Shown here: positions 1 through 64,000 of the stretch, piece after piece | Layout: each line of letters begins with the position of its first letter | Position numbering within the stretch: the first letter of the stretch is position 1 | Virus record (IMG/VR): IMGVR_UViG_3300035180_001778 | Span: 124,001-188,000 of that record | Length of the DNA stretch: 64,000 nt | Direction: 5' to 3' (one strand) | Position numbers and translations under genes: made by a program | The notes under the pieces: model-generated | Databases searched by the model: none | Told to the model about the DNA's origin: nothing | Seen by the model: the letters and a program-made list of their open reading frames with translations, nothing else

Positions 1-590
1 GCAAGGGCCGTCGGGGGCGTCGTGAAGATTTTGGAGGTCGCCAGAATGGGGTCTCCCTTCGCGCCCACAGGGAGGACCCTCACGTTCGACGGAGCTGCGT
101 AATGGGGGTTCAGGAACTCCTGTCCGAAGAGACGAAGAAGAACCTGGATCCGCGTCAACAACTGAACCGGCCCGTCCACGTCAACGAGGAGGACGACGTA
201 GCCTCCCGTCAAGAAGCCCGAGATGGGCTGAGGGCGGTTGGGGTCCTTGCTGTCGACGAGGGAAGACTTGAAGCGCTGGGCGAACCCGCGGTAGCCTCCG
301 ACCTGCCTCTTGAAGCTCGGGTCCTTCGAGGGGTCCGGGATGTCCAGGTAGAGGTAGAAGCCCGACCGTTGCAGCGTCTTGAAGAGCTTCGTGACGAGGT
401 CGATCAGGGCTTGAACAATGGCCTTGATGGGGTTCCCGAAGTCGATCAGGAAGACCTTGACTGTCTCCAGAATGGCCTTGAGGACGTCCAAGAGGGTGAC
501 GAGCGTCTCCAGCGCCGTACTGATTTTCTTCAGTAGGGGCTCGCCGGGCACCTGTAGCTTGTACGACTTCCAGTTGGCCTGAGCAGCCAT
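1..590 (-). CDS. Hypothetical virion/baseplate-region protein (partial, runs off window start)
   Basis: Read manually: ATG at 590, MAAQANWKSYKLQVPGEPLLKKISTALETLVTLLDVLKAILE..., open to position 1; continues the minus-strand structural operon. Confidence 0.75.
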   Translation of the reverse strand, partial: MAAQANWKSYKLQVPGEPLLKKISTALETLVTLLDVLKAILETVKVFLIDFGNPIKAIVQALIDLVTKLFKTLQRSGFYLYLDIPDPSKDPSFKRQVGGYRGFAQRFKSSLVDSKDPNRPQPISGFLTGGYVVLLVDVDGPVQLLTRIQVLLRLFGQEFLNPHYAAPSNVRVLPVGAKGDPILATSKIFTTPPTAL

Positions 591-591
591 A

Positions 592-768
592 TCAGCTCCC
601 GTACGTCAGGCGTCGAACCTTACGTTGCAGAGCAGACAGCTCCTTCTCGGAAGCCTCGATGGTCAACTTGATGACCTCTCGCATGTGCTTCTGGATCCCA
701 AGCTCCTGACGGTGCTCCCAGCCGGGAGCCGGGGCGGGAGTTTCTTCCGGTGCTTTTTCGTCAGACAT
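592..768 (-). CDS. Small hypothetical protein (58 aa)
   Basis: MSDEKAPEETPAPAPGWEHRQELGIQKHMREVIKLTIEASEKELSALQRKVRRLTYGS; ATG overlaps the TGA of the upstream gene (TGATG). Confidence 0.7.
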   Translation of the reverse strand: MSDEKAPEETPAPAPGWEHRQELGIQKHMREVIKLTIEASEKELSALQRKVRRLTYGS

Positions 769-3700
769 CAGCCGCCTCCTTGCGTTGCCAGGATCTTGTA
801 GAGCTGTTTCACAAGCTCTAGTTGCGTCTTTTGGCGATCGGACACGGCTCGGGCCTTCTTCGGGAGGTAGCCCTTCGTGAGGTTGAGACGAGCATCGAGC
901 CAGGCGTACCTCTTGTCGTAGAGCTTCTCGATGCTCTTGAGGATGTTCTGGATCGTGTTGATGGGGCCCGAGGGGTCCGTCAGCCCCGTGAGTCGAGCGT
1001 CGACCACAGCTCCCCGAGCGAGCACGTCGGAAGGTAGGATGCTGTTGGCGTACATGTTGTGGTCGACGACAGGACCAGGGACAACGACAGAAACCGTTGC
1101 CTGCACGAGCGCGTTGAAAGTGTCGAACCCCGCTGCATAGGCCACCGAGTTCTTGAGGATGGTGAAGAGATCCGAGAAGCTCTTCTTGATCGTCACCCCA
1201 AAAGGCCTCGTGACGCGGAAAGTGACCGCGGCATTGACAGCAAACGCCACATCGACGTTGAGGGTGGTGGTCGTCGGAGGGGGATTCACGACCTTGTAGA
1301 ACCCGTCGTTCCCATTGCCATCCGTCGGGATGTAGACGAGGTCTCCAGCTTGAACCCCGGCTGCAACGAAGTCCGTGGTCCCCGTCAACACCGTGCCCGC
1401 GGCCGTCCCAACCTGGGTTGCAGGGGAAAGGAGGTCGGTCAACACGTATTCGAAGAAGGCCTCGATCGCGACCTTCTCCGAATTGACGGGGGTGATTGCA
1501 GGGAGAGCCGGCGCCACATTGGTGAGAATGAGGGCCTTTGCTGCCGTCAAGGACGACGTGAGATGCGCGAGGTCACTGAAGGTGTTGAGGGCATCGTCGA
1601 TACGATACTGGAGGATGATCCCATCCGTTGTGAAGGGGTGGTCCACAGTCAAGTCATTTGCTGTGAAGGTGACGATCTGCCTTCGATCCCCGACAGAAAC
1701 TCCTGACGCGATCACGACAGTATACCCCGCTCGAACGCCACCTGTGGTGAAGTCTGCGGACGGATCCGTCATGACATTTCCCACGCTGCTCACCAGAATA
1801 CCCCCTGTGGTGGTCCGATTGCTCACCGTGATGGTGAACGGGAAGCCGGCATCCTGGGTGGTGAACGCCGTGTCCACCGTCACCGTGTTGGCTGTGACGG
1901 CTGTGATTCGTCGGTAGCTGGTCGCGCCATTGAGCCCACCCGTGATACGCACGAGGTCATACACCTGGGGGACAGGGCTCGGGAAGTTGACGGCCGCCGT
2001 GATGATGGTCTTGGCGACGTTCAAGCTCCCCGTCCCCACATAGGGCGGCGTGGTGAGGGGGTTCTGAAGGATCCCACCCGCAGAGGGACTCCCCGTCCCC
2101 ACATAGTCTTGCTCGAAGCCGATCAACCCCAGCTCGCTCTCGAACGAAGGACTCACGAGCGGGATCGACTCGTCGCCGTCATCGTCCAGAGCAATACCGT
2201 CCAGAGCCGGGAAGCGCAGAGGCTCCGTCAACGAGTTGCTCAGGGTGATCGCCGCCTGGATCCTCTCATTGGCGTTGGGGGGAGTCGAGGAGAACCCGAA
2301 AAGAGACATGTCGAAGGGATAGAGCAACGTCCCCTTCTCGAAGTTGACGAGGAACTCAATCCCAATCGTGTAAATCTTCCCCACAGGCGTATAGGGAGGA
2401 TTCGGATAGCCAGGCTCCAGGAGGGGTGCCGTGATCGTTGCTCCCGCCGGGATGTCAACCGTGGTCGGGAAACCAACGGTGATCGAATCGGGGCTCGACC
2501 CAATGCTCGTGATCACGATGAGCGGAGGGATCAGGCCGTTCGGCGGAATGTTGACGTGCAGAGGAGTCCCATCTTCTGCAATGATATCAACAGCTTGGCC
2601 GACAACGAACGCGGGCCTCAACAACGTGTCGGTCGCGTTCGGGTCTGTCGTGTAGAACGTCGAGGAGCCAGCTTGAGCCGGCTTGAGGATCCGGGCTCTC
2701 GGGCTCCTTCGCCGAATCTGTTGGATCCCCGTCAGGTTTCTGGCCCCCAAATCCAGGATCTCATCTTGGACCTGAGCGTTCGTGTCCTTCCCCGAGATCG
2801 TGATCCCGAAGGTGTACTTCACGGTGGGGTAGAAGCGACTGAGGGGCCCGGGGTTGAAGACGGGCACCCACGTCCCGGTGAAGGTGAACGGGATGAGCCC
2901 CCCAGACAGGTCGAGGGGAAACGGCGTGAGAAGAACCTGGTCGTCAATCTGGTTCGTCGAGGCCGAGAGAGTCTTGGGAGGCTGAGGCAACGGGCCCGGG
3001 GGAACTTGAGCCAACGGCGGCAATGGCACCAAAGGGTTGTCAAGCTTGCCGTCGAAGATGAAGCGCCCGTCAGCGCAGCCAATGACCCGACCATCAAGAT
3101 CCCGAAGGACGTCCTCCAGGTAGTTGGTCGCGTCGTTGTAGTGCTTGAGCATGACCTGAGCGACGAGGTCTTCGTTGGCGATGTGCCCCTCGGAGAAGAA
3201 GACAGACTCTCGCCCTTGGTCGTAGAGCTTCGACGCGGCCGTGTTCGAGAGGTTGGGACCTCCGGAAGGAGAGGCGGCCTTCGCATCATCTGAGATCGAT
3301 TTCGCCACTTCGATTCGGAAGTTCGTCCTCGTCTCAACCCGGTAGTAGAATGAGTCCGCCGAGTAGATCGAGTAATCCATCTGGAGGCTCTGGTTCACGA
3401 GCCCATTCACCACGTCATCCGGAGCGATGACGGTCGTGTAGGATGCCTGGAGCCGGAGCCCAGCCGGCACGAGACGGTATCCCGTGTAGAGCAGGGTGAT
3501 CTCTTCCCGAGGCTGCAACGGAGGGGAGAAGGTGATCTGCCCCGATTCGTTGAGGGTGTAGTCCACCAATTGCGTGAGAAGGTGCCCCACTTGCCCTTCA
3601 ATGCGACGGTAGACCGAGTAGGGCTGCGTCAACACAGGGGACCGACCCGTCAGGGCCTTCTTTGCAGAAGCCTCCAGGATGGGCCTTGCAGAGACCTTGA

Positions 3701-6700
3701 GGGCATGAATCCCCGGCGTGTACTGGCGGAGGACGTTCGAGGAGAGCGTAATCTCCGTCTTCCCGAACTCGTTCAGAAGTGCCCCCGTCACCTGGTAGAA
3801 GTCGAGGAAGCTGTTCAGGCCATCCGTGAAGAACAGGACCGATCCCGTTCGATAGGATCCTGCACGATCCCCAGGGATGTAGACCTTGTTCATCCCCCGC
3901 GCGATCGGCTCGTAGGGAGTCAGCTCCGTAACGAAATACGAGCTGAAGAGGACCGCGGGTTGGACACGGATAGGGCCAGAGGAGACGTAGAGCTTGGGCC
4001 CCGTCAACGTCTCTTGGAAGTCCGAGCCCGTCGACAGGGTGACCGTCGTGAGGTTGGTCGGAGCATCGTAGGTGGAACTCTCAAGGAGGAAGACCCGCTC
4101 GGTCTCGACACGAAGGAGATAGCCCGCAGGGAAGACCGTCGTCTGATCGCCGATGACATCGAAGGAGGTGGCCCCATCTTCCAACGACACCTGAACCACG
4201 AACATCGGCGGCTGGAGGACCGTGACAGACTTCTCGCCTCCAATGGCCTCGTAGACGTAATAGTCGACGTAGACCCGCTCGTCGGGCTCCAACACAGAGC
4301 CATGCGGAAGAGCTTCGGTCACCTGGTCATCTGCCAAGAAGGTGACCGAAGAAGCCGCTTCATCGACAAGGACCTGTGTCCCGATCTTCTGAGGGCGACC
4401 ACCTCGATAGACGCCAGGCACAGGATTCGAGGCAACAGAGCGCCCGAGAGGGTTGAAGAAGACGGTCGACACCGGGGTAGGGTGGTCCTGTGCGATCTCC
4501 TTCCGAACGAGGAACGTCGCCCTCTCCATGATCGAAGAAGGGGCAGGGCCATCTCCAGTGAGTGGCACGTACGTGATGAGGGCCTCTTCGAGAGCCAGGA
4601 AGCGATCCGTGAACTCGACGAGCCCGAAGCCCGATTGGATCTTGTAGTCTCGCCCTTGGGTCAAGAGATTGACCCAGTAGACATCTTGACCGGCGGTGAT
4701 GTCCACATCGCTGAAGTTCAGGTTGCCTGTCTCCTGGGAGACTTCCACCTGTCCTTGAGGGATCAACGACGGGCTCGTGAAGTTGCTGTCCTTCGGCACC
4801 AAGACAACCGAGGTCGAGAACGTGTTGGCGCCGAATCGGAAACGAGCGTTCTGAACAGCCGCGAGCGGAATGTGCAGCCGTCGCCCAATACCGTAGGAAG
4901 CTGCCGTGACCGAGATGAAGTCCACCTCAACCGTGAGCTGGAACTGGGAAACAGCTCGAATGATGCGTCTGCTCCCCATGTCAGGACCAGAGCCCAAAGT
5001 GATGGTATCCCCGGGCTGGATCCCGAAGACAAGGAAGTCTTCGGTCAGATCCTCAAGAGTCCCGAGGTCATGGAAACTGGCCGGCGACACCCCAGGGAGG
5101 TTGAAGGAGAGGAGGTTCTGGATCGGCCCGAGAGACCGCACCCGCTCGACCTTGGTGTTGGGGTCGATGAGCACCGCCTCTTTGAAGAACCGATCGGCGA
5201 GAATCTCCTGGCTCCTGTGGATCTCGTAGCTCAGACCCGAACCAGTACCAGGAAGGTCCGTCGTGAAGGAGGTCCCCGAGATCAAAGCGGCGACCGTGTA
5301 GACGGTGTTGGCACCCGAGAGAATCGAGAGGGTGTCTCCCACATGGACAGCAGAGAAGTCTCCCGCAGAGTCCGTGAACGTGGTTCCCGTGAACGACGCT
5401 GTTGAGCCCGACGTGATGCTTGTCCCCTGTGTGGTGGTGAAGTTGACGACCCCGCTGGTTGCTTCGAGGATGGCATCAAGGCCGAGATTCAAAGGGGTAT
5501 AGATGCCCGTCCCCACACCCGTCTCCAGGGAGACCTGGAAGTTCGTCGTCAAGACGAGGGGGTCAGGAAGAGCAATAGCCCCAGCAAGCTGAGGAATGGG
5601 GATGAGAACGTTGTTCTTCCGCTGCGCGTACTGGAAGATCCGCTTCGGGAGATCGAGGATGTACCCGTATGTCGGCCCCGGGCCTGTGGGGAGAGGGAGA
5701 ACATCGAGGCGCGGAAGTACCCCCGGGGGAAAGAGACCCGTTCCCTGCTCCACATGCACAGTGATGGGGTAGGCAGGGTCATCAATGGGGATCGCCGGGA
5801 GGAATACCTGGGGGGATCCAATGATAGGATCGGCCAGTGTGGCATTCGCCGTCGTGTAGACGTTGGTGATGTCCTTGATCGTCGGGTCGGCACCGTTGAG
5901 ATTCACAGGCGTCCGGAAGAAGCGCATCGAGACTCCGCGCTCGATGAGGAGGTCCCCGAAGATCACCTCGACGGACTGCCCTGCGTACAGAATCTTGTCG
6001 ATGAAAGAGAACTCGACAAGACCCATGTTGCCGACGGGTTGAACCTGGACAACACCAAACTTCCCATTTGGGTTGAACTGAGAGACGCGCTCCTGTTGCG
6101 GAAACTGGACGACGCCAGGAACGCGGAAGATGATGTCACCCCCATCAACGGGGAGCCCAACGATGGGGGACGGGACCGTGACGGTCCCGATGGTCTGACG
6201 GGGCAACTGTAGCCCCGTCTTCATCAGCACCCCGTCGTAGTAAATCGAGTTGAGCGGTAGAGTCGAGTGGAACTTGAGGCGGCCCGTCGTCAGAGCCCAC
6301 TCGACATGCCCCGCCGGAGGGTTGCTCGAAAAGGACCCCTCGTTCGGGACTTCGTCGGCAATGAGATGCAGGCTGAACCCTACTCGAATGAGGGGCACTT
6401 GTCCCGTTGCCGGGAGAGGGTTCAGCAACAGGACATCGGAGGACAGCCCGAGAAGCCCACTCGATTCAGCAAACCCGTAGAACCCCTGGCGCTGGAAGCG
6501 AACATGCTGCCCAACGTAGGTCACAAGATCGGCGGGATTCCAGTTGAGCTGCCCCGTCGTCTTGAGGATCTCGACGGTCCCCACAGAAGGAGACCCGAAC
6601 GCCGACACCAACGAGGTTGCGAGCTGAGTCCCCGAACCCGTCCCCACCGATAGTCGGTAGGGTGCGGCAGCCGCGGGGGAAGCAACCACAATCGGCGGGG

Positions 6701-7043
6701 GGACTTTGAGCCGGGTAGCGAGGGTGTTGATCGTCGAATCAACAAGACCAACATCGATCAAAGCACCCCCCGGTAGGGGTTTGAAAGCCTGATCTCGACC
6801 ATCGTAATCGAATCGACGGAGGACCTCGTTCTTGGTCCACCCGAAGGTGCCGTCTGCAAGAGGACCATCCCCAAGCACGAGAACCAGGTACTCCGCTCGG
6901 GGAGAAGGCTCCGACCCCAAAGGGTAGATCGTAGCGAACGCCACATCATCCGAAACGAAGTTGTTCGGAGACGACGTGAAAGACGAGTTCGCCTGTCCAA
7001 CACGCGGGGGTTCGAGAACGTATCCTTTGAATGAAAAGCCCAT
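768..7043 (-). CDS. Very large virion structural protein (baseplate wedge/tail fibre-like, 2091 aa)
   Basis: Long ORF rich in G/T/V/S beta-type segments with repeated 'D...F...GV..GD.V.I..G' modules; downstream of the spike and hub genes. Confidence 0.65.
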   Translation of the reverse strand: MGFSFKGYVLEPPRVGQANSSFTSSPNNFVSDDVAFATIYPLGSEPSPRAEYLVLVLGDGPLADGTFGWTKNEVLRRFDYDGRDQAFKPLPGGALIDVGLVDSTINTLATRLKVPPPIVVASPAAAAPYRLSVGTGSGTQLATSLVSAFGSPSVGTVEILKTTGQLNWNPADLVTYVGQHVRFQRQGFYGFAESSGLLGLSSDVLLLNPLPATGQVPLIRVGFSLHLIADEVPNEGSFSSNPPAGHVEWALTTGRLKFHSTLPLNSIYYDGVLMKTGLQLPRQTIGTVTVPSPIVGLPVDGGDIIFRVPGVVQFPQQERVSQFNPNGKFGVVQVQPVGNMGLVEFSFIDKILYAGQSVEVIFGDLLIERGVSMRFFRTPVNLNGADPTIKDITNVYTTANATLADPIIGSPQVFLPAIPIDDPAYPITVHVEQGTGLFPPGVLPRLDVLPLPTGPGPTYGYILDLPKRIFQYAQRKNNVLIPIPQLAGAIALPDPLVLTTNFQVSLETGVGTGIYTPLNLGLDAILEATSGVVNFTTTQGTSITSGSTASFTGTTFTDSAGDFSAVHVGDTLSILSGANTVYTVAALISGTSFTTDLPGTGSGLSYEIHRSQEILADRFFKEAVLIDPNTKVERVRSLGPIQNLLSFNLPGVSPASFHDLGTLEDLTEDFLVFGIQPGDTITLGSGPDMGSRRIIRAVSQFQLTVEVDFISVTAASYGIGRRLHIPLAAVQNARFRFGANTFSTSVVLVPKDSNFTSPSLIPQGQVEVSQETGNLNFSDVDITAGQDVYWVNLLTQGRDYKIQSGFGLVEFTDRFLALEEALITYVPLTGDGPAPSSIMERATFLVRKEIAQDHPTPVSTVFFNPLGRSVASNPVPGVYRGGRPQKIGTQVLVDEAASSVTFLADDQVTEALPHGSVLEPDERVYVDYYVYEAIGGEKSVTVLQPPMFVVQVSLEDGATSFDVIGDQTTVFPAGYLLRVETERVFLLESSTYDAPTNLTTVTLSTGSDFQETLTGPKLYVSSGPIRVQPAVLFSSYFVTELTPYEPIARGMNKVYIPGDRAGSYRTGSVLFFTDGLNSFLDFYQVTGALLNEFGKTEITLSSNVLRQYTPGIHALKVSARPILEASAKKALTGRSPVLTQPYSVYRRIEGQVGHLLTQLVDYTLNESGQITFSPPLQPREEITLLYTGYRLVPAGLRLQASYTTVIAPDDVVNGLVNQSLQMDYSIYSADSFYYRVETRTNFRIEVAKSISDDAKAASPSGGPNLSNTAASKLYDQGRESVFFSEGHIANEDLVAQVMLKHYNDATNYLEDVLRDLDGRVIGCADGRFIFDGKLDNPLVPLPPLAQVPPGPLPQPPKTLSASTNQIDDQVLLTPFPLDLSGGLIPFTFTGTWVPVFNPGPLSRFYPTVKYTFGITISGKDTNAQVQDEILDLGARNLTGIQQIRRRSPRARILKPAQAGSSTFYTTDPNATDTLLRPAFVVGQAVDIIAEDGTPLHVNIPPNGLIPPLIVITSIGSSPDSITVGFPTTVDIPAGATITAPLLEPGYPNPPYTPVGKIYTIGIEFLVNFEKGTLLYPFDMSLFGFSSTPPNANERIQAAITLSNSLTEPLRFPALDGIALDDDGDESIPLVSPSFESELGLIGFEQDYVGTGSPSAGGILQNPLTTPPYVGTGSLNVAKTIITAAVNFPSPVPQVYDLVRITGGLNGATSYRRITAVTANTVTVDTAFTTQDAGFPFTITVSNRTTTGGILVSSVGNVMTDPSADFTTGGVRAGYTVVIASGVSVGDRRQIVTFTANDLTVDHPFTTDGIILQYRIDDALNTFSDLAHLTSSLTAAKALILTNVAPALPAITPVNSEKVAIEAFFEYVLTDLLSPATQVGTAAGTVLTGTTDFVAAGVQAGDLVYIPTDGNGNDGFYKVVNPPPTTTTLNVDVAFAVNAAVTFRVTRPFGVTIKKSFSDLFTILKNSVAYAAGFDTFNALVQATVSVVVPGPVVDHNMYANSILPSDVLARGAVVDARLTGLTDPSGPINTIQNILKSIEKLYDKRYAWLDARLNLTKGYLPKKARAVSDRQKTQLELVKQLYKILATQGGG

Positions 7044-7049
7044 TTGTAC

Positions 7050-7619
7050 CTAGATGATCTTGCCAATCCCAGAACCAGACCCCGCCGTCGGAGCTGAGGG
7101 ACCTACAATCGGGATTGCAACAGAGAAGACATTGAATGAAATCAGGATCGCGTCGGAGATGGCCTTTGCCTTCTTCACCGCCGTGTCCCCCTTCATACCT
7201 GAAGATTTGAAGGCTGAAACCAGAAAAGGGAACGCCGGAGGCGCAATGAGGCGAACCACACCCGTCCCGGACCCTACACCAGAATGGGTCGTCTTCAGAA
7301 TCCCGAGCGAAAGAGCCCCCGACACACCCTTGGCCAGAGCCATGGCTTCAAGGGGGGCCATCGGTCCGAGCATCTGGTTCACGGCGAAGCTGGCCAACAT
7401 CCCGGCCATCATCGGCCCCAAAGGAACGATGAAGGGCATGAACCCGGAACCTACCCCCGCCGACCCTGAATCCGTGGTGATGACCACCACGGTGGGCAAC
7501 CAGTTGATGAGTCCCGTGCCGACCCCGTTGGCCAACAAGGGGATCGCCGGCCCAGCGATCCCCCCCGAGATGAGATTTGCCGTCACCAAGCCAACCACCA
7601 CAGGCATCGGCAGAGGCAT
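7050..7619 (-). CDS. Gly-rich baseplate/spike-associated protein
   Basis: Start overlaps the spike gene stop; two internal GxGxG repeats. Confidence 0.55.
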   Translation of the reverse strand: MPLPMPVVVGLVTANLISGGIAGPAIPLLANGVGTGLINWLPTVVVITTDSGSAGVGSGFMPFIVPLGPMMAGMLASFAVNQMLGPMAPLEAMALAKGVSGALSLGILKTTHSGVGSGTGVVRLIAPPAFPFLVSAFKSSGMKGDTAVKKAKAISDAILISFNVFSVAIPIVGPSAPTAGSGSGIGKII

Positions 7620-9802
7620 CAGATAGACCTGACCATGGCGCTACCCTGAAGAGGGATTCCTGTAATCCAGTCGAGGGACGGAACCCCAGGCGGCATCATC
7701 GGAAGCCCTCGGGAGACCCCCAAGACCGCGGGCGGACCCCCAAGGAGAATCTGAGGCGCGATCAGAGAGATGATGGTGGCAGTCAGGTTGATGGCCAGCC
7801 CGGCAGTGATAGCGATGGCTCCAGCTCCCGCGGTGAGGGCGATGGCCCCAGCTCCCGTCGACAAGGTGACCGCCCCGCTCGCCGTGGTGATGGCCACAGC
7901 ACCCGTTCCCACGGTGATGCTGAAAGCTCCCGCGGGGTTGTTGAAGAGGGTAGCCCCAGCCAGGGTGTTGTAGGTGACGGCACCCGCAGCCACGTTCTGA
8001 ATCATGGCTCCCGCCAAGATGGTCTTGACATACCCCCCAAGGACAACGGTCTCCAGCACCGCGAGGGCGTAGTTGTACTGCGTCTTCCCCGAGACGAGGA
8101 CGTTGTAGCCCCCGCAGTTCAAGGTTGCCCCGTTGATGCCGTTGATGTTGACCTGGTCGGCCTGAATAGCCCAAGCCCCGTTCGAGGTCGCGTTGATCGA
8201 CCCCTTCGTGCTCAGGATGTAGTCCCCCGAGCAGACGATCGAGGCGTTGCCTTGAATGTCTTGCTGGGTGGCGAGGTTGTCCTCGTTCTGAGACCCCAAG
8301 AACGTCTGGTTCACGCCACAGTGGTAGGTGACGTCGATCGCGTTCCCCGAGTCGCTGTTGTGCCCAAGGTCTGCCTTGATGCCCCCTTGAGCGGAGAGGT
8401 AGAACGAGACGTTGTCGGGAGCCGAGGAGCCCAAGAACATCTTGAGGGCCCCACCCATGTTGACCTCCGCCGAGATGTTCTTCTCTCGGGGGTAGCGGTC
8501 GACGCGGCTCCCTGGGATGTTGAGCAGCACCTTCCCCTGCTTCTGGATCGCAAGGGCAAAGGGGTCGTTCTCGGTATCCGAGATCGGCGGTTGGATCTTG
8601 AATAGGTAGGCTCCCGCGGTCGTCAGCGACTCGACATCCGGCTCCAAAGGAGAACGCGGGATAGCCTCCATGGCAAACGTCCCGGGCCCGGTCTGCCCGA
8701 AGTCATCGAAGAGCTTGGGACGAAGGATCCTCGCGTACTGACGCATCCCCATCCCGTCGGAGGGGTCGTTGCCCACCGTCGTCCCCAAGACCTGCTCGAT
8801 GTAGATCCGACGAGGATTCATCGCGAACCCGTCGATCTCCCCGAGAACGTCTTGGGTGAGGTCCGACGTGTGAGCCATCTCGACGCGGTACTCCGTGAAG
8901 GCTTCGGGAGCACCTTCTTCAGGGTCCTCGACGCTCGTCGCAGGGACGGTGGCCGCGTAGTGGACCTGGCGGCCGTTCGTGTACATGACCGGAGGGAACT
9001 CGGCCGTGTTGTTGAAGACGTCGAGGACCTGCCCGCTGGCGTTGGAGTACTTCGTCGGGAAGCCAGCCGTCCCGGGCCCCGCAGCTTGCAGCTCATCCCG
9101 CCCAAAGTAGCGATCCGTCTCGCTCTTGAGGATGTTGCCCCCCGATTGGAAGATGTCCGGAGGCAAGAAGAAGGCGCCCCTTCGAATGGGACCCGAGAGC
9201 CTCTTGACCCCCGCTTCGCTCTCAACCCTGTGGATCGACTGAGCCACGATAGAACGCTCTGCATCCCGCAGCTCAAAGAGGTCCCCCGCCCGGTTGGACA
9301 TCCGGATGTCCCGAGAGAGAACCAGCTCCGCGCCCTCAGAACTCATGCCTCCCACATCGCCGGGGCTCATCTTCAGCCGCTTGTGCCGGATGGTGTTCCC
9401 GATGACTTTCTTGTAGAGAGCCGCATACTCCGGAGCGATGTTGCTGGGGTCTTCGGGGGCGAACGGGTCGAACCTCATCCCGCTACGATTCCCCACCGGG
9501 ATGTAGCCGAGGATCATCGCTTCGGTGAGCTGCTTGTGCTTCTGACGGTAGCCAATGACCACCAGGGAGTTCAGCTCGGGTATGCCTCCCCAGAAGCTCC
9601 GCGGGCCCGCCATGGCCTGGGTAAGGTCCACCTCGAAGCGGTCTCCTCCCCCCGTGAGGATCTTCACGTCGGCCTTCATGTTCAACTCGTCGACACGAGT
9701 GATGATGCCCACCTTGAGGCCGAGAGGGTTCGCCTTGTCCGCGAACCCCATACCAGGGGTCGAGCCGATAGGCCGCTTGGGGTTGTAGTCGCCGTTTCCC
9801 AT
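7619..9802 (-). CDS. Baseplate central spike (gp5/gpV/VgrG-like)
   Basis: N-terminal OB-fold-like motif (VGIITRVD...GGIPELNSLVVIGY) and C-terminal ~9-aa beta-helix repeats (AGAIALTAGAGAIAIT). Confidence 0.75.
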   Translation of the reverse strand: MGNGDYNPKRPIGSTPGMGFADKANPLGLKVGIITRVDELNMKADVKILTGGGDRFEVDLTQAMAGPRSFWGGIPELNSLVVIGYRQKHKQLTEAMILGYIPVGNRSGMRFDPFAPEDPSNIAPEYAALYKKVIGNTIRHKRLKMSPGDVGGMSSEGAELVLSRDIRMSNRAGDLFELRDAERSIVAQSIHRVESEAGVKRLSGPIRRGAFFLPPDIFQSGGNILKSETDRYFGRDELQAAGPGTAGFPTKYSNASGQVLDVFNNTAEFPPVMYTNGRQVHYAATVPATSVEDPEEGAPEAFTEYRVEMAHTSDLTQDVLGEIDGFAMNPRRIYIEQVLGTTVGNDPSDGMGMRQYARILRPKLFDDFGQTGPGTFAMEAIPRSPLEPDVESLTTAGAYLFKIQPPISDTENDPFALAIQKQGKVLLNIPGSRVDRYPREKNISAEVNMGGALKMFLGSSAPDNVSFYLSAQGGIKADLGHNSDSGNAIDVTYHCGVNQTFLGSQNEDNLATQQDIQGNASIVCSGDYILSTKGSINATSNGAWAIQADQVNINGINGATLNCGGYNVLVSGKTQYNYALAVLETVVLGGYVKTILAGAMIQNVAAGAVTYNTLAGATLFNNPAGAFSITVGTGAVAITTASGAVTLSTGAGAIALTAGAGAIAITAGLAINLTATIISLIAPQILLGGPPAVLGVSRGLPMMPPGVPSLDWITGIPLQGSAMVRSI

Positions 9803-9805
9803 GGA

Positions 9806-12800
9806 TCACACCGAAGCGAGAGAAGCGATCTTGAGCTGAGCCTGCATGATTTCTTGCTGGAGCTTCCCGATCTGGTTCTGAACTTGTTGGATCAAGACCT
9901 GAGCACTCGGGGGCAGAGCCAAAAGCTCTGCCTTCAGATCGGCGATCTCGCCCTTGAGCTTCTGAATATCGCCCTGAAGCTGCGCCTTCTCAGCCCCCGC
10001 TCGAAGCTTGTCCCCGAAGTTCTGCCAGTTCGTGGCAAGGCTTGCCGAAGAGGAGTTGACCTGGTTGGCGATAGCTTCCGGGTCTCCCAGCTCCGCACGA
10101 TTCGGACTGGAGAAGGGCGGGTTGAAGTCCGAGATGGTGTTGGGCCCGAAAGGTCCTGAGCCGGAGTCTTGCTGTTCGGTGAGAATGTCTCCCCGGATGG
10201 CCTTCTCGTACTCTTGATGAGGCGCATCGAGAGCCTGGTAGAGAGTGTACAGGAACGTGTCGACCTTCGTTGCCACTTCAGCAGGACTCGGGACGGCCAA
10301 GTTGTCAGACACAGGGTCTCCGAGATTCGTGAGACCCTGGTTCCCGAAGAGAGACACCCCATCCGTCCCCGGCTGGAGAAGGCTGTTGTTGTCAGGTGCC
10401 GTCCCATTCAGGATCTTGACCTGGTAGCCCACGTTGATGAATGCGAGATCGGAGCGCCCGAGAGTGCAAGCGCACTTTTCGTCCGGGAGCGTCACATCCT
10501 TTGAGAGCGTCAGCTCCGCCAAGGTGAGCGCTCGGGAGAGCTGTCCTGCCTCGACGCTGGCCGGCACACCAACCTGCTCGGGAGACCCCAAGGGAGCGGA
10601 GTCCACAAAGTTGGTCCCCGTGTTCGTGAACTCCGCCTGCTTGGTGTCCGGGTTCATGATGCCGGCGGTCTGAAGGTCCTCCGGCTGAAGTCTTGCGACC
10701 GCATCAGCCGGACTGGCGTAGACCGAAACGACCGAAGTGAGCCCCTGGGATTGGGCATTCAAGGACGCGAATAGGTCCCCCGAGAGGGCGAGCTGAAGAT
10801 CCACGTTGGCCTTCTCGTTCACACCCCCAGACGCGACCAAGCTCCCATCTCGAAGAGACACCCCACGCCCATACCGGAAGTGCCCAATGACCTCGAAGCC
10901 GCGCTCATCCGACACAGGACGAATCATCGCCGTCGAGCCCGGGAAGGTCTTCGTCTTGGACTCGGGGGAGACCGTCAAGTTCTTCGTAGGAAGAAGGACA
11001 ATCTCCCCGATCACCTTGCTCTTGTCGTGGGCGTAGACGTAGACACCGGCCGAGTTGAGCCCGTACTGGTATCGGTTCGTCAGGTGCTTCTCTCGAAGCC
11101 GGTCCTCGTCGCCATTCACCAAGGCCTTGTCGAGGTAGTCCGAGAGAGCTTTCGCCGTCTGCTCGATCTTCGGCTTGACGCTCTTGTCCGTGTAGGGGTT
11201 GTACCCAGCCTTCTTCTGCCCCTTGTTCTTCGTCAAGTCGTCAGGCGACGGAGAGAACGGGCGCGTGTAAGCCATGACCACGTTGGGGTAGCCGACGAAT
11301 CGCCCCGTCTTCGGGTGACGTAGAATGAGAGGAGCGTAGGGATTGTCCTTCGTGACCCCCTGTGCTGAGGCGACATTGGGAGGAAGCTGAGCTGCTTCCC
11401 CGATCTTGAGGTTGAAGGCCCCTCCCTTCGAGAGCTGCTTCGAGGTGTAGGGCAGGGTCGTCTTCCCCACAGCAGGGGTACTCTGCCCCCCACTGGAGTC
11501 CTTCCAACCCGTCATCTCAATCGAGCCGATGCCCTTCGGAGCGAAGAACTTCTGCCGTTTCGCCGTCAACGTGAGCGTAGTTGTGGCCCGACCCCCAAAT
11601 TGGATATTGTGGGAGATGCCCGTGATATACCACACCTGGTCTTTGGGGGCGAGATAGATAGGGAACCCCAAACGCAGCTCAGGGCGCATAGGGATAGTCA
11701 CGGATGCTCGATGCCTCTTTGAATTAAGGCGGTCAAGGATATCGAGCCCATGGTAGAACATGAGCTGAGGATCCCCCAAAAACTCAGAGTTGTACGTGTG
11801 CGTACGCCAACCGTACTTCCGGAGAAGATGGTAGTCTGTGACAGAGGTGAAAGGAGTCACCTCTTGAGGCATCCCGTAATCGACAGAACCCCCAAAAGCA
11901 CCCTGCATCTGAACCTGGGTGATCACCTCAGCTTCAGAGTCAGATAGGTCCCAATCGATGATGTCAATGTCCTGGATCCAGGATAGAGGCTTGTTGCTCA
12001 AGACATCAAGGTTGTAGAAGGGGGGTTTGAACACGATGGATCCATCCGAGTCCATGTAGAACTCGAAGCCAATCGCTTCTTTCGCCGCGGTCGCCAGCTC
12101 CAGCTTCGTCTGATACTCGGACTGCCAGAAGTTGACCTGACCCGCGTTCTGGAACTGCGTCCGAAAGGCCACGACGCTGGGGTCCGTCGGGTCGAAGACC
12201 ATCTGCCCGCCGTCAGCCCCACCGTTGGCTGTCCGGACAGCCTGGGAAGCGAAGGGCTTGCCCACCGTCCCCTTCTTGCCAGCCCGGTATGCCTCATAGA
12301 GGGAGTCCCCTCGAACAGCGACTCCGTTGACTCCGTAGAGAACCAGCTTCGAGCGGATCCGGGAGAAGCGTTCTTCCCAGTAGAGCATGATGTCCGAGAG
12401 GGCTGAATCGAAGACTTGCTTCTGACCCCCCTGCTCCTTGTAGAGGCTGATCAGAGACCCTGTCCCAATGACGACGTCCCCAAAGGAGGACTGCGCCAAC
12501 GTCCAGATGACGTCGTAGGGATTCATCCCGAAGAAGACGTTGCCGAAAAGAGACCGGCCCGACTGCCCGGCAGCGGCCGTGAACGCCGGGTTGATGTTCA
12601 TCTTGCACAGCTCCCACCACTTGAGGATGTCGGAGCAGTGCAGACTCACGGTGTGCTCGCCACCGGCGTACGAATCGGAGACCTCCGTGATGATCCCCCA
12701 GAAGGTCGGGTAGTACTGAGGGACGCCCTCAACGAGATAGAACCCCTTCTTGTAAATCTCGACCTCCATCATTTCCGTGATGATGGGGTTGCCGTCAAAG

Positions 12801-13042
12801 TAGAAGTCGTCGACCGAGTGCCGAGGAATCGAGAGGGAGATCGTCGCCGACCCCGGAGCGCCGTCAACACTCAAGTCGGTCTGAATCGACGTGATGTACT
12901 TGTTCCAGTCGAAGCGCTTCCGACAACTCGGGCAGCCGACGATATCCGTCTCCCCGTTGATGTAGACGACCGCATCGGGCCCCATCACAACAGTGGGTCG
13001 AACTCCCCCCTGGTACGTACCCTGAAAAGGACCTCGCGGCAT
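9806..13042 (-). CDS. Baseplate hub protein (gp27/gp44-like)
   Basis: Hub-type motifs 'GFEFYMDSDGSIVFKPPFY' and 'RPELRLGFPI...WYITGISHNI'; between the tube initiators and the spike; C-terminal coiled coil. Confidence 0.7.
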   Translation of the reverse strand: MPRGPFQGTYQGGVRPTVVMGPDAVVYINGETDIVGCPSCRKRFDWNKYITSIQTDLSVDGAPGSATISLSIPRHSVDDFYFDGNPIITEMMEVEIYKKGFYLVEGVPQYYPTFWGIITEVSDSYAGGEHTVSLHCSDILKWWELCKMNINPAFTAAAGQSGRSLFGNVFFGMNPYDVIWTLAQSSFGDVVIGTGSLISLYKEQGGQKQVFDSALSDIMLYWEERFSRIRSKLVLYGVNGVAVRGDSLYEAYRAGKKGTVGKPFASQAVRTANGGADGGQMVFDPTDPSVVAFRTQFQNAGQVNFWQSEYQTKLELATAAKEAIGFEFYMDSDGSIVFKPPFYNLDVLSNKPLSWIQDIDIIDWDLSDSEAEVITQVQMQGAFGGSVDYGMPQEVTPFTSVTDYHLLRKYGWRTHTYNSEFLGDPQLMFYHGLDILDRLNSKRHRASVTIPMRPELRLGFPIYLAPKDQVWYITGISHNIQFGGRATTTLTLTAKRQKFFAPKGIGSIEMTGWKDSSGGQSTPAVGKTTLPYTSKQLSKGGAFNLKIGEAAQLPPNVASAQGVTKDNPYAPLILRHPKTGRFVGYPNVVMAYTRPFSPSPDDLTKNKGQKKAGYNPYTDKSVKPKIEQTAKALSDYLDKALVNGDEDRLREKHLTNRYQYGLNSAGVYVYAHDKSKVIGEIVLLPTKNLTVSPESKTKTFPGSTAMIRPVSDERGFEVIGHFRYGRGVSLRDGSLVASGGVNEKANVDLQLALSGDLFASLNAQSQGLTSVVSVYASPADAVARLQPEDLQTAGIMNPDTKQAEFTNTGTNFVDSAPLGSPEQVGVPASVEAGQLSRALTLAELTLSKDVTLPDEKCACTLGRSDLAFINVGYQVKILNGTAPDNNSLLQPGTDGVSLFGNQGLTNLGDPVSDNLAVPSPAEVATKVDTFLYTLYQALDAPHQEYEKAIRGDILTEQQDSGSGPFGPNTISDFNPPFSSPNRAELGDPEAIANQVNSSSASLATNWQNFGDKLRAGAEKAQLQGDIQKLKGEIADLKAELLALPPSAQVLIQQVQNQIGKLQQEIMQAQLKIASLASV

Positions 13043-13051
13043 TTATTCTTC

Positions 13052-14719
13052 CTACACCGAAGGTGTCCCCAAGGGAAATGACTTCGGGGCACCGTACGTG
13101 AAGTGGGGATCGGTTTGATCGAGGAGATAGGTGGCCCGCACACTGAACGAGAAGCTGTACTCCAGCGTGAACGGGCTCAGGTCGGATTCGGTGACGTTGA
13201 AGGAGTCGAAGGACCCGATGTAGATGATGTTGTCGTAGAAGATGTAGATCGACCCCACAAGGGCGAGATTGGTAGTCTTCTGCGTCTGGGTGGACGTGGC
13301 ATCCGGGAGCCACACGCCCCCGTTGTTGCGGTACAAGAGCCAGAGCGATAGGAAGTTCTGGTAGGAGAGGGAGAAGTTCCGAGCCATGCGAGTGAGCCCG
13401 GGGCTGTTGCCCACGCTCCCAAGGGATCCCCCGTTCGCATCGATCGCGTAGAACCCCGCGAGCTTCCCGGAGCCTTCGACCTTGTCTTGCTGCTCCCCCC
13501 AATGCTCGACGATGGGTCCGTTCCGACCCCAGTTCCCATCGGAGACGACCTTCTCCGAGGAGACCTTGAAGGACGCAGGGTTGACCAACATCCGTAGGGG
13601 AGGCGTGTTGGCCATCTGGTCGATGGCCAGCTTGACTGCTTTGGCAGCGGCTCTCTGCACGTCTTGGAACTTCTGCCCCAAGCCCGACGTATCGAGAGAC
13701 GTGTTCGCAGTCTTCGAGTTCTCCTTGGACGCCACCTGTGCGGAGGCACTACCCGACCCCTGCCACCCCGCAGTGGAGTCCGCGTTGACGGGGTGGGTGT
13801 TTGCATCAATGTCCACCCCTGAGAGCATCTTGTCGAGGTCTACCAAGGCGTACAGATGGAGGCCGTCGCCCCCGACTAGGTCCTTGCCTCCCGCTCGATG
13901 CACCTCCCACGAGCCATCTTCCTGTCGAGTCCACACCCGATCGGATCTGGAGATGCCCCTGTACCCAGCAACATTCTGCCCGCCGCTGATATCCCGTTCT
14001 GTGAAGTACCCAGCTTCGGCAGACCCCGAGGTGATGGTCTCGATGATCGCCATGTGTTGCTGCCCACCCGTGATGTAGAAGATATCCCCGGGTTTGGGGG
14101 TCACTGAGAACTTGCCGAACTTGTCGAGGCGAGCCCCCTTTCGGGCGGCAATCGCCAGGACATCAGCGTTCGCCATGCTCCACTTGTAGGGGTTCGTCAG
14201 CTCCGGCTCATTGAGCCCCAGTTCGCGTAGCCAGCCTCGTACGGTGATCGCACACGAGGCCTGTTCCGAAAGAGCGACTGCCGTTGAAAGAGGATCGATC
14301 GCCGGGTCCGCGAGGAGATTCAGGTAGCGTTCATTTGTCGAGGCATTCGTGCTGAGACCCACATAACTCTGGGCAAGTGCCAGAGCCTTGTCCCGGGCAT
14401 CCTGGTTGAAGCCAGCGTTGGAGCCCCCCGAGGTGCCAGAGCTTGTCCCCGCTGCGGGCGTCCCGAGAATCGACGAAAGAGAGGCCGACCGATCCAGGTT
14501 GCGCCCCGTCACGTTCGCCGAAGGAGGGAGAACCCCGATGATGAAGGGCTTCACATTCTTCGCAGAAAAAGGGATCTGCGAAAGAGGGATGTACTCCGCG
14601 GACAGGTAGTCAGACGTGGTGCTGAGCGAGGAGAAGAACGAGAGCAGGTTGTAGATGTTCGGCGGGTGATAGTCCGCCGTCTGCTCAATCTGCTTCGCGA
14701 TACTGTTCTCGTTTGCCAT
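13052..14719 (-). CDS. Tail tube-initiator-like protein with internal CHAP/NlpC-P60-like domain
   Basis: Likely start MANENS; 'SCAITVRGWL...PKPGDIFYI...HMAIIE' resembles a Cys/His amidase; C-terminus (VNPASF...EHWGEQ...YIGSFDSFNVTESD.SPF) is paralogous to 15321-15968. Confidence 0.6.
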   Translation of the reverse strand: MANENSIAKQIEQTADYHPPNIYNLLSFFSSLSTTSDYLSAEYIPLSQIPFSAKNVKPFIIGVLPPSANVTGRNLDRSASLSSILGTPAAGTSSGTSGGSNAGFNQDARDKALALAQSYVGLSTNASTNERYLNLLADPAIDPLSTAVALSEQASCAITVRGWLRELGLNEPELTNPYKWSMANADVLAIAARKGARLDKFGKFSVTPKPGDIFYITGGQQHMAIIETITSGSAEAGYFTERDISGGQNVAGYRGISRSDRVWTRQEDGSWEVHRAGGKDLVGGDGLHLYALVDLDKMLSGVDIDANTHPVNADSTAGWQGSGSASAQVASKENSKTANTSLDTSGLGQKFQDVQRAAAKAVKLAIDQMANTPPLRMLVNPASFKVSSEKVVSDGNWGRNGPIVEHWGEQQDKVEGSGKLAGFYAIDANGGSLGSVGNSPGLTRMARNFSLSYQNFLSLWLLYRNNGGVWLPDATSTQTQKTTNLALVGSIYIFYDNIIYIGSFDSFNVTESDLSPFTLEYSFSFSVRATYLLDQTDPHFTYGAPKSFPLGTPSV

Positions 14720-14721
14720 GG

Positions 14722-15324
14722 TCAGAACCGTACTGCTTCGAGTACACGACACGCAACAGAAGGAAGAGTCAAAACCTCTCCCTCATAGACTTCGCCACTA
14801 AACATCTCAATTGAATCAGAGCGAACAGCAATTTCAGCGAATGCCTGCTTGTGTCTCCCACACAAGATGCTGAAGGCATCTATATCAACGATGATTTCAT
14901 CACTAGACGCGTGCGCAGAGCACAAGGCACCCCCATTCCAATCCTGCCGAGACTCTGTTGCAAATCCGATCCCAGAAAACCATCGAGCTGTTCTTTCGAC
15001 AGTGCTCCATTGAAGTACCTTGTTCGGCCGACTCAAGACAGAACCCACTTCAGGAAGTGGGTCTTGATGTGTCAACCTACGCCCATAAAACAAGGACACA
15101 GAGGAAGGATTGACGAATGTTTTCAACCATTTGCGGAACTTGACGTCCGCCTTCCAAGCCTTGTAAACCCAGTCCAAAGCAGTTGGACGGCTATTCCCCA
15201 TACAACTGGCAAGACCCACACTGAAATTACGTAGAGAGTCTTTCTCTCGGTCCCCCAAAATGGCAAAGGGGTCCTCCGAGGACCAGAATCTCTTCGCGAC
15301 GCGATCCGTGATTGCCATGGTCAT
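14722..15324 (-). CDS. Putative ADP-ribosyltransferase-fold protein
   Basis: Motifs LFYGRR / QWSTVERTARWF / YEGEVL in ART-like order; lower GC than flanks; N-terminal DRVAKRF tag. Confidence 0.4.
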   Translation of the reverse strand: MTMAITDRVAKRFWSSEDPFAILGDREKDSLRNFSVGLASCMGNSRPTALDWVYKAWKADVKFRKWLKTFVNPSSVSLFYGRRLTHQDPLPEVGSVLSRPNKVLQWSTVERTARWFSGIGFATESRQDWNGGALCSAHASSDEIIVDIDAFSILCGRHKQAFAEIAVRSDSIEMFSGEVYEGEVLTLPSVACRVLEAVRF

Positions 15325-15968
15325 TGCCCCCGAGCAGAGTTTTGACTCTGGAAGAAGGGTCCTCCCATTCGAGGTGCTTGGCCTGTAGGAATCTGGAGCA
15401 AGGTCTCTTCCACCTTGAAAGTCCAGTTCAAGGCGAAGGAGAATGGCGCTGCATCGGTCTCCTCGACGTCGAAGGATCGGAAGGTGCCAATATAGACGCC
15501 TCTATCGAAGAGGAGCATGATGTTGCCCTGGAGAACGATGTTGCCCGCCGGGTCATAGACCGACCCGTTGTTGTGGTAGAGGTCGTAGAGATCCCGGTAG
15601 CGATCCCAGGCAATGGTCTGTTGCCGGACGACGCTGGAGAGCCCCGTGTAGAGATTCATGAAGGCGCCCGTCGAGCCGTCACAGGAGATTTCCTCCAGCT
15701 CGTCTCCCCAGTGTTGCTCGATGTACCCCCCTCGCGTCTGGATCTTCTCGACCTTCTTGTTGTGGGTGAAGGCCATGTTCGCGGGGTTGACGTGGAGAAC
15801 CAGCGCATGGGGGAGCAGCGCCAGGTGACGGTTGAACGGGCTCGTCACCTGGAAGGCCATGGGGATCGACCCCTTGCGCTTCTCCGCTGGATGGCTGTAG
15901 CCAACGTTCTCGCTCGGAGCGTCGAGAATCGGGAGGTCAGTGATGTTGGCGGACGGGATCCGAGGCAT
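15321..15968 (-). CDS. Tail tube initiator / baseplate-tube junction protein (gp48/gp54-like)
   Basis: VNPANM...KIQTRGGYIEQHWGDELEEISCDGST motif; first minus-strand gene after the tape measure. Confidence 0.65.
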   Translation of the reverse strand: MPRIPSANITDLPILDAPSENVGYSHPAEKRKGSIPMAFQVTSPFNRHLALLPHALVLHVNPANMAFTHNKKVEKIQTRGGYIEQHWGDELEEISCDGSTGAFMNLYTGLSSVVRQQTIAWDRYRDLYDLYHNNGSVYDPAGNIVLQGNIMLLFDRGVYIGTFRSFDVEETDAAPFSFALNWTFKVEETLLQIPTGQAPRMGGPFFQSQNSARGQ

Positions 15969-15996
15969 CTACCCCTAGCTGGTGTATAGGTGCCCC

Positions 15997-16194
15997 ATGA
16001 GCGAACGCCTTACACTGTGCCCGGAATGTAAATCTCGTCGGGTGTCAACCGTGAAGGTTTTGAACCCCGAAACCAGCGACATGAATTGCAACGCGGATCT
16101 GAAGTGTGAAGAACCCGCGTGCGGACATCTCTGGGTTGGCCGAGTCACGAGCCCGCATTACAAGAAGCTCCGCGACTCCGGGCGAATCATCTGA
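15997..16194 (+). CDS. Small zinc-ribbon protein
   Basis: CPEC...CEEPACGH; ATG 10 nt after GGTGTA. Confidence 0.65.
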   Translation: MSERLTLCPECKSRRVSTVKVLNPETSDMNCNADLKCEEPACGHLWVGRVTSPHYKKLRDSGRII

Positions 16195-16200
16195 GGACCC

Positions 16201-16440
16201 ATGGATGACGACCTGTATTCCTACTGGTCTCTTTGGGTCTTCCCCCCGCGGCCCAAAGAGACCCCCCACGAGATAATCAGGCGTGCAATCGCAAACTTCG
16301 CGCTGCCCTTGCCTCTGATACGGAGCCGAGAGGCCCCGACCTATGGACGGCGTGGTCCCATAGGTCCTTATGCGGGGGCTCGAAGGACTTTCCTCGTCGA
16401 GGATCTGCCTGACTTCCCGATCATTGATCGAGATCCCTGA
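16201..16440 (+). CDS. Small protein with capsid-like C-terminal peptide
   Basis: GAGGA RBS; ends RRTFLVEDLPDFPIIDRDP. Confidence 0.55.
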   Translation: MDDDLYSYWSLWVFPPRPKETPHEIIRRAIANFALPLPLIRSREAPTYGRRGPIGPYAGARRTFLVEDLPDFPIIDRDP

Positions 16441-19400
16441 TCAGCGGTTCTTCTTCGCGCCTTCGTTCTCGTAGAAGGTGTTCGAGGCCTCTGCTCGAAC
16501 CAACCGTTTGAGATCGCCGCGCAGCTCCAGGACGATCTTCTGCGTCCCCGAACCCCCACCCGCGGGGACGATCTTCTCCCCAACCCCAATCGAAGCCAGG
16601 CCTTCCCCCGGAGCGGGGCGAAGTTGAGCCATGCCGTTGGCCACGGCTGAGACAACGCCTCCTGTGGCGTTCGCCGAGAGCTGGGTGATGGCGGTGTCCG
16701 CTGTGATGCCCTGTCCGAGCTTGTCGGCGAGTGCAGCCCCAAGGCCCCGTCCGGAGATGCCCCCCTGGACAGCCTTGCTCACGGATTCCTGCTTCAGATC
16801 CTTGTAGAGGTAGTACTCGTAGAGCCCCTGACGGAGCGCTTCGAGGAACGAGTCCTCCATCTGCTGTCCCATCTTGTTCTTCAAGAAGGCCTTGTCGATG
16901 ACAATGCCCTGCTTGCGCAGCGTGTCCTGAGCCCCATCGAGACCCTTGATCACATGGTCTTGCTGGCCAGCCGTGGGGGCATCCTTCGGCAGCGGGGGAG
17001 CCCCAGGAGCAGCTCCTCCAGCCGCTCCCGGAGGAAGCGGAGGACCTGACACCCCAGGGGGCATAGCTTGAGGGGGTGCCTCTTGCGGGGCCGGACTGTC
17101 AGGGCTACTCGAAGGAGACGTAGAACCACCCGTCATGGCCTTGAGGTCGGGGAATATCTTGGCCAACTTGGTGGGGTCCATCTCCCAGCCGAGCTTGGCC
17201 ATGATCTTGTCCATGTCATCCTTGCTGAATTTGGACGTATCGATCGACCCGTCGAACCCCACGATACCTGCCTTGCCCTTCTTCTGGTTCATGAACTCTT
17301 GACGAGTGCCGGGGTCCAACTTCAGACGGTCTGCCTCCTTGTTGGCTGCATCGAGCTTGTCCTGTCCTCCGTAGAGTCCGCCTTCCCCCAAAGCATCAAT
17401 GACAGCCCGACGCATCTCTTGAGGGCTTGCGTTTTCCTGCATCTTCCGCTGGGCAGCCTGCCCGCTTTGACCTCCCTTGGTCATCGCGTCCACAATCTGC
17501 TTCATCCCCTGCGACTGCATCAGCTCGCCACGGAACTTGAACTCATCCCCACCAGAAGCTCCCAACGCCTTTTGGGTATCGGAATCCTTGCCCTCGCGGA
17601 CGGTTTTCGAGAGGTCCCGCTGCTTCCTCTTCTCGTCGTTGCCGAAGATTTTGGAGTCGACCAAGGCGTCCCAAATTCCGGTCAACACCGTGTAGATTTG
17701 ATTCATGATGAACTCGGCGACGTTGCCGATCTTGTCCATCAAGCTCGTCTGGAACTTGCCGGTCTCCTTGGCGTAATCGATCTGCTTCGCGCCATCCTTG
17801 AGGGCGTCCTGCTCCGACTGATCCAGGGTCGCCAAGATGTCGTCATAGCCCGCCGTGTCGATATCGGCCGCTGCCACTCCGGCCTTGTCGAGGCGCTTCA
17901 TTGCAGCGGCTTGCTTGTCCCCGCCAGCCTTGAGGTCCGCCTTCAGCTCGTCCCGCTGCTCGTCGATGGCCTCCTCGAACTTGGCCATCTGGGCGAGCTG
18001 GTCCTCACTGATCCCGTTCGCATCCGCAAGCATCTCGGTCCCGAGATCCCCACGCCGGTCCCGGAGCTTCCCCGACCCTCCGATGTTGAGCGCAGACTTC
18101 ATCGACTGAAGGGCTGCGCCAGGGCCGAGGTTGCGTCCCGCCACAGAGGATCCGAAGACCCCCTTCTTGTTGGCTTTGGCGTCCATCCGCATCTCGGAGA
18201 TGGCCTCATGAAGCGTCCCCTGAGCTTCCTTGGAGACCCCCTGCATGAGTTCCTTGATGGGCTTCGACATGAGGTCTTCGCGAGAATACCCAGCCTTCCC
18301 GCCGGCTTCCGCGATCTTCCCACTGACGTCCTTGGACTTACGGTCAAGGTCCTTCTCGACCATGCCGCCCATCTTGCCGCCTCCGAGGAGGTTCGTCTTG
18401 AGACGCTCGACGCGACCCATCCCCTTGAGGGCCTGCGTCGCCGTCTGCATGAACTTCTGGGCGTTCCTTGGGCTCATCACCTTGCCCAAGAGGCCGAGGA
18501 TCTTGACGGCGTCTTCCATCCGAGTGTTGTAGAGAGCCAGGTCCGCGGAGACTCCTCGGATGATCCCGAAGAACTTGTTGCTCGCGATCCCTCCGTCCTC
18601 CGCTGCCCTGCTCATCTGCGTGAAGTTCAGCTCGACGCTCTTGAGCCCCATCCCCATGTCCGTCATCATCTCCGCTTGGAGATTGCCGATGTCAGAGAGG
18701 CTCACGCCAAGATTCCGTGAGTAAGCCACTGCCATCTGGACAGTCGAGCCAAAGCTCTTCGCGTAGCCGGCTGCTTCTTTCGATGACTTCGACGTCGCCT
18801 CGAAGTCATCGTTGAGGCGGCGCAAAGAGACACCCTCGGCTGTGAGGGAGCTGAGGACAGCCTTGTGGGTATCCTTGTTGATACCCCACGACATGTTGTC
18901 GAGACTCGTCGCCTGGTCACGGATCTTCTTGAGGGTGTCCCCGAGTTCTCCTGCTCCGGCATTGACGTTGTTGAAGTTCGAGTAGAGGAAAGAAGCGGAT
19001 CCCGACGTGGCTAGGATTTCCTTGTTGAAGTCTTTCGCCGCTGCCTCTGCGTCCACGAAGAGCTTGACGAGACCCACCATGACGGTGCTCACGACGCCGA
19101 GAAGGGGCCCGAGCTTCGAGACGATGTCGAGGATGGGTGCGAGCCCACCGGCCAGCTTCCCGACCCCCTGCATGGCCCCGCCGCCAGCCACCTGAGCCGC
19201 GCCCCCGAGCTTGCCCATGATGCCGCCACGGGCCATGGACATCTTGCCCTTGGACATCATGGATGCGCCAGCTCGCTCGCCAAACTTGCCGCCGACCTTG
19301 GCAAGCCAAGACCCGCCCTTGAAGACGCCCTCGACGCCCTTCCCCAAGAGCTTCCCGCCAGACTCGAAAGCTCCGGGAAGGTCCTTCGAGATAAGGCGAT

Positions 19401-19878
19401 CGATGGGTTCGTACAGCTCTTGACCAGCTTCCTTCATCGCACCGACGAATTCATCCTTGTCAAAAACGATGCGCGTCTCCAGGTCCTCCTTGACCCGAGT
19501 CATGGTGTCGAGAGCCTTCTCCCGAGCATCCCGCAGCTTCTCCCAGTCCTTGATCTCCTTCTCGACGTTCTTGCGGCTATCCCCAGAAGCGGATGCCAAT
19601 TTACCCCGGCTCCGTTCAAGCTCGTGGTTGATGTCCGCGATCGAACGCTCCAGCTTGTTGTAGGACTTCGTGACGTCCTTGAGCATCGGGATGGCAGTAC
19701 GTCGAACGGTGACGTACTGGTGTGCGAACTTCTCGATGCCCTTGTTGAGCTTCTTCGCGCCCTTGTCGAGGTCGGTAGTTCGCGCCGAGATCGCCTTCTC
19801 CAGGCGGTCCATGTCGCGTTTTGCGTCTTTGGTATCGAGGTCTACTCGAAGCCCAAGAACTTCCAAGCTCGTTGCCAT
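16441..19878 (-). CDS. Tape measure protein
   Basis: 1145 aa, helical and A/G/K/M-rich with a hydrophobic segment; downstream of the tube and chaperones. Confidence 0.8.
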   Translation of the reverse strand: MATSLEVLGLRVDLDTKDAKRDMDRLEKAISARTTDLDKGAKKLNKGIEKFAHQYVTVRRTAIPMLKDVTKSYNKLERSIADINHELERSRGKLASASGDSRKNVEKEIKDWEKLRDAREKALDTMTRVKEDLETRIVFDKDEFVGAMKEAGQELYEPIDRLISKDLPGAFESGGKLLGKGVEGVFKGGSWLAKVGGKFGERAGASMMSKGKMSMARGGIMGKLGGAAQVAGGGAMQGVGKLAGGLAPILDIVSKLGPLLGVVSTVMVGLVKLFVDAEAAAKDFNKEILATSGSASFLYSNFNNVNAGAGELGDTLKKIRDQATSLDNMSWGINKDTHKAVLSSLTAEGVSLRRLNDDFEATSKSSKEAAGYAKSFGSTVQMAVAYSRNLGVSLSDIGNLQAEMMTDMGMGLKSVELNFTQMSRAAEDGGIASNKFFGIIRGVSADLALYNTRMEDAVKILGLLGKVMSPRNAQKFMQTATQALKGMGRVERLKTNLLGGGKMGGMVEKDLDRKSKDVSGKIAEAGGKAGYSREDLMSKPIKELMQGVSKEAQGTLHEAISEMRMDAKANKKGVFGSSVAGRNLGPGAALQSMKSALNIGGSGKLRDRRGDLGTEMLADANGISEDQLAQMAKFEEAIDEQRDELKADLKAGGDKQAAAMKRLDKAGVAAADIDTAGYDDILATLDQSEQDALKDGAKQIDYAKETGKFQTSLMDKIGNVAEFIMNQIYTVLTGIWDALVDSKIFGNDEKRKQRDLSKTVREGKDSDTQKALGASGGDEFKFRGELMQSQGMKQIVDAMTKGGQSGQAAQRKMQENASPQEMRRAVIDALGEGGLYGGQDKLDAANKEADRLKLDPGTRQEFMNQKKGKAGIVGFDGSIDTSKFSKDDMDKIMAKLGWEMDPTKLAKIFPDLKAMTGGSTSPSSSPDSPAPQEAPPQAMPPGVSGPPLPPGAAGGAAPGAPPLPKDAPTAGQQDHVIKGLDGAQDTLRKQGIVIDKAFLKNKMGQQMEDSFLEALRQGLYEYYLYKDLKQESVSKAVQGGISGRGLGAALADKLGQGITADTAITQLSANATGGVVSAVANGMAQLRPAPGEGLASIGVGEKIVPAGGGSGTQKIVLELRGDLKRLVRAEASNTFYENEGAKKNR

Positions 19879-21122
19879 CAGCCACTCCTGAACGGCTTCC
19901 CGTCACGCATCTTCGGTAGAGGTAGGGCAGTTGAGGTGTCCTGATCGGACGTCTCCTCCCCAAGCATGCCCCACTTCTGAGCGTGAGCGGCATACTTCTC
20001 ATCATGCAATTCCGGATGAAGGATCCTCGATGCAGCGCTCTGAGCTTCGATCTGGCGATTCCGTAGAATCCGCTGACGGACATCCTCCGGGGAGAGGCCT
20101 GCGAAGTCCGTGCTTCCCTGGACGCCACGACCGCTGAACTCGGCCTCATTCGTGGCCACCAGAGCCTCGATGTCGTCCTTCCGCTTCTTCGCCTCTGCGC
20201 GTGTACGTTCCTCGAAGGCGGCCACAACCTGATCGTGCCAGTCCTTCTCGCCCCCAAGGTCGTTCTTGAGCTGAGCTGCCAGCTCCTCGACACTGCGGGC
20301 CACATTCATCACACCCTTGGCCCCAGACCCCTTCTCGTCCAGGGGCTCCCCAAGGATGACGTGCTTGAGCAAGCGATCCTTCCGAGTCGCAGATGTCTCC
20401 CGCTCGGTCTTCCGTCTACGCTCATCCTGAGCGTAGACTTTCTGGATCCCCTTGCCGGCTGAACAGGAGCCGATGAACTTGGCGTTCTCCCAGTCACGCT
20501 CGATCTGCGTGTGCATGTCCTCGTAGTAGTTGAGGGCTCGCCACAAGAGCTGAGCCCAATTCAACCCAATACGTTCGGTCCCCGGCACTCCCGTTGAAGC
20601 GGGGAACGTAGGGTCGATAGAACGAAGCTGCGCCCATCGGAACCTGGAGTAGTTCTCCGAGGCATAGGCCTCTGTGAGGATCACCGCGTTTGCACTTCGC
20701 CGATTCAGCTCGGAGAGGTGTCGGATGATGTTGTTCTTGGTCTTGAGGGGCAAAGCTCCGAACAGCTTGGCGATGTCGGGGATCCAGCGCTCCCTCTCCG
20801 GCAAGACGTTCTGCCCGTCGACCATGAAGACGCCGTACGCCAAGAAGAGATCCCAGAATTTCTGAGGCGGGGACACCCCTTCACGGATATTGCCCATCAT
20901 CCGCACGAGCCCGAACTCATGATGGTTCAGACTCTTGAAGACGATGTGGGTCTCGTTGATCTCCGCACTGACGGTCAAGAACCCGCGGAAGATCAACGGC
21001 TCGACGTCCCGATAGACCTCCGGATTGACTTCGGGGTCTTTGGGGATCGGGATGTCCTCGCGGGACCCCTCTTGTTGCTTCTGGAGGCGTTCCTGTTCTT
21101 GCCCGTAGTCACGGCCCGCCAT
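19878..21122 (-). CDS. Tail assembly chaperone-like protein
   Basis: Between tube and tape measure; stop overlaps the TMP start. Confidence 0.55.
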   Translation of the reverse strand: MAGRDYGQEQERLQKQQEGSREDIPIPKDPEVNPEVYRDVEPLIFRGFLTVSAEINETHIVFKSLNHHEFGLVRMMGNIREGVSPPQKFWDLFLAYGVFMVDGQNVLPERERWIPDIAKLFGALPLKTKNNIIRHLSELNRRSANAVILTEAYASENYSRFRWAQLRSIDPTFPASTGVPGTERIGLNWAQLLWRALNYYEDMHTQIERDWENAKFIGSCSAGKGIQKVYAQDERRRKTERETSATRKDRLLKHVILGEPLDEKGSGAKGVMNVARSVEELAAQLKNDLGGEKDWHDQVVAAFEERTRAEAKKRKDDIEALVATNEAEFSGRGVQGSTDFAGLSPEDVRQRILRNRQIEAQSAASRILHPELHDEKYAAHAQKWGMLGEETSDQDTSTALPLPKMRDGKPFRSG

Positions 21123-21125
21123 GAG

Positions 21126-22124
21126 CTACCTCGGCTGAGGACGAAACTTCGGATTCAACCCCACGGTCGGGGGACGCTCCAGGATCTCGCCAGCCTTGCC
21201 CGGGTCGATCCCCTGTTGCCGGCCCTCCAGAATCGCGACCTCGGTAGGCATCTCGACGCCAAGAGGCCCCTGCCCCAGAGCCCCGATCTGGTCCGCGTCG
21301 GCCTCCATGGCAGCGTACTTCTCCGCCTTGGTGGGGACCCGAGAAGCGGGCACCGTCTCTGTCCGCTGGGCCACAGGCGGAGGAGGCACAACCACAGCCA
21401 CCTGGTTGAGAGGCACTCGCCCAACCGGGACAACGGGCGGAGCAGGCTCCGGGCGAGCTGCAACCTCAGCGGCTTCGGCGAGCTTCTTCCGTCGCTCGAT
21501 CTCGGCGAACGCGATCTCGCCTTCCCGCTCCATGGCGAGCTTGATCTCTTCGGCGGTCGACTTCCGCATGAGACCCGCATCGGCGAGAATCGAATCGACG
21601 AGAGCGTTGGGGACCTCGTCCTCAATCTCCTTCAGATCCCCAAGAACCCGCCGGAAGCGCTCTTCGGGAGTCTCTTCGGGGATGAGGAACTTGACAGAGG
21701 AATTGGTCTCGGTCTCCGCCCGCGAGATGGCATCCCCCACCTTGCGCCAGACGGTATAGACCGCTTCCTTCCCCCACGTCGAGATGAGGTTCTTCAGGAG
21801 GTAGCTGTGCAGCTCCAGCTTGACCGTCTGAACATTGCCCTTGGCATCCGTCTCTTCATCCTCGATGAATTGGACGCCCCGGAGGTCAACCCCGTTGACC
21901 TCGACGATGGCCCGGGACACCTGACCACGTTGCCAGGTATTGAGGTACTCGACCTCGTCCGTGATCCCCGCGAGGGACTTGTTGATGTCCTCGTACTCGC
22001 TGTGACGAAGGCTCCGGACCACGAGAAGGGAACCTCCAATGGTCACTTCCTCCTCGACGATGCTGATGTTCTTGGCCTTCTCTAGGGCCGACGTGAGCTT
22101 CTTGGCGGAAATGCTGCTTCCCAT
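21126..22124 (-). CDS. Tail assembly chaperone-like protein
   Basis: After the tube; 'VVRSLRHSEY...AIVEVNGVDL' chaperone-like pattern. Confidence 0.55.
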   Translation of the reverse strand: MGSSISAKKLTSALEKAKNISIVEEEVTIGGSLLVVRSLRHSEYEDINKSLAGITDEVEYLNTWQRGQVSRAIVEVNGVDLRGVQFIEDEETDAKGNVQTVKLELHSYLLKNLISTWGKEAVYTVWRKVGDAISRAETETNSSVKFLIPEETPEERFRRVLGDLKEIEDEVPNALVDSILADAGLMRKSTAEEIKLAMEREGEIAFAEIERRKKLAEAAEVAARPEPAPPVVPVGRVPLNQVAVVVPPPPVAQRTETVPASRVPTKAEKYAAMEADADQIGALGQGPLGVEMPTEVAILEGRQQGIDPGKAGEILERPPTVGLNPKFRPQPR

Positions 22125-22150
22125 AATCCCATCCGGTGTATATTCGGGGC

Positions 22151-22387
22151 ATGTCTGAACCCCTGATGCTTCAAGTGATCGACTACAACGAAACCCGGGA
22201 AATCCGGGAAATCCGGCCCACCTACGAAATGGATGGAAGGGTCAGTAACCTCGAACCCGTCAAGAACTCGGAACGGGCATTTCTCAGTCTGCAAATCCCG
22301 GACGGCCCTGTCGTGAAGGTGGAAGTCCGGCATGAGGACTTCGAAAAGCACCTCATGCCGGACCTTCAGAAGACCGCTACAGGGTGA
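22151..22387 (+). CDS. Hypothetical protein
   Basis: MSEPLMLQVIDY...; ATG 10 nt after GGTGTA. Confidence 0.6.
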   Translation: MSEPLMLQVIDYNETREIREIRPTYEMDGRVSNLEPVKNSERAFLSLQIPDGPVVKVEVRHEDFEKHLMPDLQKTATG

Positions 22388-23087
22388 CCTGGGGAGCCTG
22401 GCTCCCACCCGCGAAGCGGAGCGAGTAGCCCTTGCCGGCCGCACCGTTCTCGGAGATGGGGGCCAGACCCGTATCGATGAACTCGCCGTACTGGCTGATC
22501 CCGTCGAGGATGTCCGTCACCGTCACCGAGGAGTTCTCAGCCACGAGGGCCGCGTCCGAGGTGAACGAAGCGCTGTAGCTGTTGAACCAGCATCCCTCGT
22601 AGTACGTGAAGAGCGCCTGAATGGCCCCCGGGACGATCCCCGATACAGCCGGACCCACGTTCACGTCCGCCGGCTGAGGCGTGTTCACGCCGTCGAGGTT
22701 CGCGATCTCGCTGAAGACGATCTCTTGCTTGATGTCGAACGGCCAGCGGTGGTGCCGTAGGCTCCGAACCATACCATCGATCCCGCCCTTGTACCCGACC
22801 GCCTGGAAGACGTTCTGAATGTACAGGAGCGTACGATTGATGGTGAGGGTCATCGGCTCCGTCACGGAAGGGACCAGCTCAGCGACCATGTCGCCAAAGC
22901 CGACTCCGCGCACAGGCTCGATGGTCCGCGACTCATCAAAGCCGAACTCCGAGACGGCTCCGATCTGGGTGAATCCCTGAGACGCTCCAACGGAGTATCC
23001 AAAAACTTTGTTTTTTTGGCTAGATACTGCTCTTGTATTCGGAGCCGTACCCGTGCGGTAAATATAATTTGTGGAAGGGTTGGGCAT
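22377..23087 (-). CDS. Tail tube protein
   Basis: IGAVSEF...ESRTIEPVRGVGFGD..AELVP, YEGCWFNSYS: contractile-tail tube pattern. Confidence 0.8.
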   Translation of the reverse strand: MPNPSTNYIYRTGTAPNTRAVSSQKNKVFGYSVGASQGFTQIGAVSEFGFDESRTIEPVRGVGFGDMVAELVPSVTEPMTLTINRTLLYIQNVFQAVGYKGGIDGMVRSLRHHRWPFDIKQEIVFSEIANLDGVNTPQPADVNVGPAVSGIVPGAIQALFTYYEGCWFNSYSASFTSDAALVAENSSVTVTDILDGISQYGEFIDTGLAPISENGAAGKGYSLRFAGGSQAPQVTL

Positions 23088-23090
23088 GAC

Positions 23091-23762
23091 TCACCTTTGG
23101 GTGTTGAGCATGTAGAAAATCGTTCGGTCCCTTTTCCGGGAATTACACGACCTACATGAAGGAATGATGTTCTCTGCCGTGTGAGGACCCCCGCGAGAAA
23201 TGGGGATCATGTGGTCCATCGTCAGAGAATCACACTCGACAAGGCAGTAACCGCACTTCTGATCGAATACATATAGAATCTCAAGCCACTCCTCATATTG
23301 AAAGGGAGAGCTTGCATAGATGCTTCTTCGCCGAAGACTTGAAGTCCGAAGGAGATCCTGATTTTCAACGTACCAACGCTGGTAATATGCGCGCACCTTT
23401 TCAGGGTGCGCCTTCATCCAAGACTTGATCCAGCCTTTGGCTTTGGCTTGGTTCTCGGGCTGCTCCAACCAACGTGCATGGTAAAAACGCATCTTTTCAG
23501 GATGTGCCTGTTTCCATTTCTTGCTGTAAGCGAGAATCTTCTCTGGTTCTCGCTTGTACTGGGCTAGCGCACGAACCCTAGCTTGGGGAAGCTCCCGTTC
23601 TCGTTGTAGAGCGAGCTTTTCAGGGTTACGACCACGCCAAGCTGTTGTACGCTGAACGATCACAGCCTTTTTGCAGGATTCGCAACGCAAACGCTTGGGA
23701 GACGATCCGCTTGGCAGATCACCCCCACAACCGATGCATGTACGAACTGCTTCGAGCACCAT
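23091..23762 (-). CDS. HNH homing endonuclease
   Basis: CGYC...TMDHMIPISRGGPHTAENIIPSCRSCNSRK; lower GC. Confidence 0.9.
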   Translation of the reverse strand: MVLEAVRTCIGCGGDLPSGSSPKRLRCESCKKAVIVQRTTAWRGRNPEKLALQRERELPQARVRALAQYKREPEKILAYSKKWKQAHPEKMRFYHARWLEQPENQAKAKGWIKSWMKAHPEKVRAYYQRWYVENQDLLRTSSLRRRSIYASSPFQYEEWLEILYVFDQKCGYCLVECDSLTMDHMIPISRGGPHTAENIIPSCRSCNSRKRDRTIFYMLNTQR

Positions 23763-23909
23763 TTACATCTTCATCCGTGCTTCACTGATCGACGTACGAG
23801 CCTTCTGGAGATGATCCATCGCCTCACGGAGAAGGGACACGATCTCAGGACGCGACGACTTCATGTCCCCCATCAGCTCTTGGAGAGGTCGGTCAGGGTC
23901 CAACATCAT
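23763..23909 (-). CDS. Small helical protein (48 aa); possibly the -1 frame continuation of 23906-23998
   Basis: MMLDPDRPLQELMGDMKSSRPEIVSLLREAMDHLQKARTSISEARMKM; TAA abuts the HNH start. Confidence 0.5.
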   Translation of the reverse strand: MMLDPDRPLQELMGDMKSSRPEIVSLLREAMDHLQKARTSISEARMKM

Positions 23910-23998
23910 CCCCCCCAAATCTTGTTCAAACGATCCAACTGCTCTTTCGGGTCAGTTGTACGTCGAGCCGCCGTCCGCCGATCGTAGGAGTTACTCAT
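23906..23998 (-). CDS. 30-aa peptide with SYDRRTA tag
   Basis: MSNSYDRRTAARRTTDPKEQLDRLNKIWGG*, ending in a G7 tract. Confidence 0.5.
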   Translation of the reverse strand: MSNSYDRRTAARRTTDPKEQLDRLNKIWGG

Positions 23999-24009
23999 GA
24001 CTCATTCCC

Positions 24010-24870
24010 TCAGATCTTGGCCGTTGCGAAGAGGTCGTGAATCTTCGACGCCTGCTTCGAGAGCGCGTACAGATCCTTCTTCACCCAGGTGTGGGCCAGA
24101 TCCACCTCCTGAAGAAGAGAGCCGATCTTCGAGGTGACCGTGAGGAGATCGCCCTTGGCCTTGGCCGCATTGAACTTGCGTCCAGCCGCCACCAGACGAT
24201 CGATGCGGTCCTCCGTCACCATGACCGTCTGAAGGATCTCTCCCGCCAGCTTGGAGTTCTCCACGAGGGTTTCGTGAGAGGCGACCTTGGGGTGCGTGAT
24301 GTCCGTCGGAAGCTTCTGAGGAGCTTCCGGATTGACCGTGTCGACCTTGGGAGCCCCCATGGAGTTGAAGGCCGAGTTGCTCGACTGGTCGCCGAAGTTG
24401 GGAAGGCTGATGGCCGCAACCATCGCCCGAAGGCCTTTGAGAGCCTCCGAGGGGACCTTGCCGGCCGCAGCAAGATGGGTGATCGCAGCCACTTGGTGCT
24501 CGATCTGATCCAAGTGTTGCGGAAGGGTATTGGGGTTGAGAGTTTCGTCCGCCATGGGGCTGCTCGCGTCCTTTCCCGGCATGGGATGATGATCGTGTGC
24601 CGGAATAAGAGGACTAGCGGCCCACCTCGCTCGTCGAGGTACAAAGAGCGCCTCCATGGCGGCCAGGTCGATGGGGATCATCGCCTGCCCTTCTGCGTTG
24701 AACCGATCGAGCGCCTGCCTTGCGAGCCCACGGCCCGAGACAAGAGCTGCAACGAATTTCAAAACAGAAAGGGTCCCGAGGTTGTATCGGGACCCATCGG
24801 GGATTTGGACGTAGTTCGTGGGACCGTCAGTCCCAATCGTCACCGTCGTGAGCTGTCGTCGTACCGGCAC
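24010..24870 (-). CDS. Hypothetical protein, candidate internal virion protein
   Basis: 286-aa ORF with KVAS and RWAAS-type sites; possible internal start near 24555-24582. Confidence 0.65.
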   Translation of the reverse strand: MPVRRQLTTVTIGTDGPTNYVQIPDGSRYNLGTLSVLKFVAALVSGRGLARQALDRFNAEGQAMIPIDLAAMEALFVPRRARWAASPLIPAHDHHPMPGKDASSPMADETLNPNTLPQHLDQIEHQVAAITHLAAAGKVPSEALKGLRAMVAAISLPNFGDQSSNSAFNSMGAPKVDTVNPEAPQKLPTDITHPKVASHETLVENSKLAGEILQTVMVTEDRIDRLVAAGRKFNAAKAKGDLLTVTSKIGSLLQEVDLAHTWVKKDLYALSKQASKIHDLFATAKI

Positions 24871-24904
24871 ATACTAGCCAGGGTACGAAAGGAATCTCAT
24901 GACC

Positions 24905-25192
24905 CTACCTGCATTTGCACATGACCAGCCAAGCGGCTGGATTCGTGTTTTGCTGCTCGAAGGACAAAACTTGGTTCGGGTGCGCGCATGCTATCGACCC
25001 GGTATCCGACCACTTCACCTGACCCTGGTCCAGGCAAACGCCTCGCCGAACGTTCCAGTAGTGCTTCAACCCGAAGTAGAAAATGGACACCAAAAGCAAC
25101 ACCCAGATCAGGATGTTGTACTTCCTGTGGGTCCAGAACTCGCCGGAGGAGATTGAAGGCTTCGTCGGGGACGGTTCACGGTAGGGATCCAT
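24905..25192 (-). CDS. Small single-TM membrane protein
   Basis: ILIWVLLLVSIFYFGL hydrophobic helix; GGTGTA-N10-ATG start. Confidence 0.7.
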   Translation of the reverse strand: MDPYREPSPTKPSISSGEFWTHRKYNILIWVLLLVSIFYFGLKHYWNVRRGVCLDQGQVKWSDTGSIACAHPNQVLSFEQQNTNPAAWLVMCKCR

Positions 25193-25201
25193 GTCCCTCC
25201 T

Positions 25202-25525
25202 CTACACCAAAAGGAGGGACCGACCCCAAGAAGACATGAAGGCCTTGATGTTTTCCCGCCCAATGCAGTTCTCAGAATGGATCTCGAACTCCGGCGGATT
25301 GACGCAGCCGAACTCGTAAAAGAGCCAGTTCAAGAACCGCATCGCGGTATCATCACCCCCAAGATCGTGGTCGAGATCCATGAACATGGGAGGCCCATGC
25401 GCTTCGACCAAGAGACGAGCCTCATCAGATGATGTCGCGCCAAGGAACCCCTCGGGAGTCCACCGAGCCCGAAGATCCGGGTCGGGATCCGCGAGCTGGT
25501 CGTCAAGCCAAAGTCTCCAGGTCAT
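25202..25525 (-). CDS. Cyclic-phosphate-processing receiver-like domain protein
   Basis: LWLDD...R..PEGF...DLDHDLG..D...IHSEN..G pattern. Confidence 0.75.
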   Translation of the reverse strand: MTWRLWLDDQLADPDPDLRARWTPEGFLGATSSDEARLLVEAHGPPMFMDLDHDLGGDDTAMRFLNWLFYEFGCVNPPEFEIHSENCIGRENIKAFMSSWGRSLLLV

Positions 25526-25530
25526 AGGGC

Positions 25531-25692
25531 TCAGAAGGGAAGCTGCGTTTCGGGGCGCATGTAACGCTCTCGCGGATGTACTGGGACCTTGGGGTACTCC
25601 AAGTCGACGAAGACAGGAGGTTCATCATACATGGGAGCCTCCCTCTGCCAAACCTTGAGGTTCTCACGGGCAATCTGACCGGGCGTTTTCAT
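25531..25692 (-). CDS. Small hypothetical protein (53 aa)
   Basis: MKTPGQIARENLKVWQREAPMYDEPPVFVDLEYPKVPVHPRERYMRPETQLPF; GAAGGAG RBS. Confidence 0.6.
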   Translation of the reverse strand: MKTPGQIARENLKVWQREAPMYDEPPVFVDLEYPKVPVHPRERYMRPETQLPF

Positions 25693-25705
25693 GACGCTCC
25701 TTCAG

Positions 25706-25948
25706 TCAGTAGGGGAATTCGCCAAGCTGGTCCAGGATGGACTTTCGGATCACCGCACCATCTTTCCTGGTGACAGGTTCGATCTCCAGCTCGACGATCT
25801 GAAGCTGACGATCACGGTCATCGTAGATCGTCTCCTCGATCGAAGGCTTGTCGTAGAATCGGTCCGAGGTGGCGTCCGGGTCCTTGTGTAAGGGTGCGTA
25901 CATGCGGTCGCAGGTTTCGTCGGTCCCCAAAATATCGTAGATCGGCAT
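25706..25948 (-). CDS. Hypothetical acidic protein
   Basis: ORF with AGGA RBS in the minus-strand run. Confidence 0.6.
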   Translation of the reverse strand: MPIYDILGTDETCDRMYAPLHKDPDATSDRFYDKPSIEETIYDDRDRQLQIVELEIEPVTRKDGAVIRKSILDQLGEFPY

Positions 25949-25983
25949 GGTTGTCCTACAGGGTCCTGGCGAGCCCGATCAAC

Positions 25984-26841
25984 TCAGACGCGCCGGAGAA
26001 GCTCGATCATGTGCGTGACGAGGATCAGCGTACCCTGTTCTGGCCCCCAGAGCCATAGCCCATCCGTGTGCCACTCCGGAAGCTCCCCCATGGCTCTTTC
26101 CATGTCGTTGAAGACGCTGGCGGCCGTGAAGAGGTTGAACTCCAGGTAGGCGCTCTTGCGAGACACCAAGACCTTGCGCCGGCTGTCGGTCTCCTCGCTG
26201 ACGAGAAGCCCCCTCAAGTGCCCCATCCGGAACAGCTCGACCCAACCCCCAAGGAGCTGGTCATGGGTCTCCGCGAGCACGAACCCGTTGGACCCGACGT
26301 CGAGAACCTTCACCTTGGGCCACGACCCGACCACAGGGCCCCCGCCGTCAAGATGGTCCCGAATCCACCCCACGGCGGTGGTGAGCCGCTCCCCCAGCTC
26401 GCGCTTCGAGAGACCCTCTTCGGGGAAGAACGACCGGAGAAGCCGGAAGAAGCGCCCACGCTCGGGTTCGATGTGCCCCAACATCGAAAAGCCCCGCCGA
26501 TGTATGAGGTCCACCGACGCCACCACCCCAGGCATCGCCGGGTGAATCGCCAGGGTCCGATCAAAGAAGAGAGCCATCGCGAAGATGGTGTCGAGGTCGC
26601 GGATTCGGTGCGTAGCGAACAAAAGCGGGAAAGGCCTCCCAAGGATGAGATCCTCGAAGAAGCTCGTCAGGGCGCCAGGGTCCGCTTGTCCGAACCCTGC
26701 CCCATGGTGCTCGTAGACGAAAAGGCCCGGGTCGCCCGCTTGCTCACGACTTGCCCCTGTCTCGAACGCGACAGCATCAGGAACGATGACGGGGAGCGTC
26801 GGATCTACGCGGGCGTTGAAAGTGATTGGTGTAGGCATCAC
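25984..26841 (-). CDS. DHH-like phosphoesterase
   Basis: YEHHG, HRIRDLD and VDLIH metal-binding-like motifs. Confidence 0.5.
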   Translation of the reverse strand: MMPTPITFNARVDPTLPVIVPDAVAFETGASREQAGDPGLFVYEHHGAGFGQADPGALTSFFEDLILGRPFPLLFATHRIRDLDTIFAMALFFDRTLAIHPAMPGVVASVDLIHRRGFSMLGHIEPERGRFFRLLRSFFPEEGLSKRELGERLTTAVGWIRDHLDGGGPVVGSWPKVKVLDVGSNGFVLAETHDQLLGGWVELFRMGHLRGLLVSEETDSRRKVLVSRKSAYLEFNLFTAASVFNDMERAMGELPEWHTDGLWLWGPEQGTLILVTHMIELLRRV

Positions 26842-26864
26842 CTAGATGCCTACACCAATCACTT
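26820..26864. repeat. Perfect 20-bp inverted repeat with 5-nt loop over a start codon
   Basis: AAGTGATTGGTGTAGGCATC-accta-GATGCCTACACCAATCACTT. Confidence 0.95.
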
Positions 26865-27041
26865 CAGGACGAAGGTCTCTCGGATCCAGTAGGAGGGGGG
26901 ATCTCCCATAAGAGCATCCAAAGCGATCATCTCGAACCGCTTTACGATCCAGTTCGCGGCCAGTTCACGCGACGCAAAAGGCCTCACACCGTGGACTTCT
27001 TGGTTACGCTCGACGCTCATGACCGTGTATACGATTCGCAT
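26859..27041 (-). CDS. Small hypothetical protein (60 aa)
   Basis: MRIVYTVMSVERNQEVHGVRPFASRELAANWI... Confidence 0.5.
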   Translation of the reverse strand: MRIVYTVMSVERNQEVHGVRPFASRELAANWIVKRFEMIALDALMGDPPSYWIRETFVLK

Positions 27042-27381
27042 AATCTCTACGTACTCCGCAGTGTCCGTAGTTGAACCCGTACAGGAACGTCGCCCCTGAA
27101 GGGGGCCGGAACTCGAAGTCTGCCTGCCCGCAACACGAGTGCGAAAGCTCGAAGGCAAGACGATCCGCCGGGTTGGACACATCGGCAAACCGGAAGGAAT
27201 CCGAGCACTCGTACGCCTCGTGATCCTCCCAAATCGTGAGGATCTCAGCGTCCACGTAGGCAGCGATATCCTCGTCGTATAGGGTGGGGAGTACCTCCGC
27301 GAGTGCCGTGCGGCCACCCTTGTAGTAAGCGAAGGCCGCGGGGGAGAGGTCCAGGACGAGGAAACGGGGATCGATGCTCAT
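27004..27381 (-). CDS. Hypothetical protein
   Basis: ORF with AGGA RBS; CCG...FLYGFNYGH motif. Confidence 0.6.
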   Translation of the reverse strand: MSIDPRFLVLDLSPAAFAYYKGGRTALAEVLPTLYDEDIAAYVDAEILTIWEDHEAYECSDSFRFADVSNPADRLAFELSHSCCGQADFEFRPPSGATFLYGFNYGHCGVRRDYANRIHGHERRA

Positions 27382-27417
27382 GGGAGTCCTACAGCTAGGA
27401 CCCCCATCCGATCAACC

Positions 27418-27789
27418 TCAGACGCGGCTTTCCCAGTACTCGTCCTTCGACTCGTACAGCTCCATGTAATCCTCGATGCGATCCTTCAGGTTGTCCCGCC
27501 AGTTCTGGGTCCGCTTCACGATAGGCGCCTTGTCGGGCACCATCGGCCGGTCCTTGCCGAAGTTGTAGAACTGGACGCGGATCGCATCCTCCCCTTGGCC
27601 GGCTCCCATCCCCGAGTTGGGATGGATCGAAGTCCAGATCCGGATCCCGATGGTCTTCGCCTCGTTCAGGAAGAGGTTGATGACGACCTCCCCCCGGCTG
27701 GCCCCATGCTGAGGCCTGAGCGCCCGGAAGGCTCGCTTGAGGTACGTCTCCATCTCGGGCAACGTGATCTGCGTGAATTGAGCGGCCAT
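27418..27789 (-). CDS. Conserved phage hypothetical protein
   Basis: IRIWTSI...GEDAIRV...VKRTQNWRDNL; start overlaps the helicase stop. Confidence 0.7.
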   Translation of the reverse strand: MAAQFTQITLPEMETYLKRAFRALRPQHGASRGEVVINLFLNEAKTIGIRIWTSIHPNSGMGAGQGEDAIRVQFYNFGKDRPMVPDKAPIVKRTQNWRDNLKDRIEDYMELYESKDEYWESRV

Positions 27790-30700
27790 CACGCCCTCCG
27801 ATCGTACGAGGTGTCAACCCCGCCGGCTGTCATGAAGTAAGAAGCCATGTCCTCGAAGGGCGGGGGCCCATGATCCCCGAAGTCCCCCTCATCCTCAGCC
27901 GTCTTCGGAGTACCCACTTCCGCGGGCAGAGGAACGTCCTTCTCGACGTTCTCCCCCGGCTTGAGGCCTGCCTCGAAGACGAACCGTGAAGGTGCTTTGG
28001 CACAAACCACGGTGAGGTTCTTCGCGGCCCGGGTGAGAGCGACGTAGGCGAGATTCCGCTCCGCTTCGAGCTTCCTCAGCTCCTCTTCCGGATCCGGCGG
28101 GGGCTCATCCTTCTTGGGCTTCTTCTCGACCGGGAAGATACCCGCCGGCATGCACACGAAGACGTTCGGCCACTCGGCCCCCTTCACGCTGTGGACCGTG
28201 GAAAGGACCATGCACCGCGGACGCTCTTCCCGCTGCTCCGGCGGGAGCTTCTTCTGATCCAGAGCCCACTTCTTGAGGTCGACTCGAAGTGTCTTCGAGG
28301 CATCCGAGTAGCGCTCCAGCTTCTTGATGAAGCCCAGAGCCGTCGTCGGGTCGTGACCCAAGTCGTGGTCCTGCGCGTTCGGCTGTGCGATCTGGTAGAG
28401 GAACTGCACAGCTCCAAGCCCCTTGGCAGGGTTCTCCGGAGCGGGAGGTGCCGAAGGATCCCCAGGCTCTCCCTCCGTCTTGGGGAGCATGAGGTTGCCT
28501 TCGTCATCGACGACAGGCTTGACCGAGTCCGGCTCTTCCTCTTCCTCGGCGTCTTCGCTCCCATCCGAGTAGAGGGACATGTCATTCGAGATATGCTCTC
28601 GAAGAGTGACGGTCTTTCGGGTGTCCTCCCCCGTCCGGTTGTTGCGGTAGCCCGTCGTCGCCTTGACGTCGTCGAGGATGATCTTGAAAACATCCTCGAC
28701 GGGCATCGACGTGTCGTTGATGGTCTTCTTGAGCTTCGCGACCTGAGCCCCCATTTCGAGGAGGGTCTCCGTCATCTCGTCGACAGACTTCCGCCAGAGC
28801 CAATCCCCCGTGGCCATCAGCTTGTTCTTGTACGGCTGCTTGAGGGCTTCGGCGAGCTGGCGAGCGTAAACCCTCTTGGTGATCACCTCGAAGGGGTTGA
28901 GCGACTTCACGTCCATCCCGTCCCCACGAGCGATGTCCTGGAGAGCCTCCTTGACGATCTCGGCCACCTTGTCAGTCGAGAGGTAGAGACCACGATCCGG
29001 CTTCGTCAGGCTCGACGCCAACGAGAGCTGCATCTTCTCGAAGTTGGTCCCGCCCGCGAGGTCGAGGTAGCCAAGCACAGCCTTGGACTCAGGGGCTTCC
29101 AGGAAGCTCGACCCACCCACACGGGTGTACGGGATGCCCTCGATGATACAGGCCGTCTCGTAGTCGTTCAGCTCGTTGTTTGTACGAGCGAGAACAGCGT
29201 AGTCCTTCTCCTCGCTCGTCGGATTCGCACGAAGCTCCTTCGTGATCCGCTGAAGGGTATAGATGGCCCCAGAGGCGTTGTCCCCCGGCACCGTGACCTC
29301 GATCGAAGCTTCCTTGCGAGCCTTCTTCGGGTTCGCGCGAGCCTCCATCGGGATCTGGTTCGTGTTGTGGGCGACGAGCTTGTTGGCGCACTCGACGATC
29401 TCCGGAGCGCAACGGTAGTTCGTCTTGATCATCCGAGTCTTCCAGCCCTCCTTGCCGTTGAGGGCGGTGAAGAGATCCGGGCGAGCCCCGCGGAACTGGT
29501 AGATGGCCTGCTTGTCGTCACCGACCATCCAGAGGGACTTGCCGTCCTTGCCATCCGTGATGTGCTGAGACATCAGGTCGAAGACTTGGTGCTGAACCGT
29601 GTTGAGGTCCTGGCACTCGTCCACGAGGATGTGGTCGAACATGTTCTGAACCAAGGTGCGAGCCTTGGGGTCACGAACGAGGATGTCCCGGTAGACCTTG
29701 ACCATGTCGTCGAGATCCCCGAGTCGCTCCTTGCCCGGACGGAATGTGTCCATCCACTTGTCGGCGGTCTTGCTCTGCGAGCACGGCGGACGCCAGCCCG
29801 GGATGTCCCCCTTGAGACCCGAGCCGATGTGATACCAGATCGCCGCCTTGATCTCCTCTTTCGAGGTGGCATTGGCGAGCGCTTGCTCCGGAGAGACGTC
29901 GTTGCCCTTCCAGACGTTGATGAGCAAGCCAGCCTTCTTGGCGCTGGGAATGTCTTCCAACGCCTTCGGTTGGACCTTGTAGTAGGACGCCAGAGCCACA
30001 GGCCCACATTCCGTCCAGACACCCTTGATGGCCAGCGTGTGGTTGATGGGCTTCGGGCCACGCTTGAACTTCTGCCCCGGCTCCGGGTTGGCGATGAGCC
30101 GCTCCTCAGAGAAGAGCTTCTGCTCCTCTGGAGTACCGAAGGCCGGGATGTTGGACCCTCGATCGCCCACGATGAATCGCATGAAGAGCGAGTGCATCGT
30201 CCCCACGGACATCTGCTTCATCTCGTTCTCGCCGCACTTCTTGGCGATCTTGTCCCGCAGCTCGTTCGCCGCCTTCCGGTTGAACGAGCACGCCAGGATG
30301 CGGCCGGGCTTGACCCCGCGATCCTTGATGAGGTACTGAATTCGAGCGACCAGAGTCGTCGACTTCCCAGCCCCAGCTCCCGCGGCAATGAGAACCTTGC
30401 CGTCCGTGAGAGCTGCTCCCCGTTGCTCCGGGTCGAGGGAACGGAGGGGCTCCGGGACATTCTTCAGGTCTTCGGGGTCTGCCATGGCCGCTGCTACAGT
30501 TGCAGCCGCGATGCCAACAACCTGAGATTTCGTGACGGGAGCATCAGGCTCGTTTTTGGCGTCCAGAGACTTCAAGGCCGTCGCCTGAGCTTCCTCCTGA
30601 ACCCGCGAGATGATCTTGTCCTGGCGGTCTGTGGTGCCCTTCGTCTCCTCGGACGCAGGGTCGGCAGCTTCCGCCTTCATACGCTCGACGGCCAGCTCCT

Positions 30701-31301
30701 TGGACGCGTCGACCCGCCCGCCAGTTTGGCTAACCGCTGTCACAGGTGTCGGAGGAACCCCCGACCCTGCCAATTTGGCAGCCTCGTCGATCCAGTTCCG
30801 GATCCGGATGTTCTTGACGGGGATGACCGCGAACTTGTCGAGGGCGGCATCTGCATCGTCCACCATCGAGGCCGCGATAGCCGCTCGAACCTCTTGGAGG
30901 GCCTTGTTCGTGGAGAACACCGCCCGCATTGTCGAGGCACCACCCCGAGAGAGCAGGGTACGAATCTGGAGAGCCCGGCGAGCGGCCCCGTCCGGGGTCG
31001 GCCTCAGCCGAAGAGCCTTCTCCAGCATCTTCTTGTGGGTGTCCGACGGGAGGTTGGCTTTCATGAAGCCAGCGATGACCTCGCCGTGGAGCATGTCCGC
31101 CATTCGGAGCAGCTTCAGCCCGTTGGCCGTCATCTCGTCATGGGGGAGCCCAACCTCCTCCATGTACCGCATGTAGGTATCGAGGGCGAGAAGGAAGACC
31201 ACGTATTCGGCGATCTGGAGTTCGCCGAACGTCTTGTCGACCTCGACAACCTCTTCATCAGCGGCCTGACGACGGTCGTAGATCATCTGGGTGTCGTGCA
31301 T
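27789..31301 (-). CDS. UvrD/PcrA/Rep-family SF1 helicase with ~285-aa N-terminal extension
   Basis: Walker A AGAGAGKS, VDECQD, VGDDKQAIYQFRGA, NYRC, STVHSVKGAEW, ERNLAYVALTRA. Confidence 0.95.
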   Translation of the reverse strand: MHDTQMIYDRRQAADEEVVEVDKTFGELQIAEYVVFLLALDTYMRYMEEVGLPHDEMTANGLKLLRMADMLHGEVIAGFMKANLPSDTHKKMLEKALRLRPTPDGAARRALQIRTLLSRGGASTMRAVFSTNKALQEVRAAIAASMVDDADAALDKFAVIPVKNIRIRNWIDEAAKLAGSGVPPTPVTAVSQTGGRVDASKELAVERMKAEAADPASEETKGTTDRQDKIISRVQEEAQATALKSLDAKNEPDAPVTKSQVVGIAAATVAAAMADPEDLKNVPEPLRSLDPEQRGAALTDGKVLIAAGAGAGKSTTLVARIQYLIKDRGVKPGRILACSFNRKAANELRDKIAKKCGENEMKQMSVGTMHSLFMRFIVGDRGSNIPAFGTPEEQKLFSEERLIANPEPGQKFKRGPKPINHTLAIKGVWTECGPVALASYYKVQPKALEDIPSAKKAGLLINVWKGNDVSPEQALANATSKEEIKAAIWYHIGSGLKGDIPGWRPPCSQSKTADKWMDTFRPGKERLGDLDDMVKVYRDILVRDPKARTLVQNMFDHILVDECQDLNTVQHQVFDLMSQHITDGKDGKSLWMVGDDKQAIYQFRGARPDLFTALNGKEGWKTRMIKTNYRCAPEIVECANKLVAHNTNQIPMEARANPKKARKEASIEVTVPGDNASGAIYTLQRITKELRANPTSEEKDYAVLARTNNELNDYETACIIEGIPYTRVGGSSFLEAPESKAVLGYLDLAGGTNFEKMQLSLASSLTKPDRGLYLSTDKVAEIVKEALQDIARGDGMDVKSLNPFEVITKRVYARQLAEALKQPYKNKLMATGDWLWRKSVDEMTETLLEMGAQVAKLKKTINDTSMPVEDVFKIILDDVKATTGYRNNRTGEDTRKTVTLREHISNDMSLYSDGSEDAEEEEEPDSVKPVVDDEGNLMLPKTEGEPGDPSAPPAPENPAKGLGAVQFLYQIAQPNAQDHDLGHDPTTALGFIKKLERYSDASKTLRVDLKKWALDQKKLPPEQREERPRCMVLSTVHSVKGAEWPNVFVCMPAGIFPVEKKPKKDEPPPDPEEELRKLEAERNLAYVALTRAAKNLTVVCAKAPSRFVFEAGLKPGENVEKDVPLPAEVGTPKTAEDEGDFGDHGPPPFEDMASYFMTAGGVDTSYDRRA

Positions 31302-31329
31302 ACATCCTGCTCAGGGGATAGAAACTACA

Positions 31330-32172
31330 TCAAGGATCAGCTTGATGTACCAACCATGCGCCCTGGGTGGGAGCGCGATCTGTGAAGTTGGCGAGCCTCA
31401 AGAACTCACCCACGTTCTTTTCCAGGAGAAGCTTCTGTCCGAGCATCTGGTCGTAGATAGGCATCGACTCCTTCGAGATAATGCAATACCTCCGCGTGGG
31501 CTCCCCATTCTCAATGAGGTCCACGTTGTGGGCGTACCCCTTCCGAACCCGATAGATTCTACGGTCTTCCCCACGAACGTGGAATGCTCCCGTCGTCATC
31601 AACTCCTCTTGCTGGTCATCTGTGAGGAACTGCTCCAGGAGAACCCGAGATTTGGCGAGAGCTTCGGTCTCCTGTTGTCTCTCCAGCTCCAGAGCTTCGC
31701 GGTTGGCGATCCTCGCCGCGAACATGGCTCGAATCACAGGGTGCAAGCCCTCAAAGTTCTCCCCCCGAGGTTCCCTGCACACTTGGAGGATCAGGTCCTC
31801 AGCCCTCGCGCCATCAAGGGCATAGGCGTTTCGGCAGCTATTCCCAGGCAAAAAACCCAAACCGCAACAAGTCCACAACCCGAGAGGGGGCAAGTCGCAG
31901 ATAGTTCGGATTGAGAAAATAAGGCTCCCATCCACCCCCAAAGCATCAAGGGTGAGAAGCCAGTCAGGCAGAAGTCCGGCGAGATATCGCACGGTGAGGT
32001 CTACGCCGAGGGGAATGATGACGCGAGCTGTGTGGGCTCTTCGAGGCTCCCACCAAGATGTGGGAGGATCCGCTTCGTTGAAGTTGAGGGTGTGGTATCG
32101 CCCTCCAATCTCTGTGTCGTAGATCGGAATCTCACCATCCCCCAAGTGATGTATCAAGAGGGAGGTGATCAT
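31330..32172 (-). CDS. Hypothetical protein, candidate partner of the GG-ending protein
   Basis: Likely start MITSLL; C-terminal 'LLEQFLT..Q...G.FHVRG...YRV...YC...MP.YDQML.QKLLLE..F...AN' domain. Confidence 0.65.
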   Translation of the reverse strand: MITSLLIHHLGDGEIPIYDTEIGGRYHTLNFNEADPPTSWWEPRRAHTARVIIPLGVDLTVRYLAGLLPDWLLTLDALGVDGSLIFSIRTICDLPPLGLWTCCGLGFLPGNSCRNAYALDGARAEDLILQVCREPRGENFEGLHPVIRAMFAARIANREALELERQQETEALAKSRVLLEQFLTDDQQEELMTTGAFHVRGEDRRIYRVRKGYAHNVDLIENGEPTRRYCIISKESMPIYDQMLGQKLLLEKNVGEFLRLANFTDRAPTQGAWLVHQADP

Positions 32173-32173
32173 C

Positions 32174-32662
32174 TCACCCCCCGGTCGCGTGAGGGCACAC
32201 GCCCCCATTCAAATGGGACCCCAGGTTACAAGAATGACAAGCCACCCGGAAAATGGCAGGCCATCCTTGGCTCTTGGCCCAGTGGTGAACGTGGCCCCCA
32301 ATCTCCCGACGATGTTCGTTACCCTTCCCATGAAGGTGATCCAGACCCAAGAGCATTGTCACGTTCTCCCCACAGCAATAGCAAGCCGGATTTTCGCCTC
32401 CGTAGACGTGGAGAGCCTCCAGAAAAACCTCACGACGTCTACGGTTCGTGTTCTCTCGTTTTTGTTGGAGATGTGCCTCTCTATTTCGAGCCTGCCAATC
32501 AGAACCATCCGAGGGGCTGAAGGGTCCGATCGTCCCTTCACGCCTACCTTTCATGTAATTCTGGGCATAGTCCGAGTTTGCTTCTCGCCAATCCTTGCCA
32601 GCTTTGAGAAGCTGGTCTTTGTGTGCCTGGTAGTATGCCTGATTGTCAGCTCGTTTCGCCAT
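32174..32662 (-). CDS. HNH-type endonuclease
   Basis: Start MAKRAD; CYCCGE...LDHLHG.G..H...RVACHSCN. Confidence 0.8.
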   Translation of the reverse strand: MAKRADNQAYYQAHKDQLLKAGKDWREANSDYAQNYMKGRREGTIGPFSPSDGSDWQARNREAHLQQKRENTNRRRREVFLEALHVYGGENPACYCCGENVTMLLGLDHLHGKGNEHRREIGGHVHHWAKSQGWPAIFRVACHSCNLGSHLNGGVCPHATGG

Positions 32663-32688
32663 ACCCAGGCAGGCGTATCGATTCCTTA

Positions 32689-33042
32689 TTAACCCCCCGT
32701 CATCGGCGGAACAAGGAGAACCTGGGGAGCCGTGGCATCGAACTCCTTGATCTGCTCGCCCTCGGTCGCCGGAACCTCTTCGGCGTTCTTGGGCTTGACG
32801 AACCGCATCCGACCCGCGTCCGCGTCGAAGTTCTCCAGCTCTTCCCCCTTGCGGACCATCTTCTTCTCGTCCTTCGTGAAGCTCACGAGACGGAAGGCGA
32901 GGTAGCCCTTGCTTGTCAGGTCGACGAAGAGCGCCCGAGCGGTCTCGACCTCTTCCGGGTTGGTCGGGTCCCACGAATGCTTGGTGTCGCCCGCCTTGCC
33001 CATGATGGCAAATTGGTGCGTCGAGGTTGCGAGATCAGTCAT
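32689..33042 (-). CDS. Small protein ending in di-Gly (PPMTGG)
   Basis: GDTKHSWDP...ARALF..L..KGY.AF...EFD....LLVPPMTGG; GGTGTA-N10-ATG start. Confidence 0.75.
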   Translation of the reverse strand: MTDLATSTHQFAIMGKAGDTKHSWDPTNPEEVETARALFVDLTSKGYLAFRLVSFTKDEKKMVRKGEELENFDADAGRMRFVKPKNAEEVPATEGEQIKEFDATAPQVLLVPPMTGG

Positions 33043-33052
33043 GGTCTTCCCT

Positions 33053-33058
33053 TACACC
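33053..33058 (-). promoter_or_regulatory. GGTGTA promoter-like motif (representative copy)
   Basis: GGTGTA exactly 10 nt before ATG at 7 genes (starts 13042, 15997, 22151, 25192, 33042, 33560, 51687). Confidence 0.75.
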
Positions 33059-33062
33059 AAGA

Positions 33063-33560
33063 TCACTCGTAGCCCTCGATGACCCACTTCTGGTATTCCT
33101 TTTCCAACCAGGAATCCAGAGGCCCCGAGTGTCGGAAGAGATACTCCCTGTAGGTCGTCCCCGTCCGATAGTCCCGAGTCCCCGGCGGAGCCACTCGACC
33201 CGTTGCATCGTACTCGACGCCGACGTTGAAGAAGTCCGCCAGCTCTTCCTCGATGCGACCTTGAGCCCAGCGGGCAAAGGGACCGATCGGCCCATGGCGG
33301 AAAGCCACCCGGCTCGGCTGGAGTGCCACCACGAACCCCACAGCCTCATCCTGGCAGAAGAAGGGAAGCTTGCGAGTCTCTTCCGTGGAGACCGCTGTGC
33401 CCGGGAGGAAGACCATCCAGACGGGACCCCCATCCTCGAAGGACGTGAGGACGATTTTCCAGTCTGTATTCAACGTCCGAGCAACCGCAGCCGTGAGGGT
33501 TGCCTCGAAGGCCTCTTCAGTCAGCTCGCCAGGGAGGTCGATGTAGCCGTAGTTCGCCAT
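33063..33560 (-). CDS. Hypothetical protein
   Basis: 165 aa; GGTGTA-N10-ATG start. Confidence 0.7.
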   Translation of the reverse strand: MANYGYIDLPGELTEEAFEATLTAAVARTLNTDWKIVLTSFEDGGPVWMVFLPGTAVSTEETRKLPFFCQDEAVGFVVALQPSRVAFRHGPIGPFARWAQGRIEEELADFFNVGVEYDATGRVAPPGTRDYRTGTTYREYLFRHSGPLDSWLEKEYQKWVIEGYE

Positions 33561-33605
33561 TGAGGGATCTTACACCGACCCCAAAATCCCGCACCCCAAA
33601 TAGGC

Positions 33606-33639
33606 GAAGACCCCCAAGATAGCCTTCCGGGGGGTCCTC
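33606..33639 (-). terminator. Stem-loop, probable 3' end of the ncRNA
   Basis: GAGGACCCCCCGGA-aggcta-TCTTGGGGGTCTTC GC-rich hairpin; the U-tract is weak. Confidence 0.6.
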
Positions 33640-33690
33640 TAGTGCCGCTTTTTACACGACGTCACAGCGTTGGATCAGATTCAAGCTTAG

Positions 33691-33788
33691 ACACCACGTC
33701 CTACCGCTAGACCACCTCCCTGCGAGAAGCTCGACCCATGTACGAGCGCCTTGCAGGGAGGGCGGGATTTGAACCCGCGTTTTGGCGT
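33691..33788 (-). ncRNA. Permuted tRNA-like domain 2
   Basis: ACGCCA-AAAC-[GCGGGTTCAAATCCCGC]-CCTCCCTGC...GCAGGGAGG-TG-[GTCTAGCGGTAGGAC]-G-TGGTGT; 9-bp acceptor stem and 6-bp closing stem. Confidence 0.85.
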
Positions 33789-33854
33789 ATTGACCTGACC
33801 CTTAGATTGATGTCGTATCGGTTCTGCTGAGTCTGGAGTGAGAAGAAGAATCGT

Positions 33855-34001
33855 TTCCCCTCGCCTTTGCCTCTGCCGTCTGGGCTATCCCCCTACTCAA
33901 CCACCCAATGCGCTTTGCTAAACCCCAGTGAAGGAGCCCACACACTGACTGGCTGAATAGGGGGAGCAGGAATCGAACCTGCCCTTTTGGGGAGAGAGGG
34001 T
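33855..34001 (-). ncRNA. Permuted tRNA-like domain 1
   Basis: [GCAGGTTCGATTCCTGC]-TCCCCCTATTCAGCCA...TGGTTGAGTAGGGGGA-TA-[GCCCAGACGGCAGAGGC]; 16-bp extended acceptor stem. Confidence 0.85.
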
Positions 34002-34062
34002 TACTGAAGCTGACTCTTACTCTGAGACTGCACTCAAATCTTTAGTACACCATATCTCGACG

Positions 34063-34797
34063 CTAGGCGAAGAGATTGTGGAGAATCGTCGCCCCGATGT
34101 GGCGGTTCTCGACCTCGATGGTGTTGGCCTCCTCACGCGCGAACTTCACGGCGATCCGGAGCTTCGAGACGCGGTCCTTCAGCACGTTGACCCGAGTCGC
34201 CGTGAGGGCCCCCGAGCGCTTGACGACCGTGTACTGTCCGACCGCCTTGTCCTCGTGGAAAATCTCGGTCTGCGCCGGATGGTACTGGGTGGGCTCCGCC
34301 TTCGTGATGACGGTGGGCGTCTTCCGCGTCCGCTGCGTGATGGCCGGAGCCGTGGCGAAGCAGGCCTGGTTCTCGTCGTAGGTCCACGACTCGGCCGGGT
34401 CGAGCGTCGGGAGCGAGCCGATGAACGTGGTGAGGTCGTCGAGCTGGTGCTCCAGGAAGAGCAGCACGCCGACGGGGACATCCGCGAGGATGACCTTCCC
34501 ATCCACGACGATGTTCGCTCGCGCGATGGTGTTCCCCCACTCCTTCGTGGCCGTGATGTCGAAGGCCTCCGTGAGGACCTTCACCGTGTGCTCGATGGCA
34601 TCCGCGGCCTTGAGCTGGACGTGCTTCAGCTCCGGCGGGAGCCGCTCTTCCTGCGTGTCTGAGAAGGGCGCGTAGGTCCGCGAGAACCCTTCGAGCTGCG
34701 CCGGCTTCTTCAGCTCCTTGTGGTAGGTCTTCAGCTCGTCGTACGCCTTCGACTTGAGACCCTTTTCGACCGCGATGATCTGGCAAAGCTTGCCCAT
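34063..34797 (-). CDS. Conserved protein of unknown function (244 aa), adjacent to the tRNA-mimic RNA
   Basis: MGKLCQIIAVEKG...SRTY.P...LPPE...DVPV..LLFLE.QL...LPTLDP...HPAQ...SGA...AVKFAREEAN; recalled as a family seen in Actinobacteria and other bacteria; very GC3-rich. Confidence 0.85.
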   Translation of the reverse strand: MGKLCQIIAVEKGLKSKAYDELKTYHKELKKPAQLEGFSRTYAPFSDTQEERLPPELKHVQLKAADAIEHTVKVLTEAFDITATKEWGNTIARANIVVDGKVILADVPVGVLLFLEHQLDDLTTFIGSLPTLDPAESWTYDENQACFATAPAITQRTRKTPTVITKAEPTQYHPAQTEIFHEDKAVGQYTVVKRSGALTATRVNVLKDRVSKLRIAVKFAREEANTIEVENRHIGATILHNLFA

Positions 34798-34936
34798 GAT
34801 GAAAACCTCTTCTGATTCGATTTGCTGATGCTGATGACCCGAGCCCTCTACACCACGTCCCCGACGTAGCATCGATTTTATGGAGAGGTTGATCGGGGCC
34901 CCCTCTTGGGTGTAGGCTTTTCACGAGGCACACCCC

Positions 34937-35179
34937 ATGATCAAACCCAACGCCAAAGAAGTCGCTCGCGCCGATGGAGGCTTCGCTTGCGTCAGCCGTC
35001 CTGCGGCTGGCGGGGGCTTCAACGTCGCGGTTGTCCACCTGGACGGCACCCCCGTCTTCAAGATCCAGCACGTCGAGACCAAGGACCAGATCGGCAAGGC
35101 CATCGCCTGCGACCTGCGCATGATCGACAAGTGCGGCTTCAACTGCCCCATGGCCGATGCTTCGAGGCATCGCCGATGA
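34937..35179 (+). CDS. Hypothetical protein
   Basis: 80 aa, GAGG RBS, divergent from 34797. Confidence 0.65.
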   Translation: MIKPNAKEVARADGGFACVSRPAAGGGFNVAVVHLDGTPVFKIQHVETKDQIGKAIACDLRMIDKCGFNCPMADASRHRR

Positions 35180-35433
35180 GCATTCCTGTCTCTCCTCGAA
35201 AGGGGATCGGTGGACGTCGACACAGACGCCGCCGATCCCCTCGTCCTGTTCCTGGATTCCGGGCCCTTTGCGCCCGGGAGCACGCCATGATCAACAACGG
35301 GCTCAGGTTCGACCACCACCGACGCCTGAGACTGTCCGAACAAATAGCAGCCTCGATGGGGTTGAAGCCGCTCCCTCCGCTCACCCCCGAGGGCCTGGAG
35401 TTCTTGAAGCAATTCCTGAAGAAGAAGCTCTGA
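35176..35433 (+). CDS. Small basic protein
   Basis: ATGA overlap with the previous gene; Arg-rich. Confidence 0.5.
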   Translation: MSIPVSPRKGIGGRRHRRRRSPRPVPGFRALCAREHAMINNGLRFDHHRRLRLSEQIAASMGLKPLPPLTPEGLEFLKQFLKKKL

Positions 35434-35435
35434 CC

Positions 35436-35729
35436 ATGTCGATGATCCTCCACTGCTTCGTCAAGGTCGGCTCCCTCACTGTGTGGGAAGTCGGCCTTGT
35501 GCATACCCCCAGCACCGTCACGTATGAGCTTCTCGGCTACCCTGGACGCCCGTGGCAGGACATCGCCAAGGACTACCTCGCGTGGGTGGCCGACCAGGCG
35601 GCTCAGATGAAGAGACGCGACCCCAGTTGGGATGCGAAGGAGTGGGTGAAGGGCGAGCGTCGGAGATTGGGACAGGCTTGGAGGATGGCTCAAGAACGAG
35701 ACGGTCGTCTCGAATTCTACGCCATGTGA
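35436..35729 (+). CDS. Hypothetical protein
   Basis: MSMILHCFVKVGSLTVWEVGLVHTPSTVTY... Confidence 0.6.
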   Translation: MSMILHCFVKVGSLTVWEVGLVHTPSTVTYELLGYPGRPWQDIAKDYLAWVADQAAQMKRRDPSWDAKEWVKGERRRLGQAWRMAQERDGRLEFYAM

Positions 35730-35735
35730 GATCGC

Positions 35736-36368
35736 TCAGTGCAGATGGGTCGCGACCTCACCCCACTGCTTGAGGTCATCCGTCATCCGACCGACGTCTT
35801 CCTCAGTGTTGACGACCTTCTCCCCATTCATCGTCATGAAACGCTTCCCCGAGATCATCTCTTCGAGGTGATGAAGCTTGGCCTTCGTCCACCTCTTGAG
35901 GATCGACAGGTCTGCTTGGGGGTATTTCTTGACGAAGTCGAGAGCTTCGTTCGCCCCCGAGTATTCGGTGAGAGCGTCCGAGTGGACGTGTTGCTTCTCG
36001 TCCAGGAACAGGGCTTCGGCAATCGCCGAGTACGTTGAAGCCTTTGGGGCATTCCAGCGCTGCGTCTTGGGGTTCATCGTCTGGCTCACGAATCGAAACC
36101 CCTTGCCCGGCTTCATCTCGATCCAGTATCGGATTTTGGTCCGAAGCTTGAACCCGTACGGGTAGTCGTCCACCACGTAGGCGGTCGCTTCGCTGTCGTG
36201 CCCGTAGAGAGGGGTGTGGCTCGCGACGAGCACTCGACCAGCCACGCGGTTTGCGAGGGCTGCGAGTCGAGCTGCCATGACTTCGCGAGAAGGGCCCGCG
36301 GAGTGTGCATAGTCGAGGAGACCTTGCACTGCGGCGATGAACTGTCGGGGGGAAGCGATCTTATACAT
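35736..36368 (-). CDS. Hypothetical protein with virion-type N-terminal tag
   Basis: KIASP...LANRVAGRV leader, then AYVVDDYPYGFKLR...W...K.STY domain. Confidence 0.75.
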   Translation of the reverse strand: MYKIASPRQFIAAVQGLLDYAHSAGPSREVMAARLAALANRVAGRVLVASHTPLYGHDSEATAYVVDDYPYGFKLRTKIRYWIEMKPGKGFRFVSQTMNPKTQRWNAPKASTYSAIAEALFLDEKQHVHSDALTEYSGANEALDFVKKYPQADLSILKRWTKAKLHHLEEMISGKRFMTMNGEKVVNTEEDVGRMTDDLKQWGEVATHLH

Positions 36369-36427
36369 TCTTGCCTCAGATACGGGCAGGAATAGAAACT
36401 ACACCGAGGGGGAGGGAGTACCTCGGC

Positions 36428-36625
36428 TTACATACCCTTCTTCTTGACCAGCTTCAATGCCATGACCGCGAAATGGTCGTGTTTGAAATTGGCCAGAGGA
36501 TGCGTTTGCCATGCGCAGTATGCGTGAGGCACATCGTGATCCTCAACGTTGATCGACTCCACTGTCATGTGGTGACCCCCAGACTCCAATTCCACCACGT
36601 CTCCAGCAGCAATTTGATCTTGCAT
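36428..36625 (-). CDS. YodC/DUF2158-like small protein
   Basis: GDVVELESGGHHMTVE...YCAW...F....LK pattern. Confidence 0.7.
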   Translation of the reverse strand: MQDQIAAGDVVELESGGHHMTVESINVEDHDVPHAYCAWQTHPLANFKHDHFAVMALKLVKKKGM

Positions 36626-36638
36626 CACACTGCTCCTT

Positions 36639-36830
36639 TCACCGTGTACGAATCCTGGGGGATCCAACCACATTGACGACCCGGGGCGGGATGAAGTGTT
36701 CGCCAGGCTCAGGAGTAGGAGGTAGAGTATCCCCCTTTTCAACCTCCACAACCCTTCCCGTATTCTCCCCCTTGGGCCCAACGATCTTATAGACCCCTGA
36801 ATAGGGGGCTTCATTCCCAGACTTCAACAT
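36639..36830 (-). CDS. YjzC-like small protein
   Basis: KSGNEAPYSGVYKIVGPKG...GDTLPPTP pattern; AAGGAG RBS. Confidence 0.75.
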   Translation of the reverse strand: MLKSGNEAPYSGVYKIVGPKGENTGRVVEVEKGDTLPPTPEPGEHFIPPRVVNVVGSPRIRTR

Positions 36831-36939
36831 GATTGACTCCTTTGTGAGCACGCGCCCACAGAGTCTCTACTACCATACGCAGGATCCCAACGGAGGGAAA
36901 ATCGACGGAGGTATCCTACAAAGATACCTCACAAATAGA

Positions 36940-38187
36940 TTACTGAGTTTTCAGAAGATCAGATTTCTGAAAACTCAGCACTTCTGAAGAGATACGATTT
37001 CTCAAAAAAGATTCGTCGGCGTACGGTTCGTCCTCTCGGACAGAGAAGAGCTGCATCCCCGACGCTTTCGCCAGCTCAACCTTAGCCTTGTCTCGCGCCT
37101 GAAGGGCGTCGAACTCCTCTCGTTCCGTGACGTAAGTGCTCGGGAACAGCCAGTGCTGAACACCATGGAACTCGACGAGGAGCTGATGGCTGGGGAAGTA
37201 GCCGTCGAAGCGGAACCGACGCCCCGTCTTCGGGTTGGTAAAGCGAGGGTCGGACCACTCGACTTCGTAGGACGCCCCACCCAGGATCCGTGAGACCATC
37301 TCCAGGCAGATTGCCTGCTGTATGGCCGTGTGAGAGATGGGCATCCCGTGCTTCTCGCACTCCCTCCGAATCGTCACGAAGGCGTGCCCAAGAGCCGCGA
37401 TGGCCTTCCCCACCGAGACCTTCCCGTTCTTGAGCCGGAAAGGAAGGAGCTGCTCCCTGGTCAAGGAGACCTCAGTTCCGTTCGTCCAGTGTTGCACCTT
37501 TCGAGTTTCAGAAAGAGCGGCACCTCGTTGACGAACCACATCTGAGGTCTCTTTGGTGAGCCCCTTAAAATGGGAAACGAAGTCATCAGGCCGAGCGCCC
37601 ATACGCGCTACTCGGGGATCGGTCTCCTTCGTCAGACCTGCATTCCACCGGCCGGCATTGGCGGACATCTTCGCTCGGGTATCCTGCGAGAGAGCTTGCC
37701 CCTTGAGGTAGGACTTGTCTCGGGTGCCGCACCGTTGAGACATGACCTCCCCCTCGTACGCCATGTCTGGATGCGCGTTCTGAAGATGGCTCACCAGGCT
37801 CTCAGCCCGATACCCACAAATCTGGCAGATGACGTAGTCAAGCCCCTCCTCTTTCAAAGCCCAGAACTCTTCCACGTCCCGACCTCGGCACTCAGGACAT
37901 CGCGTGTCATGCACCGAAGCGGCGAAGGTGTACCCCACCTCCCGCGGAGCATCGCAGGAAGAGCAAAGGATGGTCTTCTTCAGACCCGCCCGCGGCTTGG
38001 TCGCATGAGATTGAGCCGCCGCAGCCTGACGCTTCTCGGTCAGGGCTTCAGCTCGAATGAGGGCTTGGGGGTGTTTGGCTCGGTAGGCATCCGCCGTCAG
38101 CCCATGCTTCTTCAGATGGGTGGCCAGCGTCGATGCCTGAAACCCGCACTCACGGCACTGAACGAAATCACGATTCTCAACAAGCAT
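36940..38187 (-). CDS. Putative homing endonuclease (C2H2 Zn fingers, NUMOD3-like repeats, Vsr/DUF559-like nuclease)
   Basis: CREC..HLKKH, CQIC..HLQNAH, WNAGLTKETD repeats, RFDGYF...VEFHGVQH...D..K. Confidence 0.75.
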   Translation of the reverse strand: MLVENRDFVQCRECGFQASTLATHLKKHGLTADAYRAKHPQALIRAEALTEKRQAAAAQSHATKPRAGLKKTILCSSCDAPREVGYTFAASVHDTRCPECRGRDVEEFWALKEEGLDYVICQICGYRAESLVSHLQNAHPDMAYEGEVMSQRCGTRDKSYLKGQALSQDTRAKMSANAGRWNAGLTKETDPRVARMGARPDDFVSHFKGLTKETSDVVRQRGAALSETRKVQHWTNGTEVSLTREQLLPFRLKNGKVSVGKAIAALGHAFVTIRRECEKHGMPISHTAIQQAICLEMVSRILGGASYEVEWSDPRFTNPKTGRRFRFDGYFPSHQLLVEFHGVQHWLFPSTYVTEREEFDALQARDKAKVELAKASGMQLFSVREDEPYADESFLRNRISSEVLSFQKSDLLKTQ

Positions 38188-38194
38188 GAGTCCG

Positions 38195-38224
38195 ATTGTG
38201 TCCCAACCGAACCCATGCTGTCAA
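38195..38224 (-). promoter_or_regulatory. Possible sigma70-like promoter of the endonuclease gene
   Basis: TTGACA-N18-CACAAT, 7 nt before the ATG at 38187. Confidence 0.35.
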
Positions 38225-38297
38225 GTCTATCAGGCGATTCTTACTATTAACCGCCTAACCCACTGCACCTAGCTACCTAAGTGCCCGTAATCATTCA

Positions 38298-41200
38298 CTA
38301 AATGCGTGCGCGAAGGTTAAATGAGAGGACCAAGAAGAGCAGCGGGAAGACCGGCTGGTAGAACGCCTGGAACCGAAGGATGGTCGGGTCGTTCGGATCG
38401 ATGGCCGATGCGATGCCCGAGAAGGCGCCCACGATCTCCGCCTGGACGAGCTGCTTGAAGAGGCCCGTCATCGAGACGTTGACCTCGTTGGTCCGGCTCG
38501 CGAGGAACTTGGAACCGACGAAGGAATCGAGGACGATGCGGCTCTGCTGTTGCACATAGTCGGCGATCTGAGTGACCGTCGGGAGGCGCGTCAGCGGAGA
38601 CGACATGTTGGTGGTGAGCCCCTGCCGGATGCGAACAAGCGGCTGGAGGTCCTCCAAGAGCGTGATCCCCGCGGCGGCCGTCTGGTTGGCCTCGACGGGA
38701 TCCATGATGCGCGGGATGCGCGTGAAGTTGACGATGCGACGCCGAGTCCAGGGCGTCGCCACATCGACCGAGGGAGACACGACAGCTCCAGCGACGGCCG
38801 CTGCAAAGAACGTCCCATCCACGAGGGAGTCGAACGTCTGCCCCAGAGCATCCGAGAGCGTGATGACAGCCGAGTCCGGGTAGAACATGGCCATCCGGTT
38901 CGAGTTCAGGCTCCGAGCGATGGTCTGCGCGTTGGTCGGGCTCGTCCCCGAAGCAAAGCCGCAGAAGCCCATCCGCTCCGCCTGGTTGCGGATGTGAGAC
39001 TGTGTCTCGACGTGCTGGGTGAGCCGCGAGTAGACCGCCGTCGAGGTCGCCAGAGGCACGAGGATGTCGGGCTTGACGTTGCCGGGCAGAGGCGTCTTCA
39101 GCTCATCGATCGCGTCGAGGAAGGAGACGTCCGTTGCCTGAGCGGTGTTCGCCGCCTTCATGACCTGCTTGATCCCGACGAGGAGAGCCCCGTTGGTGAT
39201 CGCAAGATAAGCCGCGAGGCTCACCCGGTTCTCCGCACTGACCAACCCGAAGTTCTGCTCGATCGTCTTGATCGTGCGGAAGATGCGGGTCGAGAAGTCC
39301 TGCTTGAGGAAATTGTAGGTGATGTAGTAGAAGTCACCCACCTTCGGCTCGACCCCACCCGGGTTGAACGTCTGGACGGTGGCCGTGTCGTTCACCGCGA
39401 CGCCGACCGTGTTGGCGACCCCCAGCTCCAACCCAGCGATTGCCAGGAAGGGGCGTGAGGGGTCGACCGCGAACGTCGGGGTGACGAGGAGCGTGAAAGT
39501 CCCCGCCGCATCGTACCCACCCGTCGTTGCGGGAAGGACCGTGAAGCGAAGCCCCGTCTGCGCGTCCGTGTACGTCTGGCCGGGGATGCCCGTACCAGCC
39601 GAACCAGAGGCGTTGTTCGAGGAGACCACGAAGTTGTCCTGCGCGTCTTCGCCGTTGTCCCCGTCCACCCCAGCCGTGAGCCCGATGCCCGTCGTCGCGT
39701 TGAACGCGGAGTTGGCCACCGTGTTGAAGACGATGCTGCTCGAAGCCGCTCCGACCGTCAGGGACTCGAAGGTGATGTAGTTCGAGCCGTTGATGGTATC
39801 GACGTACGCAACCCCATCGGTGAGGAAGCCCGCGGTGGCGAGGAGCGCGTCCACAACCTCCTGAGCCGACACGAGGGTCTGTGAGCCCTGCGCGTTCTGT
39901 GCGAACCCGAGAACCACATTGGCCGTCCCATCGAGGATGAGAACCGACGACTGCGGGTCGTTCGTCGAGGAGGTGAGGCGGAGCTTGTCGAGGTTGATCC
40001 CCGTACCCGCCGAAGCACGTCCCGTGGCCACAGCGTTGATGGCCGAGACCACCGCAGAGGTCGCAACCGTGGCACCCGCGGGGAGCGTCACCAAGTACTG
40101 CGCCCCGTTGACGCGGAACTTGAAGGTGTCGTTCACGCCAGCGGTGATGTTGAACGGACCGACCAGAGACCCGAGGAGCGTTGCGGGCTTGTTGATGGCC
40201 CCCGTCGTCCCATGCGAAGACTGGAAGGTCGTGAAGCCGAGGAGCGTCTCTGCCGTCCCCTGGGAAACCATGACCGTCGAGATGTCATCGAACCCGCCAG
40301 GAAGAGCCCCGGGGGTCGTGTCGCTCTTGACCACGAAGAAGACGTCACCCGTCGAGCCACCGATCTGGTGGAAGCTCGCGAGCGTGTTGGGAGCCGTTCC
40401 CGAGAACGGAGCGGTCGCATCGATGACAGCGTTGATGTCCGCGACGAGCTGCGTCGGAGTCCGGTAACCGACCGTGAGGGGGACGTTGATGAGGCCGTTG
40501 CCGCCCGTCATCCCCACCACAACGAAGCCAGCGTTGGCCACCGTCTCGGTGATGGCAGCATTGCCCACCGTTCCAGTTGCCCCGTTGACGAGAGCGACCT
40601 TGGTCGAACCTCCGATGGAGGCCGTGATGGCAAGCCCAGCTCCGACACCGTTGATCGCAGAGATCATCGCGTCGCGAACCGTGCCCACCGAATCGAGCGA
40701 GGTGAAGGCGACCGCAACATTCCCAGAGGCAACGCCACCCCCAGAATCGAACTCGAAGATCGACGGAGGGTTCACCCCATCGTCAAGAGTGAACGTCTCC
40801 CCATCGACGAGGAGGGAGCCCGCCACCGTCGTGATGAGTCCGCTCGCCGCCAGAACCCCCGCGTTGATCGAGAGGTTGAGGACGTTGGCCGGGGAAGCCG
40901 GGATGAGGATCTTGCCCGAGTTGCCGCCCGACTGAACCGGCACGACATGGCCCGAGACCAGGAAGGCCGGAGCTGCCGACGCAAGGTTCGTCGCCTGGGT
41001 GTTCCCGTTGATCCCCATCGACCAGGTGGCCGAGGAAGGAGCGTAGAACGAGTAGGGCTCCGCGAGGTTGTTCGTGAAGGCCGCGTTCGTTGCCGCAGCG
41101 GATCCGAAGGTCACGGTGACCGTCTCGACAACGGGAGTACCCGTTCCCGAGTGGAAGGCATCCGGAACCGTCTCGACCCCACGGGGCCACTGAACCGTCT

Positions 41201-42956
41201 CGCTGAGAGACGACTTCGAGCCGAAGCGGACCTGAAAGAGGTTCGTGTTCTGCTGAACCGAGAAGACCTCGTACTGCCCCATCCCAACGGCTCCAGGAAC
41301 CGTGCAAGTGAGGATGTAGGTGTCGTCCACGATCCGGTTGTAGTTGAACGTCGCGTAGGCGTTCCAGTCCGGGGGGACAGCATCCCGAAGACGAAGCAGA
41401 CGCGAGGCACCGTCCACCGTGAGAACCTTCACGGCTGCTCGACCCAAGGCATCCCGGAGAGTCCGGCCCACGAAGACCTGGATCAGATCCGGGCGGTTCG
41501 TGATGAGGTCCTGGCGGTTGTTGGTGATCGAGGCGTAGAGCGAGTTGCCGAGAGGCGTCGACCGACCGTTCCCCGTGGTGGGGATCTCAGGGAGACGGAA
41601 GTCCGTCGTCGAGACCTTCGCCGGGAGAACGGACGTGTCAGTCACCCTCGCGCAAGTCGCGAGGTAGAGCTTCTCATCGACGAGCGACCCGACGATCTGA
41701 GACTCGTTGAACGGCGTGGACCCGGGGGACGTCTTCGTGGAAGCGACCACGAAGCTCGTTCCCCAGTGTATGATCGAGACATCCGCCGAAGGATTCGAGA
41801 CAACGAAGTCCTGCCCCTGAATGAAGTCCGAACGACCGTTCGAGATACCGCAGCGGGCAACCGTGGTGACGAACGTGTTGGGGAGGTAGTCGAACGTGTC
41901 CTGCCAGGTGTTGGCCCAGTATTGAACCGTGACCACAGCTCCGCGAGCGGGAGGCGTGGCAAGGGTCACAACACCGTTGGTCCCATCGACAGACGTCGGG
42001 ATGACCTGAGCACCGTTGACCTTGACGACCACCTTGGAGGGGTCCGTCGTGGTGATTCCACCGCTCGTCCCATCGACGATGGGACGCTGGAAGACACGGA
42101 AGCTCAGGTTCCTCGACGTCTTCGTGTTCGCCAGGAAGCCGAGGGGACCGTTGGCCGAACCAGACCCGATCTCCAGCGAGACAGGAGAGGTGAGCGCGAC
42201 GTGCTTGAGCCCCTGGTTGTCCGTCGACACCGCTGTCTGAAGGTTGGGGATGATCGCTGCATCGATCTGGCTCTTGACGTTGGACGCCGTGAGGGAGCCC
42301 GCGGTGAGCGTAACCGTGTACGACGTGCCGCCGACCTTGACGACGAAGCTGTCATTGGAGCCGGTCGTGACGAGGAAGGGCTCGAACCCAGGGGACGTCA
42401 GAATGGCGTCCAGGTTCGTCACCTGATCCGAGACGTCGTCCGTGAATGCCGTGTCTCCCCGGTGGAAGAAGTAGGTCACTCGAACGACGTCCGTCGGCTG
42501 AGGCGGAATCTGAAGCGTGATGAGGCCCTTGGCACCCTGGACTGCCCCGAGAGCAACAGGCAGCCCGTTGACCGTGATCGAGGAGATGTCCTTGGTGGCG
42601 TTCGAGACCCGACCAAGGCCGCTGCCATCGACGATGGGGAAGTTGCGGACGCGGAACTGAGTCCGGGTCCCATCCTGCGCCCCGAGGATGAGGTTCTGGG
42701 GGTTCGTCGCATCGGCGACCCATGCCAGGCTCGGGTCCTCATTGACGATCTGCTGATCGATGGAAGCGCTGCTCCCTCGGACCAGTTCCAGGTCGTCTTG
42801 CACCAGTTCTTCTTGACCCACCCCGATGATCGCGGGGATCCGCAACCCACCCAGGATGTTGGTCACGTTCGCGTCTGCGAACGTCTGGGTGTAGACACCG
42901 GGGTTCATTTCCGGCGTGGGGGTGAACGTTTGGAACGGTCCGTTTCCAGTGGCCAT
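38298..42956 (-). CDS. Tail sheath protein with large inserted domains (1552 aa)
   Basis: N-terminal PGVYTQT..PAIIGVG; C-terminal sheath core (AAAVAG...AGITLLE...RIRQGLTT...ADYV...YQPVFPL). Confidence 0.9.
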   Translation of the reverse strand: MATGNGPFQTFTPTPEMNPGVYTQTFADANVTNILGGLRIPAIIGVGQEELVQDDLELVRGSSASIDQQIVNEDPSLAWVADATNPQNLILGAQDGTRTQFRVRNFPIVDGSGLGRVSNATKDISSITVNGLPVALGAVQGAKGLITLQIPPQPTDVVRVTYFFHRGDTAFTDDVSDQVTNLDAILTSPGFEPFLVTTGSNDSFVVKVGGTSYTVTLTAGSLTASNVKSQIDAAIIPNLQTAVSTDNQGLKHVALTSPVSLEIGSGSANGPLGFLANTKTSRNLSFRVFQRPIVDGTSGGITTTDPSKVVVKVNGAQVIPTSVDGTNGVVTLATPPARGAVVTVQYWANTWQDTFDYLPNTFVTTVARCGISNGRSDFIQGQDFVVSNPSADVSIIHWGTSFVVASTKTSPGSTPFNESQIVGSLVDEKLYLATCARVTDTSVLPAKVSTTDFRLPEIPTTGNGRSTPLGNSLYASITNNRQDLITNRPDLIQVFVGRTLRDALGRAAVKVLTVDGASRLLRLRDAVPPDWNAYATFNYNRIVDDTYILTCTVPGAVGMGQYEVFSVQQNTNLFQVRFGSKSSLSETVQWPRGVETVPDAFHSGTGTPVVETVTVTFGSAAATNAAFTNNLAEPYSFYAPSSATWSMGINGNTQATNLASAAPAFLVSGHVVPVQSGGNSGKILIPASPANVLNLSINAGVLAASGLITTVAGSLLVDGETFTLDDGVNPPSIFEFDSGGGVASGNVAVAFTSLDSVGTVRDAMISAINGVGAGLAITASIGGSTKVALVNGATGTVGNAAITETVANAGFVVVGMTGGNGLINVPLTVGYRTPTQLVADINAVIDATAPFSGTAPNTLASFHQIGGSTGDVFFVVKSDTTPGALPGGFDDISTVMVSQGTAETLLGFTTFQSSHGTTGAINKPATLLGSLVGPFNITAGVNDTFKFRVNGAQYLVTLPAGATVATSAVVSAINAVATGRASAGTGINLDKLRLTSSTNDPQSSVLILDGTANVVLGFAQNAQGSQTLVSAQEVVDALLATAGFLTDGVAYVDTINGSNYITFESLTVGAASSSIVFNTVANSAFNATTGIGLTAGVDGDNGEDAQDNFVVSSNNASGSAGTGIPGQTYTDAQTGLRFTVLPATTGGYDAAGTFTLLVTPTFAVDPSRPFLAIAGLELGVANTVGVAVNDTATVQTFNPGGVEPKVGDFYYITYNFLKQDFSTRIFRTIKTIEQNFGLVSAENRVSLAAYLAITNGALLVGIKQVMKAANTAQATDVSFLDAIDELKTPLPGNVKPDILVPLATSTAVYSRLTQHVETQSHIRNQAERMGFCGFASGTSPTNAQTIARSLNSNRMAMFYPDSAVITLSDALGQTFDSLVDGTFFAAAVAGAVVSPSVDVATPWTRRRIVNFTRIPRIMDPVEANQTAAAGITLLEDLQPLVRIRQGLTTNMSSPLTRLPTVTQIADYVQQQSRIVLDSFVGSKFLASRTNEVNVSMTGLFKQLVQAEIVGAFSGIASAIDPNDPTILRFQAFYQPVFPLLFLVLSFNLRARI

Positions 42957-43109
42957 TAGAGTCTCCTCAAAGGGACGTAGAATCCGATTTACATCTTCGG
43001 GGATGGGTGGAACGAACCACCAAATTCTGATCTGATTCGGATTTTAATCTGCCCGAGGAGGGCTCCGACGAAAGGCGACACCCTGGCGAGCGTCACCTTT
43101 CGCGCCGAG

Positions 43110-43124
43110 ATAAGAGGACTAGCG
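43110..43124 (-). promoter_or_regulatory. Candidate late-promoter motif (CGCTAGTCCTCTTAT)
   Basis: Identical 15-mer at 24605-24619; related TA-pyrimidine-TTRT words upstream of other structural genes. Confidence 0.5.
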
Positions 43125-43568
43125 CGAACGCTTCGATTCAGCGGCAGCCCGAAACGTATCGATGGCCTTCTTCGCCAAGTTCCGTCGAGCCACTCGACCC
43201 CCATCGCTCATGGGCTCGTAGTCGATGTGCCCACTCGCCGTGTGTCGAATCAGAGCAGGGGAGCCGCCCTGCTTCCGAGCCCCTTCCTTCACCTTCTCCC
43301 GAGCTTGGACCACCCCCCAACGGGACTCGGCGTCTTTCCCCACAGCATGATCCGCCGTGGGGTAGTCCTCCTTGTGGACCCCCGTGTTGGCCGTTGCTCC
43401 CACAGAAGGCCCCGTGAAGCCGAACGAGAATCCCTCCGCCCGAAGATATCGGGGCGCGGGTTCCTTGCAATTCGGACACGGGTGTGAGGTGGGGTTGGAC
43501 ATGGGGAGGTTCCTCTCGAAACGCACCTCACATTGCTGCTTCTCGCACAGGAAAATGTAGGTAGGCAC
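43119..43568 (-). CDS. FmdB-like zinc-ribbon protein
   Basis: GTG start, PTYIFLCEKQQC...CPNC. Confidence 0.75.
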   Translation of the reverse strand: MPTYIFLCEKQQCEVRFERNLPMSNPTSHPCPNCKEPAPRYLRAEGFSFGFTGPSVGATANTGVHKEDYPTADHAVGKDAESRWGVVQAREKVKEGARKQGGSPALIRHTASGHIDYEPMSDGGRVARRNLAKKAIDTFRAAAESKRSR

Positions 43569-43572
43569 TGAT

Positions 43573-44742
43573 TTATCCGATCTTTTCGTAGTTGCTGTTG
43601 CGGCCCGGTAGAACAGGAGCCGTCGCAAAGAACAGGGAGTTGTTGAGGCCTCCCACGATATCCGATTCCTTGGTCGTGGGGTTCTCAGCCGTGGCCTTGC
43701 TGATGGTCAACGGCAGAGGAAGATGGATCTCCCAATCAGCTCGAAGCTGGATCGAGATGGAGGCGTTGAAGTAGGGCTCCTCCGTCGTTTCATCGTATAT
43801 CTCCTCGGTCTCTCCGCCCATCGAGATGTCGATGATCTCGATGCCCTCGAACTCCAGAGCAGGCTTCTTGTGCCCCCAGAGGTACATGATGACGAGGTCC
43901 GCCATCTCCTCCATCTGGTTCGGGTCCCGAGAGATGACGTCCAGCTCGAAGGTCACCTCGAACTTGCCTCCGTAGGCGTTCGCCGTGTCCACGCGATCCT
44001 TGTAGATGACGATCGCAACCTTGTCTCCCACCTTTGCTCGTTTACCGAACGCGAGCACGACCCCAGGGATGGACTTCGAATCCGAGACATTCCAGAAGAA
44101 CTGGGTGGGCTCTGAGGAAGGAGCTGCAACCCTGTAGTCCGCCACAAGGGTGGACCCGGGGCCCGAGCGAGACAAGATGTTGAGGGCTCCCGTCGCCCAG
44201 TTGATCGTGTAGTCCGTGCCCTCCTCGAAGAGGACTCGGCCGTTCTCCCACAGCCTCAGCGTCCCTCGAACGGGGACCCCCTGGAGCTGTGCCTCATGCT
44301 CGATGCCAGAGCGGAACATGAGCACGGGCTCATCCGACACCGTCACCAAGGGGTCGATGATGAACAGGCCTGGTGTGGTCGCGTTGGTGGGGACCTCCAG
44401 GATCTCCATGTAGTAGATGCCTGGCTGCGTGGGGAAATGATCGCCACTCGCCCGCACCGCGTTCTGGTCCTCTCGGATCCATTCAAGAGGATACGCCGGC
44501 TTGTTCCCGGCGTACGCCAACATCGCGTGGCCCTCGATGACCCCCATGTAGTTGTCGCCAGAGAGCTGTACCTTGTTGGCACTCGACCCCTTGACGACGA
44601 TCCCGTATTGGGGTCTCTCCGTGAAGCCGTACTTGTTCTGAATGGACGGCACGATCTTGTCGTAGATCGGATGGTCCTTGAAGGAGTCCTTCAACTCCTC
44701 GATGACCCGACGCTTGAGCGAAGAGACCAGGTAGTAGTACAT
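43573..44742 (-). CDS. Tail completion/terminator-like structural protein
   Basis: Upstream of the sheath; 'FELDVISRD....EEMADLV' pattern. Confidence 0.5.
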   Translation of the reverse strand: MYYYLVSSLKRRVIEELKDSFKDHPIYDKIVPSIQNKYGFTERPQYGIVVKGSSANKVQLSGDNYMGVIEGHAMLAYAGNKPAYPLEWIREDQNAVRASGDHFPTQPGIYYMEILEVPTNATTPGLFIIDPLVTVSDEPVLMFRSGIEHEAQLQGVPVRGTLRLWENGRVLFEEGTDYTINWATGALNILSRSGPGSTLVADYRVAAPSSEPTQFFWNVSDSKSIPGVVLAFGKRAKVGDKVAIVIYKDRVDTANAYGGKFEVTFELDVISRDPNQMEEMADLVIMYLWGHKKPALEFEGIEIIDISMGGETEEIYDETTEEPYFNASISIQLRADWEIHLPLPLTISKATAENPTTKESDIVGGLNNSLFFATAPVLPGRNSNYEKIG

Positions 44743-45107
44743 CAGATCCCGAATTCGCGGGACACCAACTGGGCCATGACCCGGTCAATGTCCCCATCTT
44801 CGGCCTTGAAGGTGTGCGTCACCTTCTTTGACTTGTCCAATCCCCCGACGATGGTGCAGATGACCGTGTCGTAGGCGTACTCCCAATAGAGATGCAGGAC
44901 ATCTTCCTGATTGGTTTCGATCGTCGTGATGCACTTCATACGAGACGGGTCCTCGATGACCATCGAAGGCGCCCTCGCATCAAGAGCATCCGCAATGTCC
45001 GCCGTGGCATCACGCGCGTAGTGCTTCAGAGCCTTCTGGAAGTACTCGAAAAGGGTCGTGACACTCGCAGCCTTGTTCCACGACGGGTGATTGGGGGGGA
45101 CAGTCAT
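44742..45107 (-). CDS. Hypothetical protein
   Basis: ORF with AGGAG RBS, coupled to the next gene. Confidence 0.7.
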   Translation of the reverse strand: MTVPPNHPSWNKAASVTTLFEYFQKALKHYARDATADIADALDARAPSMVIEDPSRMKCITTIETNQEDVLHLYWEYAYDTVICTIVGGLDKSKKVTHTFKAEDGDIDRVMAQLVSREFGI

Positions 45108-45116
45108 CGGACGCTC

Positions 45117-46154
45117 CTACTGGTCGTTGTGCTCTTCCATCGCCAGAACCAGGAGACCCTCTGCGACGGCCGTCATCGGGTCGACGGCGGACCGGATCTC
45201 GCTGATCTGGATCGGGAAGCCCTTCTTCTTGACGTTCTCGAACTCCTCGCGGAAGATGTCGAGGAAGCCCCCTGCCCGGCTCGTGCCTCCCGAGACCACG
45301 AAGGGAATCGGCTCTTGAAGGCTGAGCGTGTTCTGGACACGGCGGAACTGCACTGCGATGTTCTCCAGGCAGTAGCGAATGAGGGTCCGGATGTAGAGGG
45401 CGAGAGCCTCTTCCTCACGGCCCTTCGGCTTCGAGATGTCGATCCCACGCTCCTTGATCGAGCACATGCGAGACGCCGTCGAGCCCGTGGCCTTTGCCGC
45501 ATGACTGTCGATCCAGTCCCCACCCCGAGCGAGCGCGAAGTCCATCCCCATCACCGTCTGGTAGGCGAGGGCAATGTTGCACATACCCGAGCCGAACGAG
45601 ACAGAGAGCCCCGAGAAGCCCTCCGCAGCGCACTGGCTGTAGATGATGGCCATGGCCTCGTTCATGGGGTGCGGCGTATAGCCGTGCTCCGCGACGATCT
45701 TCCGGAAGATCTCCGTGTGGTAGACGACGTCCTGCTCCTGGTCATCGATCGGAGACGCCGGCACCGAGTAGAAGCAGTGCTCGTCAGGAATCGTGGGGTC
45801 TTCCAAGACATGGTAGATGAGCAGGCTGAGGATCTGCTGTGCGTCCAGCTCCCCCGAGGAGATCACCCCGCGGCTGAGAGGTCGGCGAACTTCCCTCTTG
45901 AAGAGGTTCGCCATGACCATGGCCGAGTCCCCGAGAACGAGCAGGTTGCCGTCCTTCTCGACGTAGTTGACCTTCGAGAGCCGGAGCTGCTTCTTGGCCT
46001 CCAAGTCGAGGTCAATGAAGGCGTCACGCATCCGCTTGGTCTTGATGTCGTTGCCAGCCATCCGGGCGCTGACGATGTTCATCGTGCCGATGTCGAGGCC
46101 GACCCCCGGCTTGTATCCCGTGCGATCCTGTCCCATCTGATCCTTCTTTCTCAT
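45117..46154 (-). CDS. Actin-like ATPase (MreB/MamK/ParM superfamily)
   Basis: Phosphate-1 GLDIGTMN, RRPLSRGVI, connect-1 NEAMA, phosphate-2 SFGSGMCN, GGDWID, adenosine VSGGTS, AVAEG. Confidence 0.85.
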   Translation of the reverse strand: MRKKDQMGQDRTGYKPGVGLDIGTMNIVSARMAGNDIKTKRMRDAFIDLDLEAKKQLRLSKVNYVEKDGNLLVLGDSAMVMANLFKREVRRPLSRGVISSGELDAQQILSLLIYHVLEDPTIPDEHCFYSVPASPIDDQEQDVVYHTEIFRKIVAEHGYTPHPMNEAMAIIYSQCAAEGFSGLSVSFGSGMCNIALAYQTVMGMDFALARGGDWIDSHAAKATGSTASRMCSIKERGIDISKPKGREEEALALYIRTLIRYCLENIAVQFRRVQNTLSLQEPIPFVVSGGTSRAGGFLDIFREEFENVKKKGFPIQISEIRSAVDPMTAVAEGLLVLAMEEHNDQ

Positions 46155-46867
46155 TTGACTGCCATATCCCGACGGTCGTACGACGCTGTTCGGGTCCGTT
46201 GTTTCAGAACGTAGATGTGCTCCTCGTGCTTGTCTGCAATCTCTTGGAGGAGATTGTCGGTCCCGTGGGAGAGCTGGCCACGTTCATCGAGGATGGCGTA
46301 GACCATCTTCTCAAAAGCGAGAAACCGATGCACCATCCTCAAGCTGAGGAGAGCATAGTCGCTCGGGGAAGGGTCAAGAGGGGCCCCCTCGTACATGACT
46401 CGAACCAGGACCGCCGCATGGTAGGAGTGCATCAGAGGGTGAGCAAGGATGTGATGCCCTGCCCCAACGGCACGCTCGGCCACACGATCGATGAGCTTCT
46501 GGACGTCGTCGTAGAGCCGGTCGTAGAGGAGATGATCCCCATAGAACGTCGTCCCTCGGGTCTGCCAGTGGTGAGACTGGTGAACCATGGCCTCTGCTCG
46601 AAGGAACGCGAGAATCGCCGCCAGCTCGGAAAGAGGCGCACCCCCGTAATCGGCTGCGATGCTCTGGAGGATCTGGGACAGAATGATGAGTGGAGCATCC
46701 GCTTCCTTCTGTCCCGCAGTCACAGGCATTCGAGACTTCGACTCAGGGAGATAGGGAGGCCCATGCTGGGAGGGATCGTACATCGTGGGGTCGTGCCACA
46801 TTGCAAAGATCCCCTCGGCATGTTCGCTCTCTTCTCGCTCAGGTAGCTCCGGGTCTCCCTGGCGCAT
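46151..46867 (-). CDS. Ferritin/Dps-like protein
   Basis: HQSHHWQTRGTTFYGDHLLYDRLY...IDRVAER...NLLQEIADKHEEHIY. Confidence 0.8.
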   Translation of the reverse strand: MRQGDPELPEREESEHAEGIFAMWHDPTMYDPSQHGPPYLPESKSRMPVTAGQKEADAPLIILSQILQSIAADYGGAPLSELAAILAFLRAEAMVHQSHHWQTRGTTFYGDHLLYDRLYDDVQKLIDRVAERAVGAGHHILAHPLMHSYHAAVLVRVMYEGAPLDPSPSDYALLSLRMVHRFLAFEKMVYAILDERGQLSHGTDNLLQEIADKHEEHIYVLKQRTRTASYDRRDMAVK

Positions 46868-46870
46868 GAT

Positions 46871-48094
46871 CTACTCCTTGTGGGACTCTTCGAAGAGGTG
46901 CTCCAAGACCGTGAAGTCGTCGAAGGTGTCCTTCCACGTCTTCATTTCCTTCCGGCCCATGTCCTCACACTTCCGAGCGAACTCCTTCACCTTCGGAGGA
47001 GCGTTCTTGTAGTCCTGCACGTCCTCCATCAGGTTCGTGTACTCCTGAATGTCCTGCGAGATCTCGACCGTGAGCTTCTCGTGCTTGGCCTGGAGGGATT
47101 CCCACTTGTCCGTGTGGATCCCCTCGCTCCAGTTCTCTTCCGGGCTCCCATCCGAGACCCAGTCCTCAGCCGTCTTGGCAGCCCAAGGGTCCTTCTTCGC
47201 AACCATGATATGGTTGTTGTTCATCTTGGACCAGTCCGGCTCCTTGCCCTCTTCCTTCTTCATGTGCGTTGCGATGATGGGGAAGTAGCTGGACATGAGG
47301 CCCTTCCAGCGATTGATGTCCTTGTCGGCCGCTGAAGCCGCTTCCTTGGCCGTGGCGACAGCACGAGAAGGCATGCCAGGGAGCCGCTGGATCTGCTCCA
47401 TGATGTGCTGGTAGGTGTCGATGTCCCGCGAGATGGCCAGAGCGAGCTTCGTCCCGTCCTCGCTCAACCGATCGAACTTCGACTCACTGCGCGAGTCGAG
47501 AGCCGTGAAGGTCATCTTCGAAGCGGCGGTGCCACTCTTGACGATTCGCTCCAAGTTCTTGAACTGATCTCGAATAGAGACGTTCCAGGTCCAACGGGCC
47601 CTTCGAATCTTCGATACGAAGTCGTTGAGGTCTTGAAGAGCTTCCTTGGGGGTCACGTCGTTGTCTTGAACCTTTTCCAAGGTCATACCGAGGACAGAAA
47701 GACTGACGTCGACCCCCGTCAAGTCGCTGTAAATCTTCTGAAGATCCCGATCGAACTGCCTCATGTTCGAGTCGAACCCAGACGTCACAGCCCAGTCAGC
47801 GGCGGTCTTCGGCCCCTTGGGGGTCTTGGGGGCCTTCTTGGCTTCCTGCCCCTCCTCGCGCATCTCCTGTCCGACCTGAGCCGGCGTGAATCGCTTCGGC
47901 TTGGCCACGAAGGTCTTGCCGTTGTAGGGCGACTTGATCGAGGTGAGGCGTTCCTCCAGGTAGAAGACACGCCCCTCCGGATCCGTGTACTTCCAGAGGA
48001 GAGCGGGACCCCCGGGCTTGGGATCAGCTTTGGCCGCGAGCTTGTCGCTCAACTCGGTGGCCTCGATCAAAATACTGGCTTGTCGGGGGTGCAT
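46871..48094 (-). CDS. Modular helical protein, candidate processed internal-head protein
   Basis: Modules bounded by RQAS / KTAADW / KTAEDW; two similar helical repeats. Confidence 0.65.
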   Translation of the reverse strand: MHPRQASILIEATELSDKLAAKADPKPGGPALLWKYTDPEGRVFYLEERLTSIKSPYNGKTFVAKPKRFTPAQVGQEMREEGQEAKKAPKTPKGPKTAADWAVTSGFDSNMRQFDRDLQKIYSDLTGVDVSLSVLGMTLEKVQDNDVTPKEALQDLNDFVSKIRRARWTWNVSIRDQFKNLERIVKSGTAASKMTFTALDSRSESKFDRLSEDGTKLALAISRDIDTYQHIMEQIQRLPGMPSRAVATAKEAASAADKDINRWKGLMSSYFPIIATHMKKEEGKEPDWSKMNNNHIMVAKKDPWAAKTAEDWVSDGSPEENWSEGIHTDKWESLQAKHEKLTVEISQDIQEYTNLMEDVQDYKNAPPKVKEFARKCEDMGRKEMKTWKDTFDDFTVLEHLFEESHKE

Positions 48095-48130
48095 GCTAAC
48101 TCCTCACTGTGATGCTTCGAAAGAAGGTTA

Positions 48131-48901
48131 TCAGTTCCCCTGACGCTTCTTCTTGAGAGCGGCCGAGGCGCCCGAGACCGAAGACCCTTCCGAAGTCTCC
48201 GACTGAACCTCGACATGGGCATCCATGTCCTTCGAGGCGATCGTCGAGGGGATGAATGCCGGGGCGTCACCACCCACAACATCCGTCACAGCCTTCAGGA
48301 TCCCGAGCCCACCCGTGTTCTGCATGATCACGACAGGCCGCTCCTTGAGAAGCTTGAGGATCTCATCGAGCTTCTCGCGTCCTCCGATCTGTGCCTCATA
48401 GAGGTCGAGCTGGCCCTGGAGACGAGCGATGTCGTTCGTGAGCTGGACGTTGGCAGCCGTCACGGTCGACAGCTCCGCTTCCACCGTGGCCTTTGCTTCT
48501 CGAAGGATCACACCGTCTTCGAGAGCGTACTTCTTCCCCAGCTCGGACTCGTCCAGCTCACGCGCGAGCTGGACGTTGGCGGATTCAAACGGCAAGAGCC
48601 GCTCGACTTCATCCTGAAGCTGCTTGTACCCATGAGCCAGAGACGTGACTCGCTCCTGGTCATCCGAAGGCGGAGGGCTCACGAGGAGAGGCGCGGGGGA
48701 AGCCGTGAACACCTTGTGGGGGTTGAGGTCACTCGTCAGACGGAAGATCTTCCGCTGCGAGAGCGCCCGCCACAGGTCCTTCGACTTGAGGGCCAGATCC
48801 TCCGGGATCGTGACGGAAGTCGAATGGGGGACATCCATCTGAATGTCCTCCAGCATGACCGTGTCCGGAGAGATCCCAAAAACAACGACGTTACCTGACA
48901 T
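48131..48901 (-). CDS. Coiled-coil protein
   Basis: Start MSGNVV (TAATG overlap); central heptad region. Confidence 0.7.
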   Translation of the reverse strand: MSGNVVVFGISPDTVMLEDIQMDVPHSTSVTIPEDLALKSKDLWRALSQRKIFRLTSDLNPHKVFTASPAPLLVSPPPSDDQERVTSLAHGYKQLQDEVERLLPFESANVQLARELDESELGKKYALEDGVILREAKATVEAELSTVTAANVQLTNDIARLQGQLDLYEAQIGGREKLDEILKLLKERPVVIMQNTGGLGILKAVTDVVGGDAPAFIPSTIASKDMDAHVEVQSETSEGSSVSGASAALKKKRQGN

Positions 48902-49404
48902 TATTTCCTCGACCATGTTGCTTGAATTTGTTTGGTGAGATCCCGAAGAAGCCTTGTACGAACAGCTTCTCGGGCCTCTTTCTTCGCCTTCTCGATGAAG
49001 TTGGTGGGGCCCCTTCCGGGATGAACCCAGGCCCCGTTCTTCATCGTTTTGGCGTTGGCCGACCGGAAAATGACTTCCCCAGTTTCCGTGACAATCGGGA
49101 TAGGGCCCTTGGCCTTCTGTAGCCAAGTCATCGGCCCCTTCTTCTGCCCCTTGACGAGAGGTCCCCAAGCCGGGTGATTTGCGATCACCGTGAGGCTGCT
49201 ATCCCCCACCTTGAGAGACAGTGCTTTTGAAAGAGACTTCCGAGCCCGAAGGGAGAAAGCCGTCTGCATCAGCTTCTCTCGAATCTGCTTCAGGAGCGTC
49301 CTCTGTAGCAGATTCAAAGCTCGATGGGGGTCAATTCCCTTGAAAGGATCCCCCAGCATAGGCTTGAGATTGACCCGCGAGACACGGAAGAAGTCGGTAC
49401 TCAT
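48901..49404 (-). CDS. Neck/virion morphogenesis protein (HK97 gp10-like)
   Basis: Basic protein with WVHPG...FIEKA motif. Confidence 0.55.
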   Translation of the reverse strand: MSTDFFRVSRVNLKPMLGDPFKGIDPHRALNLLQRTLLKQIREKLMQTAFSLRARKSLSKALSLKVGDSSLTVIANHPAWGPLVKGQKKGPMTWLQKAKGPIPIVTETGEVIFRSANAKTMKNGAWVHPGRGPTNFIEKAKKEAREAVRTRLLRDLTKQIQATWSRK

Positions 49405-50744
49405 CAGTATTCCGTGTTCTCCCACGCCAAAGAACGACCTCGAAGCTGTACCTCCGCCGGGACATCAGGATGGTCGGTGGGGATAGCTTCCGCTTCGTCC
49501 TCGGGTCCCGAAGGAATGAAGCCAGCGGCGGGGTATCTCCGGGGGCCGTCCATGGGCACCTTGTACCGGATGTCCTTCTCGTCGAAGTGCCCGATGTTGA
49601 AGTGTTGCTGGAGGATCATGCCTCGGTTCGTCGGCATTCGAACGGCCCCGATGCTGTACCGTTCTCCGTTGACCTTGACCAAGAAGTCACGGTGAGCGAG
49701 CAAGGGTGAAGGCCCCGTCCAGGCTTCGTAGGTGTGCTCAATCGTACGACCAATGTCCTTCTGGGATATCTTCCGTTCCGCATCGTCGGGGGCGATGATG
49801 ATGTCGTAGGGCCCCTCATAGCCATCGACGATCCCCGTCCCGAAGCAGATGATGCAGTCGTTGATGGGCTGGTTGTGGAAGTCATCCTCGATGCAGGGGC
49901 AAGGGAGCCCCACGTTCTTTCGGAGGAAGACCTTCACCCGCTCCCCACCCTGCTCCAGAATCCAACGGTTCCGGTGGACAGCTTCACGCCAGATGTAGTC
50001 GAGCTTCTCGATCTCGAAGCTCGACGTCGAGATCGCGTTCTCCAGGGGTGTCTCGACGACTTTCCCTGTCGAATCGCTCGCCAAGATACCCACCGTCGTG
50101 ACTCGGTAGAACACCCGCTGAGAGAGGTCGGTACGAAGCAGGGACCTCACCCGCCGATAGGAACAGAGGACCTGGCTGTCCTCCTTCGGGTACACAGGAA
50201 GGACAGCCTTCTGGGTCGCCACGTCGGCCTGTACGGAGCCGTCGATCTCGACTTCACCCACGAAGCCTCGGACGGCTTTCACGACCGCCTGAACCCCATC
50301 CACGTAGACGTAGACATCCTCGGGGCTGTCCGCGTTCGTCCCCTGCGAGCCGGACTTCACGATGGGGTAGTGGAGCGTCTTGAAGACGTACCGGCGGAGG
50401 TCGTGGCTCACGCTGGCCTGACCCTTCAAGACGAAATTCGCCGAGACGTCTTCCTCGACAATCAGCTCGATATCTGTGCGATCACGCCAATAGGTCGACC
50501 CCACAGGGAGATTCGTCAGCCGTTGAAAGGGCCCGAATTCACTGTCGAAGCTACGGTAGACGTTCACCCCCAAAAGGATGAAGTCTCCGTTACGGCTGAG
50601 CTGGGAAGGGTCGTCCCATACCAGGTCGAAGATCCACGCTTCGTACCCACTGGTGAGGAAGAGATTCAACGGCGGAGCCGGCCACGGAGCCCTGGAAATC
50701 TCCAGGTTGGTGATCGGTCGGTCTCGTTGAGTTGCGTACGGCAT
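49404..50744 (-). CDS. Head closure/neck protein
   Basis: GERVKVF..K..G..CPC...C..CFGTG.V.GY...WTGPSP...RDF pattern. Confidence 0.6.
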   Translation of the reverse strand: MPYATQRDRPITNLEISRAPWPAPPLNLFLTSGYEAWIFDLVWDDPSQLSRNGDFILLGVNVYRSFDSEFGPFQRLTNLPVGSTYWRDRTDIELIVEEDVSANFVLKGQASVSHDLRRYVFKTLHYPIVKSGSQGTNADSPEDVYVYVDGVQAVVKAVRGFVGEVEIDGSVQADVATQKAVLPVYPKEDSQVLCSYRRVRSLLRTDLSQRVFYRVTTVGILASDSTGKVVETPLENAISTSSFEIEKLDYIWREAVHRNRWILEQGGERVKVFLRKNVGLPCPCIEDDFHNQPINDCIICFGTGIVDGYEGPYDIIIAPDDAERKISQKDIGRTIEHTYEAWTGPSPLLAHRDFLVKVNGERYSIGAVRMPTNRGMILQQHFNIGHFDEKDIRYKVPMDGPRRYPAAGFIPSGPEDEAEAIPTDHPDVPAEVQLRGRSLAWENTEY

Positions 50745-50774
50745 GTGCCTTACAGAGGCCCAGAGACAAAAAGA

Positions 50775-51059
50775 TTACCCTTTCGGGATCGGCTTCAAGG
50801 GGAATAGCTTCCCCGTCTCGTCAATATCCACAGGGAAGTCCGGCGGTAGCCCACGATCCATGAGGATCTTCTGGAAGACCTTGTCCCGCTCATCTCGAAG
50901 AGGCCGCGCTGCCACAAGAAGGCGGATCTTCTCTTCCTCCAAGTCGAGGAGCTGGGCCGCGAGCATCTTCCGGGTCTCGTCCACTTCCGCGAGGTGCTTC
51001 ATGGTGGTCGCATCGACCGGGTCGTTCACGGTGAGCTTCTTCTCGGATTCGTTACTCAT
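50775..51059 (-). CDS. Small coiled-coil protein
   Basis: MSNESEKKL...; helical. Confidence 0.65.
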   Translation of the reverse strand: MSNESEKKLTVNDPVDATTMKHLAEVDETRKMLAAQLLDLEEEKIRLLVAARPLRDERDKVFQKILMDRGLPPDFPVDIDETGKLFPLKPIPKG

Positions 51060-51112
51060 TTTCATCTCGTTGTTGATCGTCGGGGCTCGAAGCTTGTACG
51101 ACGTGTATGTCT

Positions 51113-51364
51113 ATGAACCAAAGTACCGAAGTCCCCCTGTCCATGCCGATGGACGTGGAGATGGCCATCAACCTCGCAACGGATGGGGCCCTTCACGCCC
51201 TTTTCCACATCTGCAAGCAGACCGGGTGGACGCCGCACGTCGTGAACGTCCCCGAAGCCTCCGGCCTCCGCATGATCTTCATGGCCACGGACGCGAAGGA
51301 CAAGACCTGCTACTTCGACAGCGCGGTGCTCAAGCCGCCGGCCGCTCCCCTGTCGCTGAACTGA
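51113..51364 (+). CDS. Hypothetical protein
   Basis: Plausible codon usage; fills the gap between minus-strand genes. Confidence 0.55.
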   Translation: MNQSTEVPLSMPMDVEMAINLATDGALHALFHICKQTGWTPHVVNVPEASGLRMIFMATDAKDKTCYFDSAVLKPPAAPLSLN

Positions 51365-51687
51365 TCCCCGTCCACGTACTTCTTCGCCAGGAGACGAAGA
51401 AACACCTCGAACTGTGCCGGGTTGATCCCGTTGCGGAGAAGCGCATCCTTGCGTGCTTTCTCGGACAACGACTGGGAGCATGTCGAGAGGTGGCAATCAA
51501 CCCGGTGATTGCACTCGGTGCATCTGTGATTGTCGCTCTGAAGAAGCGCTGCCTTCCGACGCTGGATCGACAACCCTCGCGGGTCCGGCCGGTCCTTCCA
51601 CAAGCGACATCGGGCTCGATGTCGCTTCATCGGATTCAGGCCCCGCCCTAGAAAACCGCAAATACAAGGGTGAACGAAGGCGGGCAT
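51310..51687 (-). CDS. Cys/His-rich zinc-binding protein
   Basis: CICG...H...C, CTEC...H...C; GGTGTA-N10-ATG start. Confidence 0.6.
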   Translation of the reverse strand: MPAFVHPCICGFLGRGLNPMKRHRARCRLWKDRPDPRGLSIQRRKAALLQSDNHRCTECNHRVDCHLSTCSQSLSEKARKDALLRNGINPAQFEVFLRLLAKKYVDGDQFSDRGAAGGLSTALSK

Positions 51688-51696
51688 GCTCCGTCC

Positions 51697-52605
51697 CTAC
51701 ACCGCCGCCGACCCCTGCTCCTCGGGGTACATCAGCGTGAAGAACTTCATCTCCGAGACCTGATTGGGGATCACGTCCCCCGTCGCGAAGACGGCCACCT
51801 GTCCGCGAGGAACCTCCCGCGAGACGTGGATCTGAGCGCCGTGGAAGACCCCCATGATCCCCTTGCGGAGGATGACGGCTTGGCTCTCGATGTCCAGGAC
51901 ATCGCGTCCGTACTTGCGGAGGTCCGCATACTCGTATGCGTTCATGTAGATGTGCTCGACCTTCTTGTCCTCAGACCCATGGGGGGCGAAGACCCTCTCC
52001 GCGTAGGCCTTCAGCACAGCCGCTTTTCGGGCCACAGCATCCGGATGGGGGCCCACCGAAACAACCCCCCCATGGTCGCAGAGGTTCACGAGCTTCGTCC
52101 GGATCAGCTCCGGAGTGATCACAAGGGTGGGGAAGTCTACGTCGTCTGCAAACCCACAGGCAAAGCCCGGAGGAACTTCCTTGGAGAGGAAGACCTGAGC
52201 GTTCCACAAGCTCCCCATGATGCCAGCCCGAAGAAGTTCTCCGTTGTGTTGCGCGTCAAAAGACGCGGAGCATTCGCTCCGCAGAGTCATGTATTCTTCC
52301 ATGTTGAGGTAGATCCGAACAACACGGACATCATTCCGCTCGATATGTGCATAGACCTTGCTGGCCAGAGCCTCCAGAAGCGTCTCCCCCTTGGTCAGAA
52401 GGCCCTTGAGAGCGACGGCCGCGTTTGCGGTCATCACCGCATCCCGGATGTGCCGAATTGCCACCGATTGGTCCTCCCCCGCGGGAGTACACGCGAGAAC
52501 GACCGAGGCGAACGTCTTCGCGGCATCCCGGATCATCTCGTACTTCGGGAGCTGGTCTTCGGTGGGGCGGTGGTACGTGAAGATGTGATTTAGATCGAAT
52601 GCCAT
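51697..52605 (-). CDS. Acb2/Tad1-like hairpin domain fused to two tandem capsid-protein-like repeats
   Basis: N-terminal FTYHRP..DQ..KY..IR..A...P...DQSVA...VMTANAAVA; repeats IYLN..EY..LR...GIMG.LWNAQVFLSKEVP.G and IYMN..EYADLR...GIMG.FHGAQIHVSREVP.G. Confidence 0.65.
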   Translation of the reverse strand: MAFDLNHIFTYHRPTEDQLPKYEMIRDAAKTFASVVLACTPAGEDQSVAIRHIRDAVMTANAAVALKGLLTKGETLLEALASKVYAHIERNDVRVVRIYLNMEEYMTLRSECSASFDAQHNGELLRAGIMGSLWNAQVFLSKEVPPGFACGFADDVDFPTLVITPELIRTKLVNLCDHGGVVSVGPHPDAVARKAAVLKAYAERVFAPHGSEDKKVEHIYMNAYEYADLRKYGRDVLDIESQAVILRKGIMGVFHGAQIHVSREVPRGQVAVFATGDVIPNQVSEMKFFTLMYPEEQGSAAV

Positions 52606-52621
52606 GTGATTTCTCCTGGGA

Positions 52622-53521
52622 TCAGAATCCCGTGAACTTTCTGGGGGTCAGGACTCCAGCTCCGGTATAGGGGCCGAAGGCCGACCGGATACCAACCCCG
52701 AACTTGGGTTGCTGGAGACCGCGAACGTAGTTGACCGTGGCCTTGGCCTTTTCGAGCTGCTTGTCGAACTGCTCGGTTGAGGACTGGAGAGCCCCCTCAT
52801 ACTTGCTGGCCTTGTCGAGGTTCAGGGATACACCGCCAATCGAGTAATCGAACTCGTCGGCAATCCAGTTGATGCGGACCGCCTGGAGGGCGTGGATCAT
52901 CCCTCCCGTGAGGAGCAGCGTCCGCCACTCGGGGCGAGCCCGGCACATCTGGTCGATGTTCGCGAACGGTGTCCTCGGAGGTGAGGCGATGACCATGTCC
53001 ATCGATCGCTCGATGAACTCTTGCAGCTCTTCGTCCTCCCAGATGTACCCGAAGACCCTGTTGTACTGCTTCACGGTGGTCTCCCGTGAAGGCGGCCTGA
53101 AGTGGTAGTTCCGGTCCGGGTTGTTGTCCCGAAGGAGCATGCGCAGCCGGCGCATGAGGTCCCTCTCGATGAGGGTGTACGTCGCCGGGCCCCACTCCCC
53201 CACGGTCGTCTTGTCCACCACCTCGAACTCCTGGACGACCTGCTGAATGGGAGCCCCGACCAGCTCCCGAATCGTCCAACGGATCCGGTAGTTGCCGACG
53301 TTGGCATCGAGGGGGATCACGATGCTGGCGTAGTACTCCCCAACCGAGGGGTTCGCAGGGTTCCTTCGAGGAGGCCCCACAACGACCTCCCCTCCCGTCG
53401 TGAAGTCGAGGAGAGCGTACGTGATCTCGGCAGCGTTGGTGGGCGTGCCCGAGGCGTTGACCAAGAAGATGTTGAGGTCGCTACGCCCGAGCTGTTGCCC
53501 TCGGAAGAATGCTGTGCCCAT
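52622..53521 (-). CDS. Head-tail adaptor/neck protein with N-terminal Ig-like domain
   Basis: LRMLLRDNNPD...DEELQEFI...DEFDYSIGGVSL. Confidence 0.65.
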   Translation of the reverse strand: MGTAFFRGQQLGRSDLNIFLVNASGTPTNAAEITYALLDFTTGGEVVVGPPRRNPANPSVGEYYASIVIPLDANVGNYRIRWTIRELVGAPIQQVVQEFEVVDKTTVGEWGPATYTLIERDLMRRLRMLLRDNNPDRNYHFRPPSRETTVKQYNRVFGYIWEDEELQEFIERSMDMVIASPPRTPFANIDQMCRARPEWRTLLLTGGMIHALQAVRINWIADEFDYSIGGVSLNLDKASKYEGALQSSTEQFDKQLEKAKATVNYVRGLQQPKFGVGIRSAFGPYTGAGVLTPRKFTGF

Positions 53522-53522
53522 G

Positions 53523-53972
53523 TCAGTCCTCCAAGGTGGACTCTGACGCCCTTGGCTGAGACCACCCCGACTTGCCTTCGATGCGATCCTTGAGGGCCTC
53601 TGCGAACGCCTGGGGGTCCGTCACATGCCCTTGGACCTTCGCGACGCACCTTGCAACAGACCCTCCAATGCTCTCCCAGAACTTCTTCCGGGAGTCATCA
53701 GTCCACCCTTCAGGAAGGTCTTTCCACTCCGCAGCTTGATGAGCTGTGGCCGCGAGCTTGAGCATGTCCTGCCCATAGATGACCGACGCGCGAATTCGGC
53801 GGATCCCCAGAGAAGCCATACGCTGCCCACAAGGCGGGCAGACCTCGGCGACATCCTCGGGGTTCAACCAGAAATCCTGGTTGAGGGCGACCTTCTTTGA
53901 CCCCGAGTAGCGATGAGCCACCCGAGAGGTCAAGTCAGAACCAGCCGCGTCGTGTTTTTCGGGGAGTGCCAT
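53523..53972 (-). CDS. Hypothetical protein, candidate internal virion protein (start uncertain)
   Basis: TSRVAHRY tag, KVA site, CPPC, LPEGWTDDS.KKFW. Confidence 0.6.
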   Translation of the reverse strand: MALPEKHDAAGSDLTSRVAHRYSGSKKVALNQDFWLNPEDVAEVCPPCGQRMASLGIRRIRASVIYGQDMLKLAATAHQAAEWKDLPEGWTDDSRKKFWESIGGSVARCVAKVQGHVTDPQAFAEALKDRIEGKSGWSQPRASESTLED

Positions 53973-55959
53973 CGTTTGGATCTTTCGCAAGAACAGCATC
54001 GAGGATGCTGAACCTGTAGTCCTCAACAAGAGGTTGAGTAGAAGGACTTAGTTGATACCGCCATCGGATCAACCAGTCCCCAGGCTGGCCCACATCATCA
54101 GACCGGAAGGTTGCGTAGTACTCTCCGACCGTTGCCATGACAGGGTAGCGTTCGGGGGAACCCACAAGCTGTTGAGAGCCTCCGGGATGCACCTGGAACA
54201 AGCTGTATGTCACTCGGTACAGCGAGCTGGGGGCTCCGTCGAGGCGCAGCAAGAAGCTCAAGTCGCCACGGCCGAAGACATGGCCAAGTCGGAACTCCCT
54301 GTACTTCTGGTGGCAACGAACGGGCCTCGGGACATGGACGAGATCCAGGTAGCCCGACAAGAGCCCCATGCCTGCCAGGGCTTCCAGCTCGGAAAGCTGG
54401 AGCCCGCCATACCCAAAAACATCCCCTATGAGCGAACGAATGAGAGCGACATTGCCTTGAAGATCGCCACCCCCAAAAGCATGGGCCGTCGGGTTCATCA
54501 CGATGCTGAGAGAACCCTGAAGCGTCCCCACTCCGAACACAACCCCAATAAAGCCAACGTCAATCAACGCACCAGAGAAGTCGCTCACCCCATCGGAGGT
54601 CCCGGACACGGAATGCACGTTGACGATAACGCCATGGAAGACCCCATCCCCGAAGGGATGCCCAGAGACACCCAAGAATCTCTGCATAGATTCCTGGGGT
54701 GCCCCGACGCCTCCCACGGACTCGGAGAAGGACAGGGTCCGAATGAGGGTGTCCTGAATCAGGCCTGAGCCCCCACTTGCGCCAGCGAGTGAGCCGAGAA
54801 TGAGAAGGGTTCCTTGCAAGCTACTGGAGCCCGCGACCAGCCCTGCAAAGTCGGCCGCTCGTAGAGCCCCTTGAGGCGACCCCTGACCAGAGGCGAGACC
54901 CTGCAACAAATGGGTCAACAGGAGGGCCTCTTGCACATCCCCGGCACCAAGAGGGGAACCTCCCAAAGAGAGACCTCGGATAAGAGGCGCTTGAAGAAGC
55001 CCTGCCCCCAGGATGCTACCCGAGAGGGGCATCGTATCTCGGACACCCCCAGAGAAAGAGGCACCCCCCGAGATTGTTCTCGCGAGCGAGATGGTGTGCA
55101 GCATTGTCCCTTGAAGGATAGCGGCACCCAACGTAGTTGAGGCGAGACGATGAATCAAGCCGACTACAGTCTGTGCAGACCCGGCCCCCACAATGGACCC
55201 TGAGACCAGCTTTGTCTGGATCACAGTCCCTTGTAGGCTCCCTGCCCCCGTCCCTGTTTGAGAGAGAGAGACCGTCCGAATGGGGGAGATTTTGGAAGGT
55301 ACGAAGGGGTAGACGATGGGCGGGTGGGGCTGGACAACCGCAGAAGTGATCGTCGGAGCTGCATTGTAGTAGTCAACGTTGTCCCGCATCATCGGGATGT
55401 AACTGACTGCTTTTGTAGGGGCGAAGAAGGGGGACGTGTTCTTCGACAGATACGAAATCACCGCCTGTGTATAGGTGCCGCTCCAATGGGCATACTCGGC
55501 GAGCTGCCCATCGAAAGCTCGCGACCCCGTCGGTTGATTACCGAGCACATAAATGCCCGTGGACGTGATTGCAGGGAGAGTCGTCCCAAAAGCTACGTTT
55601 GTCGTTACTTGTGCAACGCCATCAACATACAGGGTCGGGACATTCGACAACGAGGACTCGTTGTACACGAGGAGAAGATGGATCCATGTATTGGCGGCCG
55701 TACCCCCCGTGAAGTACCACTGCCCTGTCCCAGCCGTGAAGACACGGAGGAACTCCCACCGAGCATTGATACCATTCCACCGGAACTGAGTGATGAACGC
55801 CCCACCGTTCTGTTTTTGATACACACGTCCGAGGCTCCCACCCCCAGGACCCGTCCGGTATACCCAAATACTGTATGTGGAGTTGGTAGTGTGCGTCGTG
55901 TAAGCAGTGTTGCTTACATCAAGCTGCCCTGTCCCAGACAACCCAAAACCAAGAGACAT
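53935..55959 (-). CDS. LamG/concanavalin-like domain protein with Gly-rich repeats (fibre/decoration)
   Basis: YSIWV...NTWIHLLLVY...LYVDG...LGN...FDGQLAE; ~22-aa G.G.LQG.L repeats; C-terminal Ig-like domain like the N-terminus of 52622. Confidence 0.75.
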   Translation of the reverse strand: MSLGFGLSGTGQLDVSNTAYTTHTTNSTYSIWVYRTGPGGGSLGRVYQKQNGGAFITQFRWNGINARWEFLRVFTAGTGQWYFTGGTAANTWIHLLLVYNESSLSNVPTLYVDGVAQVTTNVAFGTTLPAITSTGIYVLGNQPTGSRAFDGQLAEYAHWSGTYTQAVISYLSKNTSPFFAPTKAVSYIPMMRDNVDYYNAAPTITSAVVQPHPPIVYPFVPSKISPIRTVSLSQTGTGAGSLQGTVIQTKLVSGSIVGAGSAQTVVGLIHRLASTTLGAAILQGTMLHTISLARTISGGASFSGGVRDTMPLSGSILGAGLLQAPLIRGLSLGGSPLGAGDVQEALLLTHLLQGLASGQGSPQGALRAADFAGLVAGSSSLQGTLLILGSLAGASGGSGLIQDTLIRTLSFSESVGGVGAPQESMQRFLGVSGHPFGDGVFHGVIVNVHSVSGTSDGVSDFSGALIDVGFIGVVFGVGTLQGSLSIVMNPTAHAFGGGDLQGNVALIRSLIGDVFGYGGLQLSELEALAGMGLLSGYLDLVHVPRPVRCHQKYREFRLGHVFGRGDLSFLLRLDGAPSSLYRVTYSLFQVHPGGSQQLVGSPERYPVMATVGEYYATFRSDDVGQPGDWLIRWRYQLSPSTQPLVEDYRFSILDAVLAKDPNDGTPRKTRRGWF

Positions 55960-55962
55960 GGT

Positions 55963-56445
55963 TTAGGTCTCCCGGCCTTCAGCTCCTCGGAACTGGAGGT
56001 TACCCGCCATGGTGTCGGTCCCGGCCACATCGCGATCAATCTTGATCCACCCCAAGTCGCCTCCGACCATACCGTTGATTTGAGAGTTGGTGAACGTGAT
56101 AGTCGCAACAACGATCAAACCGACGGTGCCAGGCACAGCCGTAGCCACTGAAGACACAAGCGAAGCAAACACAGGCGGACTTGATTGGGTCCCTGAATTG
56201 AGTCGCGAAAACCCAGCACGGACAACCACATTACCCGATGTGGCCGTCTGAGCGTTGTATTCCAGCTTGAGGGTGATCCCCCCTCCTCCGTAATGCTCTT
56301 CAAAACGGATCGGGTACATCGCGGCGGTATTTTGCGCATAGTTGATAACGAACCCGAAGTTCGTATCAGGAAGCGCAGAAGTGACCGAGGGGGCGATCTG
56401 AAACCCCTGGGGAAATACCTGGAAGACTGTTTGGCCGGAGGCCAT
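55963..56445 (-). CDS. Beta-rich virion protein
   Basis: ORF in the structural run. Confidence 0.65.
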   Translation of the reverse strand: MASGQTVFQVFPQGFQIAPSVTSALPDTNFGFVINYAQNTAAMYPIRFEEHYGGGGITLKLEYNAQTATSGNVVVRAGFSRLNSGTQSSPPVFASLVSSVATAVPGTVGLIVVATITFTNSQINGMVGGDLGWIKIDRDVAGTDTMAGNLQFRGAEGRET

Positions 56446-56448
56446 GGA

Positions 56449-56832
56449 TCAGGACTCGGTGACGATGAGCTGGCCGGAGGGGAACTTCACCTGGTCGTTC
56501 GTGAGAACGGACCGGGAAGCCGTGAGGTTCGCGAAGTAGAGAAGGTTGCCCGCTGTCGAGGCATCGAGGAGAGCGAAGGCCACCACCGTCCCCCAGTCCG
56601 CTGTGGCGATGGGGAACACCACGTCGACAGAGCTGGCTGAGGCACCACCGGAAGGGGCAGCGAACGTGGCCGCCTGACGCACATAGGAGCCGCCAGTCAC
56701 CTCCGTCCCACCGCCACCAATGCCCGGGGCCACCGTGTAGAGAGCGACGTAGGACGTCGCCGGGACGGTGAACGCCGTGTTCCGTAGAACCGAGTTCAGA
56801 ACTTGATTGATGAGGTATGTGCTCTTAGGCAT
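56449..56832 (-). CDS. Phage fibre-associated structural protein
   Basis: STYL.N..LN...YVALYT..P...GTEVTGGSYVRQ...WGTV...DASTAGNLL. Confidence 0.8.
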   Translation of the reverse strand: MPKSTYLINQVLNSVLRNTAFTVPATSYVALYTVAPGIGGGGTEVTGGSYVRQAATFAAPSGGASASSVDVVFPIATADWGTVVAFALLDASTAGNLLYFANLTASRSVLTNDQVKFPSGQLIVTES

Positions 56833-56852
56833 GTCGCGGGCTCCTCCCCTCG

Positions 56853-57236
56853 TTACGGTACAAATGAAACCTTGAGCCCCTGGCTCTCGGGGGAAAACGC
56901 CACGACGTCGTAGTCCAGAGCTGTGACTTGGGGAACCGCGGCATAGGTGATGAGCACCCGCCAGAACCCAACCCCATTCGGCCGCCAGCGGACGCTGTAG
57001 TACCCCGTCCCAGCTCCAACCTCATGCCAGTAGACATGCCCCGCGAGGAGCTGGGCATCCGTGAGCCCAGCCCCATTGAGGGTCGTCCAGGGCTGAGGGA
57101 CGTTGTTGCAGAAGACTGCAATGGCGACATTCGACGCAGAGAGGCCCGTGATCCGGGTGTACCCGTCCACCTGGAAGATATCAGCCAGATCGAGAGCCGG
57201 CTGATTCGTGGGGATGAGCCTCCAGCGAAGATTCAC
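56853..57236 (-). CDS. Ig-like virion protein
   Basis: GYYSVRWRPNGVGFWRV. Confidence 0.6.
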   Translation of the reverse strand: MNLRWRLIPTNQPALDLADIFQVDGYTRITGLSASNVAIAVFCNNVPQPWTTLNGAGLTDAQLLAGHVYWHEVGAGTGYYSVRWRPNGVGFWRVLITYAAVPQVTALDYDVVAFSPESQGLKVSFVP

Positions 57237-57406
57237 GATGAGGGTTCCTCATGAGCCTTCGGAGGGCTCTCGACGGGTTGCTTGGGGCGACCCACCCCAA
57301 GGGCGCTCGAAGTGCGAAGCGACGCAGAGAGGGACATCGCCACCCCCACGCCAGCCCTCACTTCGGACACCCCCAGAACGACGGCATTCAGCTCGATGAC
57401 GGCCAT
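57233..57406 (-). CDS. Small hypothetical protein (57 aa)
   Basis: MAVIELNAVVLGVSEVRAGVGV...; GGAG RBS, GTGA overlap with the next gene. Confidence 0.55.
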   Translation of the reverse strand: MAVIELNAVVLGVSEVRAGVGVAMSLSASLRTSSALGVGRPKQPVESPPKAHEEPSS

Positions 57407-57419
57407 GGTGCTCCGAGCC

Positions 57420-57668
57420 CTACTGCATGTGGCAGATCGATTTCAAGCTCTTGATGTTGAAGGCGTAGGTGTTGGCAGGCACCTTCCCCGAGTTGTTGAC
57501 CCAGCCGGAGGTCAACTCGTCGATGTTCGCGATGCTCGTGTCGAACACGAATTGCACCTTGCCGCTTGTAGAGCGTTCCGCACGCCTCATCTCGACCCCC
57601 GCGGTCTTCAGGTAGGCCGCGAAGTAGAGATCTGACGTACGGAATTCGGGAGCGTTTCCAACAGGCAT
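57420..57668 (-). CDS. DUF5659-like small protein
   Basis: FRTSDLYFAAYLKTAG...VQFVF. Confidence 0.7.
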   Translation of the reverse strand: MPVGNAPEFRTSDLYFAAYLKTAGVEMRRAERSTSGKVQFVFDTSIANIDELTSGWVNNSGKVPANTYAFNIKSLKSICHMQ

Positions 57669-57705
57669 TACCATCCTCATTTCATCTTGATGTAGCGTGG
57701 AGAGA

Positions 57706-58818
57706 TCAGGCGAGAACCGCGATCCCCGATGCGAAGCTGTCATACTTGACCTGCACGCTCGTGGTGGCCGCAGCCGCCCCGGGGATGAGGGAAGCCGGGA
57801 TCACAATCGAGGTCGCAGAGACGGAGCCCTGGGTTCCACCCGTATTGGTCGTCTCCAGGACCTTCTGGACGATCGACTTCTGAACCAGGCCCGTGAACTT
57901 GACGGTCACGAGTTCCTGCTCGGCGTTGCCGAGGTTGGTCCCCGTGATGGTAACGTCACCCGTATTCGGGGTGTTGATGGCCGCGCTGGAGATGACCGGA
58001 AGCCCCGTCGAGAAGACCGTGCTCCCATCATCGTGGACGACCGTGATGGCTGCCCCAGAGGAGATGGCCGGAAGCCGGTACACATCAGGGTTGAAGCTCG
58101 CCGACAGGAACCCCGCCAGGTTGCCCTTCTTGAGGCTCTGAATGGCGACGTTGCTCTCGACGAACTGCGGAGCAATGGCGTCTGCGATGGCCTTGACCTG
58201 AACCAGGGAAAGACCGTACCCGACCGTCGAGAGGATCGTTGCCTGCGAAACATCGAGGGGCCCACCCACCGGGAGGAAAGCCGCGACCATGGATGCCACG
58301 GTGGGAACCGTGACTGCACGGGCAGCGGTGCCGAGTCCGAGAGAGGCGTTGGCGTTCGAACCATTGCCAGTCGAGTCGATTCCGATGGTTGCTGCGGGCC
58401 CGAAGGAAGCCGTCGTGCTGAGAGCAATCCGAAGGGTCGAGCTGAGCCCGATCGACGTCGAGGCATGAGCCGAGATGGTAGCCGTCACCAGAGCCGCATT
58501 GATCGCCGCGAGCAGCGTCGTGATGTTGGCGTAGGTCGCACTGGCAATCGTGACCGTGGTGTACAGACCCGTGCTGAGGATCCGGAGCTTCAGGACGTTG
58601 TTCGACCCGTTCACCGTCAACGGGAACGTGATGTCTCCCGTGCTGGCGATCGTCGCCGGGACCAAGGCCAGAGCTGATGCCCCAACCGTGGAATCCGGGC
58701 GCGAGATGTACCGTGTCGAGCCCGCGGGCTCGATCGGGAAGTCGGTCTGGGACGTGGGCTCCAGATCGGCCAAGAAGATGGGCCCCGAAAGGTCCCCGCG
58801 AATGACACCAATACGCAT
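57706..58818 (-). CDS. Virion structural/decoration protein
   Basis: T/A/S-rich; C-terminal 'NTP..GDVTITGT...IVIPASLIP' shared with 59233-60195. Confidence 0.65.
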   Translation of the reverse strand: MRIGVIRGDLSGPIFLADLEPTSQTDFPIEPAGSTRYISRPDSTVGASALALVPATIASTGDITFPLTVNGSNNVLKLRILSTGLYTTVTIASATYANITTLLAAINAALVTATISAHASTSIGLSSTLRIALSTTASFGPAATIGIDSTGNGSNANASLGLGTAARAVTVPTVASMVAAFLPVGGPLDVSQATILSTVGYGLSLVQVKAIADAIAPQFVESNVAIQSLKKGNLAGFLSASFNPDVYRLPAISSGAAITVVHDDGSTVFSTGLPVISSAAINTPNTGDVTITGTNLGNAEQELVTVKFTGLVQKSIVQKVLETTNTGGTQGSVSATSIVIPASLIPGAAAATTSVQVKYDSFASGIAVLA

Positions 58819-58856
58819 TGTCTCAGACTCCCAATCTACGGAGGTTCGAGGACCCC

Positions 58857-59225
58857 CTACGTTGTGCTATCGGCGAGTCGTCCACTCGCCTGGTCGATTT
58901 TGAGAAGGCGTAGAATGACGCCGTAACTTTCGTAGAACCCAGAGATCGACCGGAGAAAGATGAGCTGGTCCGACTTCCAAGTGAAGTTTGCCGCTCGTGT
59001 GAATAGCCGCATTCTCCGAATGGCACGGATGTAGAGGTCCGACCGATCCAACGTCCGAAGCTCTTCCTCCGCAGACGACATCCGATCGTACCGTGAGCGA
59101 ATGTCGTTGAGGAGAGCACGGACCTGCTGTTGGTAGAACAGGTCCGTGGGCCGCCAACGACGTTCAATCCGCTGAAAGGAAGACCCCTCCAGATCCAGGA
59201 TTTCGCGTAGAAGGCGGTACTGCAC
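58857..59225 (-). CDS. Hypothetical basic helical protein
   Basis: GTG start QYRLLREILDLEG... Confidence 0.55.
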   Translation of the reverse strand: MQYRLLREILDLEGSSFQRIERRWRPTDLFYQQQVRALLNDIRSRYDRMSSAEEELRTLDRSDLYIRAIRRMRLFTRAANFTWKSDQLIFLRSISGFYESYGVILRLLKIDQASGRLADSTT

Positions 59226-59232
59226 GTCACGA

Positions 59233-60195
59233 TCAGACCAGCACGAAGACGTTCGAGAGGTGGTCGTCCGACTTGACCTGTGCCGAGGACAAGGTGGCCG
59301 CCGCCCCGCCACCACCAGACATCCCCGAGACGATGAAGCCGGCGTTGATGACCGTCTCCGTGATCGCCACGTTGCCGACCGTGCCGACCGCGTCGTTCAC
59401 GAGGTTGACAACCCCAGCACCACCGCTCGAAGCCGTGATGGCGAGACCCGCTCCAACCCCGTTGATCGCGGCCAGAACAGCCGCCTTCACAGTGGCAAGA
59501 GAATCACCCGAGGTGAAGGCGACCGCGACATGGGCACCCGTCACACCACCACCGGAGTCGAACTCGAAGACCGTGGCCGCGTTGACGCCGTCGTTGAGGG
59601 TGAACGTCTGGCCGTCCACCAAGCTGGCCCCAGCCACCACCGTGATCGAGCCCGTGGCAGCCACAGCGGCCGGGATGAGAGCGGAGGGGATGACGATCGA
59701 AGTGTTTGAGATGGTCCCGCCACCCGTGAGGATCTGAGCCTGCGTGAGGGTGACCGCACCGCTTCCCGTGAGGATGACCGACGAGAAGTTGGGCGCCGTC
59801 GAGAGGAAGCCCGTCCCCGTGAGGGTCACATCGCCAGCCGACGGGGTGTTCGCCTGAGCATTGGTGATGACGGGCGTCGCGAGACTCGATGCAACCAGCG
59901 AGACCGACGTAATCAGCCCCGCCGTGACGAGCTTGGAGATCTTCCCCTTGCCAGCCGAGAGGACGACACGAGCCGTTTCCTGCAAGTCGATGTAGCCCGG
60001 GAGGGTCGCATCGCCCGGCTTGGTGCGAGGGACGTAGCAAGGCTGCTTCGGCTCATTCGCGTACCCGTCGCGCTTGTAGGCCTTGGGGTCTGCCGTGCTC
60101 CCGAGCCGGTGGACTTGCTTGTTGGGTAGCCCATCGTCGAGGTCATCGACGAGGATGGCACCAGAGACAGTCTGTGCGTGGATGAGTCGAATCAT
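59233..60195 (-). CDS. Virion structural/decoration protein with a domain shared with the sheath
   Basis: AGGAG RBS; paralogous segments to 57706 and to the sheath insertion. Confidence 0.7.
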   Translation of the reverse strand: MIRLIHAQTVSGAILVDDLDDGLPNKQVHRLGSTADPKAYKRDGYANEPKQPCYVPRTKPGDATLPGYIDLQETARVVLSAGKGKISKLVTAGLITSVSLVASSLATPVITNAQANTPSAGDVTLTGTGFLSTAPNFSSVILTGSGAVTLTQAQILTGGGTISNTSIVIPSALIPAAVAATGSITVVAGASLVDGQTFTLNDGVNAATVFEFDSGGGVTGAHVAVAFTSGDSLATVKAAVLAAINGVGAGLAITASSGGAGVVNLVNDAVGTVGNVAITETVINAGFIVSGMSGGGGAAATLSSAQVKSDDHLSNVFVLV

Positions 60196-60256
60196 GGTGC
60201 TCCTACCCCTTCAAAATGGGATCGTCGATCTGAAGTCATAAAAGGAAGCTCGAACG

Positions 60257-60892
60257 CTAACGCGGGAAAGCCGCGGTACAGACGATGGAGAAAGGCACAG
60301 ACCCCCCGCCACCTCGAACCCACAAGCTCCCCTGTGTTGAATTCAAGCCGAATTGCGAAACAGCGTTGGGCAGCACCTTCGATTCTGCTCCGTCCTGTTC
60401 CATAGACACGAACAGAGAGTTGGCCGCATCCTGGTTGTGGACCCTGAAGTCCTGCATCAGCCGAGGGAAGTCGATCTGTAGGGACCCCGTGCTGTCCGAC
60501 GCATTGGGGGCTGTACCCTGAATCGTAACCGCCCCAATCCCATGTTGAGCCGTATCCGCCAGGATGAGTCCAGCGGCCGAGACCTGGACTTCGCTACCCC
60601 CAAAAGGGACCCGCCAGAGCTGGAGCCAGAAGGACTTCCCGTCGGGGATGCTGTAGGTCGTCGGATTGAAGACGATCCTGACTTGCCGTCCCGAGGTCGG
60701 CTGAGCACCCACAACGGCGATGTTGATCGCCGGGTCAAGGAAGCCGACGTTCGTCGAGTCCAAGAACGTGGTGAAGGACCCATCGAAGTTCGCCGCCCAC
60801 TTGAGACGGTAGGTCTGGGTCCCATCGACCAAGGGAGTGACCAGATCGACGATAGGGGCTCGCCGCCTGATGACTGAAAACGTTCTGTTCAT
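60257..60892 (-). CDS. Beta-rich virion protein
   Basis: ORF coupled to the upstream zinc-ribbon gene. Confidence 0.65.
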   Translation of the reverse strand: MNRTFSVIRRRAPIVDLVTPLVDGTQTYRLKWAANFDGSFTTFLDSTNVGFLDPAINIAVVGAQPTSGRQVRIVFNPTTYSIPDGKSFWLQLWRVPFGGSEVQVSAAGLILADTAQHGIGAVTIQGTAPNASDSTGSLQIDFPRLMQDFRVHNQDAANSLFVSMEQDGAESKVLPNAVSQFGLNSTQGSLWVRGGGGSVPFSIVCTAAFPR

Positions 60893-61299
60893 CCTGCCTT
60901 CTCCTTCTGGACAAGAGGATCATACGTTGCAGCGAGATGGTTGCCGTTTTCAGACCGGGCAACCTCCTGTGCTTCCTTCCAAGTTCCGGTGTCCATCCCC
61001 TTGTAGTTCGGGATGAGCCGCGACTTGAAGACGTGATCCCGTTCCTTCTTGGCGAGGATCTCTCGACGCCGGGCCCTCAGCTTGTTCTCGATGAGAGCCT
61101 TCCCCGGCCAACCCCCACTCTCCCCATCCTTCAGAACGAAGCTGATCTCCCCCGGGCTGAAGACGATCTCCACTTTCCCTTGGCAAGAGGAGCACTCCAG
61201 GAGCTTCACTCCGAGCTTCACCACTTCGTAATCCGAGAAGGAAAGACGGAGACTGTTGGTGACCTGGCACCCAAGACAGCGAGACGTGTAGGTAGGCAT
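60889..61299 (-). CDS. FmdB-like zinc-ribbon protein
   Basis: MPTYTSRCLGC...ECSSC...FVLKD..SGGW. Confidence 0.75.
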   Translation of the reverse strand: MPTYTSRCLGCQVTNSLRLSFSDYEVVKLGVKLLECSSCQGKVEIVFSPGEISFVLKDGESGGWPGKALIENKLRARRREILAKKERDHVFKSRLIPNYKGMDTGTWKEAQEVARSENGNHLAATYDPLVQKEKAG

Positions 61300-61312
61300 T
61301 CTGATTCCTTTT

Positions 61313-62116
61313 TCATTTTGGAGGCGGAACCTCCCATTTGCGAACGAAGTCGAGCACGGCTGCAACGTGTTTGCACACGCGGTTTTCGCGCTCCGGATCT
61401 GTGACGTTTGGAGCTGAGGCTGTACCTCTGGGCTTCCCATCAATGTATCCTTCTTGCTTCGCGTGGTATTCGGGTCCCTGCCACTGCCAGGAAGGACACG
61501 AGCAAGCGAAGTGAAGGTCCATCTTGGTCAACTTGACGACCTTCCCAAGACGGGTAGCCTTGAGCCGGACGACCTTGGGACCCTTGCCGGAGTCGACTGC
61601 GAAGATCCAGCGCAGATTGCCGGCGTCCACCCTTTTGAGGGTCACCCGGCACTTCTTGGCTCGATCTCGAATCTGACGGGACAACCCCTGCTCAATGTGC
61701 TCGACCCGAGCGGCCGTCATCACCCGAACGGGAGCCCGCTCCATGAAGAACATGTGGGCAACGAAAGAGGCGGTCAGACCTTCAGGATGGCCTTCTCGGT
61801 AGGGGTACTTCGGTTTCGCAGAGTCATCCTGCTTCCCACCCCCGCTCCAGCCAATCCCATCATGCTTGTCCGCGTTGTCCTCGTTGACGTCGGGATGCGA
61901 TTGGTCCTTGAGGAGATCGTCGGCGTTGTCCACATCATAGATGGACGTGTCCGTACCCCGGTCCGAATCCCTGGAGTCACTCTCGGGCTTGTTGTAGGTG
62001 CTCTGCCCCGGGATGTCCTTGTCAAGAGACAAACCGCGAGGCGAAGGACCCCCACCAGGGAGCTTGGACTCTCCAGTGGGACCCACCCAAGAGGACACAG
62101 AGTATCGACTCACCAT
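61313..62116 (-). CDS. SWIM-type zinc-finger protein
   Basis: CSCPSW...CKHVAAV. Confidence 0.7.
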   Translation of the reverse strand: MVSRYSVSSWVGPTGESKLPGGGPSPRGLSLDKDIPGQSTYNKPESDSRDSDRGTDTSIYDVDNADDLLKDQSHPDVNEDNADKHDGIGWSGGGKQDDSAKPKYPYREGHPEGLTASFVAHMFFMERAPVRVMTAARVEHIEQGLSRQIRDRAKKCRVTLKRVDAGNLRWIFAVDSGKGPKVVRLKATRLGKVVKLTKMDLHFACSCPSWQWQGPEYHAKQEGYIDGKPRGTASAPNVTDPERENRVCKHVAAVLDFVRKWEVPPPK

Positions 62117-62430
62117 GCCGGCGGAGGCTTGAACTTCCGTAGCTTGTCCGCCAGAACTTCAGCGGAGCGAAATGCTTGACCGATTTGATGGTCAAGCTCG
62201 TAGAGAACATCGCGGGTATCCTGAACCTGACGGTCGCCCGGACCAGGGTATCCGCTGACACCCTGAAAGTCCTCCTTCAGAGCTTGAACGTGATCGTTCA
62301 CATCACGAAGAGGGCGACGCAATTCGATGCGTTTCTTCACGAGAGCTTCAAGCTCTCCGGCAAGCTTGTCCGGAGACACAGCATCGGATGCTTGAAGAAA
62401 TCGCGCACTGACACGATCTTCAATAGACAT
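62110..62430 (-). CDS. Helical protein, candidate internal virion protein
   Basis: MSIEDRVSARFLQAS N-terminal tag. Confidence 0.65.
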   Translation of the reverse strand: MSIEDRVSARFLQASDAVSPDKLAGELEALVKKRIELRRPLRDVNDHVQALKEDFQGVSGYPGPGDRQVQDTRDVLYELDHQIGQAFRSAEVLADKLRKFKPPPAW

Positions 62431-62431
62431 C

Positions 62432-63862
62432 TCAGTGCTTGTCCTTGACGACGTTCTTGTTCTTCTCCCACTGGTCGGCGGCCTTCTCGGCATCCTCATC
62501 CGACATGCTGGGGTTGGCCTTCTGGAAGCCCTTCATGACGTCCTCGCGGGAGTTGGCCTGCTGAAAGATGGCGGACTGCATGGTCGCCGCATCCATCTGC
62601 ATCGAGTCGGCGAGCACCTTCCGAAGGACGGACGCGAGCTGCGTCCGGCTCGGGTTCTTCTGCGTCGACAGGGTCGTTGCCGCCTGTTGGAAGAAGCGTG
62701 AAGCCTTCTTCGAGATGTCCCCAGCCTGACGCTGGTTCCCCTCCAGGTGGGCGATGAGAGAGACGAGACGAGCCATCGGGACCTTGCCCGTGGCATCGGC
62801 AATCTCTGCCATCTTGAGGAGTTCCGCAGCCGCTTCTTTCGTGTTCTTCATGATCGTGTGCCTTTCTTGGGGGTGGTAACTTGCTTGTCTCGGTCCTGCA
62901 CAGGCCTCACCAACAGCCCGTGCGAGATCCACCACCTGATCTCCCACGTAACTCAAGATGTTTTCGACAACCGCCTGTTTACCCAGATTGCCTTCAATCT
63001 GGTCAAGCGCGTTCTCAATGTCGCGGATGGCTTTGGGGAGCTTATCTCGACGAGGATTGGGGCTTTCAAGTCCCTGGTTGAAAGCGTTACCCATCTCCCG
63101 GAATGTTGCCGAGCCTGCCTGTTTTGTAGCCATTGTCGTGCTCTCATCTCTTGCGAAAAGCCCCAAAAACTTCGGGGGATTGATAGGCTTCAAGGGTTCA
63201 GGCCCATTGAACGGAGGCGGATCCTTGTTCAAGGCAGCCGTCATGCCCATCATCGACGCCAGGTTGTAACAGGCGTTGGCGAGCTTGTTGAGAAGAGGCT
63301 TGGGCTCTGCCTTCGGAGCGTTCTTCTTGGCGAATGCTTCGACTTCATTCAACACCGAGGTGCCTTCAGAGATCACCCCTCGGATGTCGACGTTGTCGGA
63401 GCCAAACCGACCCCCCGAATGGACCCCGCCCTCGTAAGAGGCGATCAGCTCCCGGAGAATCTTCTCCCCAACTTGAGCTTCCTTGTCTGTGGACCGGCGC
63501 TTCAAATAGGGCAGACGGATGTCCTGAAGAACACCTTCAAGTTCCTCCGCCTTTTCAGGCTTGAGATTCTGCTTGATTTCTTCGTAGTCGAGGCGAGCGG
63601 CAGCCATGGCCGATGCGTCCAAAGCCTTGTCGAGCTTGAACAGCATGTCGGGAATCCCGTGGATCAAATGCCCCGCCACCTCGAAGAGCTGATCCCGATT
63701 TTCGGCCTTGTCGATGAGGTCGACGGCTTCTTGAACGTACTTCTTGAGTTGTGCTGTACGGAGACGGGCGTCTCCCAGCTCTTCAATGAGGTACACGACG
63801 ACGCCGGAAGCGTTCTTTTCGTGTCCTGATCGACTCAGACAACCGCCGCTAGATTCTGTCAT
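62432..63862 (-). CDS. Modular helical protein, candidate internal virion protein
   Basis: 476 aa; KNAS, KEA, KQAG, RQAS and RQAG sites; one lower-GC module at ~62880-63260. Confidence 0.7.
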   Translation of the reverse strand: MTESSGGCLSRSGHEKNASGVVVYLIEELGDARLRTAQLKKYVQEAVDLIDKAENRDQLFEVAGHLIHGIPDMLFKLDKALDASAMAAARLDYEEIKQNLKPEKAEELEGVLQDIRLPYLKRRSTDKEAQVGEKILRELIASYEGGVHSGGRFGSDNVDIRGVISEGTSVLNEVEAFAKKNAPKAEPKPLLNKLANACYNLASMMGMTAALNKDPPPFNGPEPLKPINPPKFLGLFARDESTTMATKQAGSATFREMGNAFNQGLESPNPRRDKLPKAIRDIENALDQIEGNLGKQAVVENILSYVGDQVVDLARAVGEACAGPRQASYHPQERHTIMKNTKEAAAELLKMAEIADATGKVPMARLVSLIAHLEGNQRQAGDISKKASRFFQQAATTLSTQKNPSRTQLASVLRKVLADSMQMDAATMQSAIFQQANSREDVMKGFQKANPSMSDEDAEKAADQWEKNKNVVKDKH

Positions 63863-63908
63863 GAGCCATCTCCATCACCGGGAGACGGCTCACAAGAGAA
63901 CTATGGTT

Positions 63909-64000
63909 TCAGCCCTCGAAAGCCTGGGGGAACTCCGAGAGAAGCATCTGCTTCATGTCGTCGCCCTCGGCTGCGAAGACGGCCTTGAGGACATCGTGAC
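63909..64000 (-). CDS. 3' end of a gene entering from the window end
   Basis: ...HDVLKAVFAAEGDDMKQMLLSEFPQAFEG*. Confidence 0.6.
   Translation of the reverse strand, partial: HDVLKAVFAAEGDDMKQMLLSEFPQAFEG

What the first reader, a model, noticed from the sequence alone, without database searches (positions are those of the whole stretch)
26820..26864. 20-bp perfect hairpin whose arm is the gene's own first codons
Seen: codons M-P-T-P-I-T of the DHH-like gene are the exact reverse complement of the upstream sequence, which contains GGTGTA; the GTG/ATG start sits at the loop. Read-through transcripts would bury the start, whereas a leaderless transcript from the internal motif lacks the 5' arm. 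Known: T4 uses such hairpins to silence genes on early read-through RNA. The mirror GGTGTA (26828-26833, plus strand) might also fire antisense.
Basis: partly seen in the sequence, partly recalled or inferred. Interest (0 to 1): 0.6.

Follow-up and report, generated by a model that had tools for sequence, protein, structure and literature searches.

The report
Recently born hairpin over gene start
A perfect 20-base-pair hairpin joining a phage promoter motif to the first codons of the next gene is real. It arose recently by a replication copying slip and is missing from the closest relative, so it is at most a young, untested version of the phage T4 "translate only from my own promoter" switch.

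Summary
Window 26820-26839 and 26845-26864 form a perfect 20-bp inverted repeat with a 5-nt loop (21 bp with one G·U; -37 kcal/mol as RNA, z = -11).

The genes lie on the minus strand. In RNA sense:
- The 5' arm holds the TGA stop of a small upstream ORF and the hexamer GGTGTA.
- The loop/3' arm junction holds GTG and ATG.
- The 3' arm is codons 1-7 of a 285-aa protein with a DHH/DHHA1-like fold.

GGTGTA is a genuine signal. It is the most enriched hexamer upstream of genes in this 350-kb phage record. It sits at a fixed N9-N11 (mode N10) before start codons at 84 sites and is 98% conserved in an 89%-identical relative. It also precedes one tRNA gene at the same spacing. A promoter giving (near-)leaderless RNA is therefore likely, with the start falling in the loop.

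The long stem is not conserved. The relative keeps the promoter arm but has different first codons and only a weak quasi-palindrome. Four outgroups have no such structure. The protein N-terminus here is uniquely lengthened. This is the signature of a template-switch mutation, one of about 37 perfect hairpins in the genome that turn over quickly.

T4-like gating is physically plausible but untested. No read data could be obtained.

The parts
26845..26864 (-). 5' arm of the RNA hairpin (right arm of the DNA palindrome). It contains the stop codon of the upstream ORF, the GGTGTA motif and 6 nt of the promoter-to-start spacer.
26840..26844 (-). 5-nt loop (UAGGU in RNA sense). The transcript start predicted from the N9/N10 rule (26841-26840) falls here.
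   Evidence: spacing rule; the start site is inferred, not mapped
26820..26839 (-). 3' arm: last base of GTG, then ATG and codons P-T-P-I-T of the 285-aa gene. Its inner 14 nt are the exact reverse complement of the promoter segment that the relative G001 also carries.
26851..26856 (-). Class-1 promoter-like hexamer GGTGTA (preceded by TT), N9 before GTG 26841 and N12 before ATG 26838.
26836..26841 (-). Candidate start codons GTG (26841-26839) and ATG (26838-26836).
   Evidence: an outgroup uses GTG at N9
25984..26841 (-). 285-aa gene with a DHH/DHHA1-like fold. There is no Pfam or PHROG hit; 187 homologues were found, some on contigs of several hundred kb.
26859..27020 (-). Probable 53-aa ORF whose TGA stop (26861-26859) lies in the 5' arm. 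It is absent at this position in G001. The 152-aa ORF 26859-27317 in the same frame is probably an over-call.
27004..27381 (-). 125-aa gene upstream, orthologous to the gene that directly precedes the promoter in G001.
27390..27415 (-). Class-2 (sigma70-like) promoter motif TTGATC-N16-TGTA, with ATG 27381 eight nt further on. It is the likely source of read-through RNA that would contain the full hairpin.
   Evidence: no T-run terminator lies between it and the hairpin
26828..26833 (+). Mirror copy of TT-GGTGTA created by the palindrome, N12 before ATG 26846.
   Evidence: activity untested
26846..26911 (+). 21-codon mini-ORF behind the mirror motif, antisense to the 53-aa ORF.
   Evidence: read; purely mechanical
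25957..25982 (-). Next class-2 promoter motif, directly after the stop of the 285-aa gene, driving the ORF that starts at 25948.

Best explanation
The hairpin is a young product of a template-switch (quasi-palindrome correction) mutation. In the lineage of this phage, replication copied the reverse complement of the conserved promoter segment (TT-GGTGTA plus 6 nt of spacer) over the first codons of the downstream gene. This lengthened the protein N-terminus and turned a weak ancestral quasi-palindrome into a perfect 20-bp stem.

GGTGTA is most likely a -10-like promoter element whose transcripts begin at or within a few nt of the start codon (leaderless type). Transcripts from the gene's own promoter would therefore begin in the loop, lack the 5' arm and be translatable. 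RNA reading through from the upstream sigma70-like promoter would lock GTG/ATG into a -37 kcal/mol stem.

So it should work like the T4 gene e / I-TevI promoter-in-hairpin gate. It is a recent, lineage-specific acquisition whose adaptive value is unproven.

Shown: the anatomy; the motif statistics and conservation; the derived state; the mutation signature; and the genome-wide hairpin load and turnover.
Inferred: the promoter function and start site; the existence of read-through RNA; and the translational effect.
For: Anatomy and stability.

Motif:
- It is the most enriched upstream hexamer (59 of 378 genes, 6.2x).
- Of 210 genomic copies, 51 have ATG at exactly N10, 14 at N9 and 12 at N11.
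- There are 84 sites with ORFs of 50 codons or more.
- There is no conserved -35 element or SD, and C precedes the ATG in 33 of 51, as expected for a -1/+1 pyrimidine-purine start.
- 39 of 41 orthologous motifs are exact in G001: 98% identity against 83% upstream and 86% in the spacer.
- The same motif at N9-N10 precedes the orthologous gene in relatives down to 44% protein identity, once directly after a hairpin-plus-T-run terminator.
- One tRNA gene begins exactly at N10+1.
- A second motif class with textbook sigma70 geometry (TTGATC-N16-TGTAGG-N6-ATG, 71 sites) also points to leaderless starts.

Derived state:
- G001 shares the 14-nt promoter arm. In the coding arm it differs by 4 substitutions and a 3-nt indel within 20 nt, while the next ~100 nt differ at about 4%.
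- Every G000 state is the complement of the shared arm.
- Family N-termini are M + 4 residues before the conserved F-N. G001 fits this; G000 is 1-2 residues longer.
- G001 and the outgroups fold no better than shuffles.

Genome-wide process:
- There are 37 (G000) and 32 (G001) perfect stems of 13 bp or more, against 0 in simulations.
- Of 42 with an orthologous region in the other genome, 15 keep a perfect stem of 10 bp or more and 26 have 7 bp or less.
- Arms of the lineage-specific hairpins differ at 30% of positions, against about 11% genome-wide.

Same architecture elsewhere: G000 17457-17495 and three 12-bp cases span a class-1 motif and its start.
Against: - No transcript 5' ends, RNA or read data could be obtained, so the promoter function and start site rest on sequence statistics alone.
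- No phage RNA polymerase or sigma factor was detected in the 73%-complete record.
- Here the spacing is N9 to GTG and N12 to ATG, not the modal N10-ATG.
- The stem is not conserved, so selection for gating is not shown. Most class-1 sites have no start-centred hairpin: only 6 of 84 have a stem of 6 bp or more, against about 2.5% background, p about 0.02.
- The outer 6 bp of the stem pair with sequence specific to G000 (the end of the 53-aa ORF). One simple switch does not explain this; it needs chance complementarity or a second event.
- The hairpin itself may stop or process upstream RNA, in which case little read-through RNA would exist to be gated.
Confidence: 0.6

Rival explanations
1. 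Neutral or slightly deleterious mutational scar. The template switch happened and was tolerated because the N-terminus is permissive. It has no regulatory role, since the gene is expressed only from its own promoter anyway.
For: The stem is absent in G001 and all outgroups. The genome carries dozens of such hairpins, many inside coding DNA and lineage-specific. On read-through RNA the gene would in any case have no spaced SD.
Against: Perfect hairpins of 10 bp or more are 5-fold enriched near class-1 motifs (12 of 84 sites against 2.2 expected), and five span motif to start. The variant is fixed in two independent records. Physically, a -37 kcal/mol stem must affect any RNA that contains both arms.
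Confidence: 0.2
2. Translational coupling device. Ribosomes terminating at the TGA inside the 5' arm melt the stem, so the 285-aa gene is translated on polycistronic RNA only when the small upstream ORF is translated.
For: The TGA stop at 26861-26859 is stem positions 4-6 and lies 15 nt before the GTG. The frame of the 53-aa ORF has coding-like GC3 and a weak homologue in G001.
Against: A terminating ribosome would open only the outer ~12-14 pairs. The inner 6-7 bp that cover the start would remain. There is no usable SD for re-initiation. The conserved promoter motif at canonical spacing argues that the gene has its own transcript. The arrangement is absent in G001.
Confidence: 0.1
3. Transcript-boundary element: a terminator, RNase III-type processing site or 3'-end protecting stem for the upstream operon, fused to the next promoter.
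For: Conserved long hairpins sit just upstream of other class-1 promoters: G000 86046 (with a compensatory change), 16620 and 309855. An outgroup has a terminator directly before the motif. A perfect helix of 20-21 bp is long enough to be a double-strand RNase substrate (general knowledge).
Against: There is no T-run after the stem and the terminator scan does not flag it. It is not conserved in G001. The stem overlaps the next gene's codons, which the conserved boundary hairpins do not.
Confidence: 0.1
4. DNA-level element: a palindromic operator for a dimeric regulator, or a cruciform that modulates the promoter.
For: The palindrome is centred on the promoter-to-start region. Perfect inverted repeats with short loops can extrude as cruciforms (general knowledge).
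Against: The half-site occurs nowhere else in the window or the record. 20-bp arms are far longer than operator half-sites. It is not conserved in relatives that keep the promoter and the gene.
Confidence: 0.04
5. Assembly or sequencing artefact.
For: Read support could not be examined.
Against: The sequence is identical in a second IMG/VR record of different length and orientation. The reading frame is intact through the arm. Comparable hairpins are shared with G001, one of them with a compensatory change.
Confidence: 0.02

Closest known systems
Phage T4 promoter-in-hairpin translational masking (gene e lysozyme, I-TevI; reviewed in PMC3014915, section 29)
   Same: A stem-loop sequesters the translation start on long transcripts. 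A promoter of another class lies in the DNA that encodes the 5' strand, so its transcripts lack that strand and are translated.
   Different: Here the promoter motif is GGTGTA, not TATAAATA. The mRNA would be (near-)leaderless, so no SD is involved. The 3' strand is the coding sequence itself. The stem is perfect and 20 bp long. It is not conserved in the nearest relative, whereas the T4 gene e structures recur in related phages. Nothing has been measured.
Quasi-palindrome-associated template-switch mutations (PMC8794818; PMC7202029; PMC8604942)
   Same: A clustered multi-nucleotide change turns an imperfect inverted repeat into a perfect one by copying the opposite arm. It can create long perfect stems in one step and rewrite coding sequence. 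Spacer inversion was also seen here, at G000 16620.
   Different: Here the donor is a promoter and the recipient is the first codons of a gene, so a promoter copy is also created in antisense orientation. The load of such hairpins (about 1 per 10 kb) and their turnover between phages 89% identical seem high, but no baseline was measured.
Leaderless-mRNA promoters of bacteria such as Deinococcus and mycobacteria (PMC4007540; PMC4633059)
   Same: A -10-like element lies at a fixed short distance from ATG/GTG, and no SD is present.
   Different: The element is GGTGTA without a -35 (class 1), or TTGATC-N16-TGTAGG (class 2). Start sites are unmapped. In the jumbo phage phiKZ no leaderless transcript was detected (PMC8244752).
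Intrinsic (rho-independent) terminator
   Same: A stable stem immediately after a stop codon.
   Different: No U-tract, and the stem overlaps the next gene's start.

Membership tests
T4-type promoter-in-hairpin translational gate | A stable RNA stem-loop that sequesters the start codon/TIR on long transcripts | tested here: met
   In silico only: -37 kcal/mol, z = -11. The ATG is in the stem and the GTG is at the loop junction.
T4-type promoter-in-hairpin translational gate | A promoter within the DNA encoding the 5' strand, so that its transcripts lack that strand | tested here: inconclusive
   A conserved, position-fixed GGTGTA lies in the 5' arm, and the predicted start is in the loop. No start-site data are available.
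T4-type promoter-in-hairpin translational gate | Upstream promoter of another class giving read-through transcripts | tested here: inconclusive
   A class-2 sigma70-like motif lies at 27415-27390, and no T-run terminator lies before the hairpin. Transcripts were not observed.
T4-type promoter-in-hairpin translational gate | Lower translation from long than from short transcripts | not testable with these tools
   Needs reporter fusions or toeprinting.
T4-type promoter-in-hairpin translational gate | The structure recurs in related phages | tested here: not met
   G001 has an imperfect quasi-palindrome (z = -1.25). L036, L037 and L038 show no significant structure.
Template-switch (quasi-palindrome) mutation | Clustered multi-nucleotide change in otherwise conserved sequence | tested here: met
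   4 substitutions and a 3-nt indel within 20 nt, against about 4% divergence in the next 100 nt.
Template-switch (quasi-palindrome) mutation | The new sequence is the reverse complement of a nearby donor that both lineages carry | tested here: met
   The inner 14 nt of the coding arm are the reverse complement of the promoter segment, which is identical in G000 and G001.
Template-switch (quasi-palindrome) mutation | The ancestral state is an imperfect inverted repeat at the same place, with polarity fixed by outgroups | tested here: met
   G001 has a 7+5+4-bp quasi-palindrome. The N-terminal length of 19 homologues matches G001, not G000.
Leaderless-type promoter (class 1, GGTGTA) | Fixed spacing to start codons, sequence conservation, and action independent of translation | tested here: met
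   Spacing mode N10. 39 of 41 motifs conserved. One tRNA gene begins at N10+1. This is statistical evidence only.
Leaderless-type promoter (class 1, GGTGTA) | Mapped transcript 5' end at or next to the start codon | not testable with these tools
Intrinsic terminator | GC-rich stem followed by a U-tract | tested here: not met
   Only 3 U follow the stem, and the scan does not flag it.
Palindromic operator | Half-site shared with other regulated sites and conserved with the gene | tested here: not met
   The sequence is unique and absent in relatives.
DHH/DHHA1 phosphoesterase (the gene product) | Match to the Pfam DHH/DHHA1 sequence models | tested here: not met
   No Pfam or PHROG hit. A PDB profile search found nothing relevant.
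DHH/DHHA1 phosphoesterase (the gene product) | Two-domain DHH + DHHA1 fold | tested here: met
   AF2 model with pLDDT 96. VIA Z 9-11 to PAP phosphatase, RecJ, NrnA and GdpP. Residues 175-285 match DHHA1 at rmsd about 2.8 A over about 100 residues. Activity unknown.

The most novel reading that the evidence does not exclude
In this clade of uncultivated jumbo phages, template switching is unusually active. It acts as a routine generator of regulatory structure: it creates start-masking hairpins at leaderless promoters in one step and, by mirroring promoter segments, seeds antisense or divergent promoters. Several divergent promoter pairs in the genome are already arranged as inverted repeats. 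The finding would then be a freshly made example caught before decay or refinement.
Probability: 0.25. Interest if true: 0.65.

Novelty: new member of a known kind. Interest (0 to 1): 0.42.

Why it matters
If the gate works, this is a natural example of how a T4-style "own-promoter-only" translational switch can arise in a single mutational event. The price is rewriting a few N-terminal codons, and a mirror promoter comes as a by-product.

The work also defines two promoter-like motif classes at fixed distance from start codons in a large uncultivated phage. These improve start-codon calls and operon maps for it and its relatives.

It also shows a high load and fast turnover of long perfect hairpins, which bears on how RNA structure originates. 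For annotation it is a caution: a striking perfect hairpin need not be an old, selected element.

Tried and rejected
No other route was tried, so assembly support rests on the identical second record.
- Megablast of the locus against the phage collection found no match.
- Searches of the record for RNA polymerase Rpb2, T7-like polymerase and sigma70 region 2 were all negative. The record is 73% complete, the T7-like polymerase search matched none of the control genomes either, and divergent phage factors would be missed.
- Duplex energy between the 30 nt before and 33 nt after each start did not separate class-1 sites from random positions in this GC-rich genome. A stricter start-centred stem count gave only a weak excess.
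- A test for arm asymmetry in the lineage-specific hairpins was not significant (p = 0.08).
- A full-text search of the paper library for GGTGTA with 'phage' and 'promoter' turned up no paper that appears to deal with it as a phage promoter.
- The operator, terminator and artefact readings were considered and rated low (see rivals).
- The metagenome scan gave one distant locus only.
- The exact number of switch events cannot be resolved with one close relative, because the outer 6 bp involve G000-specific sequence.

Full report
**Observation.**
The window holds a perfect 20-nt inverted repeat, 26820-26839 / 26845-26864, with a 5-nt spacer. All credible genes in the window run on the minus strand, so the RNA sense is the reverse complement.

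In that sense the 5' arm (26864->26845) carries:
- the TGA stop of the upstream ORF (26861-26859);
- TT-GGTGTA (hexamer 26856-26851);
- six spacer bases.

The loop is 26844-26840. The 3' arm (26839->26820) begins with the last G of an in-frame GTG (26841-26839) and continues with ATG (26838-26836) and codons P-T-P-I-T.

One extra G·U pair gives 21 pairs. The isolated hairpin folds at -37 kcal/mol (z = -11) and dominates longer folds. The arm is unique in the window and in the whole record. Order-3 Markov simulations of the genome produce no perfect stem of 13 bp or more.

**Source and relatives.**
The window is positions 124001-188000 of a 350,469-bp IMG/VR virus record (G000, about 73% complete, 60% GC).

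- G002 (234,659 bp) is 100% identical over 234,608 bp in the opposite orientation. It is an independent assembly and contains the hairpin.
- G001 (275,300 bp) is syntenic at about 89% nucleotide identity.

**The GGTGTA motif is real.**
- It is the most enriched hexamer in the 80 nt before ORFs (59 of 378, 6.2-fold).
- Of 210 copies on both strands, 51 have ATG exactly 10 nt downstream, 14 at 9 nt and 12 at 11 nt.
- 84 sites precede ORFs of 50 codons or more.
- The logo is T-Y-GGTGTA-N9-C-ATG. Nothing is conserved further upstream and there is no Shine-Dalgarno in the spacer. Genes without the motif show a modest SD peak at -13 to -8.
- In 41 orthologous sites of G001 the hexamer is exact in 39: 98% identity, against 83% upstream and 86% in the spacer.
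- The orthologous gene carries the motif at N9-N10 in three outgroups: L037 at 70%, L038 at 69% and L036 at 44% protein identity. In L036 it follows a hairpin-plus-T-run terminator.
- One tRNA-Ile gene begins exactly at N10+1 after a GGTGTA. This argues that the signal acts in transcription, not translation.

A second motif class, GGTTGATC-N16-yTGTAGG-N5/6-ATG, has textbook sigma70 spacing: 71 sites, with a spacer of 16 in 70 of them. It would place +1 on the A of ATG.

I therefore read GGTGTA as a -10-like element of a promoter class without a -35 that yields leaderless or nearly leaderless mRNA. This is inference, because no start site was mapped and no phage polymerase or sigma factor was detected.

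Class-1 genes include an NAD-dependent ligase, an SNF2 helicase, a ClpX-like ATPase, other AAA ATPases and a DNA methylase. This suggests a DNA-metabolism regulon rather than late structural genes.

**Local transcription context.**
GC3 profiles show that the 152-aa ORF 26859-27317 is probably an over-call. The real units appear to be:
- a 125-aa gene (27381->27004) behind a class-2 promoter (TTGATC at 27415-27410);
- a 53-aa ORF (27020->26859) that ends in the 5' arm.

No T-run terminator lies before the hairpin. RNA from the class-2 promoter should therefore run into the hairpin, where GTG/ATG are paired.

RNA starting at the position predicted from the spacing rule (26841-26840, in the loop) lacks the entire 5' arm. 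It folds at -9.6 kcal/mol, like shuffled sequence.

This is the logic of T4 gene e and I-TevI (PMC3014915, section 29).

**The long stem is not conserved.**
G001 has the identical 14-nt promoter arm. Its coding arm differs by four substitutions and a 3-nt indel within 20 nt, while the following ~100 nt differ at about 4%. Every G000 state is the Watson-Crick complement of the shared promoter arm.

G001 folds into a 7+5+4-bp quasi-palindrome (-15 kcal/mol, z = -1.25). Outgroups L036-L038 show no significant structure.

Nineteen homologues begin M + four residues before a conserved F-N. G001 (MSLITFN) fits this pattern. G000 (M-MPTPITFN) is one or two residues longer. The G000 state is therefore derived.

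Four features define a template-switch (quasi-palindrome correction) mutation (PMC8794818; PMC7202029; PMC8604942), and all are present:
- a clustered change;
- an exact reverse-complement donor nearby;
- an imperfect ancestral repeat at the same place;
- polarity fixed by outgroups.

The outer six pairs involve the end of the 53-aa ORF, which G001 lacks at this place. Chance complementarity or a second event is needed there.

**A genome-wide class.**
G000 has 37 perfect stems of 13 bp or more (8 of 20 bp or more). G001 has 32 (9 of 20 bp or more). Simulations give none.

Of 42 hairpins with an orthologous region in the other genome, 15 keep a perfect stem of 10 bp or more and 26 have 7 bp or less. 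The lineage-specific arms differ at 30% of positions, against about 11% genome-wide; some of these regions align poorly.

Several lie inside long ORFs, where the relative has a quasi-palindrome, for example G000 2994, 59732, 60254 and 198324.

Some intergenic ones are conserved:
- a T-run terminator at 2425;
- a 22-bp stem at 86046 with a compensatory C:G to T:A change;
- a 20-bp stem at 16620 whose loop is inverted between the genomes.

Perfect hairpins of 10 bp or more are enriched near class-1 motifs: 12 of 84 sites, against 2.2 expected. Five span motif to start: the finding, G000 17457-17495 (17 bp, ATG at the top of the 5' arm) and three 12-bp cases. However, most class-1 sites have no such stem.

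**The gene.**
The 285-aa product has no Pfam or PHROG match and 187 homologues, some on contigs of several hundred kb. A confident model (pLDDT 96) matches DHH/DHHA1 proteins at Z 9-11. "DHH-like" is therefore acceptable as a fold statement.

**Verdict.**
The promoter idea is well supported statistically and comparatively.

The T4-like gate is the most likely consequence. It is unmeasured and, given its absence in relatives, is best seen as a recent by-product of template switching that may or may not be under selection.

The mirror motif on the plus strand (26828-26833, N12 before a 21-codon ORF) duplicates every conserved position of the motif, so antisense initiation cannot be excluded. It was not tested.

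Noticed in passing
window 27390-27415 (-), 25957-25982 (-); 71 sites in G000: A second promoter-like class, GGTTGATC-N16-yTGTAGG-N5/6-ATG. It has sigma70-like spacing (spacer 16 in 70 of 71) and would give leaderless mRNAs. It mostly precedes small ORFs in the 0-100 kb and 265-350 kb parts of the record.
   Followed up: partly
window 26859-27381 (-): The 152-aa ORF is probably an over-call. GC3 supports a 125-aa gene (27381->27004) plus a 53-aa ORF (27020->26859). G001 lacks the ~150 nt holding the 53-aa ORF at this place, but has a weak (37% identity) match to it upstream of the 125-aa orthologue.
   Followed up: partly
G000 251292-251366 (-), outside the window: A tRNA-Ile gene starts exactly 10 nt after a GGTGTA. 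The record carries about 39 tRNA genes at 242-266 kb, plus a predicted tRNA with anticodon tca at 302161-302233 that is preceded by both motif classes.
   Followed up: partly
G000 16620-16667 and its G001 orthologue: A conserved 20-bp perfect hairpin between divergent genes. Its 8-nt loop, which resembles the class-2 -35 element, is inverted between the two phages.
   Followed up: no
G000 86046-86096: A 22-bp perfect hairpin (24 bp in G001) conserved with a compensatory C:G to T:A change and a different loop. It lies 39 nt upstream of a class-1 promoter and has no T-run. It may be a boundary or processing element.
   Followed up: no
G000 13192-13224 and 291264-291307: Perfect hairpins whose two arms each carry GTTGATCC. 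They are back-to-back divergent class-2 promoters arranged as an inverted repeat.
   Followed up: partly
G000 198324-198371, 2994-3032, 60254-60292 and others: Long perfect hairpins (18-21 bp) inside ORFs, where G001 has only a quasi-palindrome. They show the same clustered-change pattern as the finding.
   Followed up: partly
window 36943-36978: A 14-bp perfect hairpin in the last codons of the 415-aa ORF 36940-38187 (-), followed by T-rich sequence. It looks like a terminator. G001 has no orthologous region.
   Followed up: no
window 25202-25525 (-) and 27789-31301 (-): Neighbours of the DHH-like gene: a 107-aa cREC_REC (cyclic-phosphate processing receiver) domain protein and a 1170-aa UvrD-like helicase. 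In several outgroups a divergent protein-kinase gene flanks the DHH-like gene and carries its own GGTGTA at N13.
   Followed up: no

Follow-up and report, generated by a model that had tools for sequence, protein, structure and literature searches.

The 64,000-nucleotide stretch analysed here (the window; positions 124,001 to 188,000 of IMG/VR record IMGVR_UViG_3300035180_001778, from a huge uncultured phage) carries three consecutive genes on the minus strand that were the focus of this study. The ORF at 32689–33042 (−) encodes a 117-residue protein (P0001) that ends in LLVPPMTGG, with the Gly116–Gly117 codons at 32692–32697 and the stop codon at 32689–32691. The ORF at 31330–32172 (−) encodes a 280-residue protein (P0002) with Y229–C230 in its C-terminal domain, and its start at 32172 is confirmed by the orthologue in a 91%-identical relative (L003). 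Between the two lies a gene for a 162-residue HNH endonuclease at 32174–32662 (−), which matches phrog_2255 at 4.5e-5 and is 44% identical to the annotated HNH of Streptomyces phage Keanu (E 2e-19). The initial annotation had described a Gly-Gly-terminated small protein with an internal duplication and a candidate partner with a YC motif, separated by an HNH gene, and this description is confirmed. Directly downstream of the pair is a gene for a 1170-residue UvrD-like helicase at 27789–31301 (−), whose orthologue in L003 carries the UvrD-helicase, AAA_19 and UvrD_C families, and the same synteny is seen in a second related locus (L006). Directly upstream is a 165-residue gene at 33063–33560 (−), which has no family match but is conserved in L003 as P0015. 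No paralogue of either P0001 or P0002 exists in this phage.

The internal duplication in P0001 is significant. Residues K65–P84 (KGEELENFDADAGRMRFVKP, 32791–32850 (−)) align with residues E94–P113 (EGEQIKEFDATAPQVLLVPP, 32704–32763 (−)) at a BLOSUM62 local score of 44, which was reached by 0 of 5000 shuffles, and the family HMM also matches P0001 twice over model positions 64–85/89. The repeated unit is a predicted beta-hairpin. The first copy has lost the PPxGG tail while the second leads into the MTGG end, and short family members have only one such unit.

Alignment with L003 shows that the HNH gene is carried by a 511-bp inserted element (32172–32682 (−)), the ends of which are ambiguous by about 2 bp because GA is repeated at both junctions. 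In L003, which lacks the insertion, the DNA reads TAATAAGGATG from the stop of the small-protein gene to the start of the partner gene, so that the element lies precisely in a 5-bp spacer between otherwise contiguous genes and leaves both intact. A search of metagenome runs for a variant without the HNH gene, for which only contigs could be compared, found that all four runs holding this DNA carry the HNH form. No RNA run was found to hold the locus.

P0001 belongs to a large, unannotated and mostly viral family with 471 representatives at E≤1e-3. Of the 150 best representatives, 126 end exactly in GG, 13 more carry GG followed by an extension, and 9 end in xG. In the family alignment (A1), Gly117 is invariant and Gly116 is at least 90% conserved, although A1 left out the members without a GG end. 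The tail motif, PP(M/V/L)xGG, has the same pattern as bacterial MoaD tails, (F/I)PP(V/F)xGG, and hhalign against a MoaD/ThiS alignment places the C-terminal halves in register at P 3.7e-4, compared with 0.42 for the reversed control, although the match covers only the C-terminal 39 columns with a probability of 36%. Sequence searches otherwise gave no link to known families. Pfam returned no hit, including to ThiS, ubiquitin and related families, for P0001 or for the other 117 sequences of A1. Scans of both P0001 and P0002, and of their family alignments, against Pfam, PHROGs and PADLOC were blank, and a word search with P0001 found only itself. The ESM Atlas gave only unnamed clusters plus a weak ‘ThiS family’ lead at 0.76. 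GenBank phages contain the family in only two uncultured records, a scan of the genome contigs collection found no relative, and a degenerate DNA pattern returned 24 loci of which only one (L043) was real.

The structural model of P0001 (pLDDT 80) has a beta-beta-alpha-beta...beta layout, and nearly all top matches from two structural aligners are beta-grasp domains, including Ub, SUMO, UBX, MoaD, TtuB and CysO. However, the scores are low, with Foldseek E≥0.06 (nothing at E≤1e-3 against the PDB) and VIA-align Z≤5.3, where values of Z below 8 may reflect only a common arrangement.

To determine whether the two genes are associated elsewhere, related loci were searched with an HMM of the partner domain. 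In every untruncated locus the HMM hits the ORF beside the small-protein gene, these being Rctr197k, 17 distinct IMG/VR viral loci, 7 metagenome contigs, 1 Isosphaeraceae MAG and LR756511.1, so that the genes are linked in more than 25 loci. Lack of GG conservation and lack of linkage had been set beforehand as grounds for rejecting the initial annotation, and neither was found. No third conserved gene accompanies the pair. The neighbours are UvrD, RecA-like, 5′–3′ exonuclease and PDDEXK genes and small early genes. One related partner protein (P0008) is encoded two genes from a Multiubiquitin-domain protein (Pfam 27.1 bits, cut-off 24.5).

Residues 145–270 of P0002 (31363–31740 (−)) comprise a predicted long helix plus the conserved, compact C-terminal domain. 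Cys230 (31483–31485), Pro238 (31459–31461), Asp241 (31450–31452) and Asn262 (31387–31389) are invariant among aligned partners that are only 17–30% identical. Cys230 is invariant in alignments of 22 and of 20 partners and is kept in 28 of 29 further homologues. The domain model has pLDDT 84–98 over residues 160–265 and a predicted alpha-beta4-alpha-alpha topology, with a helix at 185–194, four strands over 196–230, and helices at 239–252 and 254–260, which places Cys230 at the end of strand 4. Most of the top 28 structural neighbours are E2, RWD or UEV domains, the best being Ubc9 (Z 4.7), RWD domains (Z 4.6, 4.5, 4.1), FANCL, UEV domains, a BubB complex (9eav) and E2S, while a second comparison gave the RWD domains of Knl1, Mad1 and Csm1. 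These matches are also weak (Z≤4.7, and Z≤3.0 in the second comparison), and Foldseek gave nothing on the whole model. No Pfam family was found for P0002, for the homologues P0006–P0010 or for about 50 further family members, and a PDB sequence-profile search was blank. A comparison by hhalign confined to four Cap2-type Prok-E2_B domains was negative (P 0.38). The sequence AHNV...YC in P0002 was first read as an E2 HPN...C motif, but this was rejected because neither the His nor the Asn is conserved at that position across the family. The N-terminal region of P0002 (residues 1–144, 31741–32172 (−)) is shared only with P0006–P0008 and its fold is not resolved by the model (pLDDT mostly below 65). 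It replaces the WxxW/Ser-Thr-rich repeats found in most partner proteins.

Prediction of a complex between P0001 and P0002 gave an ipSAE of 0.79 (runs of 0.80, 0.79 and 0.74), compared with 0.00 for the best of three controls. Partner pLDDT was at least 72 and the runs agree in at least 75% of contacts. The mark was reached by 58 of 80 solved complexes and by 2 of 110 mismatched pairs, although these counts hold only roughly because our own alignments were used, and the score is the model's own confidence. The predicted interface includes P0001 tail residues 111–117 and P0002 residues 230–238, 241, 244–253 and 260–262, which contain all four invariant residues, and the GG tail is placed on the Cys230 loop.

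A ThiF/JAB cluster, whose ThiF gene is G000:C1:258227–258886, lies about 100 kb away in the same phage and was considered as the source of a missing E1. However, ThiF was found in only 1 of 7 complete phage genomes that carry the pair, and the cluster is therefore not a general component. No E1 is linked to the pair and no deubiquitinase is next to it.

We propose, with the evidence about evenly balanced, that the two genes form one cognate module of uncultured, often huge, phages. In this view P0001 is a small ubiquitin-like beta-grasp protein whose tail copies that of the sulfur carrier MoaD, and P0002 ends in a coiled-coil helix followed by a UBC/RWD (E2-like) type domain on which P0001 docks, with its Gly-Gly tail along the Cys230–Pro238 loop. 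The most likely chemistry would begin with activation of the tail by an E1-type adenylating enzyme, usually the MoeB/ThiF-type enzyme of the host since most phages with the pair encode none, followed by passage of the tail to Cys230 as a thioester and then its transfer to targets chosen by the variable N-terminal part of the partner. The HNH gene is a later selfish insertion. The family features, the gene linkage and the insertion rest directly on sequence evidence, whereas the folds and binding mode are predictions from models, and adenylation, thioester formation and conjugation are inferred. The interpretation in the initial annotation, a minimal phage protein-conjugation pair, is partly supported. 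The Gly-Gly end is a hallmark of the family, the adjacency to proteins like the C-terminal domain of P0002 is real and near-universal, the cysteine of the YC motif is conserved, the HNH gene is a secondary insertion, and the fold and complex predictions fit a ubiquitin-like protein with an E2-like partner, but the E2 assignment rests on weak structural scores without sequence-profile support.

An unlikely but more far-reaching possibility is that this is the first ubiquitination-like system encoded by viruses of bacteria, in which a minimal pair borrows the host MoeB/ThiF-type E1, or works without a canonical E1, to tag host or phage proteins covalently, perhaps DNA-replication or repair factors given the gene neighbours, with the variable WxxW-repeat or globular N-terminal domains choosing the targets. 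Ubiquitin-like conjugation in bacteria has so far been described as a host weapon against phages (Bil, Bub and type II CBASS). Literature searches found nothing on a phage pair of this kind or on either protein, and on the phage side turned up only the tail-assembly TAPI domain. A widespread phage module with a GG-ended modifier and its own Cys-bearing E2-like partner, but no E1, would put such chemistry on the virus side, and would raise the question of whether housekeeping sulfur-carrier E1 enzymes can be hijacked for protein tagging. It would also provide a working annotation for two sizeable families of hypothetical viral proteins, of which P0001 and P0002 are small, soluble-looking candidates for biochemistry.

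Among the alternatives, the one that survives best, although it is unlikely, is a non-catalytic complex that mimics a ubiquitin-like protein with its E2 and traps or misdirects a host machine such as Bil, Bub, type II CBASS Cap2 or MoeB/ThiF. The pair is phage-encoded, mostly lacks an E1 of its own and sits among early or DNA-metabolism accessory genes, and the UBC superfold includes non-catalytic Ub binders (UEV, RWD) that are among the top matches. The phage ThiF matches PADLOC Cap2-type E1–E2 models only through its adenylation domain, showing that such host enzymes have compatible chemistry. However, a cysteine conserved at such low sequence identity, and placed by the model in the tail-binding loop, is more than a pure binder would need, neither protein matches any PADLOC defence model and no host defence context is known. 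Nothing found here speaks for or against the suggestion in the initial annotation of a decoy against bacterial ubiquitin-like defence. Still less likely is a sulfur-carrier relay, in which the small protein is adenylated and thiocarboxylated like MoaD, ThiS or TtuB and the partner cysteine acts as a persulfide or acceptor relay for thio-modification of nucleotides, tRNA or DNA during infection. The MoaD-like tail and its register, the fact that the highest sequence identities among the fold matches (14–18%) are to MoaD and Urm1-like proteins, and the location in DNA-metabolism modules are in agreement with this, but no sulfurtransferase, PP-loop ATPase, MoaE-like or rhodanese partner is conserved nearby, the predicted partner fold looks like E2/RWD rather than any known sulfur-transfer enzyme, and some members carry extensions after GG, which is typical of modifier precursors. 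Those extensions (13 of 150) and the predicted position of the tail on the cysteine loop could also suggest that the partner is a cysteine peptidase or transpeptidase that trims the small protein or removes it from targets, but this is very unlikely, since no conserved histidine accompanies the cysteine, most members including P0001 already end at GG, and no peptidase fold appears among the matches.

The bacterial Bil, Bub and type II CBASS (Cap2/Cap3) operons pair a small beta-grasp protein ending in glycine with an E2-fold protein, as is predicted for the phage pair from weak structural matches, but they are host anti-phage operons with an adjacent E1 and a peptidase, and Bub works through oxyester intermediates (bioRxiv 10.1101/2024.11.21.623953), whereas the phage pair consists of two genes with an invariant Cys and no sequence match to PADLOC or Prok-E2_B models. 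The MoaD/ThiS/Urm1 sulfur carriers, which act with MoeB/ThiF E1 enzymes, are similar to P0001 in size, in its beta-grasp-like model and in their nearly identical tail pattern, ...PP(V/M)xGG, but the conserved partner here is a predicted E2/RWD-like protein, not MoaE, ThiG or an E1, and the context is a phage DNA-metabolism module. The lambda/T1 tail assembly protein I (TAPI) also has a phage-encoded ThiS/MoaD-like domain with a conserved C-terminal glycine (Iyer et al. 2006, PMC1779556), but TAPI lies in the tail module beside the TAPK JAB/NlpC peptidase and carries a C-terminal extra domain, while the present family lies outside structural modules and pairs with a Cys-bearing, predicted E2/RWD-like domain. 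The coiled-coil plus RWD proteins Mad1, Csm1 and Knl1, together with UEV domains, are the recurrent fold neighbours of P0002 and share the architecture predicted for it, a long helix followed by a compact alpha-beta4-alpha domain, but they are non-catalytic eukaryotic scaffolds, whereas the phage family keeps a Cys at the predicted end of strand 4 and has a dedicated GG-ended partner. The intervening gene resembles the free-standing HNH homing endonucleases of phages in its HNH family matches and in its presence or absence between otherwise collinear relatives, and there is nothing unusual about it; it sits exactly in the spacer of the pair and supplies the new ribosome-binding stretch for the partner gene.

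The 350,469-bp IMG/VR virus record from which the window (bases 124001-188000) is taken is rated 73% complete by CheckV and represents a huge phage with a G+C content of about 60%. Nearly all genes in this stretch run on the minus strand, including three very long ORFs of 2091, 1552 and 1145 amino acids at 768-7043 (-), 38298-42956 (-) and 16441-19878 (-), respectively. The same DNA occurs in sediment and microbial-mat metagenomes, whereas no RNA run was found to hold it.

Four consecutive minus-strand genes are of interest. The first (33063-33560) encodes a 165-residue protein with no family match. It is followed by the gene for P0001 (32689-33042), a protein of 117 residues that ends in LLVPPMTGG immediately before the stop codon, by the gene for a 162-residue HNH endonuclease (32174-32662), which matches phrog_2255 at 4.5e-5 and is 44% identical to the HNH of Streptomyces phage Keanu, and by the gene for P0002 (31330-32172), a protein of 280 residues that contains a Tyr229-Cys230 pair. 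A gene for a UvrD-like helicase follows at 27789-31301. At 34063-34797 (-) a protein of 244 residues matches DUF7873 over its full length (E 1.3e-90), and it is conserved at the same relative position in a 275-kb relative (contig L003). The internal repeat in P0001 is significant, since K65-P84 aligns with E94-P113 at a score of 44, which 0 of 5000 shuffles reached, and the family profile matches P0001 twice over its last third. Hence, what the initial annotation had described from sequence alone, namely a 117-residue protein ending in Gly-Gly with an internal duplication, separated by an HNH gene from a candidate partner with a YC motif, holds in every detail.

The small protein belongs to a large, unnamed and mainly viral family. 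A word-index search recovered only P0001 itself, but an exhaustive phmmer search found 471 cluster representatives at E<=1e-3, most of which are 70-130 residues long. Of the 150 best, 126 end exactly in GG, 9 end in xG, and 13 carry GG followed by 1 to about 90 further residues, as ubiquitin-like precursors do. One representative (P0017), a metagenome protein of 6209 residues annotated as YD repeat-containing, contains six stretches that match the P0001 family domain (E 3.6e-17), so the fold is also used as an internal repeat and not only as a free GG-ended protein. The family consensus is ...VMGxxGDTKxxWDPxNxxEVxxARxxFxxLxxKGYxAFxV...GExIxEFDPxAxxIIxxPPxxGG. No Pfam or PHROGs model matches P0001 or the other 117 sequences of the family alignment (A1), and ESM Atlas clusters of the same shape are unnamed and mostly from Uroviricota. 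P0001 itself falls in a subgroup in which the last beta-hairpin unit is duplicated.

The AlphaFold model of P0001, built with 118 sequences, has a pLDDT of 80 and shows two strands, a helix, a strand and a final strand that leads into the tail, with the duplicated insert being of low confidence. No single structural match to this model is strong (Foldseek E>=0.06, VIA-align Z<=5.3). However, both lists consist almost wholly of beta-grasp domains, including UBX, ubiquitin, SUMO, NEDD8, ISG15, an archaeal ubiquitin, a bacterial Ubl, MoaD, TtuB and CysO. The tail pattern is the same as that in MoaD proteins taken from five bacterial genomes (...FFPPVTGG, ...IPPVSGG, ...LLPPFAGG), and a profile-profile comparison aligned the C-terminal 39 columns tail to tail with P 3.7e-4 and a probability of 36%, compared with P 0.42 for the reversed control. 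We therefore refer to the protein as ubiquitin-like with a MoaD-type tail, although this does not establish membership in the ThiS/MoaD family.

P0002 has close relatives (P0006, 91% identical; P0007, 48%; P0008, 38%) as well as more distant ones that match only its last 100 or so residues. In the 91% relative (L003) the orthologous Ubl gene is followed after 5 bp by the partner gene, and in a further related locus (L006) the gap is 12 bp. In Virus Rctr197k, a weak Ubl homologue that ends in PG (Rctr197k_113) is followed directly by Rctr197k_112, the C-terminal part of which matches P0002 residues 197-263. This pair (locus L001, KX853510.1 111685-123864) lies between two annotated phage CRISPR arrays and transposase-like genes, and a second, weaker paralogue of the partner domain is present at L001:8153-8992 (E 2.4e-4). 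An HMM of the partner's C-terminal domain was built and used to scan all ORFs of 30 loci. It hits the ORF beside the Ubl in every locus that is not cut off at the Ubl; the partner is usually directly downstream and once upstream, and in two loci a short gap or one small gene intervenes. The same holds in the one bacterial genome that carries the family, an Isosphaeraceae MAG, and in the 595-kb uncultured phage LR756511.1. Some huge phages have extra or possibly fused copies, with a 585-residue partner-like ORF overlapping a second Ubl-like ORF in locus L018 (2100-4213) and a second Ubl-like protein of 133 residues in locus L026 (5276-5677). Clustering of all neighbouring ORFs shows no third conserved gene. 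In a group of 89-kb phages the pair lies between RecA-like and 5'-3' exonuclease genes on one side and PDDEXK and caspase-like genes on the other; in complete members of this size a caspase-family peptidase (Peptidase_C14, 5e-24; L014:5457-6263, also L013:5371-6255) and a PDDEXK nuclease are found directly downstream of the pair. In the clade of the phage studied here the pair lies beside UvrD.

Across 22 partners that share 17-47% identity, apart from one 90% relative, only Cys230, Pro238, Asp241 and Asn262 are invariant, and a second alignment gives the same four residues. The cysteine is kept in 28 of 29 further homologues found by a profile word search, none of which has a Pfam domain. Most partners (among those in loci L009-L027 and P0170-P0193) begin, within their N-terminal 60-120 residues, with two to four WxxW motifs separated by Ser/Thr-rich stretches, a pattern that recalls short aromatic motifs that bind ubiquitin-like domains, followed by a charged helix and then the conserved domain. 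P0002 and its three close relatives lack this pattern and instead have a different N-terminal region of about 145 residues. The model of P0002 is poor for residues 1-140, but it is confident (pLDDT 84-98) for a long helix (145-182) and a compact domain comprising a helix (185-194), four strands between residues 196 and 230 with Cys230 at the end of the fourth, and two helices (239-252 and 254-260).

An exhaustive structural comparison of the modelled partner domain gave scores that are low but of one kind. The matches are Ubc9 (Z 4.7), four RWD domains (Z 4.6-3.6), kinetochore RWD proteins, a BRISC complex subunit, FANCL, the Citrobacter BubB complex, E2S, and the UEV domains of Tsg101, Vps23 and Vps37. 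A second comparison restricted to candidates from Foldseek again placed the RWD domains of Knl1, Mad1 and Csm1 on top, at Z<=3.0. The predicted alpha-beta4-alpha-alpha order, with the cysteine after strand 4, is the UBC core layout, and the long helix followed by the domain recalls coiled-coil RWD proteins. However, several points count against membership: the HPN motif is not conserved, no sequence library that was searched gave a match, and an hhalign comparison with four Cap2-type Prok-E2_B domains was negative. Thus, we describe the domain as having a predicted E2/RWD-like fold with an E2-like cysteine, rather than as a proven E2.

To investigate whether the two proteins bind, the complex of P0002 residues 145-280 with P0001 was predicted in one job using our own alignments. 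The ipSAE scores were 0.80, 0.79 and 0.74 (median 0.79), compared with 0.00 for the best of three controls, the partner pLDDT was at least 72, and the runs agree in at least 75% of their contacts. The mark was reached by 58 of 80 solved complexes and by 2 of 110 mismatched pairs, although these counts hold only roughly here because our own alignments were used. On P0002 the predicted interface contains residues 230-238, 241, 244-253 and 260-262, and so includes all four invariant residues, while on P0001 it contains the conserved Gly18-Asp19 turn, strand 48-55, part of the insert, and tail residues 109 and 111-117. These results, which represent the confidence of a model rather than a measurement, support a cognate pair in which the GG tail is laid along the cysteine loop.

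A potential source of activation was sought in the phage itself, which encodes a small E1-like protein of the ThiF family (219 residues; PF00899, 6.7e-28) about 100 kb from the pair. Together with it, within 258227-260319 of the phage record (G000:C1, outside the window; L033:6228-8320, minus strand), are a weak JAB-like gene (160 residues, HTHP...S..D) and a 105-residue ORF ending in ...RPKTPFGDVD that could be another ubiquitin-like precursor, and an HNH-like gene lies between ThiF and the rest, as in the pair described here. This may be a separate E1/JAB/Ubl triad, or the E1 for P0001. However, ThiF was found in only 3 of 18 virus records that carry the pair and in only 1 of 7 records rated 100% complete, and it is never adjacent to the pair. 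The module therefore works, as a rule, without a phage E1. Given the MoaD-like tail, the simplest inference is that it uses a host enzyme of the MoeB/ThiF type.

Alignment with L003 shows that the HNH gene is contained in a clean 511-bp insertion. L003 reads GGTTAATAAGGATGATCACC from the Ubl stop through the partner start, whereas in the window the element lies between ...TAATAAGGA and TGATCACC and ends in GGGGGGTGAGA. Both flanking genes are intact, and all four metagenome runs that hold this DNA carry the HNH form. The gene is an ordinary selfish homing-type insertion and is not part of the module.

We propose, with moderate confidence at most, that the two proteins form a phage Ubl/E2-like module in which the tail is activated by an E1, passed to Cys230 and then to targets. 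The family features, the linkage of the two genes and the insertion are established by the sequence analysis, the two folds and the mode of binding are predictions from models, and the activation of the tail and its passage to Cys230 and to targets are inferred. The suggestion in the initial annotation of a minimal phage protein-conjugation pair is partly supported, whereas nothing found here speaks for or against its alternative, a decoy against bacterial ubiquitin-like defence. Of the alternatives, a non-catalytic decoy or inhibitor of host E1/E2 machinery is possible but unlikely, a sulfur-carrier relay is more doubtful still, and a Ubl-processing peptidase is very improbable. Literature searches recovered only the host defence systems (Bil, Bub and CBASS-II), the lambda/T1 TAPI tail-assembly Ubl (PMC1779556) and the Bub oxyester mechanism (bioRxiv 10.1101/2024.11.21.623953), and nothing on a phage Ubl/E2-like pair. 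A ubiquitin-like modifier with an E2-like partner is in itself a known kind of combination, but the setting here is unusual in that the pair is virus-encoded, consists of two genes and lacks an E1. The family is almost absent from cultured phages, and a BFVD fold match to an uncharacterised protein of Agrobacterium phage Atu_ph07 (E 0.023) is no more than a possible lead.

One independent hint supports ubiquitin-type biology. In contigs L004 and L005 a P0002-like partner (P0008) is not preceded by this Ubl family, and two genes upstream of it (L004:3021-3473 and L005:673-1125) lies a protein with the Pfam Multiubiquitin domain (PF14452, 4.9e-6), at 27.1 bits against a cut-off of 24.5. In this contig the P0001-type Ubl is missing, and an unrelated Pro-rich protein of 107 residues sits in its place.

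What the first reader, a model, noticed from the sequence alone, without database searches (positions are those of the whole stretch)
34002..34838. 6-nt-periodic CAG repeats at the ncRNA 5' end and in the protein gene's own leader
Seen: the 5' part of the ncRNA reads GCAGTC TCAGAG TAAGAG TCAGCT TCAGTA, with AG every 6 nt (plus-strand ctg/ctt at 34004, 34010, 34016, 34022, 34028). Unlike the leaderless GGTGTA genes, the protein gene has a ~41-nt leader after GGTGTA (34849-34854) containing CATCAG CATCAG CAAATC GAATCAG just before its RBS. Known: periodic short repeats are bound by oligomeric RNA-binding rings such as TRAP and Hfq. Inference: the protein oligomerises on hexamer repeats, one per subunit, and autoregulates its translation, titrated by the ncRNA.
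Basis: partly seen in the sequence, partly recalled or inferred. Interest (0 to 1): 0.8.

Follow-up and report, generated by a model that had tools for sequence, protein, structure and literature searches.

The report
Hexamer arrays on a tRNA-mimic RNA
The 6-base repeats are real and conserved, and they belong to a large, apparently undescribed non-coding RNA made of two rearranged tRNA look-alikes that sits next to a protein of unknown function (DUF7873) in many phages and hundreds of bacterial species.

Summary
On the minus strand, 34004-34030 carries five NAG at exact 6-nt spacing. The DUF7873 mRNA leader (34813-34837) carries three similar AUCA(G) units, the last one abutting the Shine-Dalgarno sequence.

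The periodicity is a family trait. Across 36-83 homologous loci the RNA 5' region shows a strong lag-6 signal, with unit consensus RRYUNA. The invariant bases are U and A, not CAG.

The "ncRNA" (about 34037 to 33598, minus strand) is a roughly 440-nt structured RNA. It holds two circularly permuted tRNA-like modules (variable region, T arm, closed 7-bp acceptor, D arm) tied together by covarying long-range helices. Its only Rfam resemblance is a sub-threshold match to YrlA, the bacterial Y RNA. There is no Ro60 gene; the constant neighbour is DUF7873, in 44 of 45 viral and 76 of 80 bacterial loci.

Tandem hexamers occur in 28% of DUF7873 5'UTRs against 3.6% of control UTRs, so self-regulation is plausible only in some lineages. 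Protein binding to the hexamers, oligomerisation and titration remain inference: the protein fold matches nothing solved and no RNA-seq run was listed.

The parts
34063..34797 (-). DUF7873 protein gene (244 aa, ATG 34797-34795, stop 34065-34063)
   Evidence: Pfam PF25283, E 1.3e-90, full length. More than 2,500 90%-identity clusters and 2,722 50%-identity clusters, all about 243-250 aa with no fusions.
34849..34854 (-). GGTGTA promoter-like motif upstream of the DUF7873 gene, leaving a leader of about 40-45 nt
   Evidence: The motif occurs 25 times in the window against 9.2 expected, with 0 of 100 shuffles reaching 25.
34806..34837 (-). mRNA leader units UCAUCA (34832-37), GCAUCA (34826-31) and GAAUCA (34813-18), directly followed by the SD GAAGAGG (34806-12)
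   Evidence: Family-level enrichment of tandem TNAR units in DUF7873 5'UTRs: 28% against 3.6%.
34046..34051 (-). GGTGTA motif directly upstream of the ncRNA (putative own promoter)
   Evidence: The transcription start is inferred, not measured.
33598..34037 (-). Whole structured ncRNA (about 440 nt; ends inferred)
   Evidence: MFE -188.8 kcal/mol, z = -5.07, 0 of 100 shuffles fold as well, and both permuted cloverleaves appear in the MFE. The homologous RNA is aligned in A3, where 39 of 47 consensus pairs show compensatory changes.
34031..34035 (-). P1 5' strand, GAGUG
   Evidence: Pairs with CACUC at 33836-33840. Across loci it covaries as GAGCG:CGCUC, GAGCA:UGCUC, GAGUG:CACUC, GAGUA:UACUC and GAGAA:UUCUC.
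34005..34028 (-).
33857..33999 (-). tRNA-like module 1 (permuted). Anticodon-stem 3' strand 33991-33999; T arm 33966-33982; acceptor 3' strand UCCCCCU 33959-33965 plus A73 at 33958; 64-nt linker hairpin 33895-33957; acceptor 5' strand AGGGGGA 33888-33894; D arm 33869-33885; anticodon-stem 5' strand 33857-33865.
   Evidence: CM R1, built without this locus, scores it 50.2 bits, E 2.5e-15, on L003 (the window's own contig). In the window with filters off it scores 25.1 bits, E 6e-7. No ARAGORN or Rfam gathering hit.
33836..33840 (-). P1 3' strand, CACUC, inside the conserved mid motif (family consensus UUAUYGCUCYAG)
33795..33835 (-). Mid region: further units (CAGACUCAGCAG), P-a 5' strand UACGAC 33812-33817, conserved loop AUCAAUC (family AUCGACC) 33805-33811, P-b 5' strand GGGUCAG 33795-33801
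   Evidence: Long-range helices mid:tail covary in A3 (columns 195-200:363-368 and 208-216:343-352). The window assignment is by homology plus the fold.
33691..33788 (-). tRNA-like module 2 (permuted). Anticodon-stem 3' strand ACGCCA 33783-33788; T arm 33762-33778; acceptor 3' strand CCUCCCU 33755-33761; 33-nt linker; acceptor 5' strand AGGGAGG 33715-33721; D arm 33698-33712; anticodon-stem 5' strand UGGUGU 33691-33696.
   Evidence: CM R1 28.2 bits, E 5e-8.. The T arm matches the tmRNA T-arm segment only.
33655..33692 (-). Tail: units GUCUAA GCUUGA AUCUGA (33675-33692), P-b 3' strand CUGAUCC 33672-33678, CCAACG (family CUUAAACG), P-a 3' strand GUCGUG 33655-33660
33608..33637 (-). GC-rich hairpin (GGACCCCCC...GGGGGUCU) followed by a U-poor tail; probable 3' end
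   Evidence: The simple terminator scan did not call it.

Best explanation
The repeats are arrays of a 6-nt unit (RRYUNA). They sit on the single-stranded strands of a roughly 440-nt ncRNA that is the obligate genomic partner of the DUF7873 protein.

Architecture of the RNA (shown):
- A 5' helix P1 encloses the leader hexamer array and a first circularly permuted tRNA-like module, ordered variable region, T arm, closed 7-bp acceptor, D arm.
- A mid region with more units follows.
- Next comes a second permuted tRNA-like module, whose 'anticodon stem' is prolonged by two mid:tail helices with conserved internal loops.
- This is the architecture of a bacterial Y RNA (YrlA), duplicated, but without Ro60.

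Proposed mechanism (inferred):
- DUF7873 binds the hexamer arrays, with several copies or surfaces in 6-nt register, forming an RNP.
- The tRNA-like modules are recognised by tRNA enzymes. RNase P would cut at the acceptor 5' strands and the 3' ends would be trimmed or CCA-tailed, as shown for M. smegmatis YrlA. Alternatively, the modules recruit a tRNA-binding partner.
- In lineages such as this phage, 2-4 units of the same kind lie against the SD of the DUF7873 mRNA. Protein in excess of the RNA could then repress its own translation.
For: RNA structure:
- Two T arms about 150 nt apart lie downstream of nearly every homolog.
- The acceptor stems are 7/7 paired yet differ in sequence between loci.
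- Each module folds as a permuted cloverleaf.
- Formal covariation on A4: acceptor, T and D stems are 100% paired, 19 of 22 pairs change on both sides, covariation score 0.566 against 0.177 in shuffles (0 of 500 reach it) and 0.11-0.23 when partners are slid.
- RNAalifold on A3 gives 39 of 47 pairs with compensatory changes, including the mid:tail helices. P1 also covaries.

Linkage to the protein:
- CM hits lie downstream of DUF7873 in 76 of 80 bacterial and 44 of 45 viral loci.
- In the 64-kb window the CM hits only this locus.

Hexamers:
- Searches show the periodicity and consensus.
- They are not coding: 1-nt indels occur between units and there is no lag-3 signal.
- Family-wide they are not explained by pairing with other strands of the RNA.
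- They are retained in Streptomyces RNAs that have lost module 1.

5'UTR units: 28% against 3.6%, p = 2e-4; 0 of 300 shuffle sets reach the observed fraction.

tRNA-like processing signals: A73 in 76 of 84 module 1 copies, CCA following in 41 of 84, and +1 mostly G.

YrlA precedent: the same V-T-AS-D order, and RNase P cleavage plus CCA addition of the 7-bp acceptor in M. smegmatis (PMC4201824). Sub-threshold YrlA hits fall on both modules.
Against: - There is no direct evidence that DUF7873 binds RNA at all. Its pI is about 6 with net charge about -2, and no RNA-binding fold is recognised.
- No expression data exist: no RNA run was listed.
- 72% of 5'UTRs lack tandem units, and the Streptomyces genes are leaderless.
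- In this window's own lineage the leader array is more complementary to the pyrimidine-rich strand opposite it than shuffles are (z -2.0 to -2.8), so here the units may be partly base-paired.
- Herpetosiphon has the gene without an adjacent RNA.
Confidence: 0.45

Rival explanations
1. The hexamers are structural elements of the RNA itself, for example a periodic imperfect helix or tertiary contacts between the strands that flank the module-1 stem. DUF7873 would bind elsewhere, such as the conserved loops or the tRNA-like modules. The UTR units would then be unrelated to the protein.
For: - UNA is quasi-palindromic, so U:A/A:U pairs between two units would keep both bases invariant without visible covariation.
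- In the window's lineage the MFE pairs the leader array with the opposite strand in 2-5-bp blocks, with z -2.0 to -2.8.
- In 12 of 20 loci inspected by eye, the first leader unit can pair with the last mid unit (sequences).
Against: - Family-wide, duplex energies of the array with strand B, with the post-P1 region or with the tail are no better than shuffles (mean z -0.33, -0.75, -0.36).
- The covariation scan found no conserved leader helix other than P1.
- The two strands have unequal numbers of units.
- This reading does not explain the enrichment of the same units at the SD of the DUF7873 mRNA.
Confidence: 0.25
2. The arrays are docking sites for another factor, such as the ribosome or S1, Hfq, RNase E, or a tRNA-targeting nuclease for which the RNA acts as a decoy. 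DUF7873 would then be an enzyme or chaperone acting on the tRNA-like modules.
For: - In phages the locus sits inside tRNA gene arrays, often beside tRNA-Lys genes.
- DUF7873 has many invariant polar and acidic residues (Q6, Q61, N89, E116, E222, N225, HPAQ) and is not basic.
Against: - In bacteria the locus sits among ordinary chromosomal genes, not in a defence or phage setting.
- No catalytic fold is recognised.
- The UTR units argue for a factor that regulates this particular gene.
Confidence: 0.17
3. It is a tmRNA-like, multi-piece translation factor. The modules would be cut, CCA-tailed and aminoacylated, then enter the ribosome, with the hexamer region serving as a message.
For: - The gene order is permuted, as in two-piece tmRNA.
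- ACCA follows the module 1 acceptor in half of the loci.
- The tmRNA model matches the T arms.
Against: - There is no ARAGORN or Rfam tmRNA call.
- G3:U70 is not conserved.
- There is no conserved reading frame: stop codons, 1-nt indels and no lag-3 signal.
- GodonK already has a canonical tmRNA.
- Module 1 is dispensable in some Streptomyces.
Confidence: 0.05
4. The repeats are a chance or low-complexity feature of this one phage.
For: Within the window alone the expectation is small but not negligible: 2 of 100 and 4 of 100 shuffles reach the observed counts.
Against: The arrays are conserved in over 80 independent loci from phages to Actinomycetota, Chloroflexota and Deinococcales.
Confidence: 0.01

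Closest known systems
YrlA / bacterial Y RNA with Ro60 (Rsr) (Rfam RF02553; Chen et al. 2014, PMC4201824)
   Same: - The tRNA-like domain has the same circularly permuted order: variable region, T arm, closed acceptor stem-loop, D arm.
- M. smegmatis YrlA has a 7-bp acceptor, is cut by RNase P and receives CCA.
- Y RNAs occur in tandem, on the same strand as the partner protein gene.
- They occur in both bacteria and actinobacteriophages.
- YrlA is the only Rfam family that hits both modules.
   Different: - Scores are 27-38 bits against a gathering score of 69, and the window itself gives no hit.
- The partner gene is DUF7873, not a TROVE/Ro60 protein.
- The window RNA has no GNCGAA motif.
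- Two modules are joined in one RNA by P1, P-a and P-b helices.
- RRYUNA hexamer arrays are not a described Y RNA feature.
Two-piece (circularly permuted) tmRNA
   Same: The T arm and 3' acceptor strand (often with CCA) are encoded upstream of the 5' acceptor strand. Intervening segments are variable and sometimes long.
   Different: No tag reading frame, no G3:U70, no tmRNA pseudoknot architecture by Rfam or ARAGORN, and no SmpB partner.
TRAP with the trp leader, and autogenous translational repressors in general
   Same: Short units repeat at a fixed spacing on single-stranded RNA. A copy of the site overlaps the RBS region of a regulated mRNA.
   Different: - The unit is RRYUNA at period 6, with 4-5 per array, not 11 (G/U)AG triplets.
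- The protein is a 244-aa alpha/beta protein unrelated to TRAP or Hfq.
- A ring or other oligomer has not been shown.
Cas7/RAMP backbone subunits of CRISPR effector complexes
   Same: They bind RNA with a strict 6-nt register. RAMP and Cas7 chains recur among the weak Foldseek hits in two libraries.
   Different: All hits are non-significant (E >= 0.04, TM 0.1-0.17), and Cas7 chains do not appear among the 50 top-Z entries of the VIA re-alignment. This is a lead only.

Membership tests
YrlA (Y RNA-like, RF02553) | tRNA-like domain in the order V - T arm - acceptor stem-loop - D arm | tested here: met
   for both modules.
YrlA (Y RNA-like, RF02553) | Reaches the Rfam gathering score (69 bits) | tested here: not met
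   27-38 bits in homolog loci. No YrlA hit at E <= 10 in the window.
YrlA (Y RNA-like, RF02553) | Encoded within about 4 kb of a Ro60/TROVE gene on the same strand | tested here: not met
   No TROVE hit among the 21 window ORFs scanned: all 12 non-overlapped ORFs of >=420 aa plus 9 smaller ones around the locus. None within +/-8 kb in two bacterial chromosomes. The neighbour is DUF7873.
YrlA (Y RNA-like, RF02553) | GNCGAAN0-1G motif near the 5' end (putative Ro60 site) | tested here: not met
   No minus-strand GNCGAA between 33598 and 34040.
YrlA (Y RNA-like, RF02553) | Bound by Ro60; modified or processed by tRNA enzymes | not testable with these tools
   Needs immunoprecipitation, RNase P and CCA-addition assays.
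tmRNA (one- or two-piece) | Detected by ARAGORN or Rfam RF00023; tag reading frame; G3:U70 | tested here: not met
   Only the T arms match RF00023. 3:70 is C:G or G:C in most loci. No conserved frame.
Canonical tRNA | Contiguous cloverleaf with an anticodon loop | tested here: not met
   ARAGORN finds 0 genes in the window. The modules lack an anticodon loop and are permuted.
TRAP-type or Hfq-type ring binding periodic repeats | Protein of the TRAP or Sm/Hfq fold | tested here: not met
   Pfam gives only DUF7873. No TRAP or Hfq chain appears among the listed structural matches.
TRAP-type or Hfq-type ring binding periodic repeats | (G/U)AG triplets with 2-3-nt spacers (TRAP) or A-R-N tracts (Hfq) | tested here: not met
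   The unit is RRYUNA with invariant U and A.
TRAP-type or Hfq-type ring binding periodic repeats | Homo-oligomer with one RNA unit per subunit | not testable with these tools
   Only a monomer model could be made.
Cas7/RAMP | Significant structural similarity to a RAMP core | tested here: inconclusive
   Recurrent but non-significant Foldseek hits. Not recovered by VIA-align.
DUF7873 (PF25283) | Full-length match above the Pfam cut-off | tested here: met
   303.9 bits against a cut-off of 27.

The most novel reading that the evidence does not exclude
DUF7873 plus this RNA is a widespread, so far unrecognised ribonucleoprotein class of bacteria and large phages. It would be a second kind of 'Y RNA' particle, in which a non-Ro protein loads in 6-nt register onto hexamer arrays of a multi-piece scaffold made of two processed tRNA mimics. 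The particle would act in tRNA or RNA surveillance, or in phages in protecting or supplementing the tRNA pool. The hexamer copy in the mRNA leader would give built-in feedback.
Probability: 0.3. Interest if true: 0.85.

Novelty: new variant of a known kind. Interest (0 to 1): 0.75.

Why it matters
- It gives a first functional handle on a large DUF: about 2,700 clusters at 50% identity, at least 588 bacterial species, and many jumbo or tRNA-rich phages.
- It defines a roughly 350-450-nt structured RNA that is absent from Rfam 15 and from the searched literature.
- It extends the concept of tRNA-mimicking Y RNAs beyond Ro60.
- It offers an unusually clean, testable protein-RNA code: invariant U-N-A every 6 nt, with natural variants lacking module 1 or lacking the UTR sites.
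- For phage biology it flags an unannotated RNA gene inside the tRNA arrays of sequenced actinobacteriophages such as GodonK and Racecar.

Tried and rejected
- ARAGORN and Rfam at gathering thresholds found nothing in the window.
- PHROGs gave no family for DUF7873 or its neighbours.
- PDB sequence search gave nothing meaningful.
- Structure searches gave no significant relative outside the protein's own family:
  - Foldseek against the PDB, VIA second look, VIA wide, AFDB clusters and the ESM Atlas were all tried.
  - The Cas7/RAMP lead from Foldseek was not confirmed by VIA, so it is kept only as a lead.
- Coding explanation for the hexamers:
  - In this phage a 10-codon GTG...TAA frame spans the array.
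  - It was rejected because other loci have in-frame stops and 1-nt indels, and there is no lag-3 signal.
- Antisense pairing between the RNA's units and the UTR units was rejected by eye: both have the same sense (UCAG in both).
- Leader:mid and leader:tail duplexes are not better than shuffles across the family.
- Un-permuted reading (5' half of module 1 with 3' half of module 2) was rejected: those acceptor strands are not complementary.
- RNA-seq evidence:
  - Only DNA metagenomes hold the sequence.
  - No RNA run was listed.
- Literature searches for DUF7873, YrlA and phage tRNA-like RNAs found no description of this RNA.

Full report
OBSERVATION

Read on the minus strand, the stretch after the DUF7873 stop codon contains GGTGTA (34046-34051).

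The gene's leader follows a second GGTGTA (34849-34854). It reads GUCAUCA GCAUCA GCAAAUC GAAUCA GAAGAGG, then 8 nt, then AUG (34797).

In the window alone, five AG at period 6 occur twice against 0.16 expected. Four TNAR at period 6 occur once against 0.05 expected. GGTGTA itself is over-represented, 25 against 9.2 expected.

WHAT THE GENE IS

The ORF 34063-34797(-) is a full-length DUF7873 protein (PF25283, E 1e-90). It has no PHROG family and no paper in the library mentions the family.

The family is large and uniform. It has more than 2,500 clusters at 90% identity and 2,722 clusters at 50% identity, nearly all 243-250 aa and without fusions.

It occurs in large phages. The window's own contig is 350 kb, and Gordonia phage GodonK and Arthrobacter phage Racecar also carry it. 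It also occurs in at least 588 bacterial species, including Streptomyces, Kitasatospora, Dactylosporangium, Chloroflexota, cyanobacteria and Deinococcales. In two complete chromosomes it lies among ordinary housekeeping genes.

WHAT THE RNA IS

Downstream of almost every homolog lie two T-arm motifs about 150 nt apart. After each T arm comes a 7-nt strand, then a linker of 6-90 nt, and then its exact complement followed by a D arm. The 7-bp stems differ in sequence from locus to locus yet are 7/7 paired.

Each unit folds as a cloverleaf that is circularly permuted and lacks an anticodon loop. Its order is anticodon-stem 3' strand, 5-nt variable region, T arm, closed acceptor, D arm, anticodon-stem 5' strand.

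Covariation supports these stems:
- On alignment A4 (28 loci) the acceptor, T and D stems are 100% paired.
- 19 of 22 pairs change on both sides.
- The covariation score is 0.566, against 0.177 in shuffles (0 of 500 reach it) and 0.11-0.23 when partners are slid.
- On the full-length alignment A3, RNAalifold finds 47 pairs, 39 of them with compensatory changes. These include two long-range helices between the mid region and the tail.

I found a further helix, P1, between a 5' GAGYR motif and a YRCUC in the conserved mid motif UUAUYGCUCYAG. It covaries as GAGCG:CGCUC, GAGCA:UGCUC, GAGUG:CACUC (this window, L004, L006), GAGUA:UACUC and GAGAA:UUCUC.

A covariance model of module 1, built without the window, gave these results:
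- It finds the window's two modules and nothing else in 64 kb.
- It finds modules downstream of the gene in 76 of 80 bacterial loci and 44 of 45 viral loci.
- Herpetosiphon lacks an adjacent RNA.
- Twelve Streptomyces loci have module 1 replaced by a plain hairpin while keeping P1, the hexamers and module 2.

The window RNA folds with z = -5.07, and both modules appear in the MFE.

ARAGORN and Rfam call nothing at their thresholds. The only family with sub-threshold hits on both modules is YrlA, at 27-38 bits against a gathering score of 69.

Signals typical of tRNA genes are kept:
- The discriminator is A in 76 of 84 module 1 copies, with CCA following in 41 of 84.
- Module 2 has U or G at that position.
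- The +1 base is usually G.

In phages the locus is embedded in tRNA arrays on the same strand.

THE HEXAMERS

In 36-83 RNA leaders, identity at lag 6 is 0.41-0.43 and at lag 12 is 0.37-0.38. Other lags give 0.20-0.29, and there is no lag-3 signal, unlike the coding control.

Chains of at least 3 U-N-A at period 6 occur in 81% of viral leaders against 1.3% of shuffles. The unit is RRYUNA, and U and A are invariant in A3. The mid region is also periodic, with lag-6 identity of 0.38, and the tail holds 2-3 units.

The units are not codons: one-nucleotide indels occur between units in 5 of 19 sequences.

Across the family they are not a disguised helix. Duplex energies of the array with the facing strand, with the post-P1 segment or with the tail are no better than dinucleotide shuffles (mean z -0.33, -0.75 and -0.36). 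The window's own lineage is an exception, with z about -2 to -2.8. Here the array may be partly paired with a pyrimidine-rich strand.

THE mRNA LEADER

Two or more tandem TNAR units lie within 50 nt of the start codon in 11 of 39 DUF7873 genes. The comparisons are:
- 10.9% in shuffles, with 0 of 300 shuffle sets reaching the observed fraction.
- 3.6% of random windows.
- 3 of 83 5'UTRs of other SD-bearing ORFs in the same loci, Fisher p = 2e-4.

By eye in the 5'UTR sequences, the units run straight into the SD in several loci, for example L006, L038, L044 and L053; L112 also carries four units close to its start codon. The Streptomyces genes are leaderless, and a group of Arthrobacter-type phages has ACGAC repeats at 7-nt spacing instead. 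The feature is therefore real but lineage-specific.

THE PROTEIN

The AF2 model is confident (pLDDT 86.7). It shows a beta-alpha-beta-beta-alpha-beta core, a long beta-hairpin and long helices.

No solved structure matches significantly. Weak Cas7/RAMP hits recur in two libraries but are not confirmed by VIA-align. The protein is slightly acidic overall and has one basic strand, RTKKVPR. No TROVE/Ro60 protein was found among the window ORFs scanned, and the RNA lacks the GNCGAA motif of YrlA.

MECHANISM

Shown:
- The RNA architecture.
- The genomic linkage of RNA and protein.
- Conserved single-stranded hexamer arrays.
- Enrichment of the same units at the SD of the protein's mRNA in a subset of loci.

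Inferred:
- DUF7873 binds the arrays in 6-nt register.
- The tRNA-like modules are processed or recognised like tRNAs. The precedent is M. smegmatis YrlA (PMC4201824).
- Surplus protein represses its own translation where UTR units exist.

Rivals are an RNA-structural role for the units, another binding factor, and a tmRNA-like role. No expression data could be obtained.

VERDICT

The object is best filed as a new variant of the Y-RNA-like tRNA-mimic RNPs. It has a new protein partner and a new repeated element, and it is not a member of YrlA by any of the tested defining features except the fold order.

Noticed in passing
L072:2270-2560 (Streptomyces flaveus) and 11 other Streptomyces loci (L080, L092, L093, L097, L106, L108, L119, L120, L123, L129, L132): In L072 (read) module 1 of the RNA is replaced by a simple hairpin (GCGCGGUCCC-GGAUCA-GGGACCGCG), while P1, the hexamers, the mid motif and module 2 are kept. 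The other 11 loci are inferred from their single CM hit. These look like natural deletion variants, showing that the first tRNA mimic is dispensable.
   Followed up: partly
L001:1086-1614 (Gordonia phage GodonK, record 84555-85236 region): Rfam finds a full-length tmRNA (90 bits) that is not annotated in the record. The 62-nt feature annotated 'tRNA-His' (locus 1165-1226) lies inside it and is not called by ARAGORN, so it is probably a mis-annotation.
   Followed up: no
L002, L009, L015, L017, L032, L044, L046, L051, L055, L056: tRNA-Lys (UUU or CUU) genes are very often the nearest tRNA gene upstream or downstream of the DUF7873/RNA locus in phages. In L046 and L051 (and an unassigned tRNA in L030) a normal tRNA gene (tRNA-Lys in L046 and L051) occupies the place of module 2.
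   Followed up: no
window 33895-33957 (-): The 64-nt linker inside the module 1 acceptor contains GGGGUUUAGCAAAGCGCAUUGGG. The covariance model aligns this as an alternative, degenerate acceptor-5'/D-arm. It may be a relic of a duplicated 5' half. In the MFE the linker simply extends the acceptor into a long hairpin.
   Followed up: partly
window, 25 sites, e.g. 33571-33576(-), 34046-34051(-), 34849-34854(-), 34909-34914(+): GGTGTA is over-represented (25 against 9.2 expected). It sits 7-10 nt before start codons of apparently leaderless genes, for example GGTGTAAGATCCCTCA-ATG at 33560. It is probably this phage's promoter -10 region (TGT-extended).
   Followed up: partly
window 34001-34033 (-): A 10-codon frame GUG CAG UCU CAG AGU AAG AGU CAG CUU CAG UAA exactly spans the hexamer array. 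It is not conserved in other loci (in-frame stops, indels) and is probably incidental.
   Followed up: yes
L002:3640-3703, L009, L015, L017, L032 (5'UTRs): Arthrobacter-type phages carry (A/G)AACGAC repeated 2-3 times at 7-nt spacing in the DUF7873 5'UTR, in place of RRYUNA units.
   Followed up: no
L113:2215-2400 and L074, L075 (Herpetosiphon): Here the DUF7873 gene is followed by a terminator and an ADP-ribosylglycohydrolase-like ORF (read by eye) instead of the RNA. The 5'UTR still holds AUUCAAAUUUAU next to the SD. Whether the RNA is encoded elsewhere in these genomes could not be checked.
   Followed up: no
window 27789-31301(-), 36940-38187(-), 53935-55959(-), 38298-42956(-): Context genes: a UvrD-type helicase, a protein with an N-terminal ROS/MucR zinc-finger domain, a Laminin_G_3 (ConA-like) protein, and a 1,552-aa protein with a weak DUF2460 (tail-like) match. 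This is consistent with a jumbo phage. Most large ORFs have no Pfam family.
   Followed up: no
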